64,000 nt of DNA from a virus. This document shows, piece by piece, positions 1 to 64,000 of the stretch (position 1 is the first letter of the stretch; the number at the start of each line of letters is the position of its first letter). The stretch is from IMG/VR virus record IMGVR_UViG_3300009345_000003, positions 32,001 to 96,000 of that record; one strand, 5' to 3'. The notes under the pieces are model-generated. The model made no database searches and had not been told where the DNA came from. It saw only the letters and a program-made list of their open reading frames with translations. The position numbers were made by a program, and so were the translations under genes.

Positions 1-735
1 ATCGCTGCGCGGAGGTTTCTTTGTACTGAACAAATTAGCATTACTTTCTTCTTTTACAAAATCAGCCATATACTCGCTAAGCGGTACTTCAACCTCATTA
101 CCGCGCTTATCAGTAGTAACTTTAACCAAGTCGCCATCTTCATTGTAGTTGAACTCGCCGCCAACTAACTTACTGATCTGATCAGGATTAACAGCATTGT
201 GCTCCATAGCCACTGACCGTAAAGTGTGTTCTTTCAGCTTGGTCTGCAAACCTGTGTACTTCTGCTCCAAGGCTTCGTACTTTTCAGTTACTTCAGTACT
301 GAACGCTGTCTTATCTGCTTCATGCTTATCTACAGTATCACTCAACTGCTTACGAAGATCAGCGATAGTTGTATTAGCTTTTTCCAGCTCAGTCATGTCA
401 GCCTCTTCCTGAGCCTTCTTGGCACTCTTGAGCTGATCAAACTCTTTCTTCATTTCATCAAAGCCTGCAATCTTATCTTCAACGCCTTCAAATTCAGCCA
501 TCTTATCACGCAGCTCTTTGATTTCTTTTGTAAGAGCGTTATTCTTTTTCTTAGCCTTATCCCTAGTGATTACAGCATCAGCAAACAAAGCTTTGTAATC
601 TTTATCTTCTGCTGCTGCTTTACTTTCACCAGAACCGCCTGAAGGTCCATAATCAGTTCCATCAGCTTCATCAACATCAGCTGGTGTAAAACAACGTGTC
701 GTGCTATTACTAAATTTAATCCAAAATTTACGCAT
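1..735 (-). CDS. Probable head scaffolding protein (runs off the left edge; missing from the ORF track)
   Basis: Hand translation from ATG at 735, overlapping the portal stop: MRKFWIKFSNSTTRCFTPADVDEADG...DKAKKKNNALTKEIKELRDKMAE...MTELEKANTTIADLRKQL...AVNPDQISKL..., open to base 1. Acidic N-terminus, long coiled coil, directly downstream of the portal. Confidence 0.75.
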   Translation of the reverse strand, partial: MRKFWIKFSNSTTRCFTPADVDEADGTDYGPSGGSGESKAAAEDKDYKALFADAVITRDKAKKKNNALTKEIKELRDKMAEFEGVEDKIAGFDEMKKEFDQLKSAKKAQEEADMTELEKANTTIADLRKQLSDTVDKHEADKTAFSTEVTEKYEALEQKYTGLQTKLKEHTLRSVAMEHNAVNPDQISKLVGGEFNYNEDGDLVKVTTDKRGNEVEVPLSEYMADFVKEESNANLFSTKKPPRSD

Positions 736-2161
736 TTTCTGTTACCTCAATGTTTTCTGTTGTTTCTTTTTCTTTGCCTGGGGTAGTAAACTCTGTTTTG
801 TCTAACGCAGAGTATAATAACGCTTTATCTGCCACATCCAATTGAATGGGTAGTTTCAAGGATACTGCTGTAAGCAACACCCTTTTAGCCTCATCACTCA
901 ATACCGATGAAGATATAGCGTTTATCTTTGCAAGCCAATCATCCAAATTTTCTAACGGGTACGAATCAGGGTAACGAATCTTGATCTTTTCATCCATTTG
1001 TGACCCTAAATAAGCGTAGTACGTTTTAAAAATATTTCTTTCAAGTGTTTCCATATTATAAGCAAGTGATCCGAATAACAGACTTATTATCTGTTCATCC
1101 CATACACCCAGCATATCTGCTAAGCCCGTAGTGAACAATGTTAACTTAAGAACATCTTTATAAATATTCCAAAGTTCAGCTATCTGCGAACAATCAGCAC
1201 TAATGAACTGAGGCGGTTGACCTGTATTAGCCGGGAAAGCTAATACTTGAGAAGAACCTATAGCTACCAGAGCACGTTGTTTTGCCACTGTTTCTGTAAT
1301 GGTTGTAGTTCCGTCACCCTCTAACGTATTTATATCTTCCTGCTCTCGATACGCGGCTTCATCTAAACTACCATCATCAGGTACTGTAAGCTGCGAAAAT
1401 GTGTGCTTTACAGCTACTGTGTCTACATCAGAGTATAGCTGTAAAGCGGATGCAGCTGCTTCGGATAATTCTTGGCCAAAACCGTCCTTGTATGATGGTG
1501 TAAGCGTGACTTCAAAGAAAGGTGTGTAGCCAAGGCCGTGATCATATACGGGAGAAATGTCGTTACCAGATGAATCTACTTGGGCTATCTGTTCATAATC
1601 TATCTTATAGTAGACTTCTTTTTCTTGCTCATCCACTATCTTTTTCTTCATCCCAATAACCCACTCAAAACCCTTACGCTTGATCTTCTTCCAATTACGT
1701 AATTCAAGTGGGGTAAATATCTCAATAGTAGGTAAAGGGTCTTCCTCAAGCTTTATTTCCGACGTGTCATCTTCTGATACAGAGTAGTCCACAAATACAT
1801 AGCACTTACCAAAAAGTAAAATCGTGGATACTATTGATGTAATACAAGCATTTAAGCTAGTGCCGTAACCATCGGCATCACCTTCAAATGTACCTACTTC
1901 TTCTGAAAAGCCTAACCTGCTGACACCGGAAGCTAAAAAAATGGCTGTGAGCCGGTAGATGACCGTACGTACCACATTTACATATAGCGCACGATCTTTA
2001 CGCTTTTCAAAATCCTGAGAGTCTTCATGCTTATGCTGCACCATTGTTTTTAATATAATGTCTGAATCGTCAGTATAAAATCCTGTGATAGATTCCCAAG
2101 ATTTCTTTTTATCTTCATAGTCTTTATGTGTAGACGTTATATTTGGGTACTCAGCAGCCAT
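728..2161 (-). CDS. Portal protein (SPP1 gp6 / DUF4055-like)
   Basis: 477 aa; E-x4-FEKRKDRALYVN, DADGYGTSL, LLFGKCYVFVD, LELRNW, HGLGYTPF motifs typical of siphovirus portals. Confidence 0.85.
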   Translation of the reverse strand: MAAEYPNITSTHKDYEDKKKSWESITGFYTDDSDIILKTMVQHKHEDSQDFEKRKDRALYVNVVRTVIYRLTAIFLASGVSRLGFSEEVGTFEGDADGYGTSLNACITSIVSTILLFGKCYVFVDYSVSEDDTSEIKLEEDPLPTIEIFTPLELRNWKKIKRKGFEWVIGMKKKIVDEQEKEVYYKIDYEQIAQVDSSGNDISPVYDHGLGYTPFFEVTLTPSYKDGFGQELSEAAASALQLYSDVDTVAVKHTFSQLTVPDDGSLDEAAYREQEDINTLEGDGTTTITETVAKQRALVAIGSSQVLAFPANTGQPPQFISADCSQIAELWNIYKDVLKLTLFTTGLADMLGVWDEQIISLLFGSLAYNMETLERNIFKTYYAYLGSQMDEKIKIRYPDSYPLENLDDWLAKINAISSSVLSDEAKRVLLTAVSLKLPIQLDVADKALLYSALDKTEFTTPGKEKETTENIEVTENA

Positions 2162-2509
2162 CTATTCAGCCTCCTCAAACTTCTCTTTCTTTATTTTCCA
2201 GCTCCTGAATCGCCACCTGGAAATAGGTATGTACTCTATTCGTGTATCGTATTCAACTACGATATTACTTAAAGTTACATTTTTTATGATTGCTTTTTTA
2301 TCATCCACAAATAATGATCTGTGTTTATCAGAAAAAGGAGACTTTTTAAACATAATAAAAGCTACCACCTGATCGATGATAGCCTTTACATAAACCACTA
2401 TGAAGGGAGCAATGAGTAAGAACACAACAAATTCCCACACATGTGCCATAACCCTTTTGGTTGTTAATAACTCTATTATCTCCTGTGTCATATACAGGAA
2501 ATAAAACAA
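2162..2509 (-). CDS. Small membrane protein (N-terminal TM helix plus MscS-beta-like C-terminal domain); possibly holin-like
   Basis: Hydrophobic VWEFVVFLLIAPFIVVYV segment followed by a short beta-rich basic tail. Confidence 0.4.
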   Translation of the reverse strand: MFYFLYMTQEIIELLTTKRVMAHVWEFVVFLLIAPFIVVYVKAIIDQVVAFIMFKKSPFSDKHRSLFVDDKKAIIKNVTLSNIVVEYDTRIEYIPISRWRFRSWKIKKEKFEEAE

Positions 2510-2523
2510 ATTTGTTCAGAAGT

Positions 2524-3213
2524 CTAGTTCTGCACACCTAAACTGCCGTTTAAACCAAAATTCAGCCTTGCCACAACATTCTCATCACTTGTTACGTACA
2601 CTGTAGCAACTGTAGCGTTGTCTGCTATCTTCATGGCATTCACACGATATACGCCTTTAGGCGGTATGGTTACAATACCCTGCGTTACAAAAACTGCTTG
2701 AGACATATCTGAAACATCAGATACCAAATACGTGACTTGAGCTGCTTCTGAATCCATATTCAAAACCACCATACCCGCCCACCAACCATTACTCAAATCA
2801 CAATCAAACATATTTTCATATACTGACGGCTGCTCTTTGAGCTGTTGGATAACCGCAGTAGCGATTGATTCAGGCGTTAAATCATGCGTATAGTACGTTT
2901 CAGCCTCACCTCGACAAACTTCTACACCCATGGATGAGCCTTTAACAACTATATTATACAAAACATTTTCAGCAGGTGGTATTACTACCACGGTATTACT
3001 GAACGTCTGCACTGGCGGTTGTATAATCTGCTTACCTTGATAAAGCTCTACAACATAATACTCAACATCTACATTCGTAGGCTCTACCCAAGATACTGAA
3101 ATGCCGTTGTGAACTGTTGTTAACGTTATAGGTAGCTGTGTCGCTGCCCTAAGCGGCAGGACATACATAAATACACAAATAACAACCAGTATAAATATTC
3201 TGTAAAAACGCAT
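2524..3213 (-). CDS. Secreted protein with signal peptide and FN3/Ig-like beta domains
   Basis: MRFYRIFILVVICVFMYVLPLRA signal; ISVSWVEP...VEYYVVELY...YNIVVKG FN3-like pattern; AGGAG RBS. Confidence 0.5.
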   Translation of the reverse strand: MRFYRIFILVVICVFMYVLPLRAATQLPITLTTVHNGISVSWVEPTNVDVEYYVVELYQGKQIIQPPVQTFSNTVVVIPPAENVLYNIVVKGSSMGVEVCRGEAETYYTHDLTPESIATAVIQQLKEQPSVYENMFDCDLSNGWWAGMVVLNMDSEAAQVTYLVSDVSDMSQAVFVTQGIVTIPPKGVYRVNAMKIADNATVATVYVTSDENVVARLNFGLNGSLGVQN

Positions 3214-3230
3214 TTTTTACACTCCTTATA

Positions 3231-3275
3231 AAAAAAATCTCCAAAAGTTCATTAAGAACTAATGGAGATTTTTTT
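3231..3275. terminator. Bidirectional intrinsic terminator-like hairpin
   Basis: AAAAAAATCTCCA-aa-AGTTC-attaa-GAACT-aa-TGGAGATTTTTTT, with a T-run on both strands. Confidence 0.7.
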
Positions 3276-3288
3276 TATTGTCTAGTGT

Positions 3289-3861
3289 TTAATTTTTAGG
3301 TATGACGAATGAAATGGTTGATTTACCTGCACGCAGCACCCTGTTATTTTTGTAGTCTACCTCAACCGGGTAGGGATATACAGTCACCTTGGATTCAACA
3401 TAAATAGGTTCAATACCACCTGTTTCAGGATCGATAGACAGCACCCACGTCGCTGAAGTTGTTTTCGATGTGAATATACCATTAGGCTCCTGCTGTTCGA
3501 CAACACCTGTTACAGCAGTCTTACCAAAATTATCTTCAATATATCTCCGCTGTATCTGCAACGGGTTAGTCAAACTCACGTCATATGGTATTCCGTAGCC
3601 CAGCGACTTACAGTCACCTTCAATCATACCATAATCCGAACGCCATACTGTGTGCGTGACTGCCACTTTATTACGTGCTTTGAACAGCTCTATTACTAAT
3701 TCGCGCTCAAAAGACCATAAAAATGAGGGCGTAGGTTGTGCAGTAGTATACATAGCCAGCTGCTTTTCTACCGCCTCTGCCTCTTTGTCCGTAACTGTTG
3801 AGTTATAGCAGCCAGTAACCGTGAAGATACAAAACAGCGTGAATAAAAATACTTTCTTCAT
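3289..3861 (-). CDS. Lipoprotein, function unknown
   Basis: MKKVFLFTLFCIFTVTGC lipobox; QPTP...SFERE...EPNGIF pattern; coupled to the upstream membrane protein. Confidence 0.7.
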   Translation of the reverse strand: MKKVFLFTLFCIFTVTGCYNSTVTDKEAEAVEKQLAMYTTAQPTPSFLWSFERELVIELFKARNKVAVTHTVWRSDYGMIEGDCKSLGYGIPYDVSLTNPLQIQRRYIEDNFGKTAVTGVVEQQEPNGIFTSKTTSATWVLSIDPETGGIEPIYVESKVTVYPYPVEVDYKNNRVLRAGKSTISFVIPKN

Positions 3862-3864
3862 TTC

Positions 3865-4167
3865 TTAATCCTTCTTAGATGCTTTTAAAACGTTAATAGC
3901 GTCTATATGCGCCTGGATATCTGCCTTTTCCTCTTTGGTAGCTGCACTACTTAAACGCCTATGCAGAATTTTAAGCTCTGCATCATATGTAGCTATAGCA
4001 GCTTTATCACTAGCTTTTTTCTGATAGCTATTTTCAAATATTATATTTTTTGCCGCAGTGTCAGTAAATACACCTACAGCTTTCAACGTAAAAAATAACC
4101 CAATTAAAAGCACAATTGCTATTAACGCGCCTGCCACCAAACCAGTTACTTTAAGCTTAACGCCCAT
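3865..4167 (-). CDS. Single-pass membrane protein (partner of the lipoprotein)
   Basis: Likely start MGVKLK at 4167 after AAGGAG; N-terminal TM helix, FENSYQ motif, short coiled coil. Confidence 0.65.
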   Translation of the reverse strand: MGVKLKVTGLVAGALIAIVLLIGLFFTLKAVGVFTDTAAKNIIFENSYQKKASDKAAIATYDAELKILHRRLSSAATKEEKADIQAHIDAINVLKASKKD

Positions 4168-4171
4168 TTTT

Positions 4172-4783
4172 TTACTCCTTATCTTCTTGATGATGAAACC
4201 AATTGCACGCATGCATATTTATTATACGCGCTTGAATGGATATATTTTTTTCATCTACATCACCTGCTTCTGTTAGCAAGCTAATTGCTAAATATAGCGC
4301 ACCAAGCGCTCTTTCCAAATCATCCCTATTATCTGTTGAACCGCTGACTTCGTAGCCATGACGCAGTATTTTTTGCAAAACTTTTATTACACCAGCACAC
4401 TTTTCAGATGTATATGCTACACGTTCAGATTGAGCGTATGTAAGCTTGCTAAAAGGCCCGTTTGTTAAAGGACCATGCTCAGGTATAATTTTTTTAGTAA
4501 AGCTACCTGCGTTAAATTCTTGAGCTAACCATTCAACCCAATTAGACACAAACCTATCAGTAGGTATTACAATTGTTTCTTGCACATGAGTGTTAGGATT
4601 AATGTACAATATACTAACAAAAGTACTATTTTTTTGTGTATGCTGTATCACTAGAGAGGGTAAACCAAGTGTGTCAGCATACGCTTTAACTATCTCTTCG
4701 CAACGAGTAGTAAATCCCTCCATTGAGTGGTAGTATTCATTATATAACTTAGCAGCCGACTCTATTGTTAAATCGTTACTCAT
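4172..4783 (-). CDS. Two-domain protein: N-terminal domain paralogous to 9155-9475, C-terminal degenerate MazG-like domain
   Basis: ERVAYTSEKCAGVIKVLQKILRHG...NRDDLERALGALYLAISLL follows the phage MazG-like pattern but lacks most acidic metal ligands. Confidence 0.55.
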   Translation of the reverse strand: MSNDLTIESAAKLYNEYYHSMEGFTTRCEEIVKAYADTLGLPSLVIQHTQKNSTFVSILYINPNTHVQETIVIPTDRFVSNWVEWLAQEFNAGSFTKKIIPEHGPLTNGPFSKLTYAQSERVAYTSEKCAGVIKVLQKILRHGYEVSGSTDNRDDLERALGALYLAISLLTEAGDVDEKNISIQARIINMHACNWFHHQEDKE

Positions 4784-5453
4784 TGTTACCTCGTAAGTTA
4801 ATCAATTCCTCACCAATGTCTTCTTGAACCATGCCTATGAGTTCCCCACAATCAGCGTCATGTACAAGTGCATATTTGATTGTGCCTGTAGCAGGATACG
4901 CTAAAGTACTTTCATACAAATTAGTAAGTACAAGCTGAAATACTTGCGGATGTATCACTTCTTCATTAAGAGTATCTACTGCCGCTTGTACTTTGGCTAA
5001 TGCTTCAATCTCGCTATTAACTGTATAATAATCATCATTAGGCAATTCTTTGGCTTTATAGCTAGTTACAGCTTTAACCAAATCACTACCGTAACAGCGC
5101 ATTGTGACGCAACCTAAAATAAACTGCCCACTAAACGCATTTCTGCGTTCAATCAAAGCATACAAATTACCGCAAAGCAAACCTACAGCTTCGTATAAAT
5201 TACTCACATCGACTTCTTCAAGCGTATAATTGTATACAGGCTGGCGCACCGCACTACGATATGCTGCCTTAAACGAATTACTATCACGCATAGTCTTATA
5301 AAAAGTGGAAAGCTTTCTAGCTAGACATCCGGCAGCTACACCAATATCTATCGTCGAGGCCTCTTCACTATTATACGTTGTACCCTGATGTGCTATAATG
5401 GTTTGCGCCGCTGCATACAATTCAGCTACTGCTTCCTTTCTTTTATTATCCAT
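4776..5453 (-). CDS. Hypothetical protein
   Basis: 225-aa ORF with GGAG RBS, overlapping both neighbours. Confidence 0.7.
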   Translation of the reverse strand: MDNKRKEAVAELYAAAQTIIAHQGTTYNSEEASTIDIGVAAGCLARKLSTFYKTMRDSNSFKAAYRSAVRQPVYNYTLEEVDVSNLYEAVGLLCGNLYALIERRNAFSGQFILGCVTMRCYGSDLVKAVTSYKAKELPNDDYYTVNSEIEALAKVQAAVDTLNEEVIHPQVFQLVLTNLYESTLAYPATGTIKYALVHDADCGELIGMVQEDIGEELINLRGNNE

Positions 5454-5691
5454 GACTGTTCTCCAAATAAGTGCAAAATTGCTGCACCTCCTGATTATTC
5501 AACATACTATCAGCATGATCACAAGTACGCGAATCACCAAGAAGAATATCTTCTAACTCACGTAAGTGATAATGTAATTCATCCAGAACGTCAGATGGCA
5601 TTCCTTTAAAGTCAATCATAGACAACCACTTAGCCTTTTTAAAAACAGCAAACTCAGTGTCTGTTAATTTAGAATTCATCAGCATAACCAT
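5446..5691 (-). CDS. Hypothetical protein
   Basis: Small ORF coupled to neighbours; GAGG upstream. Confidence 0.6.
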   Translation of the reverse strand: MVMLMNSKLTDTEFAVFKKAKWLSMIDFKGMPSDVLDELHYHLRELEDILLGDSRTCDHADSMLNNQEVQQFCTYLENSHG

Positions 5692-5917
5692 CCTCTACGG
5701 CTTCATCGTAATCATCCTTTGTAACCGGTTTCCAATAATATTCACCACACCGCTCATACCACAATTCGCGTGTTAATATTTCAATCTCTCTTTCTGTAGC
5801 ACCTGCTTCACTATAAAAAACAATCTCTTCTTCTGTACCAACGAAACCACAATAAACGTTGACCTTGAAATAATGATGAACTTTCTTATCCTCAGGCATA
5901 GTAGACTCCGTAGACAT
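5669..5917 (-). CDS. Hypothetical acidic protein
   Basis: AAGGAG RBS upstream; 82 aa. Confidence 0.65.
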   Translation of the reverse strand: MSTESTMPEDKKVHHYFKVNVYCGFVGTEEEIVFYSEAGATEREIEILTRELWYERCGEYYWKPVTKDDYDEAVEDGYADEF

Positions 5918-5968
5918 AGTAAACTCCTTTATTTAAAGTGGGCGTTAATTAGAAGCCAACGCCCTAAA

Positions 5969-6081
5969 GCTGGTATAAGGAATTTGTGCAACGCTAGCCG
6001 CCCAAATATGAGATGGGACAGGAGCGCCCTGGATTACTCTATTGAATCAGCTACTTACATTCGCTGAAACTTACATCCAGC
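5969..6081 (-). ncRNA. Candidate ~113-nt structured RNA (three-way junction)
   Basis: Minus strand: 5' GCUGG-A-UGUAAG pairs with 3' CUUAUA-CCAGC; inner TCAGC/GCTGA hairpin; nested GGCGCT/AGCGTT and CTGTCC/GGGCGG stems whose G-U pairs work only on the minus strand; intergenic. Confidence 0.5.
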
Positions 6082-6124
6082 AGTAACGGAATATAAACCA
6101 CATGAATAGGCTGTGTATCTATGA

Positions 6125-6688
6125 TCACCCTAAAATACTTTCAGGTACGCGTCCTGCTTCAGAACACGCTGTTATATTTAAAGCATCCTCAACAAAAGAT
6201 GTCAATTTTGGATAAACATCAAGAAATTGTTTTACTGTGTTAACATTATCCAGCGTACACTTGATATCGTTTACATATGCTTGAATAATCGCAACATGTT
6301 TAAAAATAATATTGAGTGAAGCATTATTAGCAGCACCGCACGAAACAAGCGACTCTTCAATATATTTATCACGTACAGAGGACGATGTAAAACAGGGTAT
6401 TAGTAAAGGTGTTTGAAGCACAAACTTAAAAATAGCACATTTAGGAAACCTGCCCCGTGTAAATGTGTACTCTTTAAGCTCATAAATCATATCAAAATCT
6501 TCAAGAACTGGTACAGCAGCAGGAAGGCCATTAATCTTATAATTACATATCATATCCGCACGTAAATCTTCAATAGCTTCACACATCTCTTCACCGTACT
6601 CAGAAGTAAGGTAATTGTTGTATATATGTTCATACAACTCACGTGTAATTCGTTCACGCTTTTCGTTTGTCAGTTTTATCCTAGCCAT
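6125..6688 (-). CDS. Hypothetical protein
   Basis: 187 aa; GGAG RBS; C-terminal NTVKQFLDVYPKL-type motif common in phage proteins. Confidence 0.7.
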   Translation of the reverse strand: MARIKLTNEKRERITRELYEHIYNNYLTSEYGEEMCEAIEDLRADMICNYKINGLPAAVPVLEDFDMIYELKEYTFTRGRFPKCAIFKFVLQTPLLIPCFTSSSVRDKYIEESLVSCGAANNASLNIIFKHVAIIQAYVNDIKCTLDNVNTVKQFLDVYPKLTSFVEDALNITACSEAGRVPESILG

Positions 6689-6761
6689 TGCGTATGCTCC
6701 ATGTAAAAAATATTTTTTAGATATATGTACATCACCAATAAACGTTTTTTAACAGCTCTTT

Positions 6762-6808
6762 TTTTAGTACGTAACAACATACATGTCACAAACTTAAAAA
6801 AGTGTCAA
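6762..6808 (-). promoter_or_regulatory. Leftward sigma70-like promoter with a 15-bp candidate operator
   Basis: TTGACA (6808-6803)-N17-CATGTAT; TGTTACGTACTAAAA at 6776-6762 is identical to 26783-26797. Confidence 0.45.
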
Positions 6809-7614
6809 GAGTTTTCTTCCTGTTTATCAAGCCAGTCATTAATTATTTTTACTTGACCAGTAATACTGGAAAAGAAGGCCACAGCATGGGCGTATACCAA
6901 TTTCTTCCAATCCTCACTAGTAGGGATTACGTATGTATACATGTATTCAAAATCTTCCACATTACGGTCAGAATCGTTACTGATTGGAGTGTCGTTATCT
7001 TCGCGACGCAATAAGACTGAACACTTATGTGATGTTGTCACTAATTCATTAGACATGAATCTGGCCAACTCTTCTGGCTCCCTACAATGAACAAACATGA
7101 TTCCCGGCTCTGCACGGCGATCAAAAATCTCAACATTTTCTTGGATGTCCTTGAACGGGCCGTCATTGTATTCAACCCACAGCTGCTTAATTCCAGCTAA
7201 CAGCTTTCGTGCTTTCGGTCCTTTAACATAATTCCAGCCTAAGAGTACGGCAGCATCTTTAACAAGGTCTACAGTCGAAATGTTTGCATTATAGACCTCG
7301 CATGTGTAAACGATATCCTGGTGGAACAAGTTCATTACCATTGAAGCAAACGTGTCCTTACCAGAATGGGGTGCACCGTTAATAAAGACAATAAATTTAG
7401 ACATAAAATTACCCTTATATCTTTCCATAAAATTTAATACTTGGTTCTGATTGTATATCAACTGTTTAGCCAACCCAGACGTTCGTGTACCGTATGCTTC
7501 ACCAAACCCTAAAAGTTTGTAACCTAGTCTACGATCTGCGAAATCATCTGATTCAACAAGCGCTTTTATTCTTAACGCCTCTTCAATCAACTTAACTGCT
7601 GGGACACCACTCAT
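6805..7614 (-). CDS. Deoxynucleoside monophosphate kinase-like P-loop protein (possible internal start at 7404)
   Basis: FINGAPHSGKDT Walker A, VKDAA...GW, ARKLL, FVHCREPEEL, SDRNVEDFEY. Internal MSKFIVF is preceded by AAGGGT. Confidence 0.7.
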   Translation of the reverse strand: MSGVPAVKLIEEALRIKALVESDDFADRRLGYKLLGFGEAYGTRTSGLAKQLIYNQNQVLNFMERYKGNFMSKFIVFINGAPHSGKDTFASMVMNLFHQDIVYTCEVYNANISTVDLVKDAAVLLGWNYVKGPKARKLLAGIKQLWVEYNDGPFKDIQENVEIFDRRAEPGIMFVHCREPEELARFMSNELVTTSHKCSVLLRREDNDTPISNDSDRNVEDFEYMYTYVIPTSEDWKKLVYAHAVAFFSSITGQVKIINDWLDKQEENS

Positions 7615-7994
7615 TAGTCTTCCTGCTTAAGGTTAATGCTAATATCCAACTCCATATCTTTGAGCTTATCCTTAATAATGTTTTTAAACACTGCGTTAAC
7701 AACGAATTCAGCCTGATCCTGGACATATGTACCAGCGCGTTCAGTAACAGCTTTATATGCTGCTTCATCAATACATTTGCGCAAAGATATATAATTTAGT
7801 TCATACTTAATCCTCTCGTGTGCACATTCCGAAGCTACAGTATTAAGGGGCATGTATGCGACTTTACGGCCAACTTCATTCTGAATCATAGTTGATAACT
7901 CTTCACGTACGATAGCCTTTACCTGCCCTTCGATTAAATCGCGCACATATTTACGAAATTCACTATCTTGTTCCAAAGGAATACTAATCTTCAT
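7614..7994 (-). CDS. Hypothetical helical protein
   Basis: Start MKISIP at 7994 after AAAGGAGTTAAC. Confidence 0.65.
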   Translation of the reverse strand: MKISIPLEQDSEFRKYVRDLIEGQVKAIVREELSTMIQNEVGRKVAYMPLNTVASECAHERIKYELNYISLRKCIDEAAYKAVTERAGTYVQDQAEFVVNAVFKNIIKDKLKDMELDISINLKQED

Positions 7995-7995
7995 G

Positions 7996-8466
7996 TTAAC
8001 TCCTTTCAGCTTTTGAATCACATGTGCCGTTAGCCACCTGCCACCAGGATGCTTTACGCATCACACATTTACTACCATGCAACGTAAAATTATTAGTCCC
8101 GTAATCATGACACACAACTCTACCTTGATATGTGCCATAATTAGTAATTTTAAAATCACAGAAAAACCGAGGCATCTTTTTAGGTCTTTCTTCCCAGCCT
8201 AAAGGCTCAGTGCGAGTCTGCATAAGAATATGCCCGTTATCACTAATCCATTGGCACGGAGCTAACCACTTACCTGCCGGAGTTTTCATCAATTTTTTAT
8301 ATGCCATAAACTCAGTAATGTTTTGATAATACCCTGGCTGCTCAAATTTAATGACATATTTAGGGTCTAACCTATACACAAAGACATCCCTGGAAAGACC
8401 TTTACCTAAATGATCTGCTGCAATAAGGTCTACCAACTCATCATATATTAGTTGCGAATATTCCAT
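7996..8466 (-). CDS. Minimal protein-kinase-fold protein
   Basis: LGKGLSRDVF Gly-loop, VIKFE (beta3 Lys), QNITE (helix C Glu), CDFKITNYG catalytic loop, VCHDYG (DFG equivalent). Confidence 0.7.
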   Translation of the reverse strand: MEYSQLIYDELVDLIAADHLGKGLSRDVFVYRLDPKYVIKFEQPGYYQNITEFMAYKKLMKTPAGKWLAPCQWISDNGHILMQTRTEPLGWEERPKKMPRFFCDFKITNYGTYQGRVVCHDYGTNNFTLHGSKCVMRKASWWQVANGTCDSKAERS

Positions 8467-9158
8467 TAGCTTTTCAATCTTGCTAGCTCACGAGCCATTT
8501 CCTCATGAGACATTTCACGCATAAGTTTTGCAGCTTTTTCTTTGTACTCTTTGCTCTCTGTACAACTTTCATGGTCATCATCTGATTCCAGAGATATACC
8601 TGCCGCCCGTGCAGCATCTTCAAAAGATGAGCAAAAATGATATTTTGAAAAATCCACTTCTTGCACATCGTACTTACTACCTGGATTACCCCAAACACCA
8701 TATTTACGTGCATAATACTCTGTTTCCACAAACTTTTCGGCGTCTTCACGCTTACGAAAATAAAAAGGTGTACGTAACGTTACCCCTCTACCTTCAGTAC
8801 TGTCGCTATTGTATATAGCAACATAATACTTACCTGTTGGCGCTTCTGCGGTGGCTATATTATCTGCGGTATCCTTAGTAACTTCTGTAATGATGTCTAA
8901 AAGACTGCAATTAACAGAGCTGCCCTCAATAATACGATGATTATTATTATTTTGCATATTGAAATAGTCTACATTTACAAGCTTACCCCATATAGAACCT
9001 ACAGGTACTGTTGGATAACCATAAGTCAGAAGTACATCAGCAACCCACTGAGCTATATAATCCCTGGAAACCCTCCTGTTACCTAAAACACAGTGCAATT
9101 CAATCGCAGTATAAAAGCAAACATTTACTAATTCTTGTAATTTATCTTTATTATTCAT
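8466..9158 (-). CDS. Hypothetical protein (probably two fused domains)
   Basis: GGAGCTAAC-ATG start; N-part ...GYPTVPVGSIWGKL, C-part NSDSTEGRG motif. Confidence 0.7.
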   Translation of the reverse strand: MNNKDKLQELVNVCFYTAIELHCVLGNRRVSRDYIAQWVADVLLTYGYPTVPVGSIWGKLVNVDYFNMQNNNNHRIIEGSSVNCSLLDIITEVTKDTADNIATAEAPTGKYYVAIYNSDSTEGRGVTLRTPFYFRKREDAEKFVETEYYARKYGVWGNPGSKYDVQEVDFSKYHFCSSFEDAARAAGISLESDDDHESCTESKEYKEKAAKLMREMSHEEMARELARLKS

Positions 9159-9475
9159 GTTAGCTCCTTGAATACATTAGTATACTCAATATATGCGTCA
9201 GCCTCTTTCTGTACCATCTCTTTCAACCAACGCCTCCAGTCACCTTTGAAAGCATCTACTGGAACAAGTATAATACCGTCTTCATAATCGACATCATCAC
9301 GGTCTAAACGATTATCCCAGCCGATAGCAATTTCGCCTGATGGACATAACGTAAAGTTCACATACTGAACCTGCTGCACCATGAAGTATTCGGCGTATGC
9401 ATGCAGTATCTCGTGTGCACGGACAGCTAACTTCACTTTACATTGCACGTAAATATTAAACGTAACGTCGAGCAT
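9155..9475 (-). CDS. Hypothetical protein, paralog of the N-terminal domain of 4172-4783
   Basis: RAHEILHAYAE vs RCEEIVKAYAD; ILVPVDAFKGDWRRWLKE vs IVIPTDRFVSNWVEWLAQ. Confidence 0.65.
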   Translation of the reverse strand: MLDVTFNIYVQCKVKLAVRAHEILHAYAEYFMVQQVQYVNFTLCPSGEIAIGWDNRLDRDDVDYEDGIILVPVDAFKGDWRRWLKEMVQKEADAYIEYTNVFKELT

Positions 9476-9489
9476 GGCGGTAACTCCTT

Positions 9490-9732
9490 TTAGCGCGGGT
9501 CTTCTTCTTCAGCGTAAACTTTTTCCACAACTGCTCTAATAACTATATCGAGTGTACGTTTAGCAATTTCAACCTGCTCATACGCAGCCATCAATTCAGG
9601 GAAACGCTCATTAAGATCATCTATGAAATCAGACAAATTGCACAAACGTTCTATGTCACCTTTTTCGTGGAAGTACAGCAGTGATGATGCATCATCCGCT
9701 GTCATTTTACGTTTTTCATGCTTTTTATTCAT
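9490..9732 (-). CDS. Hypothetical protein
   Basis: AAGGAG RBS; overlaps upstream stop. Confidence 0.65.
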   Translation of the reverse strand: MNKKHEKRKMTADDASSLLYFHEKGDIERLCNLSDFIDDLNERFPELMAAYEQVEIAKRTLDIVIRAVVEKVYAEEEDPR

Positions 9733-10015
9733 GATCGCTCCTTAATGAATCAGATGCACAGGTATAACCGGCTTTAAAGGCTTCTTCACTTATAGGATAA
9801 ACTTCACCTACAAGGCCTACAATTAAGTAATTTCCAACTGTGCATATCATATCACCTTCAGACGTAGGCACAATTAAATCACCTGTATAACGATTAAAAA
9901 ATACTCCAGCGCATCCTTCTAAAGCACGTATAGTATTAAAAGTACTTTTTTTACCATCCCACTTAATCACATTTACTTCCAGCGGTTTTTTCGTAGCTTT
10001 AAACCATGCACACAT
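9725..10015 (-). CDS. Small conserved phage protein (KKP...WDG...T-x-EG...G-x-Y...GE-x-YP family, PGDYG-like)
   Basis: KKPLEVNVIKWDG, VPTSEGDM, VGNYLIVGLVGEVYPI...F...Y. Confidence 0.65.
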   Translation of the reverse strand: MCAWFKATKKPLEVNVIKWDGKKSTFNTIRALEGCAGVFFNRYTGDLIVPTSEGDMICTVGNYLIVGLVGEVYPISEEAFKAGYTCASDSLRSDHE

Positions 10016-10045
10016 GATCTCTCCTTTAAATAAAAAAGTACTTTA

Positions 10046-10774
10046 TCATGACTTTATCGTTGGGTACTTCCCACAAGAAAACTTCTCAGATTCAGGACAA
10101 ACACCAGTAGCTTCACAAGGTGCTCCAGCACACCTGAACACTTCTGGAAGTTCTTGCTTACATAACATAAGCATTTGCTCAGCCACAGCACGTATTTCCC
10201 ATTGGGCACGCCTGCAACACCGCAATTTAAAAAAGTTCAACAATGCACGACAATTCATAGTAACTACAATCATCGTTTCACATGCATTAGGCAGCACAAA
10301 ACGAGCATCTTCGTTTGCTGTTTTTTCATACCCATTAGCCACCAACTCTGCTTGTAGGTATTCATACGCTTCTGATACGGTAGCCATGAACTGCTTAAAG
10401 TATTCCGCAGCATTGGGAATCTTTTTAATATTAAGAGGCATAATATAATCAATGTCCTTAGAATCAGTATACCTCTGACTCTGCTGTGAATAGGAAGCAA
10501 TCCTATGACGCACAAGTTGATGTGATGCTGCTCGTGAAATGCCTGCTACAGAAAATGTAAAGCTAACGTGCTCAACGGTGCTATCGTGACCCGTTGCAAC
10601 AACTTTCTTTACCAATTTACCTTGTTCTTCCCTGCTAATAGTCCCAGCCCTTAACTTAGGCCAAATTTCAGCAACGTATTCTTTAGAATAGCATTGCTTG
10701 CATGCTGAATAAATCACAGCCAAAGGATTCTGTGTGTGCGCAATAAGATTAACTTTTGATTCTACTCTAGCCAT
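10046..10774 (-). CDS. thyX: FAD-dependent thymidylate synthase
   Basis: GHDSTVEH, SRAASHQLVRHRIASYSQQSQRY (RHR-x7-S-x-R motif), EDARFVLP, AQWEIR. Confidence 0.97.
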   Translation of the reverse strand: MARVESKVNLIAHTQNPLAVIYSACKQCYSKEYVAEIWPKLRAGTISREEQGKLVKKVVATGHDSTVEHVSFTFSVAGISRAASHQLVRHRIASYSQQSQRYTDSKDIDYIMPLNIKKIPNAAEYFKQFMATVSEAYEYLQAELVANGYEKTANEDARFVLPNACETMIVVTMNCRALLNFFKLRCCRRAQWEIRAVAEQMLMLCKQELPEVFRCAGAPCEATGVCPESEKFSCGKYPTIKS

Positions 10775-11279
10775 TTCTTAAATTCCTTTGTGCTTTCGAC
10801 CAGTCCCAATTAGGCCGTACGTTCACGTCAATATATGCGTTTCCAGCAGCATCATATGATGATGCTACGTACTCAATGAAATGCTTCTGGCGCATGTCTG
10901 AAATCTCTATAATTGTATCTAACACAGATAGCACGTTTTTTTTATTTACCGCTGTACTATCAGCTTCCACATAGTATCTAACCTCTTTATTTAAAGCACG
11001 CAAAAGCGCACCATAAAGATCAATGATATCCTTAGCTTCAGCAACATCGTTTGCATATTGTGTATATGTTTTGTGATCTACGTGATTTACAGATACATAA
11101 CAAATATCTTCTGCCGAATCAGTAGCTATATGCATGCCGAAATAGTCTGTTATAAGAAAACGCAGTATACGTTCAAAATCATCTTGGTATACCAAGCATG
11201 AAGAAAGCAGCTCATCCAAGCAAAAATCTTTACTTGTAAGATCATAATAGCAAATTATACGCATGTTATCCAAATCCAT
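10767..11279 (-). CDS. Hypothetical protein
   Basis: AAGGAGCTAAC-ATG start; overlaps the thyX start. Confidence 0.7.
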   Translation of the reverse strand: MDLDNMRIICYYDLTSKDFCLDELLSSCLVYQDDFERILRFLITDYFGMHIATDSAEDICYVSVNHVDHKTYTQYANDVAEAKDIIDLYGALLRALNKEVRYYVEADSTAVNKKNVLSVLDTIIEISDMRQKHFIEYVASSYDAAGNAYIDVNVRPNWDWSKAQRNLRNG

Positions 11280-11353
11280 GTTAGCTCCTTATAGTGTTTA
11301 TACGTTTTTTAGTTATACTTACTAACTCTTTATTAATATCTGTGCCTATTATA

Positions 11354-11596
11354 TTAAACACCGGCACCACCATCAAAACATAATTCTGGCGAACCAACTT
11401 CTACGCCAACTTCACAATGCCACTCATAAAACCGCTCATTACCCACTACACCAGGATCAGGCATATTACGAGCTTCGTGGTAAGGTACAACAAAAACACC
11501 CACATCAGACCAAGCAAAAAGTACTAAATTAGCATTTGCACATTTCTTTAATGCTCTTTTTAAGCTTTTAGCCGCCTTTACTTGCTCATCATTCAC
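11354..11596 (-). CDS. Hypothetical protein
   Basis: 80 aa, coupled to the upstream gene. Confidence 0.65.
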   Translation of the reverse strand: MNDEQVKAAKSLKRALKKCANANLVLFAWSDVGVFVVPYHEARNMPDPGVVGNERFYEWHCEVGVEVGSPELCFDGGAGV

Positions 11597-11846
11597 GACC
11601 CAGCTCCCTTATTACCCGTTCAGCAGTGCCCCACAACTTATCTCGATTCTGCATATAAGTTGCGTTTTCACCAAACTCTTTTTTGTAAGCATTAAGATAA
11701 ACAAGTGAACGCAGCGTCTCTATGACACGTTCCATATCATCCGCTGCATCTGTAACGAGCGTACTGATTGCACTAGCTACCTCTTCAGGTGCTACTAAAT
11801 AAATAGTTTGAGATAAATTCCTAAGATCATTAATTGATTGTAACAC
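11589..11846 (-). CDS. Hypothetical protein
   Basis: GTG start after AAAGGAGCTAAC. Confidence 0.6.
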   Translation of the reverse strand: MLQSINDLRNLSQTIYLVAPEEVASAISTLVTDAADDMERVIETLRSLVYLNAYKKEFGENATYMQNRDKLWGTAERVIRELGRE

Positions 11847-12009
11847 TTTGTTAGCTCCTTTAAGTGTATATATGACTTCCTACACACCGACTTATATTGT
11901 TGTTACTTATACTGCATGAAGAGTGCGAACTCATAAGTCGCTGCCTCGGTCAGTCGAAGACAGTAAAGCTATTTATAGTCTAGCTCCTAAAGACTAAAAA
12001 AATATTATT

Positions 12010-12086
12010 TGGTATCCGTGGTGGGATTCGAACCCACACTGCGAAGATTTTAGGTCTTCTGCCTCTGCCTGTTGGGCTACACGGAC
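12010..12086 (-). tRNA. tRNA-Leu (UAA), atypical: short variable loop, C33, G1-U72, encoded CCA
   Basis: GTCCGTG-TA-GCCCAACAGGCAGAGGC-A-GAAGA-CCTAAAA-TCTTC-GCAGT-GTGGG-TTCGAAT-CCCAC-CACGGAT-A-CCA; full cloverleaf, 77 nt, discriminator A. Confidence 0.88.
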
Positions 12087-12149
12087 ATTTACTAATTAGG
12101 GTAACACTAAATTACAATTTGATATTAAACGTATACATTTTTTACTTAT

Positions 12150-12467
12150 TTAAAAAATGTATATATCTCGCACAATTATTAAATCCAGTGCTATATAAAA
12201 AACACCGTATGTGGCAAGCTTATCCAAAAAAGCAGCTACGTTTTGTTTAACTTCTACAAACGTCTTACCGGGAACCAACCCGTAATAACTAACATCTGTA
12301 TCAACACCACCTTTAGCAGCGCTAATACCTAGCACATTTAAACAATATACAGGATCATCCGCCCAAAGCTCTTCTGAAAATTTATCATCATTTTTAGCAA
12401 AATTTTTTAAATCATATGATGTAAACTTTATACCAACACCACCTATAGCTACATACTCGATACTCAT
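12150..12467 (-). CDS. Hypothetical protein
   Basis: GGAG RBS; N-terminus MSIEYVAIGGVGIKFT is paralogous to the pseudogene starting at 15680. Confidence 0.7.
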   Translation of the reverse strand: MSIEYVAIGGVGIKFTSYDLKNFAKNDDKFSEELWADDPVYCLNVLGISAAKGGVDTDVSYYGLVPGKTFVEVKQNVAAFLDKLATYGVFYIALDLIIVRDIYIF

Positions 12468-12490
12468 ATAACAACTCCATTCATATTAAC

Positions 12491-12592
12491 TGCTGGTGCC
12501 GAGATTTGAACCCGGTGTGGTAGTGTCCTTATATTGGCTCATTGTTACTACCGTGGGAGGCACCCAGCGTGTTCCCACCACGCCGCACCAGC
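12491..12592 (-). ncRNA. tRNA-like RNA with no canonical anticodon arm (102 nt)
   Basis: Acceptor GCTGGTG/CACCAGC + A; D arm GCGT-GGTGGGAAC-ACGC; T arm CCGGG-TTCAAAT-CTCGG; middle region is TGGG-tgcct-CCCA plus a GGTAGT/ACTACC stem with a 22-nt loop. Confidence 0.7.
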
Positions 12593-12610
12593 ATAAAAGA
12601 ATTTATATAA

Positions 12611-12874
12611 CTACGTAGCGGATTCCCATTTGTCAGCCTCAGCCATCGCCTCTTCCTGTGAAGCAAACTGCTCAAATGCGTAACATCCATCAGAGTCTCG
12701 ATAAACAGACCAACGCTCAGTACCATTAAAAAATTCAGGCCAAATTAAATAATTTCCGCGTTGCCCTACAGCTTCTAGTCTCAAATAGTCTAAACCAAAA
12801 AAATTATAGCCCTTACTAAATACCACAGTAGAGTCAAATTCCACATTATTTGTATCGTTCCATGCAAGTTTCAC
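12611..12874 (-). CDS. Hypothetical protein
   Basis: GTG start after GGAGAGG. Confidence 0.6.
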   Translation of the reverse strand: MKLAWNDTNNVEFDSTVVFSKGYNFFGLDYLRLEAVGQRGNYLIWPEFFNGTERWSVYRDSDGCYAFEQFASQEEAMAEADKWESAT

Positions 12875-12888
12875 AATACACCTCTCCT

Positions 12889-13101
12889 CTACCTGTCATC
12901 ACCTAGCGTACTTCTAATATTGGCCATTTCTCTCTTGCTGTCCCAAGGCTCATTTTGATTTTCCAACCAAGCACAAAATGCTTTCCCGTACGCACATCTG
13001 ATCTCTCTTTCCTCCTTATCAATTCTACGTTCCCAAGCAATGTCAGCCCAAACAACCCACACAGAAATGACGATCGCTATAATTGCAATTGCGGCACCCA
13101 T
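12889..13101 (-). CDS. Small single-pass membrane protein
   Basis: N-terminal hydrophobic helix; AAGGAG RBS. Confidence 0.65.
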   Translation of the reverse strand: MGAAIAIIAIVISVWVVWADIAWERRIDKEEREIRCAYGKAFCAWLENQNEPWDSKREMANIRSTLGDDR

Positions 13102-13111
13102 ACTTAACTCC

Positions 13112-13633
13112 TTATTTTAATTCTTTTTCCAACAATCGTTTTACTTTTGAAATTTCTTCTTCAGAGTGCACAGTACCACCTGTATTCATCTCCAAATACC
13201 ATTGTAAAATTTCAGCCCGATTTTCCAAATCGTTGACGTGGAATGTCAGGCGGCAAATTACCCTAGGCCGATCTTCAAAATCACGAAAGTAATAACCACC
13301 CAAAATAGGAAACTTGTTATCCAGGAAGTCCAGGCAAGCCGTGATCCGCTGTTTACCATCCACAATAACCATCGGTTCAGTACTGGCTGCATTACGTCCA
13401 TATGAAGGGCAGTTGAAATATATATCACGACCTGACGTACCACCTCGGAGGATATGGACCACAAACGCCTGCTGCTGGTCCACAGTCCATACATGCCCTC
13501 GCTGAAAATCCGGGTTCATATCTAAAGCTGAGTTTTCTTTGAAGTCCCTTATTGTTTCAGGGACACTTCTTAGCTGAACGTCGATACGATAGGCCCCGCA
13601 TATAGTGTATGCGGGGATGTCAATAAATTTCAT
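13112..13633 (-). CDS. Stand-alone DUF262 (GmrS/SspE N-terminal, ParB/Srx-like) domain protein
   Basis: LDMNPDFQRGHVW, VIVDGKQRITA, LEMNTGGT match the QR / DGQQR / F-x3-N motifs. Confidence 0.85.
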   Translation of the reverse strand: MKFIDIPAYTICGAYRIDVQLRSVPETIRDFKENSALDMNPDFQRGHVWTVDQQQAFVVHILRGGTSGRDIYFNCPSYGRNAASTEPMVIVDGKQRITACLDFLDNKFPILGGYYFRDFEDRPRVICRLTFHVNDLENRAEILQWYLEMNTGGTVHSEEEISKVKRLLEKELK

Positions 13634-14034
13634 TTCGTATCCTCATCAGCGTTTACAAACTCACTATATTGTTCGGTGCAAGGTACATTGCAGTTGACCC
13701 TAACCTTATCTATAAGCAACTGCATCTCTAGTAAGGGTAAATCAGATATAGGAGCTAAGTGTAATAAACCTAACAATTCTTTGCGCAATTTAACTTTGTG
13801 CAACTCACCAAGCGTTTCACTAGCTAGAGCTTTTATACAAATGTCCACATATTTTGGTTCAGGTATACCCTCCCCTGTAATACAATCATAAATCTCGTCT
13901 CCTACGTAATAGTAACCGCCATACACACCTGTAATAGTAGCTATACTGATAGGCTCTCTATTTTCAAGATCATACTCAATAACTGCATCACCAACATTTA
14001 AATCTTCGATAGCATCATACGTATAAGCACTCAT
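13630..14034 (-). CDS. Hypothetical protein (SH3-like beta-barrel family)
   Basis: DLNVGDAVI N-terminus resembles LKPGDQV of the two upstream paralogs. Confidence 0.6.
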   Translation of the reverse strand: MSAYTYDAIEDLNVGDAVIEYDLENREPISIATITGVYGGYYYVGDEIYDCITGEGIPEPKYVDICIKALASETLGELHKVKLRKELLGLLHLAPISDLPLLEMQLLIDKVRVNCNVPCTEQYSEFVNADEDTK

Positions 14035-14085
14035 AGCTAAACCCCCTTATCTAGACTTCGTTAAATACTCGCAGCAATCTCTTTT

Positions 14086-14358
14086 TTATTTTACTGTAAC
14101 ATTTTTTTGAAACTGTGTAATGTTAACACCTGTATTAAGTGCATCACATATATCCTGCGCCTTCATAAATACCGCACTTCTGTTTTCGCGTGTGCCGTAA
14201 ACACGTATCTGAACTTTACCTCTTTTTAGCCGCTCCCCTTTAGATTTTTTTTCAACCTGAAAAATTCCGAGAGATAACGTCCTATATTCACCTGTTGCCA
14301 TGGAACCAGCATAGTCCCACGCTCCTACCTGCTTATTACCTGTATAGGGTTCTGCCAT
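14086..14358 (-). CDS. Hypothetical basic protein
   Basis: AAAGGAG RBS; TAATG coupling. Confidence 0.65.
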   Translation of the reverse strand: MAEPYTGNKQVGAWDYAGSMATGEYRTLSLGIFQVEKKSKGERLKRGKVQIRVYGTRENRSAVFMKAQDICDALNTGVNITQFQKNVTVK

Positions 14359-14795
14359 TACTTATCTCCTTTCACCCCAAACATTGCCAGGAGCCAACAT
14401 TTCTTGATCTCAGCTTCATCATTCTTGACAGGGCAGTTTTTGGGGTCAGATATGTCCCGCGCACAGGCGTAACCTTCGTTGACTGGACAACCACAGTCCC
14501 ACAGCAGCCTTGTTAAAACGAAATCTGTTACTTCACCTTCCAATCCCTCCGCCAGCTCCAAAGCTATTTTAGTAAGTCTTTCTTTTGTGGGCCGACACAG
14601 ATAAAAACCGTAAAAATAATTTCCAGGAACATAACCATTTTGTTTTCGGTATTTATCCCCGTTCTTAAGAACAACCAATGTTTTGGTTGTCCGTTCAACG
14701 GTTTTGATGCTGTCCCTGTATAAAGGATGCGACACTACCACCTGATCCCCAGGTTTGAGATTTGCCAACCAGTTTTCGCGGGTTTGGCTACTCAT
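14358..14795 (-). CDS. Hypothetical protein, paralog of 14788-15375 with a Cys-rich C-terminus
   Basis: Likely start MSSQTRENWLANLKPGDQVVVS at 14795 after GGAGG. Confidence 0.7.
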   Translation of the reverse strand: MSSQTRENWLANLKPGDQVVVSHPLYRDSIKTVERTTKTLVVLKNGDKYRKQNGYVPGNYFYGFYLCRPTKERLTKIALELAEGLEGEVTDFVLTRLLWDCGCPVNEGYACARDISDPKNCPVKNDEAEIKKCWLLAMFGVKGDK

Positions 14796-15375
14796 CCCCA
14801 CCTCCCCCCTCGGCAATGTGGAGGACTTCGTTGTCCCCAAAAATATCAAACCACTCCTTTCTGGGCCAGATTTCACGACAATCCTTACCTCCAATAGTGT
14901 CGCTTGGAGATGCTAAATTTGTATACACATAATCATCTCCCACGTACGACACCACATGAACGATGTGAGTGTTCGGTTCCATGAGAACATCACCCGGTCT
15001 AGGAGTAATAAGTGGATTACGAATAGAATTAGTTGCTTCCAACTCCTCAACCATAGCTTGTAACCGCTGTAGAGATATCTTGGCAAATGCCTCCCACCCC
15101 AGCTTGTCAAATCTGCGGTATAAAGCTCTTTTTTTCACATCAGTTATTCTCTTTGGCGTAGGGTACAACAGTTGTGTACAATGATAACTTACATCTCCAG
15201 GTGCAAACCCGTCACTTTTGCGAAACCGTTCTCCAGAACTCAACACTAGCAACGTTTTTGTCACCCTAGAAACAATGCCTATACTATCAGGAGTAAACGC
15301 TGAATTTGTTGATACAATTACTTGATCCCCTGGTTTAAGACTTGCTAACCATTCCTCATTAGTTTGGTCACTCAC
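14788..15375 (-). CDS. Hypothetical protein, paralog of 14358-14795
   Basis: MSDQTNEEWLASLKPGDQVIVS...VSRVTKTLLVLSSGERFRKSDG; AAGGAGG RBS. Confidence 0.7.
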   Translation of the reverse strand: MSDQTNEEWLASLKPGDQVIVSTNSAFTPDSIGIVSRVTKTLLVLSSGERFRKSDGFAPGDVSYHCTQLLYPTPKRITDVKKRALYRRFDKLGWEAFAKISLQRLQAMVEELEATNSIRNPLITPRPGDVLMEPNTHIVHVVSYVGDDYVYTNLASPSDTIGGKDCREIWPRKEWFDIFGDNEVLHIAEGGGGDE

Positions 15376-15460
15376 TTCAGCCTCCTTCTTTCATTAACAC
15401 TTATCTAAAAATGTGGAACCTCACACCACACTCGCCGGAACGTCTATAACCTCATATCAA

Positions 15461-15680
15461 TCATAACATTCGATCATTCAACGCAGGGCATAATAACATT
15501 TCTTTGATTACGGCTTCCAGCCGATGAAGCGTAACCTTGCTAATTGTCGTCCACCTACTTTATCGAGCCTATAGGGCAAGACCTTTCTATTAATTTTTCT
15601 TCACTTTCTGTGGAGACAGGCATATCCTGCTGTGTAAGCTCTATGCCTACACCACCTATACCCTGGTAATTAACACTCAT
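15461..15680 (-). pseudogene. Chimeric, doubly frameshifted gene remnant
   Basis: MSVNYQGIGGVGIELT (like 12150-12467), then in shifted frames INRKVLPYRLDKVG / WTTISKVTLHRLEAVIKEM, aligning to VKKRALYRRFDKLGWEAFAKISLQRLQAMVEEL of 14788-15375. Confidence 0.65.
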
Positions 15681-15703
15681 ATATTTAGTCCTCGCTTTAT
15701 TTT

Positions 15704-16033
15704 CGGTGACTACGCAACCTTTACAGGTATAAACTTTTGGTATCAGTTTACAGCTCTCAAGCAGTACAGAGTTATTTAGAAATCCTTAATAACTGGTAAG
15801 CACCACCAAACCAATTATCAGGTAAACAACCCATCAGTATTAACAAACTGTCAGTATAAGTCATCTCCCGGCCTTTTTAAGGAGTTCACTTACAAAGTCT
15901 TTCGAGCATACGTAGCCATATTAGGTGTATATGTCAGGCTTTCCACCTGACTGCCGGGTTTGCCCACACTTAGCAGTGGTCTTCTTCTTTAAGCGGATTT
16001 TGCCGCACCATTACTGGCTTATGGTTGCCACCG
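15704..16033 (-). ncRNA. Candidate ~330-nt multi-stem structured RNA
   Basis: Closing CGGTG-GCAACC/GGTTGC-gtagt-CACCG; inner CCCGGC/GCCGGG, GTCAGG-tggaaag-CCTGAC, GCGG/CCGC, TGATAATTGGT/ACCAGTTATTA, CAGTTTG/TAAACTG; no ORF in the track. Confidence 0.6.
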
Positions 16034-16040
16034 GACTATT

Positions 16041-16079
16041 GGTCGGTGGGCATGACTAAGAGGATATAGCCCACCGACC
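16041..16079. repeat. Perfect 11-bp inverted repeat hairpin
   Basis: GGTCGGTGGGC-N17-GCCCACCGACC. Confidence 0.85.
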
Positions 16080-16081
16080 TC

Positions 16082-16112
16082 AAAAAGCGCTCATATGCAT
16101 CATTGTGCGCTT
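16082..16112 (-). terminator. Possible intrinsic terminator after the Cys-rich gene
   Basis: Minus strand AAGCGC-N16-GCGCTT followed by TTT. Confidence 0.4.
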
Positions 16113-16138
16113 GGAATAACTCATTTATAAGCGAAGCG

Positions 16139-16543
16139 TCACAAATTGTCAATAGCTTTTTCGTATAATTTGATCACAAAATCTCTGTCTAAGTATGAAG
16201 GATCAAACAAATCCTCCTGAAACAGGGGGCATTGCGTAAAGCAACCAACATGGTCTATTTCATCATCACCTATAATCTGAAATGGGCACACCTGTGAAGG
16301 TCTACGTATTTTAGTGATTAGCTCACCGCGCTCAGCATATGCCACGGGATCATGTAACATCTTATTACTCCACACCGATTTTTCCACAGTGCATAAACCC
16401 CAGGTGCAATATGGTGCTCCATCTTCGGTAAACCCTTTTTCAAAAGGCTGTTTAGCCTTTATCATTCTGTATAACTTAGTCAATAAAGCTACATATTGAG
16501 GTTGACCTAAAAAGATACTGTTTTTCTTAGCCACTATACCCAA
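16139..16543 (-). CDS. Cys-rich hypothetical protein (possible metal binding)
   Basis: CTWGLC, CPF, CFTQCP; overlaps the polymerase stop. Confidence 0.65.
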   Translation of the reverse strand: MGIVAKKNSIFLGQPQYVALLTKLYRMIKAKQPFEKGFTEDGAPYCTWGLCTVEKSVWSNKMLHDPVAYAERGELITKIRRPSQVCPFQIIGDDEIDHVGCFTQCPLFQEDLFDPSYLDRDFVIKLYEKAIDNL

Positions 16544-19251
16544 ACCTCCGTTGTTTTAAAATCAACGTGCAATGTAATATCACCCAAAAAGTAATCAACT
16601 TTAGGATAATCAGTACGCACTTGCTCAAGCATTCCTTTTTTCATTAATGCTTCTGCTTCCTCTTTTGGCACTGAATTATGCACTTCCCATGTCATAGAGT
16701 CGTGGACTTCTGCCCACGGAAACACTTTAGTACCATACAAACCAGCTGCGGATAAAAGCTTATGTTGAGATACTAATGACAAAAGAAATATATCTGATGC
16801 TGTAGCCTGAACATAAGTGTTTACACCCTGGCGCAAAGCCTGTTCGTCCACATAAGGAAACTTTCTTTCGCGTCCAAAGACAGTACGTGCTTTCTTATGT
16901 TCTATAATATAATCACGTGTATTATTAATCCAGGTTTTCACTGAGGGCATACCTTCAAAAAAACGCTGCGTAAAAGCAGCAGCTGTTTCTATGTCCCAGG
17001 AGCCGTCTTCCAACTTCCAACCTAATGTGCTAGCAATACCTTCAGGTGTCATACCATAAAGTGTTCCAAATGATATAACCTTTGATGCCTGCCTAAACGA
17101 ATCGCCAAACTTTTCACGCTCTTTAGCATTCTTAATAATCATGTCATAAGGTATTTGAAATGCACGCGAAGCAATCATACTATGAAAATCAGCATCTTTA
17201 TCATGACATACAGCAGCAATTTCAGGTGACTTGCCATATGCGCCAGCAACACGAACTTCAATCTGTGAATAATCAGCATATGCCAGATAATAGCCGGGCC
17301 GCGCCTTAAAAATCTGCCGAGTATCCGCACCACGAGGCTGATTTTGAATATTAATCTGATTTGTTTTTCCAAGTCCTACCGAATCAGTTCCACCTGATGA
17401 AGTTCTACCAGAAGCGGTTGAGTTAGTCTTAAATGACGCATATACAAATTCACCCTCTCGTTTTTTAGCCAATCCAGTAACATATGTAGACATCTTTTTT
17501 GACGCTACTCGATAATCTAATAAAACCTTTAACAGTTCGTTGTCAGTCTCAGCATATTTATCTTTCAAAGTACCTTTTGTAGTGTTTTTTAAATTCCAAT
17601 CAGGGTGTGAATGTTTTATACATGCTAAAACAATATCATTTGATCTAGGATTAAAAAGCTTCACCCCCTTGGGCTTGTACGTCTTCATACGCTTACGCCC
17701 TTTCTTTTCACCAGTTTGTTTCAAAAACTCATTATGCTTACGTGCTTCTGCATTAGATACTCGAATGTCTTTTTCACGCTTAGCTTCTGCATAAGCATGC
17801 TCAGTTTTTACTTTATCATTATATGCAGCAACTTCAGGTGTATCTAAAAAACGCCTACATAACTGACGTAATTCGTCCATATATTCGTCAGCTTTCTTAT
17901 TTAATAGCGTATCATTAAGCATGATACCTCTAGCTTCCATGTCACGCAAAATAGGCTTTACACCACAGATTATCTTGTCATACAAAAACGACATATCCTG
18001 TTTATCTACATAGTATCTTAACTTAAAAAAGAGTATAGCTGCTGCCAGGACATCACCGGCGCAGTAATCATGAAGAGTCTTTGTGTCTATTTCCCTATAA
18101 TATTTACCAGCAGTAGCTTTACCTTTTTGTTTAATGTCACCTGCCCATGCTGCTAACTCAGGGGCGTATTCAAATATTAATGATTCAAGGTTAAACTTTT
18201 TCCTGGATTGGTTGACAACATAAGCCTCATCCATGGGATCGTTATTATTCCACACAAACACATCAGAGTGTCTCGCAAGTACACCTGAATCGTAATTACT
18301 ATTAAAAGCTACAGATTTAGTTTTAGCAATGGCTTTAGCTAACGTTGTGGTTACAGGACCAGTGTATATGACTAATTTTTTAGGATCATACGAAAAACTA
18401 TGACATCCAGGTGTATACGTAGTTTCCTCTAAATTTCTAAAAAACCCAAAACCTGTACATCGCGTCTGGCAGTATTCTTTACCGTACTGCCAGTCTAATG
18501 CAGATCGTTCAGATACAAGCGACATCCCTTTATATTTTATTTCTTTTTTTTCAAGTTTTTCCGGGCATATAGTTTCAAAGTCATATTGCAGAAATTCGCC
18601 CTTCCATCCTTGAATAAGCGCAACCATTTCCGTAACACGTTTAACAACGGTATATTCAAGCTTAATTTTTTCATTAAGATTAATATCACAATCACCACCT
18701 AGCGCTTTATCAAAAAGATTGCGTAAATCTGTTTTATATATTTCAAAAGCTTTGCGTTCAGATTCTTTAGTATATTTATAACCATCACGCTCACCATGTT
18801 TACGTAAATAGTATGATGGCGAATGCATACATATATAAATGCGCTCACCTTTGCGCACAATCTTATTACAAATCTCTACAATGTTACGACCTAATAACAT
18901 CTGCGGAGGATAATTACCTGCTAATAATATTATGTTGCCTTTAAACTGCTCTAGTTCATCTTCTAAAGTACTTTTAAAACAAGTCTTAGCTTCAGGCTTA
19001 TTTACACGCTCCTTACCCGGATAACATTTAACTGCATTAGTCACATAAACATAATCTCTATGGATTATATCCTCCAAGCCATTAAGTAAAAATTGAAACT
19101 CACTTTTACCCCAGCACTTACCATTAAATGTGGCTGATTTATTAGGATAGTCACCAATAACAAATAAAGTCTTCCCAGCTGGGGTATCTACTGGCCAGTA
19201 AGCTGTATTAGCAAAAAATTTACACTTATCGCACTTATCACTCTTGTACAT
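16534..19251 (-). CDS. Family A DNA polymerase with N-terminal family-4 UDG-like domain and 3'-5' exonuclease (SPO1-type architecture)
   Basis: UDG4: CDKC, IGDYP, VTNAVKC, HSPSY. Exo I YDFET, Exo II FNSNYD, Exo III YCAGD. Pol: TASGRTSS, NIQNQPR, motif A ADYSQIEVR, motif B RQASKVISFGTLYG, motif C EVHDS. Confidence 0.96.
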   Translation of the reverse strand: MYKSDKCDKCKFFANTAYWPVDTPAGKTLFVIGDYPNKSATFNGKCWGKSEFQFLLNGLEDIIHRDYVYVTNAVKCYPGKERVNKPEAKTCFKSTLEDELEQFKGNIILLAGNYPPQMLLGRNIVEICNKIVRKGERIYICMHSPSYYLRKHGERDGYKYTKESERKAFEIYKTDLRNLFDKALGGDCDINLNEKIKLEYTVVKRVTEMVALIQGWKGEFLQYDFETICPEKLEKKEIKYKGMSLVSERSALDWQYGKEYCQTRCTGFGFFRNLEETTYTPGCHSFSYDPKKLVIYTGPVTTTLAKAIAKTKSVAFNSNYDSGVLARHSDVFVWNNNDPMDEAYVVNQSRKKFNLESLIFEYAPELAAWAGDIKQKGKATAGKYYREIDTKTLHDYCAGDVLAAAILFFKLRYYVDKQDMSFLYDKIICGVKPILRDMEARGIMLNDTLLNKKADEYMDELRQLCRRFLDTPEVAAYNDKVKTEHAYAEAKREKDIRVSNAEARKHNEFLKQTGEKKGRKRMKTYKPKGVKLFNPRSNDIVLACIKHSHPDWNLKNTTKGTLKDKYAETDNELLKVLLDYRVASKKMSTYVTGLAKKREGEFVYASFKTNSTASGRTSSGGTDSVGLGKTNQINIQNQPRGADTRQIFKARPGYYLAYADYSQIEVRVAGAYGKSPEIAAVCHDKDADFHSMIASRAFQIPYDMIIKNAKEREKFGDSFRQASKVISFGTLYGMTPEGIASTLGWKLEDGSWDIETAAAFTQRFFEGMPSVKTWINNTRDYIIEHKKARTVFGRERKFPYVDEQALRQGVNTYVQATASDIFLLSLVSQHKLLSAAGLYGTKVFPWAEVHDSMTWEVHNSVPKEEAEALMKKGMLEQVRTDYPKVDYFLGDITLHVDFKTTEVWV

Positions 19252-19263
19252 GCAAAACCCCTT

Positions 19264-21015
19264 TTAAATCTTAAATCCTGCACGCTTATTAAATTCTCCA
19301 CCTGCATCACGTGAAGTTTCCCTAAAACATACTTGATCAGTACGATACTCTAACCATTTACGACCACCACACGAATGTCGCCCTGCATCATTACGAATAG
19401 ACATTTTTTGTTTAAAGCTTGAGTCGTCCGTATCATTTTTATCTCTATGTAAAATTAATAACGCATCGGAATCAGATACAGCAGCACCAGACCAAGCCAC
19501 ATCATTGCTAGACATCTCCTTATGTGATGACTGTTTCCTTGGCTGCGCAATACAAATAATAGGTATATTTAGTTCTAAAGTAATATCCTTGAATGCTTTG
19601 TACGCATTCTCCATGGCCACAGCTTTACCTGTAGAATCCGTAACATTGCGCACCATGTAATGTATATTGTCAAATACAATAAGATCAACACCATATCGAG
19701 CATAAGCATCCCTAAATGTTTGCATTAAAACATCTTGCTTTACATTAGAATCGTAACCAATAAAAAGAGGTAACTTATCACGATATGTTTCCATAAATAC
19801 ATATCTATCTGCACCAGTCACTTCACGCCCGACACCTAAGAGCATTCCAATAGATATGTCTAACAAATCACGCCCGGACATCTCCATACAATAAAATAAG
19901 CAGCGTTTGTTTTGAAGACATGCATCTAAACACAAAGACATGGCAAATGTAGTTTTACCAATTTTAGGCGGAGCAGTCAGTGTAATTAAATGACCAGCAG
20001 TCAAACCACCGCCAAGTAGCTCATTCACTCCAGGTAAATAAGTATAAATGTGATTTTCATCACCTGTTACAATGGCATCAGTAAGAATGGTATCTATATT
20101 TTGTATGGCGGGTAAATCTATTAGTTCTGCTTGCTTAATTAAACTTTTAAATCGTTCGTCACCGTTAGGCCCATTTAAAACATCTGCAACGTCCATGCCC
20201 TCTGGTAATTCTGCAATCTTGGTCCTATACGTACCAAGACGTTGCGCAATCTTCCTGGCACCCTCCTGGCCTGCATCATCACCATCATATGCGATGATAA
20301 TCTCCTTGGCCTTAGATATAAGATCAAACCAGCGAGGTTCCATATTGCCTGCGCCGGAGGTTGTACCCACAGCATTTTTAAACCCGTGTTCCCAAGCCAC
20401 GATAAGGTCTTTTTCACCTTCGCAAACAAGTACAGTTTCTGGCTCTTCTACCTTGGCTAGCACATCCTCATTAATCATTATCTTTGAGGCATCTTTAATT
20501 TTTATGAAAGCTTTAGGATAATTAAACCATGTTTTAAACTTTACATCATATAAAGCACCATTTTTTATAAGGGGGGTTACTAATGCAGGATAACTATCAT
20601 CCAAGCTAGGAAAAAAATAATTATCTGTGTAGCCTAATTTAAAATGTTTTACTGTTTCTTCAGTGATACCCCAATTAACGCATAGTTCAGATAATAACTC
20701 AGAATCATCAATGAGAACAGCATGTGCATTCTCAACATCAATCATATTATCTTCTGATAATGCTTTTAATTTTGATGATGATGGTGCAGCTATACTAGAT
20801 GTTAAACCTAGTAAACGGTTCAAAGTAAACAAGTTACCTGACGTAGGCTTACCATTCTTTTCATGTCTGTTTAAATTAAAACATTTGAACAAACCAGAAA
20901 AAGCATTGATACTAAACCCATCGCCATCACATAAGGGACATCTACGTAATTTTATTTCGTCATTATCTTCACGAAATTCATAGCCCTGCTGTTTAACCCA
21001 ATCAATAGGCTTCAT
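19264..21015 (-). CDS. Primase-helicase (T7 gp4 / Twinkle-like)
   Basis: CPLC zinc finger, TOPRIM VCEGEKD and AYDGDDAG, Walker A APPKIGKT, IVFDNIH, IAQPRK. Confidence 0.95.
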   Translation of the reverse strand: MKPIDWVKQQGYEFREDNDEIKLRRCPLCDGDGFSINAFSGLFKCFNLNRHEKNGKPTSGNLFTLNRLLGLTSSIAAPSSSKLKALSEDNMIDVENAHAVLIDDSELLSELCVNWGITEETVKHFKLGYTDNYFFPSLDDSYPALVTPLIKNGALYDVKFKTWFNYPKAFIKIKDASKIMINEDVLAKVEEPETVLVCEGEKDLIVAWEHGFKNAVGTTSGAGNMEPRWFDLISKAKEIIIAYDGDDAGQEGARKIAQRLGTYRTKIAELPEGMDVADVLNGPNGDERFKSLIKQAELIDLPAIQNIDTILTDAIVTGDENHIYTYLPGVNELLGGGLTAGHLITLTAPPKIGKTTFAMSLCLDACLQNKRCLFYCMEMSGRDLLDISIGMLLGVGREVTGADRYVFMETYRDKLPLFIGYDSNVKQDVLMQTFRDAYARYGVDLIVFDNIHYMVRNVTDSTGKAVAMENAYKAFKDITLELNIPIICIAQPRKQSSHKEMSSNDVAWSGAAVSDSDALLILHRDKNDTDDSSFKQKMSIRNDAGRHSCGGRKWLEYRTDQVCFRETSRDAGGEFNKRAGFKI

Positions 21016-21035
21016 ATAGTGTTAGCTCCAATCAG

Positions 21036-21905
21036 TTATACAGGTGTCTTTGTGTACGAACGTGCGTATTCGCTCCAATCCATAAGTTCAGTTCCATGCA
21101 ACTTATACTCAGGTCGAGTTTGAGTCAAAAACTTTAAACAAGATCGGTGGCGTTTTCCAAAATCGTTAATATAATTAGCTAACTTAATTCTATCTTTTAA
21201 TGGAATTATTGATCCTTTAACATGCTGCTGCATAGCTTTAGACACTACTAGCTTAGGTAATTCCCAAAAATACAAACCGTAGCCATAACAATTATGCATC
21301 TGTTTAGGTACTACAGGCTTAGACCAATGAACACTATACCATGTCTTTGTCAGCCTTTTATATACAGACTGCTTCTTATAAAAGTTGTGTGCTTCACCAA
21401 ATAGATCAGTGTATTCATCATTTAAGTTATGATAAGCAGCTGAAAAAAAAGCTTTTTCTATCATGTATAATGATGTGGGTACACAAATAGGGTCTTTTTT
21501 AGTCAATAAAATACTAGCAAAAGCACGAATAGTATCTATCTGATCAATAGATAAAAATTCTATTTTACGTGAATCTACAGAAAAATAGTTATCCCTGACT
21601 TTGTATAGTACAGGCACAAAATTTGGATGTTGGCTTAATACCAATTCAAAAGAAAGTATTTCTACATTCTTAATATGTTCTGAAATTAGGTGTTTAAAGG
21701 AAGGTATGAATTTGTACGTATCTTTATAATACGCAATTACATTTGAAAAATATGCAGCCCCTTTCTCTAACGAATCAATATGTCTTAGTTTTAAGAACTT
21801 TGACAGAGCTGTGCGGTCAATAACTAAGTCTCTTCCGTATGTCTTTGTAAAGCTGCTCTGAATCCGGTGAATCAACGAATTCAAGAAAGTTTGCCGCAAA
21901 AGCAT
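21036..21905 (-). CDS. Hypothetical protein in the replication operon
   Basis: 289-aa ORF directly upstream of the primase-helicase. Confidence 0.7.
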   Translation of the reverse strand: MLLRQTFLNSLIHRIQSSFTKTYGRDLVIDRTALSKFLKLRHIDSLEKGAAYFSNVIAYYKDTYKFIPSFKHLISEHIKNVEILSFELVLSQHPNFVPVLYKVRDNYFSVDSRKIEFLSIDQIDTIRAFASILLTKKDPICVPTSLYMIEKAFFSAAYHNLNDEYTDLFGEAHNFYKKQSVYKRLTKTWYSVHWSKPVVPKQMHNCYGYGLYFWELPKLVVSKAMQQHVKGSIIPLKDRIKLANYINDFGKRHRSCLKFLTQTRPEYKLHGTELMDWSEYARSYTKTPV

Positions 21906-22104
21906 TGAGCATGAACCTCGCTACATCTTGGGGAGTTAGATTATACGCCAGGGCTACTTTCTCTAGCATATACAGAGTTTCACCATCTAAACTTATAGTG
22001 AATTGCTCTGTTTCAAAGCCATCCACAGGTAATTCAACAATCTCAGGTGGTTTTTTCTGCGCTAATATCAGTTGCATTAACACTTCTTGAAAAAATCTAT
22101 CCAT
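21817..22104 (-). CDS. Possible ribbon-helix-helix (CopG-like) DNA-binding protein
   Basis: FTISLDGETLYMLEKVALAYNLTPQDVARFML fits a beta-helix-helix pattern. Confidence 0.5.
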   Translation of the reverse strand: MDRFFQEVLMQLILAQKKPPEIVELPVDGFETEQFTISLDGETLYMLEKVALAYNLTPQDVARFMLNAFAANFLEFVDSPDSEQLYKDIRKRLSY

Positions 22105-22114
22105 ATTTTTTTAT

Positions 22115-22161
22115 AAAGGCTGGTAGCACTAGGCAAAGGATAAGTACTACCAGCCTTTTTT
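22115..22161. terminator. Strong hairpin / terminator-like element
   Basis: AAAGGCTGGTAG-N20-CTACCAGCCTTT, 12-bp perfect stem; T-run on the plus strand. Confidence 0.6.
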
Positions 22162-22187
22162 ATGATTTAGCGTGGTGAAACACTAAA

Positions 22188-22982
22188 TTAGTTATCGTCC
22201 ACATACTTTTTTAAGTCCGCGACAACATTTGCGAGATTACTAACAATATGTTTGAATTCTTCATCTACAGCACCAGCAGCGGCATCAGAAGGTTGTACAT
22301 TACCTACAGCTTCGATGATTTCTTTCTTAATACGGTTCAACTTAAGGTCCATCTTTTGTAGCTTATCATCAATAGCATCAAAACGAGAAGTCACCAACTC
22401 AACAATGGACACACCAGGAGCAGCGACTGCTTCAGTAGATTCATCTTCTGCATCAACTTCAGAATCAACTTCCGGCTTCGGATCAGCTACTTTTTTACGC
22501 TTAGTAGTTATAGGCGCTTCCGGCTCAAGCTCGGGTTCAGGTTCAGGTACAATCATATCATCGTCATCTTCTTCTATGATATCATCAACAGGATCATCAA
22601 TAGGATCATCAAGGGGGTCGTCAATAAGATCATCCGTAGGCTCTTCAATGGAATCAGCCATAGATTCCACATCAAGATCATCAACGTCTGGCTCTGGCTC
22701 AATAAGTTGTTCCGGCTCCGGCTTAGCCGTACGCTGAGCAGTAGGTTTATCTAACTTTTTTTCAGACTTTTTAGCTGTTGCTTTACCACCACTTTTTTTC
22801 TTGATTTGTGCCCTGATTTCTTCTTCATACTCCTGTGCAACTTCAAAACGAGCCGGTGGGCAGTTCATTGTCTCCGGCGTCGAACCTTCAGGCATCAACT
22901 CCTCTCCATTGATAGAGTAGCAATCATCATACTGTGTACAGTATTTACATACTCGACAAGGATGACCTTCTTGTAATTGCAT
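22188..22982 (-). CDS. Acidic low-complexity protein with N-terminal Cys cluster and C-terminal coiled coil
   Basis: CRVCKYCTQYDDC; DDPLDDPIDDPVDD and EPEPE repeats; AGGAG RBS. Confidence 0.75.
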   Translation of the reverse strand: MQLQEGHPCRVCKYCTQYDDCYSINGEELMPEGSTPETMNCPPARFEVAQEYEEEIRAQIKKKSGGKATAKKSEKKLDKPTAQRTAKPEPEQLIEPEPDVDDLDVESMADSIEEPTDDLIDDPLDDPIDDPVDDIIEEDDDDMIVPEPEPELEPEAPITTKRKKVADPKPEVDSEVDAEDESTEAVAAPGVSIVELVTSRFDAIDDKLQKMDLKLNRIKKEIIEAVGNVQPSDAAAGAVDEEFKHIVSNLANVVADLKKYVDDN

Positions 22983-23026
22983 AATATAATCTCCTGTATA
23001 TCTATAGTACTTGTTTAGTTAAATTA

Positions 23027-23998
23027 TTAAAACGGAACGTCATCCATTCCACTGGCTTCCGAGGGAAAGGCAGGACCAAGAACATCATCATCATCATCTT
23101 TAGCAGATGGTTGCCCCGGTGCACTCATATTACCAATGTCCAAATCATCATCCATATCATCAGGTGCTGGCTCATCATCATATGCATTAGCATTAACATC
23201 ACCATAAACAGACTTTTTGTACTCTTTCCAAGCCTGCTGAACAACTGGTCCCTTAGCAGGATCATAATTATGTTCTGCCCACAGTTTATCCCATTGAGTC
23301 GGGGCTATTTGATTACCCCCGTACATATTCACAGTATGTGCATATATAGTATAGAATGGTAATGCATTAGGCGTTGTAGTTACTGCTGGTAGCAACTTAA
23401 AAGATACCACCTCATCGAGCTTCAAATCTGTACGATAACTGTAATAGCGATCGTACTTAGCTAGTGCAAAAAAAGCACGAATACGGTGAATAGGATTAGT
23501 AATATCAAATGAAGATACACCAATAACCTCACCTATCTTAGCAGCTACCTGCTCAACATACTTCTGTGTAACCGGATGAGTCTTACGGCTCTGTTGCACT
23601 GTATATTTAGGATAGTTACCATCCTTCTTCTTCGATATAGCTAAAACAAAGCCTTTATTAATATCATCAGGATAAGTCCAACGTAAATCAGGATTCTTTT
23701 CAGTTACACCATCTATGATGGTGCCAGCTACTTTTTTAGGTAGCCGCATCATAGCAAATTTATTTTTTTTAGGCCCTGAAAGAATCTTAGTGATTCCTAC
23801 AATGACCTCGATTGCCTTGTGATTTTTAGCTTCATCAAAACCCTGTTCCTCATTAATCTTATTGAATTCATCACAATGAGGACAGCCAATAATACCCCCA
23901 TTATAGGGATTACTCATGCACGGCATAACCATGCTTTGATCGTCCATGACTCCGCCAGATTTCATTCTCTTTGCTTCTGGTGAATTAGCCCAACCCAT
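23027..23998 (-). CDS. Single-stranded DNA-binding protein (gp32-like)
   Basis: CPHC, D-x3-G...ISKKKDG-x-YPKYTV, long acidic tail ending DDVPF; in the replication cluster. Confidence 0.75.
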   Translation of the reverse strand: MGWANSPEAKRMKSGGVMDDQSMVMPCMSNPYNGGIIGCPHCDEFNKINEEQGFDEAKNHKAIEVIVGITKILSGPKKNKFAMMRLPKKVAGTIIDGVTEKNPDLRWTYPDDINKGFVLAISKKKDGNYPKYTVQQSRKTHPVTQKYVEQVAAKIGEVIGVSSFDITNPIHRIRAFFALAKYDRYYSYRTDLKLDEVVSFKLLPAVTTTPNALPFYTIYAHTVNMYGGNQIAPTQWDKLWAEHNYDPAKGPVVQQAWKEYKKSVYGDVNANAYDDEPAPDDMDDDLDIGNMSAPGQPSAKDDDDDVLGPAFPSEASGMDDVPF

Positions 23999-24088
23999 AA
24001 TAATTTCTCCTCGTTAAATTAATTCTTGTTTCGACTTTTTGACATAACGTCTTTTTTGTCTTTTCCTTAATTATTGTTGAAAGTACTT

Positions 24089-24796
24089 CTACATCTTTTC
24101 ATGAAAATAAGTCAACACTTTTTTCGAAAAAGTATCATACTCCGTACCTTTCTGTTTTTTAAACACTCTAAAAGCATACCCAGCAGTACCATTCGCATAA
24201 ATTGTCCAAGATAAACTTTTATTCAACTTATTAAGATCAATAAGTTTAAGTTTTCTAGACGCAAAATCAGCTGACAGAAATACATTCTTTCGTATTGCTA
24301 TCATAGTATGTGGTAATATCCGTTCACCTTGTACAGCAAATGTGTGTGGTACGGCAAATGAATCCAACGGGTAGAAAAAAGCAGGGTTTTTTAAAGGTGC
24401 TATTTCATACTCGTCATGCGCCTTGAACATAACATACTTGAGTAAAAAACGTTGAAGACGCATGTTTAAAGTTTTTTTATCTTCTAACTCATTTTTACGC
24501 TCATTAACTAACTTGCGTAAATCTTTTATAGGCTTTGTAACACCAGTTGCAGAAAGCACTGTAGTTACTGAACCTACGCAATCAAGTGACGCTCCTGGAG
24601 AATAGACACCCCAATTAGATGAAGTATTTACTAATCGATTACCAATATCATTAGCGTGTACTGCCAATGTAAAATCATCATTAACCGCTATTGTACTATC
24701 GGGATAAAAAGCGGCAGCTTCTGCATACTCATCCAATATTTTAATGAATTCAGGGTCTGTTTCATTCTCCAGGAGTTTAATATCAAGATTCTTCAT
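24089..24796 (-). CDS. Hypothetical protein
   Basis: 235-aa ORF between the RecA-like and SSB genes. Confidence 0.7.
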   Translation of the reverse strand: MKNLDIKLLENETDPEFIKILDEYAEAAAFYPDSTIAVNDDFTLAVHANDIGNRLVNTSSNWGVYSPGASLDCVGSVTTVLSATGVTKPIKDLRKLVNERKNELEDKKTLNMRLQRFLLKYVMFKAHDEYEIAPLKNPAFFYPLDSFAVPHTFAVQGERILPHTMIAIRKNVFLSADFASRKLKLIDLNKLNKSLSWTIYANGTAGYAFRVFKKQKGTEYDTFSKKVLTYFHEKM

Positions 24797-25091
24797 ACAA
24801 CTTACTCACAGCACTATCAAGAGCAGGGATAAGTTTGTGCATTTGTGATCTTGCTTCTTTGTCTTTACCTTTGGTACGACCACTAACAATAGGTGATACT
24901 CCGTTAGGATTTAACTTAATTACACCATCTGTAATAATTGTTGTCATACCCCTGCCACGCTTATAGCTGGCTTCTGCCCCCACAGGAAAAAGCTGTCTAG
25001 CAATGACAGTTAATTTTTCCTCCAAAAGCTTCTTTTCTTTTACAATGTCTAAGTACGAACGTAAAAGTTTTGCGCGTTCCTTGGGGTCCAT
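24783..25091 (-). CDS. Hypothetical basic protein
   Basis: AAAGGAG RBS. Confidence 0.65.
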   Translation of the reverse strand: MDPKERAKLLRSYLDIVKEKKLLEEKLTVIARQLFPVGAEASYKRGRGMTTIITDGVIKLNPNGVSPIVSGRTKGKDKEARSQMHKLIPALDSAVSKLYEES

Positions 25092-25105
25092 AAGTAATCT
25101 CCTTT

Positions 25106-26260
25106 TTAAAGTATTGAATCAAAATCAAACACTTTTTTCTCGTGTTCATTTATTTTTTTAATTAAATCATGCTCCTGACAAAAAGTAGAAAAGTTGTTAA
25201 AATCCAACTCAGTTAAACGATGACCATCATAATTATAATAAGGCAGCACGTACTTTTTACCCCGGTAATCCTTCCAATCGCCCTTATTACTCAGTTCGCA
25301 TAAACCTAAACTCGCAGCATAGGGTAATAATCCTGTGTAGGGTTCTACCACATTTGTGCGCTGCGAAAAAACGGGAATATACGTTTTTTTATATGCAGCG
25401 CCGGTTCTGGTTTTTTCAACACATGCTTCCAACCATTGACCGACTACAACGCCACCTTTATTAAATATTTTACCTGCCTGTGTAAGCTTCATACCTGAGT
25501 CACGATAGTAATCAGGAGCAGTACCACCAGCTTTTGTTTCACCTGAACCATAAGATGAAGGTTTAAATGTTACATGATTAGCAAACATAAAAAGAACTTT
25601 TGAATCTATCAGAGATGTCATAAGCCTCATTGTTTGATGAATTGCTTTTGCACGCTTACCCATATCTTCTGCCAACGATTCAGAACTAGAAAAGGCAGCG
25701 AGAGAATCAAGTATAACAATAACAGGCACACTAGAAGCAAGGAGCTTGCGACCAAGCTTACCAGCATCAGCACCATTTTTAGGATCAAATTTAACTTTTG
25801 CAAGTTCGGCCTCCACCTGTTTTGCTGACTTCTTCTCTTTTTTTAACTTAGCTGCTAACGCTTTCACTTGCCGCTGATGAAAACTCTCTGCTTCCAATGT
25901 CTGCAATATCGTTTGCAAATGGACGTATACATCACCAATATAAGGGATATCTTCTGGTGGTACAATCAATGTACGTTCAGGATCAATACCCAAGCGCAAA
26001 GTTCTATCAGTATCATATCCGCGCTCTTTATCAAAAATAACTAAAAAAGCATCAGGATTTAATTTTAAAGCATTAGCTGCAATCAGTGACATCACTAACG
26101 ATTTGCCTGACTTAGAAGGTCCATACAGCTCGACCATGTTACCATAATTGACGCCGGAATTTAGGATTATATCTAGTCCATATACACCAGTACCAATCTT
26201 TATACCCCTGTCATATTTTTTAAGAGCATTATATTGAGGTAGTCTATCAAAGTAACCCAT
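25106..26260 (-). CDS. RecA/UvsX-like recombinase
   Basis: IGTGVYGLDIILNSG, VELYGPSKSGKS, VILDSLAA, FANHV, ETKAGG, VEKTR. Confidence 0.92.
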   Translation of the reverse strand: MGYFDRLPQYNALKKYDRGIKIGTGVYGLDIILNSGVNYGNMVELYGPSKSGKSLVMSLIAANALKLNPDAFLVIFDKERGYDTDRTLRLGIDPERTLIVPPEDIPYIGDVYVHLQTILQTLEAESFHQRQVKALAAKLKKEKKSAKQVEAELAKVKFDPKNGADAGKLGRKLLASSVPVIVILDSLAAFSSSESLAEDMGKRAKAIHQTMRLMTSLIDSKVLFMFANHVTFKPSSYGSGETKAGGTAPDYYRDSGMKLTQAGKIFNKGGVVVGQWLEACVEKTRTGAAYKKTYIPVFSQRTNVVEPYTGLLPYAASLGLCELSNKGDWKDYRGKKYVLPYYNYDGHRLTELDFNNFSTFCQEHDLIKKINEHEKKVFDFDSIL

Positions 26261-26275
26261 TTAAAAGCCTCGCAA

Positions 26276-26752
26276 TTAGTAGTTTCTGACACCGTAACCA
26301 CAGATGTGCAAAGCATCTGCTAGACCATCTTTCCTACCCACATTAATACCTGGGTAGTGCTTCTCAGCCAAGGCTATTGAATTATCCTTAATAATCTTTC
26401 GTTTCATACCTTTAGCCATCTTTTTAGCTGGTACAAGCCCTGGTAACTGTTTCTGCCAATGATTCGGCCTGATTTCATATGTTGTAAACTTCAAAGCTAT
26501 ACAAAAAGCCTCAATATTACCGTAGTGTTGGAGATATGTTCCAGCTGATTTTATTCCTTGATTAGGCAGCGTCTGTGCTTTTTCAAGGATAGCAATCTTA
26601 CGACCTGAAAGTTTATAATATTTATAGAAAACATGTAAAATACCTAAAGGAGTAGGCGGCATTAAAGTCACCTCGTATCTACCATCAATACACGCGGCAA
26701 TAGCCCCTTGTTTACCAGGGTCTATGCCGAGATAAATCTTCCGCATAAGCAA
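26276..26752 (-). CDS. RuvC-like Holliday junction resolvase
   Basis: YLGIDPG, ILEK, RPNHWQK, DGLADALHI. Confidence 0.9.
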   Translation of the reverse strand: MLMRKIYLGIDPGKQGAIAACIDGRYEVTLMPPTPLGILHVFYKYYKLSGRKIAILEKAQTLPNQGIKSAGTYLQHYGNIEAFCIALKFTTYEIRPNHWQKQLPGLVPAKKMAKGMKRKIIKDNSIALAEKHYPGINVGRKDGLADALHICGYGVRNY

Positions 26753-26775
26753 TCCTTATTTTTTTGTATATGTCT

Positions 26776-26805
26776 ACTATTATGTTACGTACTAAAAGAT
26801 GTCAA
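26776..26805 (-). promoter_or_regulatory. Promoter P1 for the replication operon
   Basis: TTGACA (26805-26800)-N17-TAATAGT; spacer holds the 15-bp motif shared with 6762-6776. Confidence 0.6.
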
Positions 26806-26806
26806 T

Positions 26807-26888
26807 AAAAAAAAGCCGCGATGGTAGTAGATGAGAACCACAGCAGCTTTTTTTATACACCCATACATGGAGCTAACATGCGGGTAAG
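26807..26888 (-). ncRNA. Candidate sRNA-C (hairpin with anti-RBS loop plus terminator)
   Basis: TACCCGCATG-TTAGCTC-CATGTATGGGTG hairpin, then AGCTGCTGTGGT/ACCATCGCGGCT stem and T-run; G-U pairs on the minus strand. Confidence 0.6.
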
Positions 26889-26891
26889 ATA

Positions 26892-26920
26892 TGTATATAA
26901 TCCATTACCTTGTTAGTCAA
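26892..26920 (-). promoter_or_regulatory. Promoter P2 (sRNA-C)
   Basis: TTGACT (26920-26915)-N17-TATACA (26897-26892). Confidence 0.6.
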
Positions 26921-26924
26921 GATA

Positions 26925-27017
26925 ATAGTTGATTCCAGGCACATCGAAAGAGGAAATCTAAAAAGGAGTTAAAAATAAACCCCTCTCGATGCGCCACAAC
27001 TTAACAGTATCAACTAT
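26925..27017 (-). ncRNA. Candidate sRNA-B (long hairpin with anti-SD loop)
   Basis: ATAGTTGAT/ATCAACTAT outer stem; GGCGCATCGA/TCGATGTGCC and GAGG/CCTC inner stems; loop TTTTTAACTCCTTTT. Confidence 0.6.
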
Positions 27018-27018
27018 G

Positions 27019-27047
27019 TGTATAGGTACGCATGACTTATTTGTCAA
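27019..27047 (-). promoter_or_regulatory. Promoter P3 (sRNA-B)
   Basis: TTGACA (27047-27042)-N17-TATACA (27024-27019). Confidence 0.6.
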
Positions 27048-27052
27048 GATTT

Positions 27053-27157
27053 TAAAAGAATAAATCCTGGATACCGAAGCAGCCAGGATTTAAACTGAAA
27101 AATAAACACACATTTTGCAAAAAAGGATTTAGCTAATAAACACTAAATGTGCCTACA
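27053..27157 (-). ncRNA. Candidate sRNA-A (hairpin with anti-SD loop plus UUCG terminator)
   Basis: GCACATTT/AAATGTGT stem enclosing TTAGCTAAATCCTTTTT; TAAATCCTGG-c-TGC-TTCG-GTA-t-CCAGGATTTA followed by TTCTTTT. Confidence 0.55.
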
Positions 27158-27163
27158 AAACAT

Positions 27164-27192
27164 ATAGTACACAGTAGTAATTAAAAAAGCAA
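27164..27192 (-). promoter_or_regulatory. Promoter P4 (sRNA-A)
   Basis: TTGCTT (27192-27187)-N17-TACTAT (27169-27164). Confidence 0.55.
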
Positions 27193-27205
27193 GCAAAAAA
27201 ATCCA

Positions 27206-27235
27206 TTGACAGCTAATTAAATTAAGTATACTTCT
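27206..27235 (+). promoter_or_regulatory. Rightward promoter for the 957-aa gene, back to back with P4
   Basis: TTGACA at 27206, then TATACT (15-nt spacer) or TACTTCT (17-nt spacer). Confidence 0.55.
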
Positions 27236-27276
27236 AGAGGCGAAAAATCATTAATATAATGCACATTTATTAAAAA

Positions 27277-30150
27277 ATGTTTGTTAAAAGGAACCACGCT
27301 ATGAACAACTTAATGCCGTACGAACTAAATGCAATAATTAATAATAACTGTTTCAGAACTTTTAGAGCTGCACTGTACGCTTCATACAACCCGGCCAATT
27401 CCATAGCGCGTGACAAGAACACAACTCACAGCCAGCATATAGTTAAAAAAATGTATAGTTTAAGCAAGATGGCCAAAGTCCATTTGGCTATACTTGACAT
27501 GCCTATGCCTCTTCAAGCCTGTTTATCCTTGATAGGGATCATTAATTATATAAATCCAAAGTCCGAAACCAAAGAACGTGGAAACTGCTATGCTAAACGT
27601 CAAACTCTCATTGATGACTACCTACATTGCACAGCAGCCATCAGCCGCAGAGCTACTAACTACCTAAAGGATAATGGCTACGTAAAGTCCTACAAAGTAT
27701 ACATGTCTACAGACAGGTACACACCCTTATGGACAAATAATTACCTTCACAGTGATCACTTACGTCACAAGCAGCCTATCCCTAAAGTAGGTGCTAGAGT
27801 CGTTAATCTAGACACTCATTTGAAATACATGACCCTGCCCAAACTATTTTTTAAATCCAAAGTCATATCTAATAATGCCAAGTATTGGTTCATGCAATTA
27901 CTTAAAAAGCAGATGCATGAGTCTGTCAGGTTCATTAACCCTAAAGAAGGGAAAGGATATGTTACAAAAAAAGGCGAGTATAAAGAAGCGCGTCTTGAAA
28001 ACGTAATTAAAGAACTTGAACGTTTAGACTTAGTTGAATTTAAAGTATTCACGTCTCATAAAATGAAGTTCAAAGTAAGAACGTTCGCAGGTGTTTATCT
28101 TAGGCTCAAATTAGCAGAAGCAGGTAGGCTAAATAGCGACACCATTAAGAAGCTTAGATCAATGGAACCTACCTGGGATATGTTGGCAGAATCAGAATTA
28201 CTAGCTGGTTTCACAGCCGGTGGGTTAAACATTGCGTACGCGCCAGTCATGGATAAATTAAATGAGCAAGACCCTAAAAGCTCTTACCTCAAGCCGCATT
28301 TTGAATACTTGGAAGTTCCATATAATGTACCTGATGTCATCGACACTAGGGTAAATGAAGTCACACAAAGAATTTGTATGGGTTACCTGATCTCTGAGCA
28401 GTTGAAGCAGCAAGCAGGCAACCCGGAAGGTTACTTTGTAATTAATCAGACAGATATGCGTAAAGCCCTTGGTTATGGCCAGAACACAGTTACTGAATTC
28501 ATTAATGATTATGTACGCCACGACTTATTGGAAAAACTACATACTTCCACTAAATATGGGACAGTTTTGCGCTTCAAATACAATGAAAAAATACAGCGTA
28601 CTAGTAAGGGCACCATGCACCGCTTAAATGATGGTAAGTTCAAAGAACCTGAACATGGCGCGCCATATCAATATTCAGACGTTTACAGAACCGTTAGGTT
28701 GCCAAAAATTCTACTCATCAACGGCGTACTCAATGTGAAGGCGATTATTAGTGGCTGGATGGCAGCATACATGCAAGAATTCACTACCAGGAGTAAGAAG
28801 CTGACGATCACTGAGGTGTCTAGACGCATAGGTATCAAAAAAGAAAACATAATCAAAGCAATCAATGAATTACATAAGTTTGGTTTCGTCAGAAAAAAAA
28901 TAGTTAGTAAGGATCAATATAAGTTTCTCCACATGAATAATTACCAAATGCACCGATTGATCTGCCAAAAGGTTAAATCGTATAAACTATTGTCGCCGTT
29001 TACATTTTTTTTAGGAAACGTTGATGGTGTGACAAAAAAAGACTTAAATTTCAAACTAGACATAAACGGTATGAACCCGGAAGCGGCAAATACAGTACAA
29101 CAATTTTTTATTTCTTACGAAATAAATAAACTATATAAACACTCCCCCGTAAAGGAGGAGGGGTCTTCGCCCAGAGAGGTTAGTACTCTCTGGAAATCCT
29201 CAGTCCAGACTTGCTTTGCTTCGCAGCAATCTCCTACCAACTTCGTTGGATCAGATAGGATAGACATCCAATCTTTAGAAGATAGCCAGCAAATCTTTAA
29301 CGTAGTTCAGTCTATTCAGACTAGTCACAACCTTTGTAAATCACAGGATACATCTATTCCTTTAGTAGATATGTCAAAGACAGAGATGGAGCAGTCCACA
29401 GCTGACAAAAAGCAAAAAAATGAAAAACAACTCACGAGTTCTGACGATACCCTTAGTAGGACATCAGAAAAGAGTAAAAAGAAAAGCAGGCGTAAAAATA
29501 GGGCTAAGAAACATGGTTCTAGCAGCATAATACAACTAGACAAACTGGTTTGTTTAATGTCTGATCCTAAATATTCTACTGCCGACTTTGGAAGTATGGG
29601 TAAAAAGAAAATTTGTGGTACTTTGAGTGAAGCTTATTCAGTTTTTGGTGCTGCTGTTTCTCACCTGCTTGTGAGTGGCACTAAGAATATTAAGAAGAGA
29701 GAAAAGGCTAAAGCTTTGGCTAAGAAACTTACAAATAAGCAGCTTCTTACTATGTTGCGTAATTACATGGGTAAGTGCCGTAACGGCTATAAAGCCCTTA
29801 TGCGCTATATTTTGTGTATGGCCTCCAACTATTGTGGTCGTGATGATTTCACGTTTGATTTTATACAAGCTACTACTATGTGCCTCAAAGGTATTTTACA
29901 AACTGGCGGTGCTACTGATTTTCAGGTGTTACGTGATAAGCTAACCGAAGTTGGTGGTGATGTTGTAGCTGGTGATGTGAAGTTTACAAAAACTGATTTG
30001 TTTAAAACAATTAAAGAATTAGATAAGTTGGAATACTATGGTGATGACAATGTATCTGACGCTCTCCTAGATCAATTGGATTTATATAAAAATTCTCTTG
30101 TAATAGTTCGTAAAGAGCATTTGTACTATAACATGCAGGGTGTTTGCTAA
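27277..30150 (+). CDS. Large multi-winged-HTH DNA-binding protein, probable replication initiator (likely start 27301)
   Basis: Four HTH_36-like segments (CYAKRQTL...ISRRATNYLKDNGYV; ENVIKELERLDLV; INQTDMRKALGYGQNTVTEFINDY; LTITEVSRRIGIKKENIIKAINELHKFGFV), an S/K-rich linker and a helical C-domain. Confidence 0.6.
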   Translation: MFVKRNHAMNNLMPYELNAIINNNCFRTFRAALYASYNPANSIARDKNTTHSQHIVKKMYSLSKMAKVHLAILDMPMPLQACLSLIGIINYINPKSETKERGNCYAKRQTLIDDYLHCTAAISRRATNYLKDNGYVKSYKVYMSTDRYTPLWTNNYLHSDHLRHKQPIPKVGARVVNLDTHLKYMTLPKLFFKSKVISNNAKYWFMQLLKKQMHESVRFINPKEGKGYVTKKGEYKEARLENVIKELERLDLVEFKVFTSHKMKFKVRTFAGVYLRLKLAEAGRLNSDTIKKLRSMEPTWDMLAESELLAGFTAGGLNIAYAPVMDKLNEQDPKSSYLKPHFEYLEVPYNVPDVIDTRVNEVTQRICMGYLISEQLKQQAGNPEGYFVINQTDMRKALGYGQNTVTEFINDYVRHDLLEKLHTSTKYGTVLRFKYNEKIQRTSKGTMHRLNDGKFKEPEHGAPYQYSDVYRTVRLPKILLINGVLNVKAIISGWMAAYMQEFTTRSKKLTITEVSRRIGIKKENIIKAINELHKFGFVRKKIVSKDQYKFLHMNNYQMHRLICQKVKSYKLLSPFTFFLGNVDGVTKKDLNFKLDINGMNPEAANTVQQFFISYEINKLYKHSPVKEEGSSPREVSTLWKSSVQTCFASQQSPTNFVGSDRIDIQSLEDSQQIFNVVQSIQTSHNLCKSQDTSIPLVDMSKTEMEQSTADKKQKNEKQLTSSDDTLSRTSEKSKKKSRRKNRAKKHGSSSIIQLDKLVCLMSDPKYSTADFGSMGKKKICGTLSEAYSVFGAAVSHLLVSGTKNIKKREKAKALAKKLTNKQLLTMLRNYMGKCRNGYKALMRYILCMASNYCGRDDFTFDFIQATTMCLKGILQTGGATDFQVLRDKLTEVGGDVVAGDVKFTKTDLFKTIKELDKLEYYGDDNVSDALLDQLDLYKNSLVIVRKEHLYYNMQGVC

Positions 30151-30166
30151 CGTACTAACTTAAAAA

Positions 30167-30526
30167 ATGGAGCTAATAATGGTTGTAGATAATCCTAGCG
30201 AAATGCTGGAACGATGCCTTACCAATTTGGAAGTAGGTGTTTTGCATAAAGTCACACCTGATTTAAAGGCTTACATTCGTAAAGCTATTATACAAAAAAA
30301 ATTTTACTTAACTGAAAACAATCAGACAATACGTGCCGATTTATACGCCATAGGGGTAGGTGCAACATTTACTTTGGAAGATTTTATAATCTTATTAACT
30401 GATAACGCACATGTATTTTACGACGATGCACGAATTAGCAATGATAAAGTTATGCGTAGCACTGTAAATGATATCTTTACGTATCTCTTTGGCATCACAT
30501 ATGATGAAATACTGGAAGGAGCATAA
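30167..30526 (+). CDS. Hypothetical protein (likely start 30179)
   Basis: GGAGCTAATA-ATG; directly downstream of the 957-aa gene. Confidence 0.65.
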   Translation: MELIMVVDNPSEMLERCLTNLEVGVLHKVTPDLKAYIRKAIIQKKFYLTENNQTIRADLYAIGVGATFTLEDFIILLTDNAHVFYDDARISNDKVMRSTVNDIFTYLFGITYDEILEGA

Positions 30527-30551
30527 AAAAAGGGCGGCTTTTAAACCGCCC
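30525..30551 (-). terminator. Intrinsic terminator between convergent genes
   Basis: GGGCGG-N8-CCGCCC with a T-run on the minus strand. Confidence 0.7.
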
Positions 30552-30580
30552 AATACACTTATACGTACGGATGACAGGCC

Positions 30581-30928
30581 TTAGCTATCTTCCTGGTATC
30601 GCGTAGAGTCTTTCAGTTCATCGTTGAACTTTTTGCAGAACTTCAGGCTGTAACGCTTTTTTGGCTGAGTCATGATCTTCCCGCCATTAAACGGATTGCG
30701 CCTTTCACCACCAGATGTAAGTCCAGGCTTTAGCGTACAGAAATCGCCAAGCTTAATCTCAGCATGGTTAGTCACTGCTTCGTGTTTAATTACATCTATA
30801 GCAGCTTTGATAACCTTTTCAGCAGTATTTACAGGTACATTCACTTCTTCTGCTGCGACCTTAGCCAAGTCTTTTACATACACTTTCTTACCAGAAGGCG
30901 GGTATGCTGTTTTAACAGTTTCACTCAT
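30581..30928 (-). CDS. HU/IHF-family DNA-binding protein
   Basis: KDLAKVAAEE...AEKVIKAAIDVI...IKLGDFCTL...RRNPFNGGKI...KF. Confidence 0.85.
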   Translation of the reverse strand: MSETVKTAYPPSGKKVYVKDLAKVAAEEVNVPVNTAEKVIKAAIDVIKHEAVTNHAEIKLGDFCTLKPGLTSGGERRNPFNGGKIMTQPKKRYSLKFCKKFNDELKDSTRYQEDS

Positions 30929-30939
30929 TACTTGTCTCC

Positions 30940-31257
30940 TTAATCGACGATAGCGCCGAAGTTTTTATATGTTTCCAGCATTGCTGGGACATTAGCGTTG
31001 TAGATGTCCAGGGCCTTATCCAGTAAATCATATTCTTGCATAATCATTTTGTTGCTAACTTCTACCGCAGGGTAAAAGAAAATAGGCGGATGATAAGGGA
31101 CAGCCATAAACGTAAGATGTGCTTGTCCGTTTTCATCTTCTTGTTTAAAAGGTGTGAAAATTAGTACTTCTGTAAAACCTCCTGGTACTTTACGTCCAGC
31201 AGCAACTTCACCACTCAGTAAGCGGATACCTTTGATGATAGGCTTATCATCACTCAT
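30940..31257 (-). CDS. Hypothetical protein, possible Sm-like fold
   Basis: IKGIRLLSGEV N-terminus and ...MAVPYHP pattern resemble small phage Sm-like proteins; start MSDDKP after AAGGAG. Confidence 0.45.
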   Translation of the reverse strand: MSDDKPIIKGIRLLSGEVAAGRKVPGGFTEVLIFTPFKQEDENGQAHLTFMAVPYHPPIFFYPAVEVSNKMIMQEYDLLDKALDIYNANVPAMLETYKNFGAIVD

Positions 31258-31607
31258 TACTTTTTTCTCCTTGTCGGTTTGAACACCCACCGTTTCCCAG
31301 CAGGTATTTCTATATGCTTTTTTAATTTAGGGTTCCACATAATTCTAGAGTTTACTTCAACTTTGTGAAGTACTCCTAAATTTGGAACTCTAATGCATTC
31401 TCCTGTACTACATATTTCATCACAAAAAGACGCAAATAATTTATACATAGTATCATAGCGATCATTACCAGCGTCAATTGTACTTACATCTAAAAATTGA
31501 AATAATTGCACCCAATCATCTTTGCATTTTAAATTTGCAGGTACTTTAACATCGGTGGAGCGTAGAATTTTCTGCAATGTTTTTGTGATATCTAATGTTT
31601 TCGTCAT
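31257..31607 (-). CDS. Second, divergent HU/IHF-like protein
   Basis: GECIRVPNLGVL...RIMWNPKLKKHIEIPAGKRWVFKP matches the HU arm motif. Confidence 0.7.
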   Translation of the reverse strand: MTKTLDITKTLQKILRSTDVKVPANLKCKDDWVQLFQFLDVSTIDAGNDRYDTMYKLFASFCDEICSTGECIRVPNLGVLHKVEVNSRIMWNPKLKKHIEIPAGKRWVFKPTRRKK

Positions 31608-31678
31608 AATCTGAACTCCGTTTACGACCTAATGTACGGTTACACTGCCTAAATCAACTAAACTTGTCAACCTATTTA

Positions 31679-31708
31679 TTGACATACGCTTCGTAAGATA
31701 ATACTACT
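31679..31708 (+). promoter_or_regulatory. Rightward promoter of the sbcD/sbcC operon (divergent TTGACA at 31670-31665)
   Basis: TTGACA-N17-TACTACT. Confidence 0.55.
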
Positions 31709-31741
31709 GTACTTCCAGTTATTACATATAAAGGAGAAGAC

Positions 31742-32632
31742 ATGTTACCCACGCTATATACTGCTGATTTGCACGTGCACACGAGAAAGAAAGAGCCTTC
31801 TCGTATAGATGAATTAACGGCGTTAATTAAAAAACTGAATACACTTAGGATAAACTTCGGGTATAAACAGCTTGTGATTGCTGGCGACTTATCTGATGGG
31901 GGTTCATCTTTATCCATAGCATCCGTACTACTTTTAGGTAAATTGTTTAAGAAATTTGATAAAGTGTACTTACTTGAAGGTAATCACGATACACCAGTGA
32001 GAAACACTGGATATTCATTGTTATCCATATTTAATCTACTTGAGTGTGTAGAAGTCATTGATTCGCCACGTGTCTCTGGCGGCATGGCATTTTTACCATA
32101 CTATGCAAAATTATCTGATTTAGAGGTAGGCACAGCAGATATACTGGTTATGCATAAAGACATTAAGGAGCTTAATCAATATTATGAGGAAGAATTCGCA
32201 CTGTCTTTAGATGATTTACCACCTATGAAATACATTTTTAACGGGCACCTGCATTCTTCAAGAGTACTATCTAATAATACAGGTAAGTTTATTCAGCTTG
32301 GTGCCCCTTATCCGTGTACTTGGAGTGATTCAGATGAAAAAAATCGGTTTGTTTTTGGCTTACATGAAGGTAAGCTTAAAAGGCTAAAGACAAATATTAC
32401 TAAAGATAATATGTCTAAGTTAGAAGATAAGTGCTTATTTATCAGGGAACGTGATGATTCAGTGCAATTGAAAGAAGAAGCAGCTCTTACTCAAGATAAA
32501 CTCACTGATTTAGTACATTTGGACATCTACCAATTAATAGACGCCTTGGATACAGATAGATTAATAAAACAGATAACTAAGAGAGTAGTATATCATGCTT
32601 CAAATCAATCAGTTACAAATGAGCAACTTTAG
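31742..32632 (+). CDS. SbcD/Mre11-like metallophosphoesterase nuclease (gp47-like)
   Basis: ADLH, AGDL, GNHD, MH, GHLH motifs. Confidence 0.92.
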   Translation: MLPTLYTADLHVHTRKKEPSRIDELTALIKKLNTLRINFGYKQLVIAGDLSDGGSSLSIASVLLLGKLFKKFDKVYLLEGNHDTPVRNTGYSLLSIFNLLECVEVIDSPRVSGGMAFLPYYAKLSDLEVGTADILVMHKDIKELNQYYEEEFALSLDDLPPMKYIFNGHLHSSRVLSNNTGKFIQLGAPYPCTWSDSDEKNRFVFGLHEGKLKRLKTNITKDNMSKLEDKCLFIRERDDSVQLKEEAALTQDKLTDLVHLDIYQLIDALDTDRLIKQITKRVVYHASNQSVTNEQL

Positions 32633-34424
32633 GGCGTGGTCACAAGTTAAACTTAACCTGCATCCAGGTTTAACGTTGCTTATAGGTAATAATGGCACCG
32701 GTAAGTCATCTTTAATTATGGGTGTGCAATATGCCCTGGCAGGCGGTGTTTCTGGATTCCACCTTAAAGATTTACTTAAACAAGGCGCTTCTTCTTTTAA
32801 AGTAGCTCTTGGTTGTCGCTATAATGATGATAGTATCGTTATACACAGAGGTAAGCGTTTAAATAAAATAGTTTTTAATGATACTGAAGAAATAAATGTG
32901 CGTGATCGGAACTATACAGATATTTTAAAACGCACTGCTGAATCTTGCATGATTACAGGGACTGTAGCGTCATTTGTAGACATGATGCCGCATGAACGTA
33001 AAAAATATCTTACAAATACTATTTCTGAGGCTACTATGCTTCGTGGTCCTGCAACTGAAATAGTAGTATCTGCTGCTGAAGAGATGGCTACTAAAAAAAT
33101 AGAGGCTATACATAATTATGAAGTAGCTGTGGTAAGGCTGACTGAAGCTCAGGATGTTTTAGCAGAACTAAAAAAGCATTACGTGGAAGAGGAAGAGCGT
33201 TTAAAGAGTATACGTGAACAGACAGCATATACATTGCCTTTTAGTGAAGCTAATTACAAAAAGAAGTGTAATGAGCGTGAGGAAAATGCTACGAAGATTG
33301 TTACTACAAACAAAGAAATAACAAATATAAAAACATTCATACATAAGGTAGAATTAGTTGAAAAAATGATTGCGGATCGTGAAAGTAAAACAGTCGCGTT
33401 AAAGCAACGGTTGGATTCGTATGATAATGATATAGAGCAACTGCGTATGACTCTTAAAGAATTGATGCAGCCTTTATCTTGTCCGGTGTGTGGTGAAGGT
33501 GTTGTTTGTACATGTGGTTCGCCGGTGAATACTAATATAAACGCTCTTGATAGAACGAGAAAAGCAATAAAAAATAAGCTTGAGGCTCGTGAAGTTGATT
33601 TAATTAATTACAATGTATATATGAAAGAAATTAAAGAATATTCTGCTAGAATACCTTCAAACATGGATGAAGGTAGGGCAAAGCTAGTATTGTTGGAAGG
33701 TAATGTTGAAAGCTATAAAGCTCTCAATGACACTCTAACTAATGACATTAATACATTTGACAGAGTTAAGCAACAGATTGAAGCTATAAAAAAAGTTACT
33801 TCTTCAAGTGTGACATTGGATAAAATAAAAGATCGTATAAGAGCACAAAAAGAAAAGATTACTAATTTAGAACAAGTATCTATGCGTAAACAGCATATCA
33901 TTAATATTATCGACGATAAAACCGATTTGTTCAGAAGAATAAAAACAATTGTGTATAATTCTCTTCCAGGCATATATTTTAGTAATAAACTATCAAAAGT
34001 TAATAATTTGGTTAACACACTATCACGTAAACTTGGAGGTATGGAGATTAATTTGTCTGATGGTGAGCAAGGAATTGACATCACAGCAAATGGAAAGCTC
34101 TATAAGATGCTTTCATCTGGAGAAAAGCAACGAGTAAGGATAGCTACTACTCTTGGTTTTGGACTACTTAATCCTTTGTCTGACACTCTTTTTATTGATG
34201 AGGTATTTGATTCTGGTCTTGATACCGAGGGTGCAGAGTTGCTCGCGTCCATGCTAAAAACAGACATGCTTGCTTTTTATAAAAAAATAGTGATGGTATC
34301 GCACAAGTCAGAACTCGTTTTGTCGTTAGCACCAGATAATGTCATAGAAGTTCAGAACAATGCTGGTATACATGCACTACATAAAGTTTCTATAAGTGGA
34401 GGAGTGTTATCTAGTGAAAATTGA
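32595..34424 (+). CDS. SbcC/Rad50-like ABC ATPase (gp46-like)
   Basis: GNNGTGKSS, coiled coils, CPVC zinc hook, LSSGEKQR signature, LFIDEVFD, VSH. Confidence 0.93.
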   Translation: MLQINQLQMSNFRAWSQVKLNLHPGLTLLIGNNGTGKSSLIMGVQYALAGGVSGFHLKDLLKQGASSFKVALGCRYNDDSIVIHRGKRLNKIVFNDTEEINVRDRNYTDILKRTAESCMITGTVASFVDMMPHERKKYLTNTISEATMLRGPATEIVVSAAEEMATKKIEAIHNYEVAVVRLTEAQDVLAELKKHYVEEEERLKSIREQTAYTLPFSEANYKKKCNEREENATKIVTTNKEITNIKTFIHKVELVEKMIADRESKTVALKQRLDSYDNDIEQLRMTLKELMQPLSCPVCGEGVVCTCGSPVNTNINALDRTRKAIKNKLEAREVDLINYNVYMKEIKEYSARIPSNMDEGRAKLVLLEGNVESYKALNDTLTNDINTFDRVKQQIEAIKKVTSSSVTLDKIKDRIRAQKEKITNLEQVSMRKQHIINIIDDKTDLFRRIKTIVYNSLPGIYFSNKLSKVNNLVNTLSRKLGGMEINLSDGEQGIDITANGKLYKMLSSGEKQRVRIATTLGFGLLNPLSDTLFIDEVFDSGLDTEGAELLASMLKTDMLAFYKKIVMVSHKSELVLSLAPDNVIEVQNNAGIHALHKVSISGGVLSSEN

Positions 34425-35292
34425 TATTCAAGCAATACGTAAGTCAATTCCACACATTGATAGAGTTCTTAAACTTTATACTATTGGCGCTTTTAATGAT
34501 ATGGATATCATTTATTTAACTGGTGCTAGTGGAACGTTAAAGAGCAGACTTTTACAGCATATTCTTGAAGAAACTGAGTACGTTCATTTGTCATCATATG
34601 ACATTGAATTTGAATCACGTTTATATAAGACACTAGCTACAAGAAGACTACACGCAGATAAGCGTAATGTACTACTTAACATCGATCATTTTGATTGTAG
34701 ATTTGTAGCTAATATTCTTGATTTAACAAAGTTAAATAAATTGTACTTGTATAGTAGTTGTGATTTAAATTTGGGTGTGCAGTCGATCAGGTGTTTTCCT
34801 TTAGGTAGAAAGAATACGCACGCATTAGTTAAGCAGTGTCTACAAAAAACACCTTGGAAATACACTGCTGATATAGGACGTTTTATTTACCATGCTACTG
34901 ATGGAAATCCGTACAAGATTATACATTTAGCACAATTACTTAAATCAAATAGAACCTTTGCTGAAGGTCGAAGGATGTTATCCATGAATAAGGCAGATGT
35001 GCAGCATATATTTGAAGCTATTGCAAATCCTGAAGCTTCGTTTAAGTCTCTATCTAAGGCTATGCAAAAGAGCTTCGATGCACATAGCTGGGAAGAAATT
35101 AAACAAACTATGTTAGCAACTTTTGAAGAAGCACTACTTGACGCTGAGGAAGAAGAGCTTGTACACGAACAGATGTTTAATCTTTTTTATAATTTTAACC
35201 CACGCAATAAACTTGAGCTGATAGCTAGTTTAATGCAGCTAAAGCATAAAGTGTTATTGTTCTCCCAGGAGCAAGGAAATGTACAGAGCTAA
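34396..35292 (+). CDS. Degenerate clamp-loader-like AAA+ protein (likely GTG start 34414)
   Basis: LTGASGTLKS (altered Walker A), NIDHFD (altered Walker B), FPL...IYHATDGNPYKIIHL lid-like segment. Confidence 0.5.
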   Translation: MEECYLVKIDIQAIRKSIPHIDRVLKLYTIGAFNDMDIIYLTGASGTLKSRLLQHILEETEYVHLSSYDIEFESRLYKTLATRRLHADKRNVLLNIDHFDCRFVANILDLTKLNKLYLYSSCDLNLGVQSIRCFPLGRKNTHALVKQCLQKTPWKYTADIGRFIYHATDGNPYKIIHLAQLLKSNRTFAEGRRMLSMNKADVQHIFEAIANPEASFKSLSKAMQKSFDAHSWEEIKQTMLATFEEALLDAEEEELVHEQMFNLFYNFNPRNKLELIASLMQLKHKVLLFSQEQGNVQS

Positions 35293-35929
35293 AACAAGTA
35301 ATGGGCCTCGCCTACCTGTGTATCAGCGCAGGGTTTCACCTACAGAAGCCACAGAGTATATACAGCGTGAAGACGTTGTTGTTGTTGAAGCTGATAATGA
35401 ACGTGATGGTTTAGGACATATACGTTTATATGAATCTCCCGCAGCTAATTTTGGCGGTAGTGGTATGACTGTAGCTAACTATGTAACTGGTGAACTGTTC
35501 ACTGGAAGTAAGACATGGCCTCCAAGTGATGGTGAATTTTATGTATCTCCTTACAAAGGAGTAGTGTACTTTAATCAATCAGCCGTAGGCACTGAAGTAC
35601 GAATTGATTACGTTGGTACTGGCAGCTTAGTTGATGCTGTAGATATAAACTATATACATGATAAAGCAGATGCTGCTTCAAAAGTGTACACGGGTAAAGT
35701 AGTTATTGCAGGTGGTGCTTCTACAATAATAAATGGATATGCTGTTCAAAATTACTACGCCACGTATACTTCTAATCCAAATGAATCTGTTGCTGGTGAT
35801 TCGACCATTTCAGTGGCTGTAAATTTTATAGAAGACCCTGATAATTTAGCATCAACAATTACAAACAACGGAAGCAGTGAAGTTACTGTTTACTGGAAAG
35901 GTTTACCTGCATTCGAACCGGAGAAATAA
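35279..35929 (+). CDS. Beta-rich, virion-protein-like hypothetical
   Basis: GEFYVSPYKGVVYFNQSAVGTEVRIDY module; T/S/V/G-rich. Confidence 0.5.
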   Translation: MYRAKTSNGPRLPVYQRRVSPTEATEYIQREDVVVVEADNERDGLGHIRLYESPAANFGGSGMTVANYVTGELFTGSKTWPPSDGEFYVSPYKGVVYFNQSAVGTEVRIDYVGTGSLVDAVDINYIHDKADAASKVYTGKVVIAGGASTIINGYAVQNYYATYTSNPNESVAGDSTISVAVNFIEDPDNLASTITNNGSSEVTVYWKGLPAFEPEK

Positions 35930-36454
35930 ATGGATATAAAAGCTGTAGTAATTAAAAAAAATAATAAGGACACAGCGAAGGTTGCTGTAGGTATATGTGA
36001 AATAACTGATAAAAAAGTAACAGTTACAGGTTTTTATATTGCTTCTATAGTCAGCGATTCTATGGCTTATGCAAATAAGCGCAAAGCGCAGCTCACGTAT
36101 CTCCCTTTCTCTGAGATTGGAGGTCTTGTGCAAACGCAAGTATTCCCAATTAGTACGTATGAGGGTGAAACTGTTCTACCACCAAGCATCATGTTTCATA
36201 TTGAGCAAGCAATTGCAGCTGAGAAGAGTAATTTAGCTAGGAAAAATAAATTAAAAAATATGCCTATACCTGGACGTAATGGTTTAAGTCCAGAGGAACA
36301 ACTCGCCCAGGTACATCAGTATATCAAAGCAAATGGTGTTTTACCTAAAGGTAAGGGTGAGGCGCTAATTGATCAGTTAGGTGTACAGGCTGGCGTTACC
36401 AAGGTTGTTAAGTCTTCACCTTATAGGCAGGAATTTGAAAAGGAAGAGTCATGA
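35930..36454 (+). CDS. Hypothetical protein
   Basis: GGAG RBS; coupled ORF. Confidence 0.7.
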   Translation: MDIKAVVIKKNNKDTAKVAVGICEITDKKVTVTGFYIASIVSDSMAYANKRKAQLTYLPFSEIGGLVQTQVFPISTYEGETVLPPSIMFHIEQAIAAEKSNLARKNKLKNMPIPGRNGLSPEEQLAQVHQYIKANGVLPKGKGEALIDQLGVQAGVTKVVKSSPYRQEFEKEES

Positions 36455-36963
36455 AAATAGAGATCATGCAAACACACACGTTTTACGGAATGCTGCGCGC
36501 AACCACAGCTCAATCTATTAAGTTGTATCGATCCGCAGTAATAGGTAAAAAAAACATACCTGTAAGCTCTATGTTTTCTTGTTATTCACCTACAGTTTCT
36601 TTGGAGGCTTTTGATAATTACGTGAAATATGCTAGCCATATGGAAGCTGAGGGGCACAAACCAATAGCTAATGCACAAGGTATTCGCGTTACTGATGGTA
36701 ATAGTGTACACATACTCCCTCCAATAGTGGTTGAACGTTGGGGAGATACATATGTTATTGTTCGTGGGTACAATGCTTTTTTTTACGCCTGTGATAAACA
36801 GCAAGTTCCTAAAGAGTTGAAGTGTATTTGTATAGCAAATCATGCATACAAGTTACCTACTCAAAAAACATATCCTATAGCAGCACCTAAAACAGTTTAT
36901 TCGTACACAGCAACAGAATTTAAGGAACGTGTATATGGTGAAGAAAGACACTTTACATTTTGA
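36451..36963 (+). CDS. Hypothetical protein, possible degenerate ParB/Srx-like domain
   Basis: LPPIVVERWGDTYVIVRGYNA resembles PPIVV...Y-x-I-x-DGHHR without the catalytic residues. Confidence 0.4.
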   Translation: MKIEIMQTHTFYGMLRATTAQSIKLYRSAVIGKKNIPVSSMFSCYSPTVSLEAFDNYVKYASHMEAEGHKPIANAQGIRVTDGNSVHILPPIVVERWGDTYVIVRGYNAFFYACDKQQVPKELKCICIANHAYKLPTQKTYPIAAPKTVYSYTATEFKERVYGEERHFTF

Positions 36964-37627
36964 TAAATTTGAATGTGCATTTAGTACAAAACAGCCTTCT
37001 CCATTTGCAGTATATCAAAATTGGATAGAGAGTATCTATGTACTTAATAATGTCGTAGCTTATTCTTCATTGTGGTCTGGAGCAGTGTATGATGAACTGG
37101 AAGCTATTTTGTATGATAATTATTCAGCCGCGCATTTTATTGGGGATATATTTCAATTGATTAGAAAAGAGGTGAACACTACATTCGATAATCAATCCGA
37201 TTATATAAATATGCTTAATTCCATGGGCATGAATGGTAAACCTCGCAGTGATTTTTTTAATCCGTCAGCGGTTAGTGTTATTGGTCCTCAACTACTTGCT
37301 TATGTGCACCCTGTACACAATACATTTAGATATTCTTTTTTTGACACATACTGTAAAAACATTGACAAATTTAAAAGATTTGATATGCTTCTCCCTGGTG
37401 GACGGCCAGAAAACATTATAAAGTTGGCCTCAGCTTATGCGTATGCAATGCCTAAAAAAAATGTATATACTTTAGTCTTTCCTGCGGTGAACATTGATAA
37501 TTGTTTTATCCTTATTACTCACGAGGAAATTAAGACATTCAAGTCATACCATGTAGAAAAGATATTGCCGCCTAAGCACCCTACTTACACTTTGGAGCAA
37601 TTGGATGAAGTTTATTCACGTTTATGA
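36929..37627 (+). CDS. Hypothetical protein, weak resemblance to a degenerate Dam-like methyltransferase
   Basis: YSSLWSGAVY, MLNSMGMNGKPR...FNP; no DPPY. Confidence 0.35.
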   Translation: MYMVKKDTLHFDKFECAFSTKQPSPFAVYQNWIESIYVLNNVVAYSSLWSGAVYDELEAILYDNYSAAHFIGDIFQLIRKEVNTTFDNQSDYINMLNSMGMNGKPRSDFFNPSAVSVIGPQLLAYVHPVHNTFRYSFFDTYCKNIDKFKRFDMLLPGGRPENIIKLASAYAYAMPKKNVYTLVFPAVNIDNCFILITHEEIKTFKSYHVEKILPPKHPTYTLEQLDEVYSRL

Positions 37628-38099
37628 TGGTGATAATCTCCTAATAAGAACGCTACGTGAATATGAGTGTTTGAACTTTACATGTGTGGCTGGTCCAGAG
37701 TCACTGCATTTTAATACGGATCATTATAGATACCAAATAAAAATGCAAACTAATGTCATAAGACCTTCATATGTAACGACAATACCTGCTATAGTTAGAA
37801 TTTTATTAGGTAAGATGAACCGTATGAGGACTGTATGCTACGCTTTATATAAGTGTGATACTATGCCTTTGAGTCCTTACGACTTTTTAACGGCGCTTGA
37901 TCCAAAGAATGGTTATAAGTATGGTTCAGATGAAACATTTACTGTAATCGAAGACGATGGTTTAGAGAAATTCTATTACATTTCTAGAGACAACGAATCA
38001 ATATTATTTTCAGGAGCTAACAATGGATTGGAAAAACCTTTCACCTGTAGAAATAGCTGCGATGTCAACCAGGGAATTAATGGAGAGGATGTATATTGA
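37605..38099 (+). CDS. Hypothetical protein
   Basis: GGAG RBS; overlaps both neighbours. Confidence 0.6.
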   Translation: MKFIHVYDGDNLLIRTLREYECLNFTCVAGPESLHFNTDHYRYQIKMQTNVIRPSYVTTIPAIVRILLGKMNRMRTVCYALYKCDTMPLSPYDFLTALDPKNGYKYGSDETFTVIEDDGLEKFYYISRDNESILFSGANNGLEKPFTCRNSCDVNQGINGEDVY

Positions 38100-38556
38100 C
38101 GACTCTTCGTTAAATGCCCTTGCAAATGAGCTGAAACGTCAACCAATGATGTATGCAGCGTTTACTAACTTTGCTCGACATCTTCGTGAACGCCGTGAAA
38201 CTTTGAAACTTGAGCTTAAAGAATACATGGCAGCAGCAGTAAAAAAGTACCGTGTTCATGCTAAATCAGCTGCTGATGTTAAATTGTATAGAGAAAATGA
38301 TCTTATGGTTGATGCAACTGTACGTGCATTAAATCGTAAAATTATTAAGGCTACAGAGTTTGCAGCTTTCGCCAGTCATATGGAGCAGTGTCTTTATAAG
38401 CGTAATGACGCTCTGATTGCTTTACTTAAAGCAGACGCTGGTGCTGTTATTATTGATAAAAATATTAAAGATGCTGTGCTGCAAAATGAATTTGAAAAGC
38501 ATCAACGTTTAGAAGATACATTAAATAGCGGTGTTTGGAGAAGACACGATGTTTAA
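38023..38556 (+). CDS. Helical protein, possible UvsY-like recombination mediator
   Basis: IDDSSL...ELKRQPMMYA, long helices, ...LYKRNDAL; phage encodes RecA-like and SSB proteins. Confidence 0.5.
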   Translation: MDWKNLSPVEIAAMSTRELMERMYIDDSSLNALANELKRQPMMYAAFTNFARHLRERRETLKLELKEYMAAAVKKYRVHAKSAADVKLYRENDLMVDATVRALNRKIIKATEFAAFASHMEQCLYKRNDALIALLKADAGAVIIDKNIKDAVLQNEFEKHQRLEDTLNSGVWRRHDV

Positions 38557-39265
38557 CAATAAAAAGAACGCTTTATTAAAAAAACATCGCATTAAGCCAG
38601 AACCGTTACCACAGGAAGAGCAGGCCAAAGTTACTAATCTCCAGGAGGTACGAAAACGAGGCTATGATCCTGACTCCGTAGACCCTGTTGTAGAATCTAC
38701 ACGTACAGAAGCACAAGATAATTCAGATACGCGAGGTAATATAATTCCTTGTATGAATGTGCACACTCCGCCAATGCTGGGTGATGACTTATTTACGTTT
38801 ACTTGTGAATGTTGCGAACAAGATTATGCAAATAACAAGCATACACGGAAAAAGATATATCTTATACTTACGTATGATAATAAAACACAAGAGCACACTT
38901 ATAAAAGATTAACATACAAGCAAGCTAATAATTTGGTTACAGGATTTGTTAAAGGTTTTTTTAAACATGGGTCTATTATTGAGGTTAAACCTAAAACAAT
39001 TATTGAGGTGGGTGTTTTTAATAAAGCGCCTGCATTTAATTCTAAATACAGTAACCAAGATTTTATAATAAAAACAATTTGTGAAGATATAGGTATACCT
39101 CAGTATCTAGTGCATAATTCTAGACATATATTGTGTTTGGATGAACGTCCAGCACCGTATATTTTTATGTACCACGAAACTGATCGTAAGCCGGTATCAT
39201 TCATTGAATACGTCAACACAGGCTATAACTATAACCAGTGGAAAGAATTACAAAAGAAGAAGTAA
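38531..39265 (+). CDS. Hypothetical protein (CECC possible Zn site)
   Basis: Last plus-strand ORF; converges on the tail module. Confidence 0.65.
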   Translation: MFGEDTMFNNKKNALLKKHRIKPEPLPQEEQAKVTNLQEVRKRGYDPDSVDPVVESTRTEAQDNSDTRGNIIPCMNVHTPPMLGDDLFTFTCECCEQDYANNKHTRKKIYLILTYDNKTQEHTYKRLTYKQANNLVTGFVKGFFKHGSIIEVKPKTIIEVGVFNKAPAFNSKYSNQDFIIKTICEDIGIPQYLVHNSRHILCLDERPAPYIFMYHETDRKPVSFIEYVNTGYNYNQWKELQKKK

Positions 39266-41725
39266 GTCACTAGGTTGTGTATTTTCATAGTCATATTCTA
39301 ACTTGATTGTATACGCTAATGCTACAGAAATGGGCGGTATAACTATTATAGATGGGTCTTTTCCACTAGAATCATCTAAAATAATTAAATCGGTTGGATA
39401 TGATAAGCAGGGCTTAGCACAATTAAACATAGCTGTCAGACATTCTATTGCAAGTGCTTTGTGATCATTATTAATGTCGTTAGCATCTTCAATAGCACCA
39501 AAGTGTAACAGAGTTGCGTTTTTTGCATAACCTACGGTTGTAGAGAAGTCGCCAACAGTAAACTTAATAATAGCTGATTGCTCATTTAAATTTGGGGCAG
39601 CTGTTTGCAAATAACCTACATAGTATTCATGTGCTTTGAATGTCCTAGTATCACGTTTATAATTGTAATCGGCTACTGATAACTCGACAGTATCTGGCTC
39701 AAATTGTACTTCGGGTATATCCTTATATGTGTTTAGTACGTCAATGATGTGCCCATCAAATTCAAAACTATCTTTAAATTCTATGATCTTAGCAAATAAG
39801 TTTTTGATAATTGCTAATGTAGGTAGTACGTATTCATTATCTTCACATTGATTAAGTTCAGTCATCAAATAACCGGTGTGTGAGTTAGTCACATCAGTTA
39901 ATTGTGCAAGGTATAAAACTATGCAGCTTAATTCATGCGTTAGCTTTGCCATATCAAGAGATTCGATAGTTGTGCTATCAAATATAAAAGAGGGCTGCGG
40001 GGGCGTATTTTGGCCATTTAAGGCGCTTAATAGTAGCTTGATCTCACTGAATGATTGAGTAAGTGCGGCAGGAATCATTTCTTCTATTGTTTCAGCTACA
40101 ATCATAAGTGCGTCAATGCGTGTTAAGCTTTTTCTAGTAAGCACAGCTTCAGCAAACTTTATATCTTCTGTACAGATTGCAGGACCGCTATAATCCATAC
40201 CAAAAATGTGTTCAAAAGTAGTGATTACATCAGCAGGATGCATACACTGTGAGTAGTCAGTAAGTAGCCCTTCTAGAAAATTTGTAATATCATGTGCAGC
40301 GTTAACAATATTAGGTGCAATATTAGTTTCGTGCACACTATTTAAGTACATTTTAAAAGCTTCTACAGGCATGCGATTTTTACATAGTAATACGCCGTTA
40401 ATAAATTCTGTGTATTCGTGCGCTTCCATTAAGCTGTTATCAGCAACTTGTTTAGTATTTTGCATTTGATAGAAATCACATATATGCCCAGAAAGTGTAG
40501 ACGGCTGACCACTTATTGTAAGATTACCAAATACGAATGTTTGTATGATTTCTTCTACGAAGTCTTTGGAATATTTATCACCATACCTGTGTGTTGCATG
40601 TGTATTTTGGTATGGTGATTGATACACATAAGTGCTAAGTTCCATAAGTGGTGCTGGATTCATAGGCGCAGAACTACTTGATGACGTAGGTATATCAAAA
40701 AGCATAAACATGTAATGGAAATTGAATTGCTGTTGTGGTCGTAACACTAACTCACCGTGTCTAAAACCTCCTATATTTGAATAGTAATTATTGTCGTTTG
40801 TATCATATTGATACACTGGTTGGTCTTCATCAGGTAAGTAAGCTCCTGAAGTACCACCGCCTTGAGCTTCAGTGCCAGCCACATGGCCTAAATTATCTAC
40901 AGGAACATCATGCGTGTATACACGTCCCTGGTAAATAGCGTGTCTGTCTTGATAACGGTATTTCCAGCCGTAGATCATACGTTGCCATTGTGCGCTAGGT
41001 ACAGGAAGGTAGGCTATATTGCCTAAAGTCTCAATAATATCCCAAATAGACTCTAATGTGTCCGGTAATTGAGCTTGAACAGGGATACTATTATAGTTGC
41101 CGTTATGTAAACTGAGTAAAAAATTTTCAGGTTGTACAGCATTATGTTGGTTAATAAAGGGCACAATATCAGATAGTCCAGTAGTGGATGCGTAATCAAC
41201 CTGGATATCACTGCGCCAAATGTTATGTGCTTTAAGATCAAAATTAGTGGTCAATAGTTGTAAAAAGTTAATGTAGTTATCTACGCTTATTGCATAAGTT
41301 TGACTACTTCCATGGACATTACTTGTAATGTCACTCTGCCAAGTAGAAGCAACACTAATATTTAAGTTACCAAGTAAAATGTTTACTTCGTCTGCATCTA
41401 TTAAGATATTATTTATAAAAATATGGTGTTTATAGTCACCATATTTTTCTTCGCCATATTTGTACGTTTCCCAGAGATTAGGTTTTTGTGAACCTGTTAC
41501 AATCTGAGTGCTCTTATTGAATGTAGGTGCACGTGTAAATTCTTTACGTATTGTAGACGGTTCAAATATTTTGTCTGCTATGAAGTTGCACGATCTACGT
41601 AAGGAAAGACTACCCATTGAGTAGACACTAGGTAACGGTGTGTTATCTACTTCAACGGGTAGTCCTTTATCCCAGGTAAACTCTGTATACCTGTAACGAT
41701 CATATTTGTTTTTGTTATAAAGCAC
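39248..41725 (-). CDS. Probable tail tip / virion structural protein
   Basis: 825 aa; last gene of the tail operon; YKYGEEKYG and RYGDKY aromatic-Gly repeats. Confidence 0.5.
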   Translation of the reverse strand: MLYNKNKYDRYRYTEFTWDKGLPVEVDNTPLPSVYSMGSLSLRRSCNFIADKIFEPSTIRKEFTRAPTFNKSTQIVTGSQKPNLWETYKYGEEKYGDYKHHIFINNILIDADEVNILLGNLNISVASTWQSDITSNVHGSSQTYAISVDNYINFLQLLTTNFDLKAHNIWRSDIQVDYASTTGLSDIVPFINQHNAVQPENFLLSLHNGNYNSIPVQAQLPDTLESIWDIIETLGNIAYLPVPSAQWQRMIYGWKYRYQDRHAIYQGRVYTHDVPVDNLGHVAGTEAQGGGTSGAYLPDEDQPVYQYDTNDNNYYSNIGGFRHGELVLRPQQQFNFHYMFMLFDIPTSSSSSAPMNPAPLMELSTYVYQSPYQNTHATHRYGDKYSKDFVEEIIQTFVFGNLTISGQPSTLSGHICDFYQMQNTKQVADNSLMEAHEYTEFINGVLLCKNRMPVEAFKMYLNSVHETNIAPNIVNAAHDITNFLEGLLTDYSQCMHPADVITTFEHIFGMDYSGPAICTEDIKFAEAVLTRKSLTRIDALMIVAETIEEMIPAALTQSFSEIKLLLSALNGQNTPPQPSFIFDSTTIESLDMAKLTHELSCIVLYLAQLTDVTNSHTGYLMTELNQCEDNEYVLPTLAIIKNLFAKIIEFKDSFEFDGHIIDVLNTYKDIPEVQFEPDTVELSVADYNYKRDTRTFKAHEYYVGYLQTAAPNLNEQSAIIKFTVGDFSTTVGYAKNATLLHFGAIEDANDINNDHKALAIECLTAMFNCAKPCLSYPTDLIILDDSSGKDPSIIVIPPISVALAYTIKLEYDYENTQPSDLLLLL

Positions 41726-41728
41726 TCA

Positions 41729-42907
41729 TTATACCTCTTCAGAGGTAGGCACAAAAACTCCATATCCTCGCTTAGCATCTGTTTCAGACGCGCAGCGGTA
41801 TTTATGAAAAGGAAAGATTCCGTAGTTTCTTTCTTCTGAATTTACTACTTGAGAAACAGTGTCACCAGCATACAGTCCTGACAAATCAGTGTAGAAAAAA
41901 GGTAATCTACAAAGAATTCGGTCTAGATTTTCGTAACAACCAAATACGTACGCTGGTGTTAAGACACGCACTCCAGAATATGGTGAATATTTAACCAATT
42001 CTGTAAAATCAATGCCTACATTTACTTCATTTGTTCCATATAACAAGTCACTATCAAACGGTTGTCTAGCGTACCCGTACATGGATTTAGGCATAAACCA
42101 TGTAGATTTACCATCAACAAGCCCTGCAAGAACGTACGTGGCACCGTTAGGTGTTTCGGTAATATTATCGTGAGCACCACCACACCATACACGAGAGTCA
42201 ATTTCTTTGTCTTTATTTGCGATATTTGCGTATGACCCTACGGTTACGTACAGCCCCGGACAGCTAGCATAAGCTATGTCAGGAACTAAAATTTCACCAG
42301 CAAGGCCAAATGAGAAATGCTGATAGTAACCTCGACGTTCAATAGGATCATCACCTTCTTCGTTGGTACAAAAAGAGCACCAACAAAATTGGTTTGTGTT
42401 TCTACGCTCACCTACTTCTGTTAAAAGTGGACTTAGTTGTCTTATAATCCAAGCTTTTGTTATGCGTTGTGATGTATAATCGAAATCATTATCCAAAACA
42501 ACACATGGGGCAGGTATTGTGTCAGGTGTGCGCAACATACTTGTTTCGTCGAAAATATTCACAGCAGAGTTATCGCTTTCACCTAAAGACAAAAAAGAAC
42601 CTGTTAGCGTAATGTCTGTGTTATTATCGCTAGTACTGTATGTGTTAGATGCTGCAATGTGCAGGATACCGCCTTTCAAAACCAGTTTGACATACATTGG
42701 TCCTTCATCGGCGGTGTTAGTGGTTTGTTTTTTAATAATATAAACTATGTCACTTGTTGTGAACTCATTGTTATCATCTACAGACCATACCTCCTCCCAC
42801 ATATACCCAGCTTTAGGTTGATAGGCAGTGAGGTATTCTACAATGGTTCGTAATAGATTTTGAAAAGACACATCTGAGACATAACGCATATGTTCAATTG
42901 TTGCCAT
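41729..42907 (-). CDS. Virion (tail-associated) structural protein
   Basis: Downstream of the tape measure; YQHFSFG and C-terminal GDTV...ERNYGIFP...GYG pattern. Confidence 0.6.
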   Translation of the reverse strand: MATIEHMRYVSDVSFQNLLRTIVEYLTAYQPKAGYMWEEVWSVDDNNEFTTSDIVYIIKKQTTNTADEGPMYVKLVLKGGILHIAASNTYSTSDNNTDITLTGSFLSLGESDNSAVNIFDETSMLRTPDTIPAPCVVLDNDFDYTSQRITKAWIIRQLSPLLTEVGERRNTNQFCWCSFCTNEEGDDPIERRGYYQHFSFGLAGEILVPDIAYASCPGLYVTVGSYANIANKDKEIDSRVWCGGAHDNITETPNGATYVLAGLVDGKSTWFMPKSMYGYARQPFDSDLLYGTNEVNVGIDFTELVKYSPYSGVRVLTPAYVFGCYENLDRILCRLPFFYTDLSGLYAGDTVSQVVNSEERNYGIFPFHKYRCASETDAKRGYGVFVPTSEEV

Positions 42908-42909
42908 TT

Positions 42910-44529
42910 TTAAACTCCTGTATCAACTGGTGTATCTATACCGGGATTTTCTTCATGCCATTCAGTTGCACCAAGGAGCATGGCACAATAGTCGAACGGG
43001 CCTTTCCGATAAACGTCATGCACAACGATGTATTCGATCTTATTACCACCTTCGTCAATTTTTAAACTATCTTGTGCAGACAATCCAAGACCAGGAACAA
43101 GACATAAGCCGTCCATGACTCCTGCTACCTGGATGCGATACTGTTCATCATCGTAAGATTCCATGCCAAATTCTAGGCGTGTATGTGATTGCATTTCCAT
43201 AATGGAGCCTACGCACCCCACGTATACAGGGACAAGCAGCCGTTTACCAGACAAGGATTCAACTACTTTTCCAGGCAACCAGCCTTTATGCGCAGCTACC
43301 TGATCATGCTGTAACCCTGAGTCTGACGCAGATAATGGCGGCGGTTCTCCAACATTTGATAAGTAATTATAGCTACCACAATCATTAACTTTAATTGTGC
43401 ATAAGCATAAGGATCGCACAAATGAATTTCGAACAGGGTACGTTGTTTGCCATCCCCATAATCCGTCGAAATACAGTATCCTATTAGCCATATTAATTGT
43501 GTCGTACGTGAATATAGTTTCTGTGTTAGGGTACGCTTCTTTTGTTTTTGCTTGTGATGAGTTGTTATATGCTATGCAAGGAATAGTAAATGGACAAGAT
43601 ACGTCTGAATTCGAAGGTCCGCAAATAGGATTAGAAACACCTGATATAGGTAAGTTTTTTAGTGTATTTAAATCAGTTGAAGATGATCCACATATTTCAG
43701 TATTATTATCTAACCGTTTTTCCATGGGCCAGCGCACACCTATTCTTAGTGTTCTGTTATTTGATGTTCCAGTTTCGTAAGAATAAACTAATGATTGTAA
43801 ACCATCATAATTCATGTAGTCCCAATAAAATGGAGGGAGGTGACGTAATGATCCTAGTACATTATTATACGCAAAATTTCTTTGAACATAACCGACACTT
43901 GCGTTACCAAGTGTGTAGGTTGTTCCAGAAACAGACATAGGGTACGGGTATCCTTCTTTAGATACAATACGCTTTAACCACCCAAGGTAAAACATTTCGT
44001 AAACTACAGATTGACGAATTTTTTTATAATCGTCTTCTTGGGGAACTGTTGGCGTACGCACTAAACAAGTAATGCGCTTAGCATCAATGTTTAACCAGTA
44101 ACAAATAGTTTCAGCACCTACCAGGATGGCGGGACAGCCTTCATAAAAATGTGAGTTTACATTGTACATATCAGGATCAGCTAAAGAACCAGCCTGACAA
44201 TCCCAAGGTAAGTCGGGATCAAAGTTGGTGTATGCATTAATTTGAATACCTTGCTGATTCTTACCTTCGTAACCACTGAAAGTGCGCAGCCCAATGTAAA
44301 TAGGTAATTCACCGGTTATCACAGACTTTAAAATAACATAGCGTTCACCATCCTGGTTCATGGACAATCCAGGGTCTGTTGAGTCATCTACATAATCCAT
44401 CACCTTAGTCCATATGGCTCTGGAATTATGAGGTACGCCTTCGTTGTCACCGGTTGCCCAACCGATGATAATATTTAGTAGCTCCTTGTGACCTACACAA
44501 GTGCCCTTTATATAATCTGCCTGAGCCAT
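42910..44529 (-). CDS. Virion (tail-associated) structural protein
   Basis: Follows the tape measure; GTCVGHKELL, YEMFYLG, YPYPM-x-V-x-G, GVMDGL, YIVVHDVYR motifs. Confidence 0.65.
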   Translation of the reverse strand: MAQADYIKGTCVGHKELLNIIIGWATGDNEGVPHNSRAIWTKVMDYVDDSTDPGLSMNQDGERYVILKSVITGELPIYIGLRTFSGYEGKNQQGIQINAYTNFDPDLPWDCQAGSLADPDMYNVNSHFYEGCPAILVGAETICYWLNIDAKRITCLVRTPTVPQEDDYKKIRQSVVYEMFYLGWLKRIVSKEGYPYPMSVSGTTYTLGNASVGYVQRNFAYNNVLGSLRHLPPFYWDYMNYDGLQSLVYSYETGTSNNRTLRIGVRWPMEKRLDNNTEICGSSSTDLNTLKNLPISGVSNPICGPSNSDVSCPFTIPCIAYNNSSQAKTKEAYPNTETIFTYDTINMANRILYFDGLWGWQTTYPVRNSFVRSLCLCTIKVNDCGSYNYLSNVGEPPPLSASDSGLQHDQVAAHKGWLPGKVVESLSGKRLLVPVYVGCVGSIMEMQSHTRLEFGMESYDDEQYRIQVAGVMDGLCLVPGLGLSAQDSLKIDEGGNKIEYIVVHDVYRKGPFDYCAMLLGATEWHEENPGIDTPVDTGV

Positions 44530-44538
44530 ATAGTCTCC

Positions 44539-47500
44539 TTATTTACCAAATATATCCAAGCTGGTTAGAACGTTTTTAATGGTTTTTACACCATCTGGTG
44601 ATGTAATATATCTTTGAAATAATCTGGGATCAGTTATGTTTTGTATATTTATCTTTTTATTTTGTCCAATAGGGGCTGGCTGATTATTCTGTATATTAGA
44701 TGTACCTACATCCCTAGCTTGAGTAGCGTCCGACAGTGATTTTAAGTATGTGGACGGTAAAGAACGAATAGCCCCTTCTATGTTACCTTGGTTTAAGGCC
44801 CGTACAAAGCTTACACCGAGCTTTCTAGTAATTGGCTCGTTAAGTACACCTTCTCCTTTAGTGAGAAATGCGGCTGTGGAATCTGCGTGTTTGTTGCCTT
44901 TAGTAACTACTCCGCTACTATTGATCCCTCCCTCAGCGAAGGCATTAATAACTGTGCCAAAGTGTGCCGCAGTACCTCCCACAGCACCTAATGCACCACT
45001 CAGAGCACCACCCATACCAGTAACACTAGCCGCAGAATTCATACCGCCTTGCATAGCCATTGATGTTTGTTGCATGGTTTGAGCTGCCAGCATAATTTGA
45101 TCGCTGGCCTGCATTTGCAATGTAGCGGACTGCATCATCTGCTGGCTAGCTACCTGCATAAGCTGCTCTTTGCTTGCGTTTTCAGGTATTTGCATCTGGC
45201 CTGCTTGTGCTTCACCGCCTCCTCCACCAAGTAAGCTACCTAATATGCCACCTACGGAACCGAGTATTCCACCAAGTATGCCTCCACCACTAAACATACT
45301 ACCTACGGAACTAGCCATCTTTGTTAAGCCACCTAAGTCAGCACTTTCGGTAGCAGCTGGTTGTGCTGGAGTCATATTAGCTAGTAAGCTTTTATCAATG
45401 CCATCTATAGACCTGCTATCAATGGTCGGGGTGGATGTTGTGTCCAGGAGCGCGTCAGCAGCATTAGCAGTTTTGTCTACCTCTAGTGACTTGAGCAAGT
45501 TTACAGCACCTGCACTTTGAGGTGTAGGTATGTTAGCAGTTGTACCAGTTGCATCCGCTTGACCGGGCGCGCTGGGTACTTGTGCATTTTGCTGAGATAC
45601 AGTAGTCGCCGCAGCAAACCTATCCACGGCTGCTTGGAAGTTAGCTACAGAAGTTTGGAAGTTTGTTCCGGTTGCAGCATTCTTGGTAGCTGTCTGTTGA
45701 TTCTGCTGAACTATCTGCATATTATTAGTGTGCTGTGTCTGGTTTTGAGTTTTTTGCTGTTCAGCAGTCATTTTATTAGTTTGAGCAGCAGTAGTTTGAG
45801 TATCAGCAGCAGTTTGTTGAGTGTTAGCCGCTACTTGTTCTGTAGCTTGCTCACCTATGTTATCAGCTTCAGAAGTAGCTGTATTTAGCATGTTTTTAGA
45901 CCACATTTGACCTAACTGATTAATACCGGCATCGATCATGGAGTTTACCCAGGATTCAATAATCTTCCAGTTCATGTCATATAATGCTTGTTCTAAATCT
46001 ACATCTTCACCAGCCAAACCTCGAAGTGAAGTCATGACACTAGTATTGATAGCTTCAGCATAAGTATCGAATTGAGTCTCTACAGCCTTAGCAAAAGATG
46101 CGTCTATGTCTTTATATTTTTCAAAAAATGCAAATGCTCCTTCTTGTACAGGATTTAAATCAACATTAGCCTTTTTCAAATCATTCATGAGCGCAGCTAA
46201 CACACTACCTAACCTGTGTGCCTCAGCTGTAGTGTCATTAAGTTTATCAGTCCACTCATCGGTAGCTTCACCAGCCTTATCAGCAGCCTGGACATACTGT
46301 TTTACCTTGGAACCTAAAGAATCTTGTAATTCAGTACCCTTAGCACCAGCACCGTCAACAATAGCCTTGGCGTCATTGTTTCTTGCAGTGATTTGCTGTG
46401 TATACGTGTCGATACGCTTACCAATTTCAAGAACAATCTCTCGTATAGCTACAGCATTCTTTACTAAGGCTTCTCTAGCTGCCTGGGCTTGTGAATGACG
46501 TATTTCCTCCATTTTCAGTTTAATATTCTGAAGTTGAGTTAATTTATCGTTTACTTCTACTGCCGTGTTATATGCTTCCATACCGGACGCTGTGCGCGGC
46601 TGATCAATAGCGTAGCTTATTAAAGTATCACGCCAATCTTGCACAGCAGAAATCATAGAATCGATTGTAGGCTGTATTTCACCAATACCTTGCACGTACA
46701 TGGGAGCCATCTGCTGCTGATACGATTCCTGTTCAATTAATAGAGATTGTTTATCATAGTATCGTTCAGGCTGTGACACGTTATTAACACGCTGATACTC
46801 CATGAGTTTTTTATTGAACGCACTTTGACCCGTGTTCATCTCATCATAGAAACTACGTATGGAATCCTGCATAGTTACAATGGTATCAGTTAGTGTTTTT
46901 ACAGAAGCTTGTACTGTAGCTAATTTACCAACAGCGTTAGTGGAAAAACTAGTCCAAGCAGACTTAGCAGCCATGGAATCTTTGAGATGTTCAGTTTGTT
47001 TAGCTGTTATTTGCAGCTGCTGGTCTAGAGACTCCAAGGAAGCCGTGGATGTAGCTACTTGCTTTTTAACGTCTGAGAAAGCATTGGACATAGCTTCACC
47101 CAGATTTACATAGTTAGACGTATCGCTTAGCTCTTGGGCTTGTTTAAGCTGCCTCATGAACGTATCATATGAAGAACTAGCAGTATCAATAGCAAGCTTT
47201 GTTTTTAGAATAGAAGAAACATATTTCCACTGTTCTTTAACTAGCTTGCGTATATTCTTTCCAGACTCAGATATGGCGCGACTATCAAATACATTTTTAG
47301 CCGCTGTTTTCATATAATTATATTTTTCAGTAGCTAAGTCTAACTTATCAAGTAAGTCATCGTATGAAGTCATGTCATCAAGCTTGGTGATGTCTTTAAT
47401 ATACTGAGCACCCTTTTTACTGGCATTACCAATTTGCGCGGCTGATTGTACAGACATCTTCGAATGAGCAGCAATATCACGTGCTATGGCAGCTATCTTT

Positions 47501-50500
47501 TCAACACCGACAATACCGTCAGCGCTAATTTTTTTAGCGGCGTCATATGACATGTCCCATGCTTGTTTAATAGTATTGTACAACTTCTGCTGCACATCAG
47601 CGCTCAGTGCGCCAATGCCCTTTTCTGGAAAAGCCTCATTAGCAGTATTAAATACTCCTTCAGTTTTATTCAGTACTTCGTTTATTTCTTTCTGTATGCG
47701 CTTCTTTTCAGCTGCTGATGGTTTCTGTATAGTTAAGCTTAATGTAAGTTTAACTTTTTTAGCTGTGTTGGCTAATTCATCAACCATACCTTTGTAATAA
47801 CTTTTATACTGCGATTCATTTTGATCTATAGCTACTTGTATATCTTTTTCATCACCTTTTTTAAGTTTGTCTATGGCTTCGCTAAACGGTCTTTGTTCTC
47901 CTGTATTTAGCTTATCGATTAACTGTGTAACTCTAGGTAAAGATATTTCCGCTTGTTGCTGAGCGCTTAATAGAGATGCTCTGAGATCATCTATTTTATT
48001 TTTTTCATCTGTACTTTTTGTAACTTTTTGTAGTTTATCCATATGCTCATAAATTTTAGGTAAGTATGGCATTAAAGTTTCAACAGCTTTAACAGACGCT
48101 TGTAGAGCTTTAGGTTCAGCTTCTACTATTGTGCCAGGATTTGAGTTAACCAGCTGTTGAAATTTAGTAGTAGCTGCAATGAATTTTTCTATTTTTCCAA
48201 CATCTTCACTAATATTCTCAAAAGGAGCAATATTTCCGTTTTCATTATGATTAAAGCTAAAACCAAAAGCTGAAGGTGATAAAGTAAGTTTATACTTACC
48301 TAGTGGGTTATTTTCATCTGTTTTATTATATAGTTCAAAATTCTTAACCACATTCTCTTTTAAAGAGTCTGCAATTGAAATCATTTTTGTTGCGATGTTA
48401 TTTATTTCTACTGATGTTTGTTTATCAGTTACTTGTGCTTGGTATGCACTACTACCTTTATCTGTAAGTGTGTTTAATTTTCCTGAAGTGTCGTATATGC
48501 GCTTTTTAACATCTTCAAGCATATTAAAGAGCAAGTCACCCATTTTAGCAATTTGTTCTTTACTAGGATTGCCCACCAATCCTTCGGAAATAGCTTTCTG
48601 TATGTTTTCTTGCAGCTTTTTAACTTCTGCGTCAGCCGATAGCTGTAAAGCAGATATAGCTACTGCTGCTCCACTTTTAACTGTGGATTTAGACATAGTG
48701 TCGTTTTCTTTAGCACGTTCAAGCACAGACTGTATGTTTGTTACTCTGTGCGCTATATTCGTATCAGTACGCACATTAGCTGTCTGCTGCTTCATTTCAG
48801 CTATTTCTGATTTTAATTTTTTTGAATTATTAACCATGCTTTCTATGTTTTCTGCAAAGGTAGCACTGGCATCTTCAGTTGCTAAACTTACTGCTGCTAT
48901 TGCAGCACCTAGACCTGCAAAAATTGCTACAATGGGAGCGATAGCTATACCAGAAGTAGCGAGTAAACCAAATAGTAATGTTAACGATGCTACTGCACCT
49001 GCAATAGCTGCGCCCAATACACCAAAAACACTCACGTATATAAATATTTTACCTACACCGCTAAATAACTTTTTCTGTGCTTTACTAGCGTCACTAAATG
49101 CTTCAAAAACAGCACGTACTTTTTTAACCAATTCAGTAAAACCTTTAATCATACCTACTGCGGTATCACCTAAAGCTGATTCTTCACCAAGTACAAATAA
49201 TTCTAAAAGAAGGTTTTTAAGTTTAGTAAGGCTTGAAGCTATAGTATCTGAACTTAAATCTACAGCATTAGCCATGCCACCCATGATGTTTAAATCTTTA
49301 GTGTATCTTTTTAACTCATCTGTCTTAGAAAGCATAATGGAGAATGCATTGGCAGCACGTACAGACATGCCTTCAAATGCTTGCGAAACATCCATACCAG
49401 CATCGTGCAATGTTTTAAATATGGATGTCATATCATTGAACCGAGGGTTAACGTCTGCTAAATCTACACCTAAACTAACCAAGATGTTTGTCAGTTTTTC
49501 AGTAGGGTTCATTAAGTCATTGATAACTTGCCGCATGTACGTACCGACTTTACTCATCGATAAGCCTGCGTTGGCCAAAGTACCTACAGCACCAAGCGTT
49601 TCTTGCATGGATAAGTTAGCCTGTGGCGCAATACCAGAAAGGTAGCTCATGGTTTGCTGTAAACCTTCTAAGCTAGCTTTAGATGTACTAACCGTGTTGA
49701 ACAGTAAATTAGAAATACGACTAGCTTCACCCACAGAAACACCCCAAGCACGAATCATGGTTGTTACAATGTCACCGACAACGGTTAAGCTAGCTTTTGT
49801 TGCTTGCGCTAATTGCGCGGCAGTTTCAATAATATTTAAAGTTTCTCTAGCACTGAAACCTGCTTTGGCTATTTCAAGTCCTGCTTCACCTATCTTCATA
49901 AGTTCAATGTTCATGTTTTCGCCAAGGCGCAGGAACTTTTTATTCAAGGAATCTACATCTTTAGAAAACGCTTGTGTAACACCAGCCATAACAGACATAA
50001 TATGCTGGTACTGAGTCATTCCTTGCATTAACTGCATGAGTCCAGCGTACATTGACCAGTACATTCTGAGTTGCACAAACCAGCGCATCCTAAACACATC
50101 GAATACATTACCACCAGCTTCGTTTGCGGCTAGTCGTGATGATTTAGTATGAACTTTATCTAAACTTTTATTTACTTTCTTTATAACATCTGTGAGCTTT
50201 TCACCGCTGTTAGCTAAGTTATCAAATATAGAACTTGATACGTTGTTTTTTGTAAGATTAGTAATAGCCTTTATGCTTGCTTCAAGCTCTCGCAAAGCTT
50301 TTGTAATTTTATTTACTTCTTTAGGCTGATTCTTAGCCGCAGCGTGCAAGTTTAAATTAAATTGGTCAGTACCTATGTCCTTTATATTTAATCCAAGCCC
50401 CATAGTTTCAGTAGCTACTTCTGTCTTAAGCGTGTCTATACGCTTAAGATGTTTCTCAACAGACTCCATAGTGCTTATTTCAGCAGCTAATTTTAAGCGC

Positions 50501-53500
50501 TGATCTTCCGAAGACTTTTCTAAGTATTCATTACTTATAAGTAAGTCTTTCTTTGCTTTTATGACTTTTTGCGAAGCTATCTTTACACTGTTCAGCCGCT
50601 CAATATAAGTCATCATATTGGATGGATCGGAACCTACTTCTTTCAAACCTACAGCAAGTTTATCAAGTGAAATAGACGCGTCGTTAGCTGCTTTATTTAA
50701 TAACTCCAACTGATTTGTAGGTTTTGATCCTAACGAAGCAGTCAGCTTTTCAAGCATGGCATCCATACTGTCCATATTAAACAGAGGCGCTTTACCCGAA
50801 GCCAAGCTATATGCATTAATAGTAGCGTATAAATCTTTAACCATATTCAAGGCAGCGATACGGCCTTGCTCATGTTCGTTGACATCACTTGCTATGCGTA
50901 GGTACTGCTTAATTTCATCTTTAACCTTAAGCATAGCTTGGCCACTAGCCTCAAAAATAGTCTGCAACTGTTTAGCCACAGGAATACCGTCAGTATTGGC
51001 TTGTTTAGCTGCTTCAACGATACCTAAAAGATTTTTATAAACACTTTGTTCGTTTATAAGTGCTCTGTGTCTCGCTTTTATTTCATCATTAACTTTTTTT
51101 TCAGCTATTTTCCTAGCTTCAGCACCTACCGCTGGGTTAGGTATAGCGTTTTGCATAGGTGAGGCAGCATCCTGCTTGAACTTTTTTAAATACCCTTGGA
51201 TACCGGCGATGACTTGTTCTATATCTTTATATTCAGCAAGATTACCTAATAGTTTAAGGTCTTTATCTTTACTTTGTAATTTATTGATACTGGCTATCAA
51301 TTGAACCATAATAGATTCAACACCCTGAGCATTTGTGCCAAGTAAAGCCATAGCTTTAGCAGGATTAGTAGCCATATCCTGGACAGTAACACCTACTTTA
51401 GCTAATTGACGTTCAACATCACTATAATCTTTTACTACAGTATGAAGTACACCACTAAGCTCTTTAGTCTTTTCCAGGTTTATACGATTGACTGCCTGAG
51501 CTGTAAGTCCCTGCTTATCAAGCTTGGATTCATTGGAATCATACGCTTGACCGAGAGATTGCATGGACTTTACCAACTCTTGGATGTGATTGTTCATTTT
51601 CACAAAGCTGGACTGTACTTTGGTAGGATCAGCATTATCCAAAGCATCCACAGCTTCATTACCTAGAGCATGTAGATTTGTTCTAGTAGTGGCTATGGTT
51701 TTAGATAAGGCTTCCATCTTCTTTCTATCTTCAGGGGAGACTACAGTAAATGCGCCTTTAGTAGCTTCCTTAGATTCATAAAGTTCAATGGATACTTTTT
51801 CTATGGCGGTTCGTAGATCATTAACAGCAGTTTTAGGTGTACCGCTGGATAACCCGACAGCGTTAAGAAATTTGTGCATTAACTCTGTATTTGTACCAGA
51901 AATAGCGCCTACTTCTTTAAGTAGTTCAAGAGTTTCAATTAAACCTTGCTGTTTACCAGTAGCAGTGGTTCCCTGCTTCATAGCAGTTTGCAAATTATTA
52001 TACACACCTGCCATACTAGCAATCTGCTTGCTATCTACCTGCTCCATGGCAGCGTTTGTGTTTATCCCTCTTTTTTGCAAGTCAACAAACTGCTTCATAA
52101 GGTCATTACGTTGCCTGCTAGTAAGTAATCCTTTTTCAATAAGCGCTAAAGATTCTTTGTATGTATCTTTGATGCGTTTATTAGATTCAGCAATTTTATC
52201 AAGTACACGCTGCCTAGCGTCGATAGCTGCGTTTAATTTTTCTTCATATAATGCCTGTTCTTTTACGGCATCTATCTCTTTCTGGTTTTCAGTGAGCTTT
52301 TTGTTAACTCCTGCAAAACTAATTGTGTCACCACTCTCCAGCGAGTATTTATTTTTACTCATTGTAAGCATGGTGTCTTTAATAAACTTCAAAGTTTGCT
52401 GAGCTTGCTTGAGCATTTCAAGTCTACCAGCAGGCATTAGATCAGTCTCGGTAGCTAGCTTTTTTAGTAAAGCGTAACCTTGCTGCATTTTATCCATGAC
52501 TTTTAGTTTCTGAGCATCGCTAGTAAGCAAACTCTGATTAACTTTAGCCATGGAGCCGCCATTTTTGATATACCTGTTTTGAAGCGTGGTATACTTGTCA
52601 GAAGCTTTTACGCTAGCGCCTTGAAGGATCAGGAGATTAGCGTATTGGTCCATGTACTCTTGAGCAAACTGATTAGCTAAACGCTCATTGCTAATTTTAG
52701 TTTCTTGCTTGGTGATGAACCGATCAGTAATACCTAACTGTTTTTCAGCACTTTTATTAAAACCTTGGACCTCAGCTATTTCCACGTACAGATTTTTTAA
52801 CTTTTTAAGGCGCTCTTCCTGGCCTTCTAAGTCATTTTTACCAATGTCTGACTTGGCGAAATTTGTGTAGTCTTTTTTTAGCTGCACCAGAATACGGTTA
52901 AAATTATATCCGTCTTTGGCCAGCGTGTTAAAACCATCAGTACCGGTAGTCTTAAGCTTTTGTACGGACGCTGTGACGTTCTCAACGCTAGGTTTTAATC
53001 CTCCTCTTATTTCAGCGTTAACCTTAGTGATGCTTTCACGAAGTTTACTAAAAGCTTGTTGTGCGGCAAGTTCATCTTCAATGTTACCTATGGAGTCCAT
53101 GGCTTTTGCAGATGCTTTAGCTCCGCCAGTCATAGCTATCTGCGTAGCTATAGTGTGCTGCTCACGAAGATTACTAAGCTGCTTAATGTTAGCTTCTGCT
53201 ATATTGCCGTTAATGGCATTTATTCCAGCATATTCAGCTTGTAATTTAGCGAGGCTGTTTTCAAGTCTTTTAGTTACGTTTAGTCTAGAATATTCCTTAG
53301 CTAAAATATTTGCTTCAACGTTAGCACCTGATTCACGTAGCTTGTTAATAGTAGCATATAAGCTTTGAGTATTTTTTAGAATATTACCACCAGCACCAAT
53401 GTTTTGAATATACTGGTATGCGCTAGTTTTAAGTTTTCTGATATCGTCATTGAGGACAGTAGCTGCTTCAGACTGTTTGTATAACTCATCTGTACTTGTA

Positions 53501-54405
53501 CCCAGCACTTTAGCGTTTTTTCTAAATGCAGTTACTAAGTCTTTAGTAATTGTCTGGGTGAGTGCTTTGTCTGCTTCAAAATATTCTTTACGTGCTTGTT
53601 GAAAATCTTTAAGCACTTGTTTGTCTATGTAGCCCTGTTCAGGTCTTTCACTTAAATCGTCATCTTCTACTGTTTGAGGTTTGATTTTTTCGGCGTGTGC
53701 TTTGAGAGCAATTAATTTTTGTTCAAGCATGTCTACACGCGCTAATGTGTCTTTACCAAATAATTGAGCACCAAGTTTTTTATCAAACTTAAGTGTGCTC
53801 ATTGCCTTATTAATATCAGTAAAAGTCTGCTGAGCATTAGTGCGAATAAAATTGAACGAGTTGGCGTAATCCTGTTTAAGTAGATTTGCTGTGGTAGAAC
53901 CTACAAACGTTTCTCGTATTTTACTTTCAATTTCACCAAAGCTTTTGACAACATCATCACCAGTTTCTTTGGCAATCTGTTTTGCTTTTTTATGTTCTTC
54001 TTTAAGTGCATTAGTTAATGCATCTGCTTTAGGTATTTCGTTTACAGTAGGCTTAATATCTGCTGACTTAGCTAGTTGGCTGGCTACATCTTTAGATATA
54101 CTACGTACAACATTTTTGTACTTATCTAATCTTGCAGTAAGTTCAGATACCTTCTTATCAAAAGCTTTAGTATCTACATTAGGTGTAGCTTTAAGTGAGC
54201 TTAATTTATCACCTAAAGCAGTAAACTTATTGCTTACAGTAATAAGCTCAGACTGAATATCTTTCAGTCCTTTAGCTTTAATTGTTACATTTTTTTCAGA
54301 CTTTATCTTTTTTAATTTTTCTTCAAACGCTTTAACTTTACTAATAGTTTCATCAATACCAGAATTAGTAACTTTAAACTCACTATGAAAAATACTATCA
54401 GCCAT
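44539..54405 (-). CDS. Tail tape measure protein (3288 aa, TP901-type core)
   Basis: Helical A/K/E/Q-rich; IAKAGFSA...LAQAT, LANAGLSMSKVGTYMRQVINDLMNPT core; TM-like stretch; C-terminal FAEGG...DSTAAFLTKGEGVLN. Confidence 0.95.
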   Translation of the reverse strand: MADSIFHSEFKVTNSGIDETISKVKAFEEKLKKIKSEKNVTIKAKGLKDIQSELITVSNKFTALGDKLSSLKATPNVDTKAFDKKVSELTARLDKYKNVVRSISKDVASQLAKSADIKPTVNEIPKADALTNALKEEHKKAKQIAKETGDDVVKSFGEIESKIRETFVGSTTANLLKQDYANSFNFIRTNAQQTFTDINKAMSTLKFDKKLGAQLFGKDTLARVDMLEQKLIALKAHAEKIKPQTVEDDDLSERPEQGYIDKQVLKDFQQARKEYFEADKALTQTITKDLVTAFRKNAKVLGTSTDELYKQSEAATVLNDDIRKLKTSAYQYIQNIGAGGNILKNTQSLYATINKLRESGANVEANILAKEYSRLNVTKRLENSLAKLQAEYAGINAINGNIAEANIKQLSNLREQHTIATQIAMTGGAKASAKAMDSIGNIEDELAAQQAFSKLRESITKVNAEIRGGLKPSVENVTASVQKLKTTGTDGFNTLAKDGYNFNRILVQLKKDYTNFAKSDIGKNDLEGQEERLKKLKNLYVEIAEVQGFNKSAEKQLGITDRFITKQETKISNERLANQFAQEYMDQYANLLILQGASVKASDKYTTLQNRYIKNGGSMAKVNQSLLTSDAQKLKVMDKMQQGYALLKKLATETDLMPAGRLEMLKQAQQTLKFIKDTMLTMSKNKYSLESGDTISFAGVNKKLTENQKEIDAVKEQALYEEKLNAAIDARQRVLDKIAESNKRIKDTYKESLALIEKGLLTSRQRNDLMKQFVDLQKRGINTNAAMEQVDSKQIASMAGVYNNLQTAMKQGTTATGKQQGLIETLELLKEVGAISGTNTELMHKFLNAVGLSSGTPKTAVNDLRTAIEKVSIELYESKEATKGAFTVVSPEDRKKMEALSKTIATTRTNLHALGNEAVDALDNADPTKVQSSFVKMNNHIQELVKSMQSLGQAYDSNESKLDKQGLTAQAVNRINLEKTKELSGVLHTVVKDYSDVERQLAKVGVTVQDMATNPAKAMALLGTNAQGVESIMVQLIASINKLQSKDKDLKLLGNLAEYKDIEQVIAGIQGYLKKFKQDAASPMQNAIPNPAVGAEARKIAEKKVNDEIKARHRALINEQSVYKNLLGIVEAAKQANTDGIPVAKQLQTIFEASGQAMLKVKDEIKQYLRIASDVNEHEQGRIAALNMVKDLYATINAYSLASGKAPLFNMDSMDAMLEKLTASLGSKPTNQLELLNKAANDASISLDKLAVGLKEVGSDPSNMMTYIERLNSVKIASQKVIKAKKDLLISNEYLEKSSEDQRLKLAAEISTMESVEKHLKRIDTLKTEVATETMGLGLNIKDIGTDQFNLNLHAAAKNQPKEVNKITKALRELEASIKAITNLTKNNVSSSIFDNLANSGEKLTDVIKKVNKSLDKVHTKSSRLAANEAGGNVFDVFRMRWFVQLRMYWSMYAGLMQLMQGMTQYQHIMSVMAGVTQAFSKDVDSLNKKFLRLGENMNIELMKIGEAGLEIAKAGFSARETLNIIETAAQLAQATKASLTVVGDIVTTMIRAWGVSVGEASRISNLLFNTVSTSKASLEGLQQTMSYLSGIAPQANLSMQETLGAVGTLANAGLSMSKVGTYMRQVINDLMNPTEKLTNILVSLGVDLADVNPRFNDMTSIFKTLHDAGMDVSQAFEGMSVRAANAFSIMLSKTDELKRYTKDLNIMGGMANAVDLSSDTIASSLTKLKNLLLELFVLGEESALGDTAVGMIKGFTELVKKVRAVFEAFSDASKAQKKLFSGVGKIFIYVSVFGVLGAAIAGAVASLTLLFGLLATSGIAIAPIVAIFAGLGAAIAAVSLATEDASATFAENIESMVNNSKKLKSEIAEMKQQTANVRTDTNIAHRVTNIQSVLERAKENDTMSKSTVKSGAAVAISALQLSADAEVKKLQENIQKAISEGLVGNPSKEQIAKMGDLLFNMLEDVKKRIYDTSGKLNTLTDKGSSAYQAQVTDKQTSVEINNIATKMISIADSLKENVVKNFELYNKTDENNPLGKYKLTLSPSAFGFSFNHNENGNIAPFENISEDVGKIEKFIAATTKFQQLVNSNPGTIVEAEPKALQASVKAVETLMPYLPKIYEHMDKLQKVTKSTDEKNKIDDLRASLLSAQQQAEISLPRVTQLIDKLNTGEQRPFSEAIDKLKKGDEKDIQVAIDQNESQYKSYYKGMVDELANTAKKVKLTLSLTIQKPSAAEKKRIQKEINEVLNKTEGVFNTANEAFPEKGIGALSADVQQKLYNTIKQAWDMSYDAAKKISADGIVGVEKIAAIARDIAAHSKMSVQSAAQIGNASKKGAQYIKDITKLDDMTSYDDLLDKLDLATEKYNYMKTAAKNVFDSRAISESGKNIRKLVKEQWKYVSSILKTKLAIDTASSSYDTFMRQLKQAQELSDTSNYVNLGEAMSNAFSDVKKQVATSTASLESLDQQLQITAKQTEHLKDSMAAKSAWTSFSTNAVGKLATVQASVKTLTDTIVTMQDSIRSFYDEMNTGQSAFNKKLMEYQRVNNVSQPERYYDKQSLLIEQESYQQQMAPMYVQGIGEIQPTIDSMISAVQDWRDTLISYAIDQPRTASGMEAYNTAVEVNDKLTQLQNIKLKMEEIRHSQAQAAREALVKNAVAIREIVLEIGKRIDTYTQQITARNNDAKAIVDGAGAKGTELQDSLGSKVKQYVQAADKAGEATDEWTDKLNDTTAEAHRLGSVLAALMNDLKKANVDLNPVQEGAFAFFEKYKDIDASFAKAVETQFDTYAEAINTSVMTSLRGLAGEDVDLEQALYDMNWKIIESWVNSMIDAGINQLGQMWSKNMLNTATSEADNIGEQATEQVAANTQQTAADTQTTAAQTNKMTAEQQKTQNQTQHTNNMQIVQQNQQTATKNAATGTNFQTSVANFQAAVDRFAAATTVSQQNAQVPSAPGQADATGTTANIPTPQSAGAVNLLKSLEVDKTANAADALLDTTSTPTIDSRSIDGIDKSLLANMTPAQPAATESADLGGLTKMASSVGSMFSGGGILGGILGSVGGILGSLLGGGGGEAQAGQMQIPENASKEQLMQVASQQMMQSATLQMQASDQIMLAAQTMQQTSMAMQGGMNSAASVTGMGGALSGALGAVGGTAAHFGTVINAFAEGGINSSGVVTKGNKHADSTAAFLTKGEGVLNEPITRKLGVSFVRALNQGNIEGAIRSLPSTYLKSLSDATQARDVGTSNIQNNQPAPIGQNKKINIQNITDPRLFQRYITSPDGVKTIKNVLTSLDIFGK

Positions 54406-54407
54406 GT

Positions 54408-54800
54408 CTACTTCCTCTTGATAGGTGTGACAGAAATCATGTCCAGTATACTATTTGCTGCTTGGTTATCCGTTTGAATTTTTTGTGTTTCTTTTGATCG
54501 TTTTTTATTTTTATTTGACTTTTTTAGTTGTTTTTCAAACTTATCCCACGCATCATTAACAGACTTATGCCCTTCTTTAGTTAAGTCTCTGGACGTGATA
54601 GCGACAAGACGCAACAAACTGGTATTAATGGATAAATTAGACTTCTCTGTATCAGCAGCAATTGCATAAAAGTCATACACAAGAGGGATGGAATACACTT
54701 CAAACAAATTTTCGTAAGAGTGTCCGCAGGCCAGAAGGTAACTGAATATTTCAGTTACACTTATCCCTTGTTCATTACCTGTCCTGCGACTGAAAAAAAA
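54408..54800 (-). CDS. Tail assembly chaperone, -1 frameshift extension (gpT-like)
   Basis: Open -1 frame from the slippery T-TTT-TTT at 54800-54793: FSRRTGNEQGISVTEIFSYLLACGHSYENLFEVYS... into ORF 54408-54707. Confidence 0.8.
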   Translation of the reverse strand, partial: FFFSRRTGNEQGISVTEIFSYLLACGHSYENLFEVYSIPLVYDFYAIAADTEKSNLSINTSLLRLVAITSRDLTKEGHKSVNDAWDKFEKQLKKSNKNKKRSKETQKIQTDNQAANSILDMISVTPIKRK

Positions 54801-55141
54801 TCAGTAATGATAGAGCTATTTGCTTGATAAAGATGTACAATCAAACTAACCGCTTTAGGTGCGTCAAACTCTTCAAATTCTTCTTGTGTAATATGCAGCA
54901 GCTTACTTGCTACAGGAGAACAATAAGGCAGTATTTGTAGGATAACTTTGATGATAGTAGCTAAATCTATAGTGATATCTTTAGCTTCTGCAATAGATTT
55001 AATGTGATCTACTACAGGGATAATGTCGGGGGAAACCAATGCAAGCTCTTTAAAGCTCATGGGTTTAATTTCAAAACCTTCATATTCAATAACGTTAAAT
55101 AATGCGTTGTCGTATTCTTTAGAATTGCTTTTTGTAGTCAT
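54761..55141 (-). CDS. Tail assembly chaperone (gpG-like)
   Basis: Between tail tube and tape measure; ends ...ANSSIITDFF at the slippery site. Confidence 0.85.
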   Translation of the reverse strand: MTTKSNSKEYDNALFNVIEYEGFEIKPMSFKELALVSPDIIPVVDHIKSIAEAKDITIDLATIIKVILQILPYCSPVASKLLHITQEEFEEFDAPKAVSLIVHLYQANSSIITDFFSVAGQVMNKG

Positions 55142-55206
55142 TTTTAATCTCTATGGTGAAAAGGTTAGTGGCATACCCAATGAGTACACCACTAACCGTA
55201 ATTGAG

Positions 55207-56379
55207 TTAGATTGTCAATGTCTCATCATTAACCTGGATGTATCCAAAGGGTATATCTGTGTTAATGCGATCCTGGAATACCGCGTTGTTATCACGCTGA
55301 ACAGTCAACGTGAAGTTACCCCGAATCCAATCGTCAGCAGAGTATGCCATACTGCCTTCGGGCATCATGTTACACCGAGGTATAATATGCATGTAACTCC
55401 GGCCTATTTCTGTTTTCATAAGCACCAGAGCGCAACCATACGTGCTCTTGAACGCTGTTTTAGTGCCGACAACTCCGAATCCATAAAAGCCTTCATCCGA
55501 ACGGACAAAGCTAAATCCGTTAAAAGAACGGGCAGCATTGATGTTCCATTCAAAGTTACCTGAACATTGAGAAACTACAGGATCGGAATCAGGGATGGAG
55601 TGTACACCATTGTTGATGTCAATCAACGTATCAGCACCATAAAGATCACTTGCAGCAGTACCTTTAGGTCGCAGATATAACCATGTACCGATAGTATCAG
55701 CAGTAAAATCAAGATCAGTGTACGCGATCCAATTACGCTTGTTTTCCCAAGCGCCTACACAATCAGTGGTGTTATTGCCGCCAATAATGAAACCGTAGGT
55801 TCCATTCGGAGGTTCTCCAGTAGCGCCGTTAGATACCCACAAAGCGCGGACAGCCTGAAGGGCGTTATCGGGATTACCTATAGCGAAATCCACAATAGTA
55901 ACTGCGTCTGTGTTTGAGCCTCTGAAAGTAGTTCCAGTTACTTGCAACTGTTTAAGGGACATGTTCAGGTTGGTGTCTTTCATGACAAAGTACCTGGACA
56001 GATTCAACAAGTCAGGTTCATCAAAGCCGAAATTGTACTGCAACGGTCTGTCAAGGGTAACGACTCTATCAACTTCTTCATAACCCATGTTACACACGGT
56101 ATGTTCCAAAGTTTCAATATCACCACCAACATTTGGCGCATCAATAGTACCCAGAAAACATTTGGCCAGAATTTCTTTGGCAGTACCTACCGGTTGATCG
56201 TAGGTATTTTTAACGTAACCGTAGTTGTCAGTTACGCCATAAGCTGCGTTTGTTAAAGCCATCCAGTCCACCCACGTCTGGAAATTACCTGAAATGGGGA
56301 TGGGGCTAAAGAAAATCTTCGGAACCCCAATGGTATAGTTATCCGGGGTACGTTCAGGAATGCGTTTTACTTGTGCCAT
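55207..56379 (-). CDS. Tail tube (major tail) protein
   Basis: YTIGVPKIFF, FLG, ETLEH, FGFDE, PEG...DDW...FTL; directly upstream of the chaperone. Confidence 0.75.
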   Translation of the reverse strand: MAQVKRIPERTPDNYTIGVPKIFFSPIPISGNFQTWVDWMALTNAAYGVTDNYGYVKNTYDQPVGTAKEILAKCFLGTIDAPNVGGDIETLEHTVCNMGYEEVDRVVTLDRPLQYNFGFDEPDLLNLSRYFVMKDTNLNMSLKQLQVTGTTFRGSNTDAVTIVDFAIGNPDNALQAVRALWVSNGATGEPPNGTYGFIIGGNNTTDCVGAWENKRNWIAYTDLDFTADTIGTWLYLRPKGTAASDLYGADTLIDINNGVHSIPDSDPVVSQCSGNFEWNINAARSFNGFSFVRSDEGFYGFGVVGTKTAFKSTYGCALVLMKTEIGRSYMHIIPRCNMMPEGSMAYSADDWIRGNFTLTVQRDNNAVFQDRINTDIPFGYIQVNDETLTI

Positions 56380-56382
56380 TTT

Positions 56383-57987
56383 TTACGCCTCCGTGTACCG
56401 GTAAGTGTTGAGTAAGCCGAAAGGAATACTGATCCTGGTTGGTAGGTACGGTATGTAAGCATCATCTTTTTTGATAGCAGTTAAAATGAAGCTGCCAGCA
56501 TTCCAATCATCCTTGTTAAAGTCAATCTGTCCGTCTGGACGTAGAGTGGCTTTTGGAGACATATAAATGTAGGAAACACCTATATTTTGCTCAAAGATAA
56601 TCAATGCAGGGCCTTCAAGTTCAGCCTGCCCCTTATTCACGCGCATTGTAGCAAAGGATGCATTATCTTTAACCCACGAAAAGCCGTTGTAGATATTGGT
56701 CGTGGAACCTGTACTGTAGTACTCGATATTGACCGTCAGAGTTTGCTCAGTATATGCGCTACCACCCTCTGTGGTGGAATCAGTTACAAACTGCGTAGCG
56801 GCTTCAATATTAAGCAGTCCCGTCTCATAGTTAATGTACGTGTTTGCCGGATTAGTGAAATACTGATCATCAGCAGTAGATGTACGTAACTTAGTCATGT
56901 TATTAACGTTAGTGTTTTCTTGGCCGTAGTCAGCCAAAACTTCAGTCTTTTCTTCCCAGGCAGTGCCGTTCCAATGCATGCCAGAAATAGTCACGCGAAT
57001 AGACTGATTAGCTACACGAGGAATCAAGTTGTTTGTGATAGTATGGGTAACGACAGACGAGGAATTAAAATTCCAAGGCTGACCCAAACGGGTGCTATCG
57101 ACGATACTTCTATCCTGTATGATAGTATGAGTGGGGACACCTACGTCAGTACCGTTCATTTTCAACTGTTTGATGTTACTATGAATGGTCGTGTCTGCAT
57201 AGCTATAGCCAGTCCCATTCATGTTATCCAACCAGGGCTTTACTTTCATTTCACCTACTGTGTGATCATACTGCATGATTGCACACAATATTTTACCTCT
57301 GTAATTAGCCAAATTTTCAGAGACATTTTCTTCCCGTTGGTAATCAGGGACGGTGAAGTAAAAGATTCCAGTCGGACTATAGTATGTGGAAGAAACATCA
57401 ACTTGTTCAAAACTGAAGTTCTGCTCAGTTAATATTTCAGTTGCAAGATACTCCAAGGAAGACAGATCATCTTCTAGATAGGACAAGTTGTTTGTTAATA
57501 CTTCAACTGCGCCTTCGATAAAATCGCCACCATCTCCAAAAGGAGCCTTACAAGAAGTCTTGGCTACGGCAGTGATCTTATTAGGATATGCTACGTTATC
57601 TGCGCCAAAATACTTCTGAAAGTTTGACTCGTTTACTTCATCAAAACCCATAGTGAATTCCAGGGAACGACGAGTAGTTACAACTTTATCGACTTGTTTA
57701 CGACCTTTGACAGACGATACGTGTTCAATAGAAGTAATTTCACCGCCAACGTCGTTACTTGTTAAGTTCCCCAAGTACGCTTTTTCCAATATATCGTTGG
57801 GTTTCATACATGTAGTTATTGCCTGTGTGTTCAGAACCTGTCCAGTGCTGGCATCAACCAGACCGGTATAAGCTCTATGTAAAGCAACGGCGTCCACTAC
57901 ATGCTCATCATCCCAATTCTTTACGGGATAAAAGTATACTGTAGGCATACCAACAGAATAGAAGTTGGGGTTCCTACTGATGCTCAT
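56383..57987 (-). CDS. Tail tube protein paralog with a larger insertion
   Basis: YSVGMPTVYF, YLGN, TSIEH, MGFDE, PDG...DDW...FIL, IPFG shared with 55207-56379. Confidence 0.7.
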   Translation of the reverse strand: MSISRNPNFYSVGMPTVYFYPVKNWDDEHVVDAVALHRAYTGLVDASTGQVLNTQAITTCMKPNDILEKAYLGNLTSNDVGGEITSIEHVSSVKGRKQVDKVVTTRRSLEFTMGFDEVNESNFQKYFGADNVAYPNKITAVAKTSCKAPFGDGGDFIEGAVEVLTNNLSYLEDDLSSLEYLATEILTEQNFSFEQVDVSSTYYSPTGIFYFTVPDYQREENVSENLANYRGKILCAIMQYDHTVGEMKVKPWLDNMNGTGYSYADTTIHSNIKQLKMNGTDVGVPTHTIIQDRSIVDSTRLGQPWNFNSSSVVTHTITNNLIPRVANQSIRVTISGMHWNGTAWEEKTEVLADYGQENTNVNNMTKLRTSTADDQYFTNPANTYINYETGLLNIEAATQFVTDSTTEGGSAYTEQTLTVNIEYYSTGSTTNIYNGFSWVKDNASFATMRVNKGQAELEGPALIIFEQNIGVSYIYMSPKATLRPDGQIDFNKDDWNAGSFILTAIKKDDAYIPYLPTRISIPFGLLNTYRYTEA

Positions 57988-58006
57988 TTGTGCTTCTCCT
58001 AATCAG

Positions 58007-58507
58007 TTAGGTGATTCTTTCGGCTACAAGACACTTAAAAAATGCTTTGTAGCAGCAATAGCCAGTAGTGGTTGTCCAATGATTTGCAGGCTGGGAGTAT
58101 ATGGCGCGAACGCCTCCGTTTTGTGGAAACACCCTGGAGTTTTCCTGCAACTCATAAATTAATTCTAAGGCAGTATTGAATGCTATGCCCTCACTGTCCA
58201 GGTGAGCACAGTAGATCACAAAGTTAGGATATGTTTGTCCTGAGAATGCTTCTGGCATACTACCTGCCATAGGTGCAATACAAATCCCATTTCTGTTTAA
58301 GGTACTCAAGTTTATAGTATCAGACATTATGTTAGTAAGCTGATTATTTTCCTGGGTTAGTGGAAAACTAAACTTGAAAATATTGTTGTTAGGATCATTC
58401 GATCTTGGAAAGAATCGCAGTTTTTGTCCAAAAGCTACATTAACCGGGTGCATAACATCCAATTTATCTATGTAAGTAGCAACGTAGTCAATGATTGATT
58501 TGTTCAT
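58007..58507 (-). CDS. Probable tail terminator
   Basis: Position before the tail tube genes; size; YPNFVIY...AFNTALELIYEL pattern. Confidence 0.55.
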   Translation of the reverse strand: MNKSIIDYVATYIDKLDVMHPVNVAFGQKLRFFPRSNDPNNNIFKFSFPLTQENNQLTNIMSDTINLSTLNRNGICIAPMAGSMPEAFSGQTYPNFVIYCAHLDSEGIAFNTALELIYELQENSRVFPQNGGVRAIYSQPANHWTTTTGYCCYKAFFKCLVAERIT

Positions 58508-59175
58508 AGTTTTTTTGTTTTATTAAATTTTGCAATTCTTTCTTTAGCTACAGCAAAAGCGTTTTTCTGACACCAAGTACCAAAACGATTAAGCATAGCT
58601 TTATTCATTTCGTAGCGTTCCAGGTTTAGCTCAAAAACGTTTTTTGATAAGTCGCCTCGGTTAAGAGATACTTCATCAGGTACTTCTTGTTCTTCTGCTA
58701 ATGTTCTACCTGCCGTAAAGGTTACAAGCATTGTTTGATCAGTTACTGTCTTTGGATTAATCCTGTAACGCATAGACAAATTAACGATAGTTTGGCCAGG
58801 ATTCCATGTAGTTTCTAAGTAAGCTTTTCTAACCCAGCGCCCACCTCTACCGCTGAGTGTAAAGCAGTCTAAAGTTTCTGCTTCTTGATAACTTACTTTT
58901 TTCCAACCGAACATGGGGTGTTCCTGGCCCCTAGCTGTCTGCAATACTTTTGTCCAAATCGTACCATAGGCTGTTTGTGCACGCGCTGAAAAAGCTAATA
59001 AACCAGTAGCAGTAGGCAGACAAGCAACGTAAAACTTGAAACCGCCCTTTACGCTTTCCTCAGCCATAATCTTTTGTTGACCAGTAATTCTTTTTTTAAA
59101 CCCCATAAGTATACTGTCACCATCTGATTCTTTGGCTGTTAGGTATTTGCGCACTCTGGCCATATTAACCCGCAA
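58504..59175 (-). CDS. Probable neck / tail completion protein (HK97 gp10-like position)
   Basis: Basic; P-x-x-TG-x-L-x-x-S motif (PTATGLLAFS). Confidence 0.55.
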   Translation of the reverse strand: MRVNMARVRKYLTAKESDGDSILMGFKKRITGQQKIMAEESVKGGFKFYVACLPTATGLLAFSARAQTAYGTIWTKVLQTARGQEHPMFGWKKVSYQEAETLDCFTLSGRGGRWVRKAYLETTWNPGQTIVNLSMRYRINPKTVTDQTMLVTFTAGRTLAEEQEVPDEVSLNRGDLSKNVFELNLERYEMNKAMLNRFGTWCQKNAFAVAKERIAKFNKTKKL

Positions 59176-59500
59176 TTACCTTTATGTGATCTAGATATCC
59201 ATCTAAATCACGTAGTTTATTAACTTTAATAGCTTTAAACCGTGCACACTCTTCGTCGGATTCAGAATCAAATACGGCTAAGATGTCACCGTGACTGATA
59301 TCAACGTCCTCTTCTATCCAGAATTGAGCTTTGCCTACAGTTTGGGTGCTTCCTTCAACGTATTTTGTTTCACCATAGTCTACATATCTGCAAGGGATTC
59401 TCTCAGCGATTAGTATTGTACCCCTTGCCGAGTACACATCCCCATCACTTCTTAGAATAGACATGTGATTAAAAGTGAATCCATTGATTGTTACCGACAT
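59165..59500 (-). CDS. Probable head closure (stopper) protein
   Basis: 111 aa beta-rich; IPCR, DISHGDIL, DLDGYLDH. Confidence 0.6.
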   Translation of the reverse strand: MSVTINGFTFNHMSILRSDGDVYSARGTILIAERIPCRYVDYGETKYVEGSTQTVGKAQFWIEEDVDISHGDILAVFDSESDEECARFKAIKVNKLRDLDGYLDHIKVIAG

Positions 59501-60123
59501 ATCCCTTCTCCATTAGGTACTTTGTACCAATCCCTAAAGTACGTTTTGTACGAATCTTGAGCATAAAACCACAGAGGAGGCTGCTTAGGGATTTTAGATG
59601 TGTACGCACCATCTATTGACCTAGCTGTTACAGCTCCTATGTAATAAAAGCCGATGTTTATTTTCTCTGTATGTTTTTTCTCAATGTAAAACGTAATACT
59701 ATTTTCTGTAACTACTTCTGCTGTAATTTTTGTCAAACGTTGTGCAGGAATAGGTGGAGAAACGCTATCTACAAAGTATTCAGAAAACAGAAACTCTGAA
59801 GTAGCTGTGCATACGTCCATCGTGATCTCTGTCCAGGGACCATAGATGTGCAAAAACCAGTCAAAAGTAGTTAAATCAAATGATAACGTTTCAGTTGTAT
59901 GCCTTTGACACATAGGTTCACTATCGTTTTTTACGAAGTCACACCAGCTGGATAAATGAACACGAACACCCAAACTAGCTTCAATGTGAATTAGCGAAAA
60001 GTTGCTTTCATCCCACGTTAAGTACTCTGGAATAACTAACGTTTGTTCAGCAAGTGATTTTCGGTAATCACCTATAGAATCATAATTAGGTACTCGGCTC
60101 ATATGGATTTCCTGCCCAACCAA
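59491..60123 (-). CDS. Hypothetical protein in the neck module (likely start 60102)
   Basis: Coupled between the adaptor and stopper genes. Confidence 0.6.
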   Translation of the reverse strand: MVGQEIHMSRVPNYDSIGDYRKSLAEQTLVIPEYLTWDESNFSLIHIEASLGVRVHLSSWCDFVKNDSEPMCQRHTTETLSFDLTTFDWFLHIYGPWTEITMDVCTATSEFLFSEYFVDSVSPPIPAQRLTKITAEVVTENSITFYIEKKHTEKINIGFYYIGAVTARSIDGAYTSKIPKQPPLWFYAQDSYKTYFRDWYKVPNGEGICR

Positions 60124-61126
60124 TAGCTACTTTGCCCTTGGTAAGATAACGCCCCAGCATAGCTACTACTGAGGGATGCAATCCGTACCGTGCAGCAAGT
60201 TTTTGTGTCATTAATGTGTACTGTCCAGTACCATATGACCTTGATGTGTCTCCAATTTTTGTACCAGTAACACCTGTACCAACATGTTTATCCCAGGCGA
60301 TAACTCCGAGTTCAGCCATAATCTGAGTAATCTGTGCTTTTTTTACTAATTCAAAAATAGGATAAAAGAATATTGCGCGTTCAAAACCTACACTTTCTAA
60401 AACTTCATTTTGTGTAGTGCAATCACATAACGTAATCACTCCGGTTGCTATATTGTGTGTCATTACATCGTAGTAAAATCGAGTACCGTCAGGATAAATT
60501 AAATGCAAGCATCCACCTGCGTATAAATCTGGGTTTTCGTCACCTGTGATGATCAGGTCTGTTGATTGTAAGGAGTTAGCAGAATAAAAGAAACCATTTA
60601 CACTAACTATTGAACCGGGGTCAGGCACAAAGTTAAATGTAATTAATCCTTTATTGTAATCCACAGTCATAGTGTATGATCCAACAGATGCACTAGCACT
60701 GCTATTGGTTATAGAAAATGTTAGTAGTGCTCCAGATAAATAAGTTTTAACTATGAGTGGTTCAGTTACAGTTCCTACAGCAGGGAACGCATCCAATGAA
60801 ACTATACTGCTTGCACCTGTGTCAACGTATTCGTAATTTTTTATTGAATTACCTGTTTCCACTAAACTCCAGGAACTGTTTGCTAACGGGTTACGCTCAA
60901 CAAGATAGTCAGCTCTGCGGGGAAAGGCCATAAACATTTTTTTATAGTACCTAATCCCCACATAGCTCATTTGACTAATTTTATAAGCGGTGTTGCGCAA
61001 TAAAGCTTCTTTCTTATAATCATCCATTTTCATCCATGCAAGTGAGGCTGAGCCGATATAATCGTTAGCTTCTGCCCAACTTACAAAACTATTAGCTTTT
61101 GGGTGCGCAACACCACTTATAATCAT
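60086..61126 (-). CDS. Head-tail adaptor (DnaT-like family) with a large internal insertion
   Basis: ANSFVSWAEANDY...KEALL...YVG-x-R...MAFPR at the N-terminus, VKKAQ...KIGDTSRSY...MLGRYL at the C-terminus, ~180-aa beta insert between. Confidence 0.7.
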   Translation of the reverse strand: MIISGVAHPKANSFVSWAEANDYIGSASLAWMKMDDYKKEALLRNTAYKISQMSYVGIRYYKKMFMAFPRRADYLVERNPLANSSWSLVETGNSIKNYEYVDTGASSIVSLDAFPAVGTVTEPLIVKTYLSGALLTFSITNSSASASVGSYTMTVDYNKGLITFNFVPDPGSIVSVNGFFYSANSLQSTDLIITGDENPDLYAGGCLHLIYPDGTRFYYDVMTHNIATGVITLCDCTTQNEVLESVGFERAIFFYPIFELVKKAQITQIMAELGVIAWDKHVGTGVTGTKIGDTSRSYGTGQYTLMTQKLAARYGLHPSVVAMLGRYLTKGKVAIGWAGNPYEPST

Positions 61127-61348
61127 TTACTTACTCTCACCAACAAATTCACGGATTTTGGAACCCACAACCTGTGTGTACACGCGATAGATAGGCAATC
61201 CGTTCTCGTCTTTCTTAGATGTTTTAATAACACGCTGACCGTTGTAAGTAGCCTGTTGTACAACGTTCAAATCCACAGTAGTGTCGAAAGAAGGAGCCTT
61301 CATTGTACTCTTTGTTTCTGTTTTATACGTTTCTTTCTTTTCAGCCAT
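61127..61348 (-). CDS. Small hypothetical protein after the capsid gene
   Basis: AAGGAG RBS. Confidence 0.65.
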   Translation of the reverse strand: MAEKKETYKTETKSTMKAPSFDTTVDLNVVQQATYNGQRVIKTSKKDENGLPIYRVYTQVVGSKIREFVGESK

Positions 61349-61358
61349 AACTTACTCC

Positions 61359-62339
61359 TTAAACCTGGGGCAGATTGCAGCCGCAGGCGTAGCGCCAGTC
61401 TTTGATAGTTGCACCAAACTGCATACGACATATAGCTGTCATAACCTGGGTTAATTCATCAGGAACCATGCGAATATCCAGGTTGGAACCAACCAAGGAC
61501 TGCATACCATTACCACGCTTGAGAAGTACCCAAGCATCTTCATTGGCGAAATTATGCCAAGTAACAACGTTAACACGATTGTATGCAGGGTTCATGGCCG
61601 AGACATTATGGTCTTTGCTCGGCCACATCTTTGTTCCAAGTATTTCTTCCGCTTCCAGCTCTAAGGCAGGATGAATCAGCAGAGTATCCGGCTTCAGATC
61701 GATAGGTTCGTTTTTCTCGTTCCTGTTCATCTCCAGTGTAAAGTGCTTCCACACGGCGATGAAGTTTTCCAAAGTGAGGGGCAGCGGGAAGTAGTTTTCA
61801 ATTGCAATACCTGGAGCAGCTTTCAAAGGATGTCCATTACCCGCACCGGCAAACCAAGGCTTCAAATCGTAAATGAAGTTACCAGAAGGGTCTTCAAAAA
61901 CACCTTCAACAGAGTTGTTAAATTCAGGAGAACCAGTCAGCAATGCGCCTTTATTAAACAAGTCAGAGTAGAACTTGTCCATGGTCATCGCAGCCTTTGT
62001 TCCCCAAGAAGAAACATCACGCAAGATCATTGCTTCAATATCGGCTTCATTTTTACGAACAAGGTTTGACCACTGCATGGACTTACCAAACAGACGCGTG
62101 GAACCGTATGTAACCCAACCATCATGCATGGTGTCCAAAGGCGGTACTTCACCTTCTTTTATTTCAGTCAACAAACCAGAGCTGGTGTAGCTCATTTCTT
62201 GAATGTACGACTCTTCGATTGTACGCATGGGAAACAGTTCGCCAAAACGCATAGGTACTGCGGCGTACTCTTTCAAGAATATGTCTATAATTTTGTTATT
62301 TAATTGCAGGGCAAAATCCTGCCTAAGAAGTTGTGCCAT
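61359..62339 (-). CDS. Major capsid protein (HK97 fold, Mu gpT-like family)
   Basis: IKEGE, FGKSMQWS, YDLKPWF...HP, LTLENF, PDTLLIHPALELEAEEIL, DAWVLL, FGATIKDWR. Confidence 0.88.
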   Translation of the reverse strand: MAQLLRQDFALQLNNKIIDIFLKEYAAVPMRFGELFPMRTIEESYIQEMSYTSSGLLTEIKEGEVPPLDTMHDGWVTYGSTRLFGKSMQWSNLVRKNEADIEAMILRDVSSWGTKAAMTMDKFYSDLFNKGALLTGSPEFNNSVEGVFEDPSGNFIYDLKPWFAGAGNGHPLKAAPGIAIENYFPLPLTLENFIAVWKHFTLEMNRNEKNEPIDLKPDTLLIHPALELEAEEILGTKMWPSKDHNVSAMNPAYNRVNVVTWHNFANEDAWVLLKRGNGMQSLVGSNLDIRMVPDELTQVMTAICRMQFGATIKDWRYACGCNLPQV

Positions 62340-62351
62340 TTTTTGCCCCCT

Positions 62352-62879
62352 TTACATGCGCTTGATGCTAACAACAACAAAGCCCTGCGGAGCGTGCAAT
62401 ACAGCGTCTTCCACCTGGATAGGGGAGGCGGCTGCTTCTACATCCGTCAGAACCTGATTGCCATCACCATCAACAATAAGTTCATATGTTTTACCAGTAA
62501 CTAAATTTGCCTGAACACTGTTATCACTCATCTTAATGAGGAACTGGCTAGAAGGATCAGTCAGAAAGCAAATAGGTTCTCCAGCCTTGTACTCATAGTT
62601 AGGGTTGTATGTCTGCTGTACAGGTGTTTGATCCCAGCGACCCTTTTCAGAAGCATGCATCCAGCCAGCGCACTTATGTCCAGTGTTATTACCGGACATC
62701 AGCACCAAAGAACCATCAGCAGTGGCGTAACCGCTAAACCGCGCAGACATTTTCTGCATAGTGATATCATTAGGCAGATCATGCCAATACAAAGTTTGAT
62801 CACCACCGTCCAGCTTATATGGACGTGGGAATAACTCTACGTCGCCATTATATTGAAGGCGACCTTTGCTCATAGCCAT
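62352..62879 (-). CDS. Probable head decoration / cement protein
   Basis: Directly upstream of the capsid gene; beta-rich, 175 aa. Confidence 0.5.
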   Translation of the reverse strand: MAMSKGRLQYNGDVELFPRPYKLDGGDQTLYWHDLPNDITMQKMSARFSGYATADGSLVLMSGNNTGHKCAGWMHASEKGRWDQTPVQQTYNPNYEYKAGEPICFLTDPSSQFLIKMSDNSVQANLVTGKTYELIVDGDGNQVLTDVEAAASPIQVEDAVLHAPQGFVVVSIKRM

Positions 62880-62881
62880 GT

Positions 62882-63595
62882 TTAATTCTCCTGTAAGAAT
62901 TTCTTTAAGTTAGTATGCAGCTCATTAACTACATCATCCCCAGCCGGTACAGAGTGTTGGCATATGATTAAATTACCGTCATTATGCACGAACCAATCGT
63001 TCTCAGTTAACCCAAACTGAGAAGCGAACTCTGTAAGTGGTGGACAACCAATTGTTAAATTCTTTTGTAGTGCTGGTTTGTTATCTAAGGCAAAAAGTAT
63101 ATATGCATAACCTTTATTAAAAATAAGGGTTCTCATGCTAGGGGATATAAATTTACTGTAAGGTGCGACCACAATTTTGTGACCACTTATAATATCGGTA
63201 TGTAATCCATTAAGTACATCGTTGCTGACTATTTCTGAATTACTAAAGAGAAATTTTGAGAAAAATTTAAAAAGTTCTGCCGCCATCAACAATTTATCAG
63301 CGTTTCGAAACCCATAGAGTATACTGTTAGGGATGCCTTGGAGAGGTTCAAAATACTCTCTGTTTGTAATGTCTCTGAGTGTTTCTTCAAACGTCATGTA
63401 CTGTCGAATAGAATGATGCACGTACCTAGACGTATCCATGTGGATACCTAGTAAACAAGTGTCTCTTTGAAATTTAACGTTTCTGTTGGGATATATGATA
63501 GAGATATCAGACATTTTAAGTTTGTATGTTTTATACAAAACGAATGCCGACTTATATACGTCTAAGTGCCCTTCGGCTGGTACTATTACATGCAT
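62882..63595 (-). CDS. Hypothetical protein, weak MYG1/DHH-like resemblance
   Basis: GHLD near the N-terminus, YVHH, C-terminal WFVHNDGNLI. Confidence 0.4.
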   Translation of the reverse strand: MHVIVPAEGHLDVYKSAFVLYKTYKLKMSDISIIYPNRNVKFQRDTCLLGIHMDTSRYVHHSIRQYMTFEETLRDITNREYFEPLQGIPNSILYGFRNADKLLMAAELFKFFSKFLFSNSEIVSNDVLNGLHTDIISGHKIVVAPYSKFISPSMRTLIFNKGYAYILFALDNKPALQKNLTIGCPPLTEFASQFGLTENDWFVHNDGNLIICQHSVPAGDDVVNELHTNLKKFLQEN

Positions 63596-63695
63596 TTGAA
63601 TTTAGCCTCTAATAAATTGTTGTGAATTGTTGTCAATCCAGACAATACATTAGGCTTAATCCAAAGCCTGTTTATTCTGTTTTACTGTTATTTTT

Positions 63696-63998
63696 TTAAA
63701 TGTCAACTAATACAAAGCCATTATGTTCAATTTCACCTTCTATTTCTGGGAATTCGATGGTTGTACCATACGCTTCTTTAATTTTGTACACTGTTCTTCT
63801 TGAGAACATTTCAGCACTATGTTGTTCTCTACTAATAATTTGATCCCCGTTTTCTTCAATAATTAGTGATGTGGTGTCAGATACATTATTTATAAAATCC
63901 ATAGCGTACCAAACTTTTGTAAAATGGACACTGAGTAATCGTTTAACAAGGTTTGAAAACTCATTCATCTTAAAGTAGAACACACCATGAGAAATCAT
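63696..63998 (-). CDS. Hypothetical protein (start uncertain at the window edge)
   Basis: ORF track; same strand as the structural module. Confidence 0.5.
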   Translation of the reverse strand: MISHGVFYFKMNEFSNLVKRLLSVHFTKVWYAMDFINNVSDTTSLIIEENGDQIISREQHSAEMFSRRTVYKIKEAYGTTIEFPEIEGEIEHNGFVLVDI

Positions 63999-64000
63999 AT

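Follow-up and report, generated by a model that had tools for sequence, protein, structure and literature searches.

A gap between two diverging gene blocks

The window, a 64,000-nt stretch of the complete genome (135,961 bp) of an uncultured phage, contains the largest gap of that genome, a 555 bp interval at 26747-27300 that separates two diverging gene blocks. On the minus strand, a RuvC-UvsX-primase/helicase-PolA block begins at the RuvC ATG (26746) and is predicted to be read from the promoter P4; the gap's other neighbour is the gene for a 957-aa protein with weak HTH matches. The gap region is AT-rich and contains hairpins. Cumulative GC skew dips to a local minimum at the gap, where the change in skew coincides with the switch in gene strand, and no iteron-like repeat family was found, the repeats being two-copy only and 9-21 nt long. 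A cmscan search of Rfam across 25000-29000 on both strands, with E-values up to 10, returned no match, c4 included. Promoter hairpins for an N4-like virion RNA polymerase were considered and rejected, the 3288-aa protein being a tape measure protein and not a polymerase.

Four leftward promoters with 17-nt spacers had been proposed in a preliminary description of this DNA, and their coordinates, sequences and spacings were confirmed. On the minus strand, P1 (27164-27192) joins TTGCTT (27192-27187) to TACTAT (27169-27164), P2 (27019-27047) joins TTGACA (27047-27042) to TATACA (27024-27019), P3 (26892-26920) joins TTGACT (26920-26915) to TATACA (26897-26892), and P4 (26777-26805) joins TTGACA (26805-26800) to TAATAG; the -35 boxes at 27192, 27047, 26920 and 26805 are thereby set at intervals of 145, 127 and 115 bp. 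When agreement with a sigma-70-like consensus is required at 9 or more of its 12 positions, the gap holds three promoter matches on the minus strand (P2 to P4) and none on the plus strand, compared to a mean of 0.19 matches in 5000 dinucleotide shuffles of the gap (P = 0.0018 for three or more). P1 is a weak sigma-70-like site that falls under the cutoff because it scores 7/12, and a rightward TTGACA (27206-27211) stands back to back with it. The -10 boxes of P2 and P3 are without the usual final T and that of P4 is poor; an automated scan flagged P4 alone on the minus strand. P2 and P3 are a paralogous pair, and both ATCTTGAC and TTGACW-N17-TATACA are found nowhere else in the whole genome.

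No close relative of the locus was found. Near and distant searches with the DNA of 26300-27700 gave no match among 50,697 phage records, a single-protein query with RuvC gave none in viral contigs, and RuvC and the 957-aa neighbour had no homologues but themselves among 5.8 billion proteins. A search with UvsX gave best matches at 42% identity, and a subsequent alignment-based scan yielded 10 loci; the nearest phages have UvsX identities of 34-41% and GC contents of 54-60%. In the nearest relative locus, one clear TTGACA promoter precedes RuvC, and tandem units are absent.

Three noncoding units and their folding

Downstream of P1, P2 and P3 lie three units, A, B and C, whose frames are 20-29 aa only and all without a Shine-Dalgarno sequence, leaving no credible ORF. 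Unit C (26807-26885, minus strand) is a small-RNA candidate about 78 nt long, in which a hairpin at the 5′ end (26885-26859) is joined by an A-rich linker to the terminator tC (26854-26815), which has a GC clamp, U8 at 26814-26807 and A7 on its other side, making it bidirectional. The predicted start of P3, near 26885, is the base of the hairpin, and by its sequence signals the unit is a compact arrangement of promoter, hairpin and terminator. tC was recovered in a genome-wide terminator scan (41 matches, about ten of them intergenic), and its U tract is directly abutted by the -35 box of P4.

Unit A (27055-27157, minus strand, about 100 nt, with P1 upstream) folds into a 10-bp G-U-rich stem around a 35-nt loop that holds UUAGCUAAAUCCUUUUUU, and ends in the terminator tA (27092-27061, minus strand), a UUCG-tetraloop hairpin of -16.1 kcal/mol followed by AUUCUUUU, whose U tract is interrupted; both terminator scanners overlooked it. 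Unit B (26925-27012, minus strand, with P2 upstream) has a 16-bp stem (26995-26980 with 26953-26938, including 3 G-U pairs) and an outer 9-bp stem, and encloses a 26-nt U-rich loop with AACUCCUUUUU, the core of which is at 26969-26965. P2 transcripts must run on into unit C, because unit B is without a terminator. These features agree with the preliminary description, which had listed three ORF-free hairpin units, two of them with terminators.

Folding calculations favour the minus strand in all three units. In particular, the minus and plus strands fold to -28.7 and -18.1 kcal/mol in unit A (z of -4.9 and -3.5), to -34.8 and -23.5 kcal/mol in unit B (z of -6.0 and -4.1), and to -29.3 and -23.6 kcal/mol in unit C (z of -5.7 and -4.8), a difference of 5-11 kcal/mol, and none of 200 shuffles folded as well for any unit on either strand. 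G-U pairs make up 6/31, 6/34 and 3/26 pairs of the minus-strand folds of units A, B and C, respectively, and 3-6 of them per unit turn into C-A mismatches on the plus strand, as had been claimed from the first. The sequence signals and the strand preference of the folds are direct results of these computations; taken with the terminator of A, the minus-strand structure makes it probable that A and B are small RNAs as well.

The same calculations bear on whether the gap is a replication origin, with transcription from P1-P3 as the primer or activator of initiation beside the replication genes. Transcription-activated origins exist in phages and plasmids, and the region is suggestively placed, with the replication block on one side and the gene of a large HTH protein on the other; it also has a local skew minimum and AT-rich DNA with hairpins. 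However, the skew change falls at the gene-strand switch, iteron-like repeats are missing, and the stems act at the RNA and not the DNA level because they depend on G-U pairs; an origin was therefore rejected as extremely unlikely.

The order of promoters and terminators raises the further question of whether the units control how much transcription enters the RuvC-UvsX-replication operon, for instance by way of an antiterminator of the phage, with the hairpins serving as elements recognised by polymerase or protein, the short RNAs as by-products and the mirrored start-site tag (described below) as incidental. In phage lambda, pR′-tR′ yields a terminated leader RNA of the 6S type under phage antitermination. 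Every unit points into the operon, P2 transcripts would enter unit C, tA may leak through its interrupted U tract, and P4 has its poor -10 box. Opposed to this, the operon has its own promoter, because P4 lies after the strong stop tC; no antiterminator was recognised in 10 neighbouring genes, most phage proteins here being without a family; and a 17-nt identity with the start-site tag is left unexplained. A leader or attenuator is thus a possible but unlikely reading.

Complementarity to gene starts

The loop and upper stem of the 5′ hairpin of unit C form an anti-start-site element, CAUGUUAGCUCCAUGUA (26864-26880, minus strand; TACATGGAGCTAACATG on the plus strand), with the 7-nt loop UUAGCUC at 26876-26870. 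Its complementarity to gene starts is extensive: 17/17 nt at the start of a gene that lies outside the window (100781 when counted in window coordinates), 12/12 nt at five gene starts (9158, 11279 and three more outside the window), and 10-11 nt at 21015, 11846, 6688, 30179 and 38023, including every match that had been listed for it. At least 10 nt are complementary in 12 of 180 start regions, a count that no control window matches, and among 6934 genomic control windows the best complement is 15 nt, reached in 3 windows, versus 17 nt for unit C. Moreover, none of 5000 shuffles of unit C that keep CUCC attains the observed maximum. Duplexes of unit C with nine start regions range from -24.7 to -35.4 kcal/mol, compared to a lowest value of -24.3 kcal/mol among 25 shuffles, a thin set of controls. 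Ten of the 17 complementary bases sit in the unit's own stem, and the 5′ hairpin has a folding energy of -8.5 kcal/mol. Significance was judged by the genomic-window and shuffle controls and not by blastn-short E-values, which look too optimistic for AT-rich words (four 15-mers had E = 0.059 each). Gene starts were taken from a crude heuristic combining ORFs and Shine-Dalgarno sequences, and public calls start elsewhere for at least two genes.

The other two units differ. As described before, unit B is complementary over 10-11 nt at the starts 7994, 9475 and 13101, and unit A over 8 nt, a partial match, at 14034. Yet the anti-Shine-Dalgarno loop of unit B is marginal versus shuffles keeping CUCC (p from 0.026 to 0.55), and its duplex energies lie near the range of the shuffles (best -23.4 kcal/mol versus a lowest value of -23.1 kcal/mol among 25); for unit A, about 5% of random genomic windows are equal or better, so that its complementarity to start regions is ordinary. 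The target sets of B and C are disjoint, with 0 genes in common at 9 nt or more, and the loops of A and B (UAAAUCCUUUUU and UAACUCCUUUUU) are alike at 11 of 12 positions. Unit B carries a generic anti-Shine-Dalgarno loop, a CUCC core within a U/A-rich loop, and by sequence the U-rich UCC/CUCC loops of A and B are probably both generic in this manner and not specific addresses. Among A, B and C, the antisense match to a start-region tag is clearly beyond chance only for unit C. The earlier idea that each RNA has its own ribosome-binding-site address consequently holds for unit C, which beats the CUCC-keeping controls, but not for B, which is marginal, nor for A, which fails. Likewise, a modular cassette of such RNAs retains its leftward ORF-free units, but P1 is weak and unit B has no terminator.

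What unit C mirrors is a private tag, GGAGCTAAC(A)ATG, that some ten unrelated genes of the phage have in common. Among the 9-mers of start regions, GGAGCTAAC is the most frequent (9 of 181), and of its 11 copies in the genome, nine are at gene starts, one is intragenic and the last, which is inverted and stands alone, belongs to unit C. The gene-start copies are all in sense orientation at a fixed spacing ahead of the start codon. A long duplication is ruled out because the similarity among tagged starts is confined to the 17-22-nt tag. Searches of Pfam, PHROGs and a protein atlas gave no informative family for 9 of 10 tagged genes, the primase-helicase being the exception, and the target genes have no known function in common.

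Outside this genome, the exact 25-nt pattern of unit C has 0 occurrences in metagenome contigs and 0 in viral contigs. The 14-nt form of the tag, AAGGAGCTAACATG, occurs in 119 stretches of viral contigs; it is single in each of the 80 matches listed, and among these matches there is no relative that shares the tag. In two distant relatives (G001 and G002, with GC contents of 0.60 and 0.54), the count showed no comparable tag, every 9-mer of the start regions having at most 3 occurrences; this is weak evidence, the ORF caller being crude on GC-rich DNA.

These counts also speak to the reading that unit C is a relic, a short inverted copy of the tag that landed in the gap and, transcribed or not, regulates nothing. 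Purifying selection on the copy cannot be shown because the genome is a singleton, and the targets are without a common function, both of which suit a relic. Contrary to it, the copy comprises precisely the tag, without any addition; the flanking ACCC and GGGU extend it into a hairpin that begins at the predicted 5′ end of the transcript and is followed by a terminator, which makes a compact unit; and it complements five start regions at 12 nt, whereas no other site outside the start regions appears to complement more than two. These points make a relic distinctly unlikely.

The copy also reads as a perfect tag with ATG on the plus strand, where it leads only a 12-codon frame, and a function on that strand or at the DNA level can be framed in four versions: the GGAGCTAACATG copy may start a 12-codon micro-ORF; the tag may serve as a DNA operator that binds, for instance, the multi-HTH protein encoded next to the gap; an RNA of the plus strand may show GGA loops, as a CsrA-type sponge does; or a plus-strand promoter-like site at 26873-26901 (CTAACA-17-TATAAT, 10/12) may give the 957-aa gene a long leader, with units A and B as its cis-antisense RNAs. 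The hairpins do fold on the plus strand as well (z from -3.5 to -4.8), and the 957-aa neighbour has its weak HTH matches. However, the bidirectional terminator lies 13 nt upstream of the tag, the automated scan lists nothing promoter-like on the plus strand from RuvC up to the tag copy, transcription from the 26873-26901 site would start downstream of the ATG, and the plus-strand folds are weaker and lose G-U pairs to the extent given above. For the operator, the sense orientation and fixed spacing of 9 of 11 tag copies before gene starts fit a translational role instead. Taken as a group, the four versions are very unlikely. The micro-ORF was rejected on account of the terminator upstream of the tag and the lack of a promoter-like site ahead of it. 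A sponge of the CsrB/RsmZ type was likewise rejected, the plus-strand folds being weaker, the array not being followed by a terminator on that strand, and the automated scan listing nothing promoter-like ahead of it.

A candidate translational regulon and its known counterparts

Unit C probably encodes a small RNA that controls translation, because it is the exact mirror of the tag on about ten genes. In the preferred reading, which we give roughly an even chance, the gap holds leftward noncoding units and the RNA of unit C pairs with the start-site tag to control a translational regulon. The three units would be read leftward by the host's sigma-70-type RNA polymerase, upstream of the operon promoter P4 and insulated from it by tC. 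The hairpin of unit C would expose UUAGCUC, with loop and upper stem complementing the GGAG-CUAAC-AUG of the tagged genes. Pairing would probably start at the loop, cover the Shine-Dalgarno sequence and the AUG, and keep 30S subunits off the mRNAs, so that one RNA might hold down, or time, the regulon that the tag defines. The non-random complementarity of unit C is a computed result; from it and the other signals we infer that the RNA is transcribed and pairs in the cell, that it represses and does not activate, and that timing is involved.

A wider version, which we consider unlikely, takes the gap as a three-channel translational controller, in which about 10 genes of the GGAGCUAAC class would answer to unit C, about 6 of the AAGGAGUUA class to unit B, and the AAGGAUU class, to which RuvC at the head of the adjacent operon belongs, to unit A; a tag and the RNA loop that mirrors it would then be a general phage device that also explains the start-associated sequences of Cluster K phages.

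Known phage antisense RNAs that block ribosome-binding sites act on one gene or a few individual sites each. If the preferred reading is true, a single small RNA would govern many unrelated genes at once, by virtue of one private extension of the ribosome-binding site that each of them carries, and a phage would have a cheap way to a translational regulon. Phages also control gene classes through proteins: in T4, the repressor RegA and the endoribonuclease RegB act via initiation regions or GGAG motifs, whereas unit C is a candidate antisense RNA. Firmicutes small RNAs such as S. aureus RNAIII and the Rsa RNAs pair C/U-rich loops with GGAG/GGGA cores, and are host-encoded with defined regulons; the loops of A and B resemble theirs, yet fail to beat shuffled controls.

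Among phage antisense RNAs, c4 is processed out of the transcript that also carries its target, and P22 sar and lambda OOP are further RNAs of its kind. A review describes c4 of P1/P7 as an RNA that acts on one gene, ant, with a specificity that underlies heteroimmunity (PMC12197685). Like c4 as described there, unit C would be a small structured phage RNA with loop bases predicted to pair around a phage ribosome-binding site, blocking translation; unlike c4, it has its own promoter and terminator, lies far from its targets and matches about ten unrelated genes. SviR of the Vibrio PLE satellite (10.1101/2022.04.08.487710) and the lambda small RNA LPR1/PreS (10.1101/2024.10.31.621285) are trans-acting RNAs of mobile elements that have transcription units of their own, base-pair with several mRNAs and alter their translation. 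Their targets are individual sites from interactome sequencing and the RNAs are experimentally shown, whereas here a repeated tag lies in the phage's own starts and unit C is predicted from its sequence.

The closest counterpart of the tag is the start-associated sequence (SAS) of Cluster K phages. Three papers describe a private motif with a Shine-Dalgarno core that extends past the 16S rRNA pairing, stands immediately ahead of the start codon in 13-19 non-structural genes that are unrelated, has one further copy in the opposite orientation, and has a role stated as unknown, a question open since 2011 (PMC3203893, PMC11373665, PMC12699233). The tag resembles SAS in standing upstream of many unrelated starts in sense orientation with a rare inverted copy, but the 13-bp SAS consensus is GGGATAGGAGCCC, compared to GGAGCTAAC-ATG here, and the host and phage lineage differ too; judged by sequence, the tag is the same kind of element as SAS and not a member. 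In Cluster K, which offers an independent parallel to unit C, the sole inverted SAS lies in the apical loop of an RNA helix in which 7 of 9 pairs show compensatory changes, located in a conserved gap near the right end that corresponds to 59700-60070 of Anaya. The inverted copies thus differ in setting, one in the apical loop of a covarying helix and the other in a promoter-hairpin-terminator unit. None of the three papers connects the inverted copy with an RNA, no literature was found that ties SAS to RNA, and supplement tables of two of the papers (PMC3203893, PMC12699233) may list inverted sites. If true, the preferred reading would give a concrete, testable answer on the purpose of start-associated sequences, and a bench test is possible because Cluster K phages are cultured, with genetics and RNA-seq data.

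The intergenic gap and its promoters

The source record is a complete 135,961-bp IMG/VR virus genome (the window holds its bases 32001-96000) and is that of a long-tailed phage. Its 3288-aa protein (44539-54405, minus strand) contains a tape measure domain, PhageMin_Tail, at residues 1488-1680 and implies an unusually long tail. A single 905-aa frame (16534-19251, minus strand) couples a family A DNA polymerase (PolA) to a uracil-DNA glycosylase domain at the N terminus (residues 24-156). The PolA is only ~22-25% identical to that of any of 2189 matching phage records; the record further encodes a primase-helicase, a UvsX-like recombinase and a RuvC-like resolvase. The largest non-coding gap in the genome (26747-27300; 197 ORFs from a simple in-house caller) separates the leftward RuvC-UvsX-replication block from a rightward block that opens with a 957-aa orphan protein (27277-30150, plus strand), which has weak HTH matches only (MarR_2 and TrmB, below Pfam cutoffs). 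Its start is publicly called at 27469 (893 aa), and a Shine-Dalgarno-like AAAGGAA favours 27301. Among 5.8 billion proteins, no homologues were found for either the RuvC or this neighbour.

The gap carries four minus-strand sigma-70-like promoters, the first three leading into ORF-free hairpin units A, B and C. P1 (TTGCTT-17-TACTAT, -35 box at 27192) has only 7/12 matches; P2 (TTGACA-17-TATACA, 27047) and P3 (TTGACT-17-TATACA, 26920) have a -10 box that lacks the usual final T; and P4 (TTGACA-17-TAATAG, 26805) has the RuvC start (26746) downstream. At a cutoff of at least 9/12 matches, the gap contains three sites on the minus strand and none on the plus strand, while 5000 dinucleotide shuffles of the gap average 0.19 sites and reach three or more in 0.18% of cases; genome-wide there are 41 such matches, 13 of them within the 7757 non-coding bases. 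A separate promoter scan flagged P4 alone among the four. Judged by their sequences, P2 and P3 are a paralogous pair, sharing ATCTTGACwAAyAAG...TATACAyAT, a combination absent elsewhere in the genome. Two promoter-like sites lie on the plus strand: CTAACA-17-TATAAT (26873-26901), which overlaps the P3 -10 box and, if used, would produce a leader of ~390 nt that is antisense to units B and A, and TTGACA-15-TATACT (27206-27234), which stands back to back with P1 and more probably serves the 957-aa gene.

A start-site tag and its antisense copy

The commonest start-region 9-mer is GGAGCTAAC, found in 9/181. Its 11 genome copies comprise nine before start codons in sense orientation, one intragenic and one in unit C. 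The extended tag, GGAGCTAAC(A)ATG, lies at 9156-9167, 11277-11288, 11850-11858, 21021-21029, 38013-38021 and 30169-30176 in the window and at genome positions 17733, 20312, 23337, 129926 and 132772. The tagged genes, about ten, are unrelated, occupy both strands and several gene blocks, and show no paralogy at their 5′ ends; the likeness of their leaders to unit C is restricted to 17-22 nt. At two copies (genome ~17716-17741 and ~20295-20320), ~24 upstream bases are identical, as read by eye. Pairing with 16S rRNA accounts for the GGAG and has no role for the CTAAC spacer, which must therefore be under selection for some other purpose.

The preliminary description had proposed a cassette of three small RNAs, each with a loop antisense to its own class of phage ribosome-binding sites. 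All the sequence features that it described are present; the proposed address holds for unit C alone, unit B being marginal against shuffles and unit A ordinary. Complementarity was scored against the start regions (-22 to +6) of 180 ORFs, those among the 197 that reach 60 aa, with starts called by a Shine-Dalgarno heuristic; the controls were 6934 windows of 90 nt drawn from both strands outside start regions. Unit C has a longest perfect complement of 17 nt, at the gene at window coordinate 100781 (beyond the window), with 12/12 complements at five genes and at least 10 nt at 12 genes; in the control windows, the longest complement is 15 nt (three windows), and none pairs over at least 10 nt with as many as 12 genes. 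With CUCC held in place and 12 nt on either side shuffled 5000 times, 0/5000 shuffles reach 17 nt or the number of genes that unit C matches at 9 nt and at 10 nt, and 1/5000 reaches its number at 11 nt. Its predicted duplexes with nine start regions range from -24.7 to -35.4 kcal/mol, and 25 shuffles go no lower than -24.3. Complements of 12 nt connect unit C to five start regions and other non-start sites to at most two (list read by eye). One coding-region stretch of 14 nt, TTAGCTCCTGAAAA (68254-68267, plus strand), is complementary to the start region of the 38023 gene, probably by chance.

Unit B has seven genes at 10 nt or more (equalled in 3/6934 control windows and in 0/848 containing CTCC), is marginal against local shuffles (p from 0.026 to 0.55), and has a best duplex of -23.4 kcal/mol, barely beyond the lowest of 25 shuffles (-23.1). 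Unit A is ordinary, with ~5% of control windows doing equally well and shuffle p values of 0.05-0.27; its loop could pair at 10/11 positions with the start region of RuvC, AAAUAAGGAUU (26751-26761). Two observations are treated as leads only: at 9 nt or more the target sets of B and C share no gene, and the loops of A and B are 11/12 identical (UAAMUCCUUUUU, minus strand; 26960-26971 and 27120-27131).

Structure, strand and competing readings

On the minus strand, units A, B and C have folding z values of -4.9, -6.0 and -5.7 (0/200 shuffles as good for each) and are 5-11 kcal/mol more stable than their plus-strand counterparts, with G-U pairs at 6/31, 6/34 and 3/26. A replication origin can hardly be credited, as no iterons were found and the stems need G-U pairs. 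In the terminator of unit A, the tetraloop is C(UUCG)G and the U tract is interrupted; two terminator scanners missed this terminator. That of unit C, tC, combines a GC clamp with U8 (A7 on the opposite side) and is among about ten intergenic terminators in a genome-wide scan. Elsewhere, two further intergenic terminators are strong: the one at 3237-3269 is a perfectly bidirectional hairpin with U8 on both strands, and the one at the convergent junction at 30531 consists of GGGCGGUUUAAAAGCCGCCC followed by U7. No terminator ends unit B, and P2 transcripts should therefore continue to tC, whose U tract abuts the P4 -35 box; thus, a strong stop precedes the operon's own promoter. If the array were an attenuator or antitermination leader, the tandem terminators would be accounted for but the mirrored tag would not, and we consider this reading rather unlikely.

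The plus-strand copy in unit C is a perfect ribosome site with ATG, yet it heads a 12-codon frame only. A bidirectional terminator lies 13 nt upstream of it, between RuvC and the tag the promoter scan lists nothing promoter-like on the plus strand, and CTAACA-17-TATAAT would initiate downstream of the tag's ATG. Roles on the plus strand or at the DNA level fit these signals and the folding poorly and are very unlikely. Minus-strand transcription from P3, predicted to begin at ~26885, would open directly with a hairpin that has a 7-nt loop, UUAGCUC; an A-rich linker and then tC come next. This order and the poor plus-strand signals lead us to interpret unit C as a ~78-nt small RNA, a partly supported candidate that would present an anti-tag in its 5′ hairpin. 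An evolutionary relic is improbable, leaving the compact promoter-hairpin-terminator design unexplained.

Overall, a single candidate anti-tag small RNA, rather than a three-address cassette, is a reading to which we give an even chance on this sequence evidence. Its loop, whose UUAG we take to fit the YUNR U-turn motif of antisense recognition loops, would nucleate pairing on mRNA GAGCUAA; the duplex would then extend across the Shine-Dalgarno sequence and AUG and shut out the 30S subunit, so that tagged genes would be repressed or timed.

Comparison with c4 RNA and Cluster K phages

The nearest functional analogue of unit C is the c4 RNA of P1/P7, which serves one target gene, ant (PMC12197685); Rfam models, c4 among them, gave no match in the gap region. 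As for the tag, its closest counterpart is the start-associated sequence (SAS) of Cluster K mycobacteriophages, whose role is called unknown in the passages searched of three papers (PMC3203893, PMC11373665, PMC12699233). Those papers do not mention an ‘anti-SAS’ hairpin, and the literature searches listed none that connects SAS with an RNA; Pope et al. note one SAS copy in opposite orientation. In phage Anaya (record 25000-60835; 35,836 bases scanned), there are 16 plus-strand copies and one minus-strand copy, the latter at record 59870-59882 inside a 385-nt gap. Its transcribed strand reads GGCCUCCUAUCCC, which makes up the apical loop of a conserved GCGCG/CGCGC hairpin, in a region kept in 182 Mycobacterium phage records, over which some annotators put a CDS. 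Thirteen phages (Anaya and 12 others, chosen by eye for spread from 40 records listed) were aligned. The loop is different in 2/13 and differs between subclusters without an obvious matching tag change. In the aligned region (Anaya record ~59790-59960), the 9-bp helix enclosing the hairpin shows two-sided compensatory changes in 7/9 pairs, with a covariation score of 0.292 against 0.185 for shuffles (0/500 as high) and 0.05-0.10 for slid partners. The inverted-SAS hairpin of Cluster K is thus a candidate ‘anti-SAS’ RNA.
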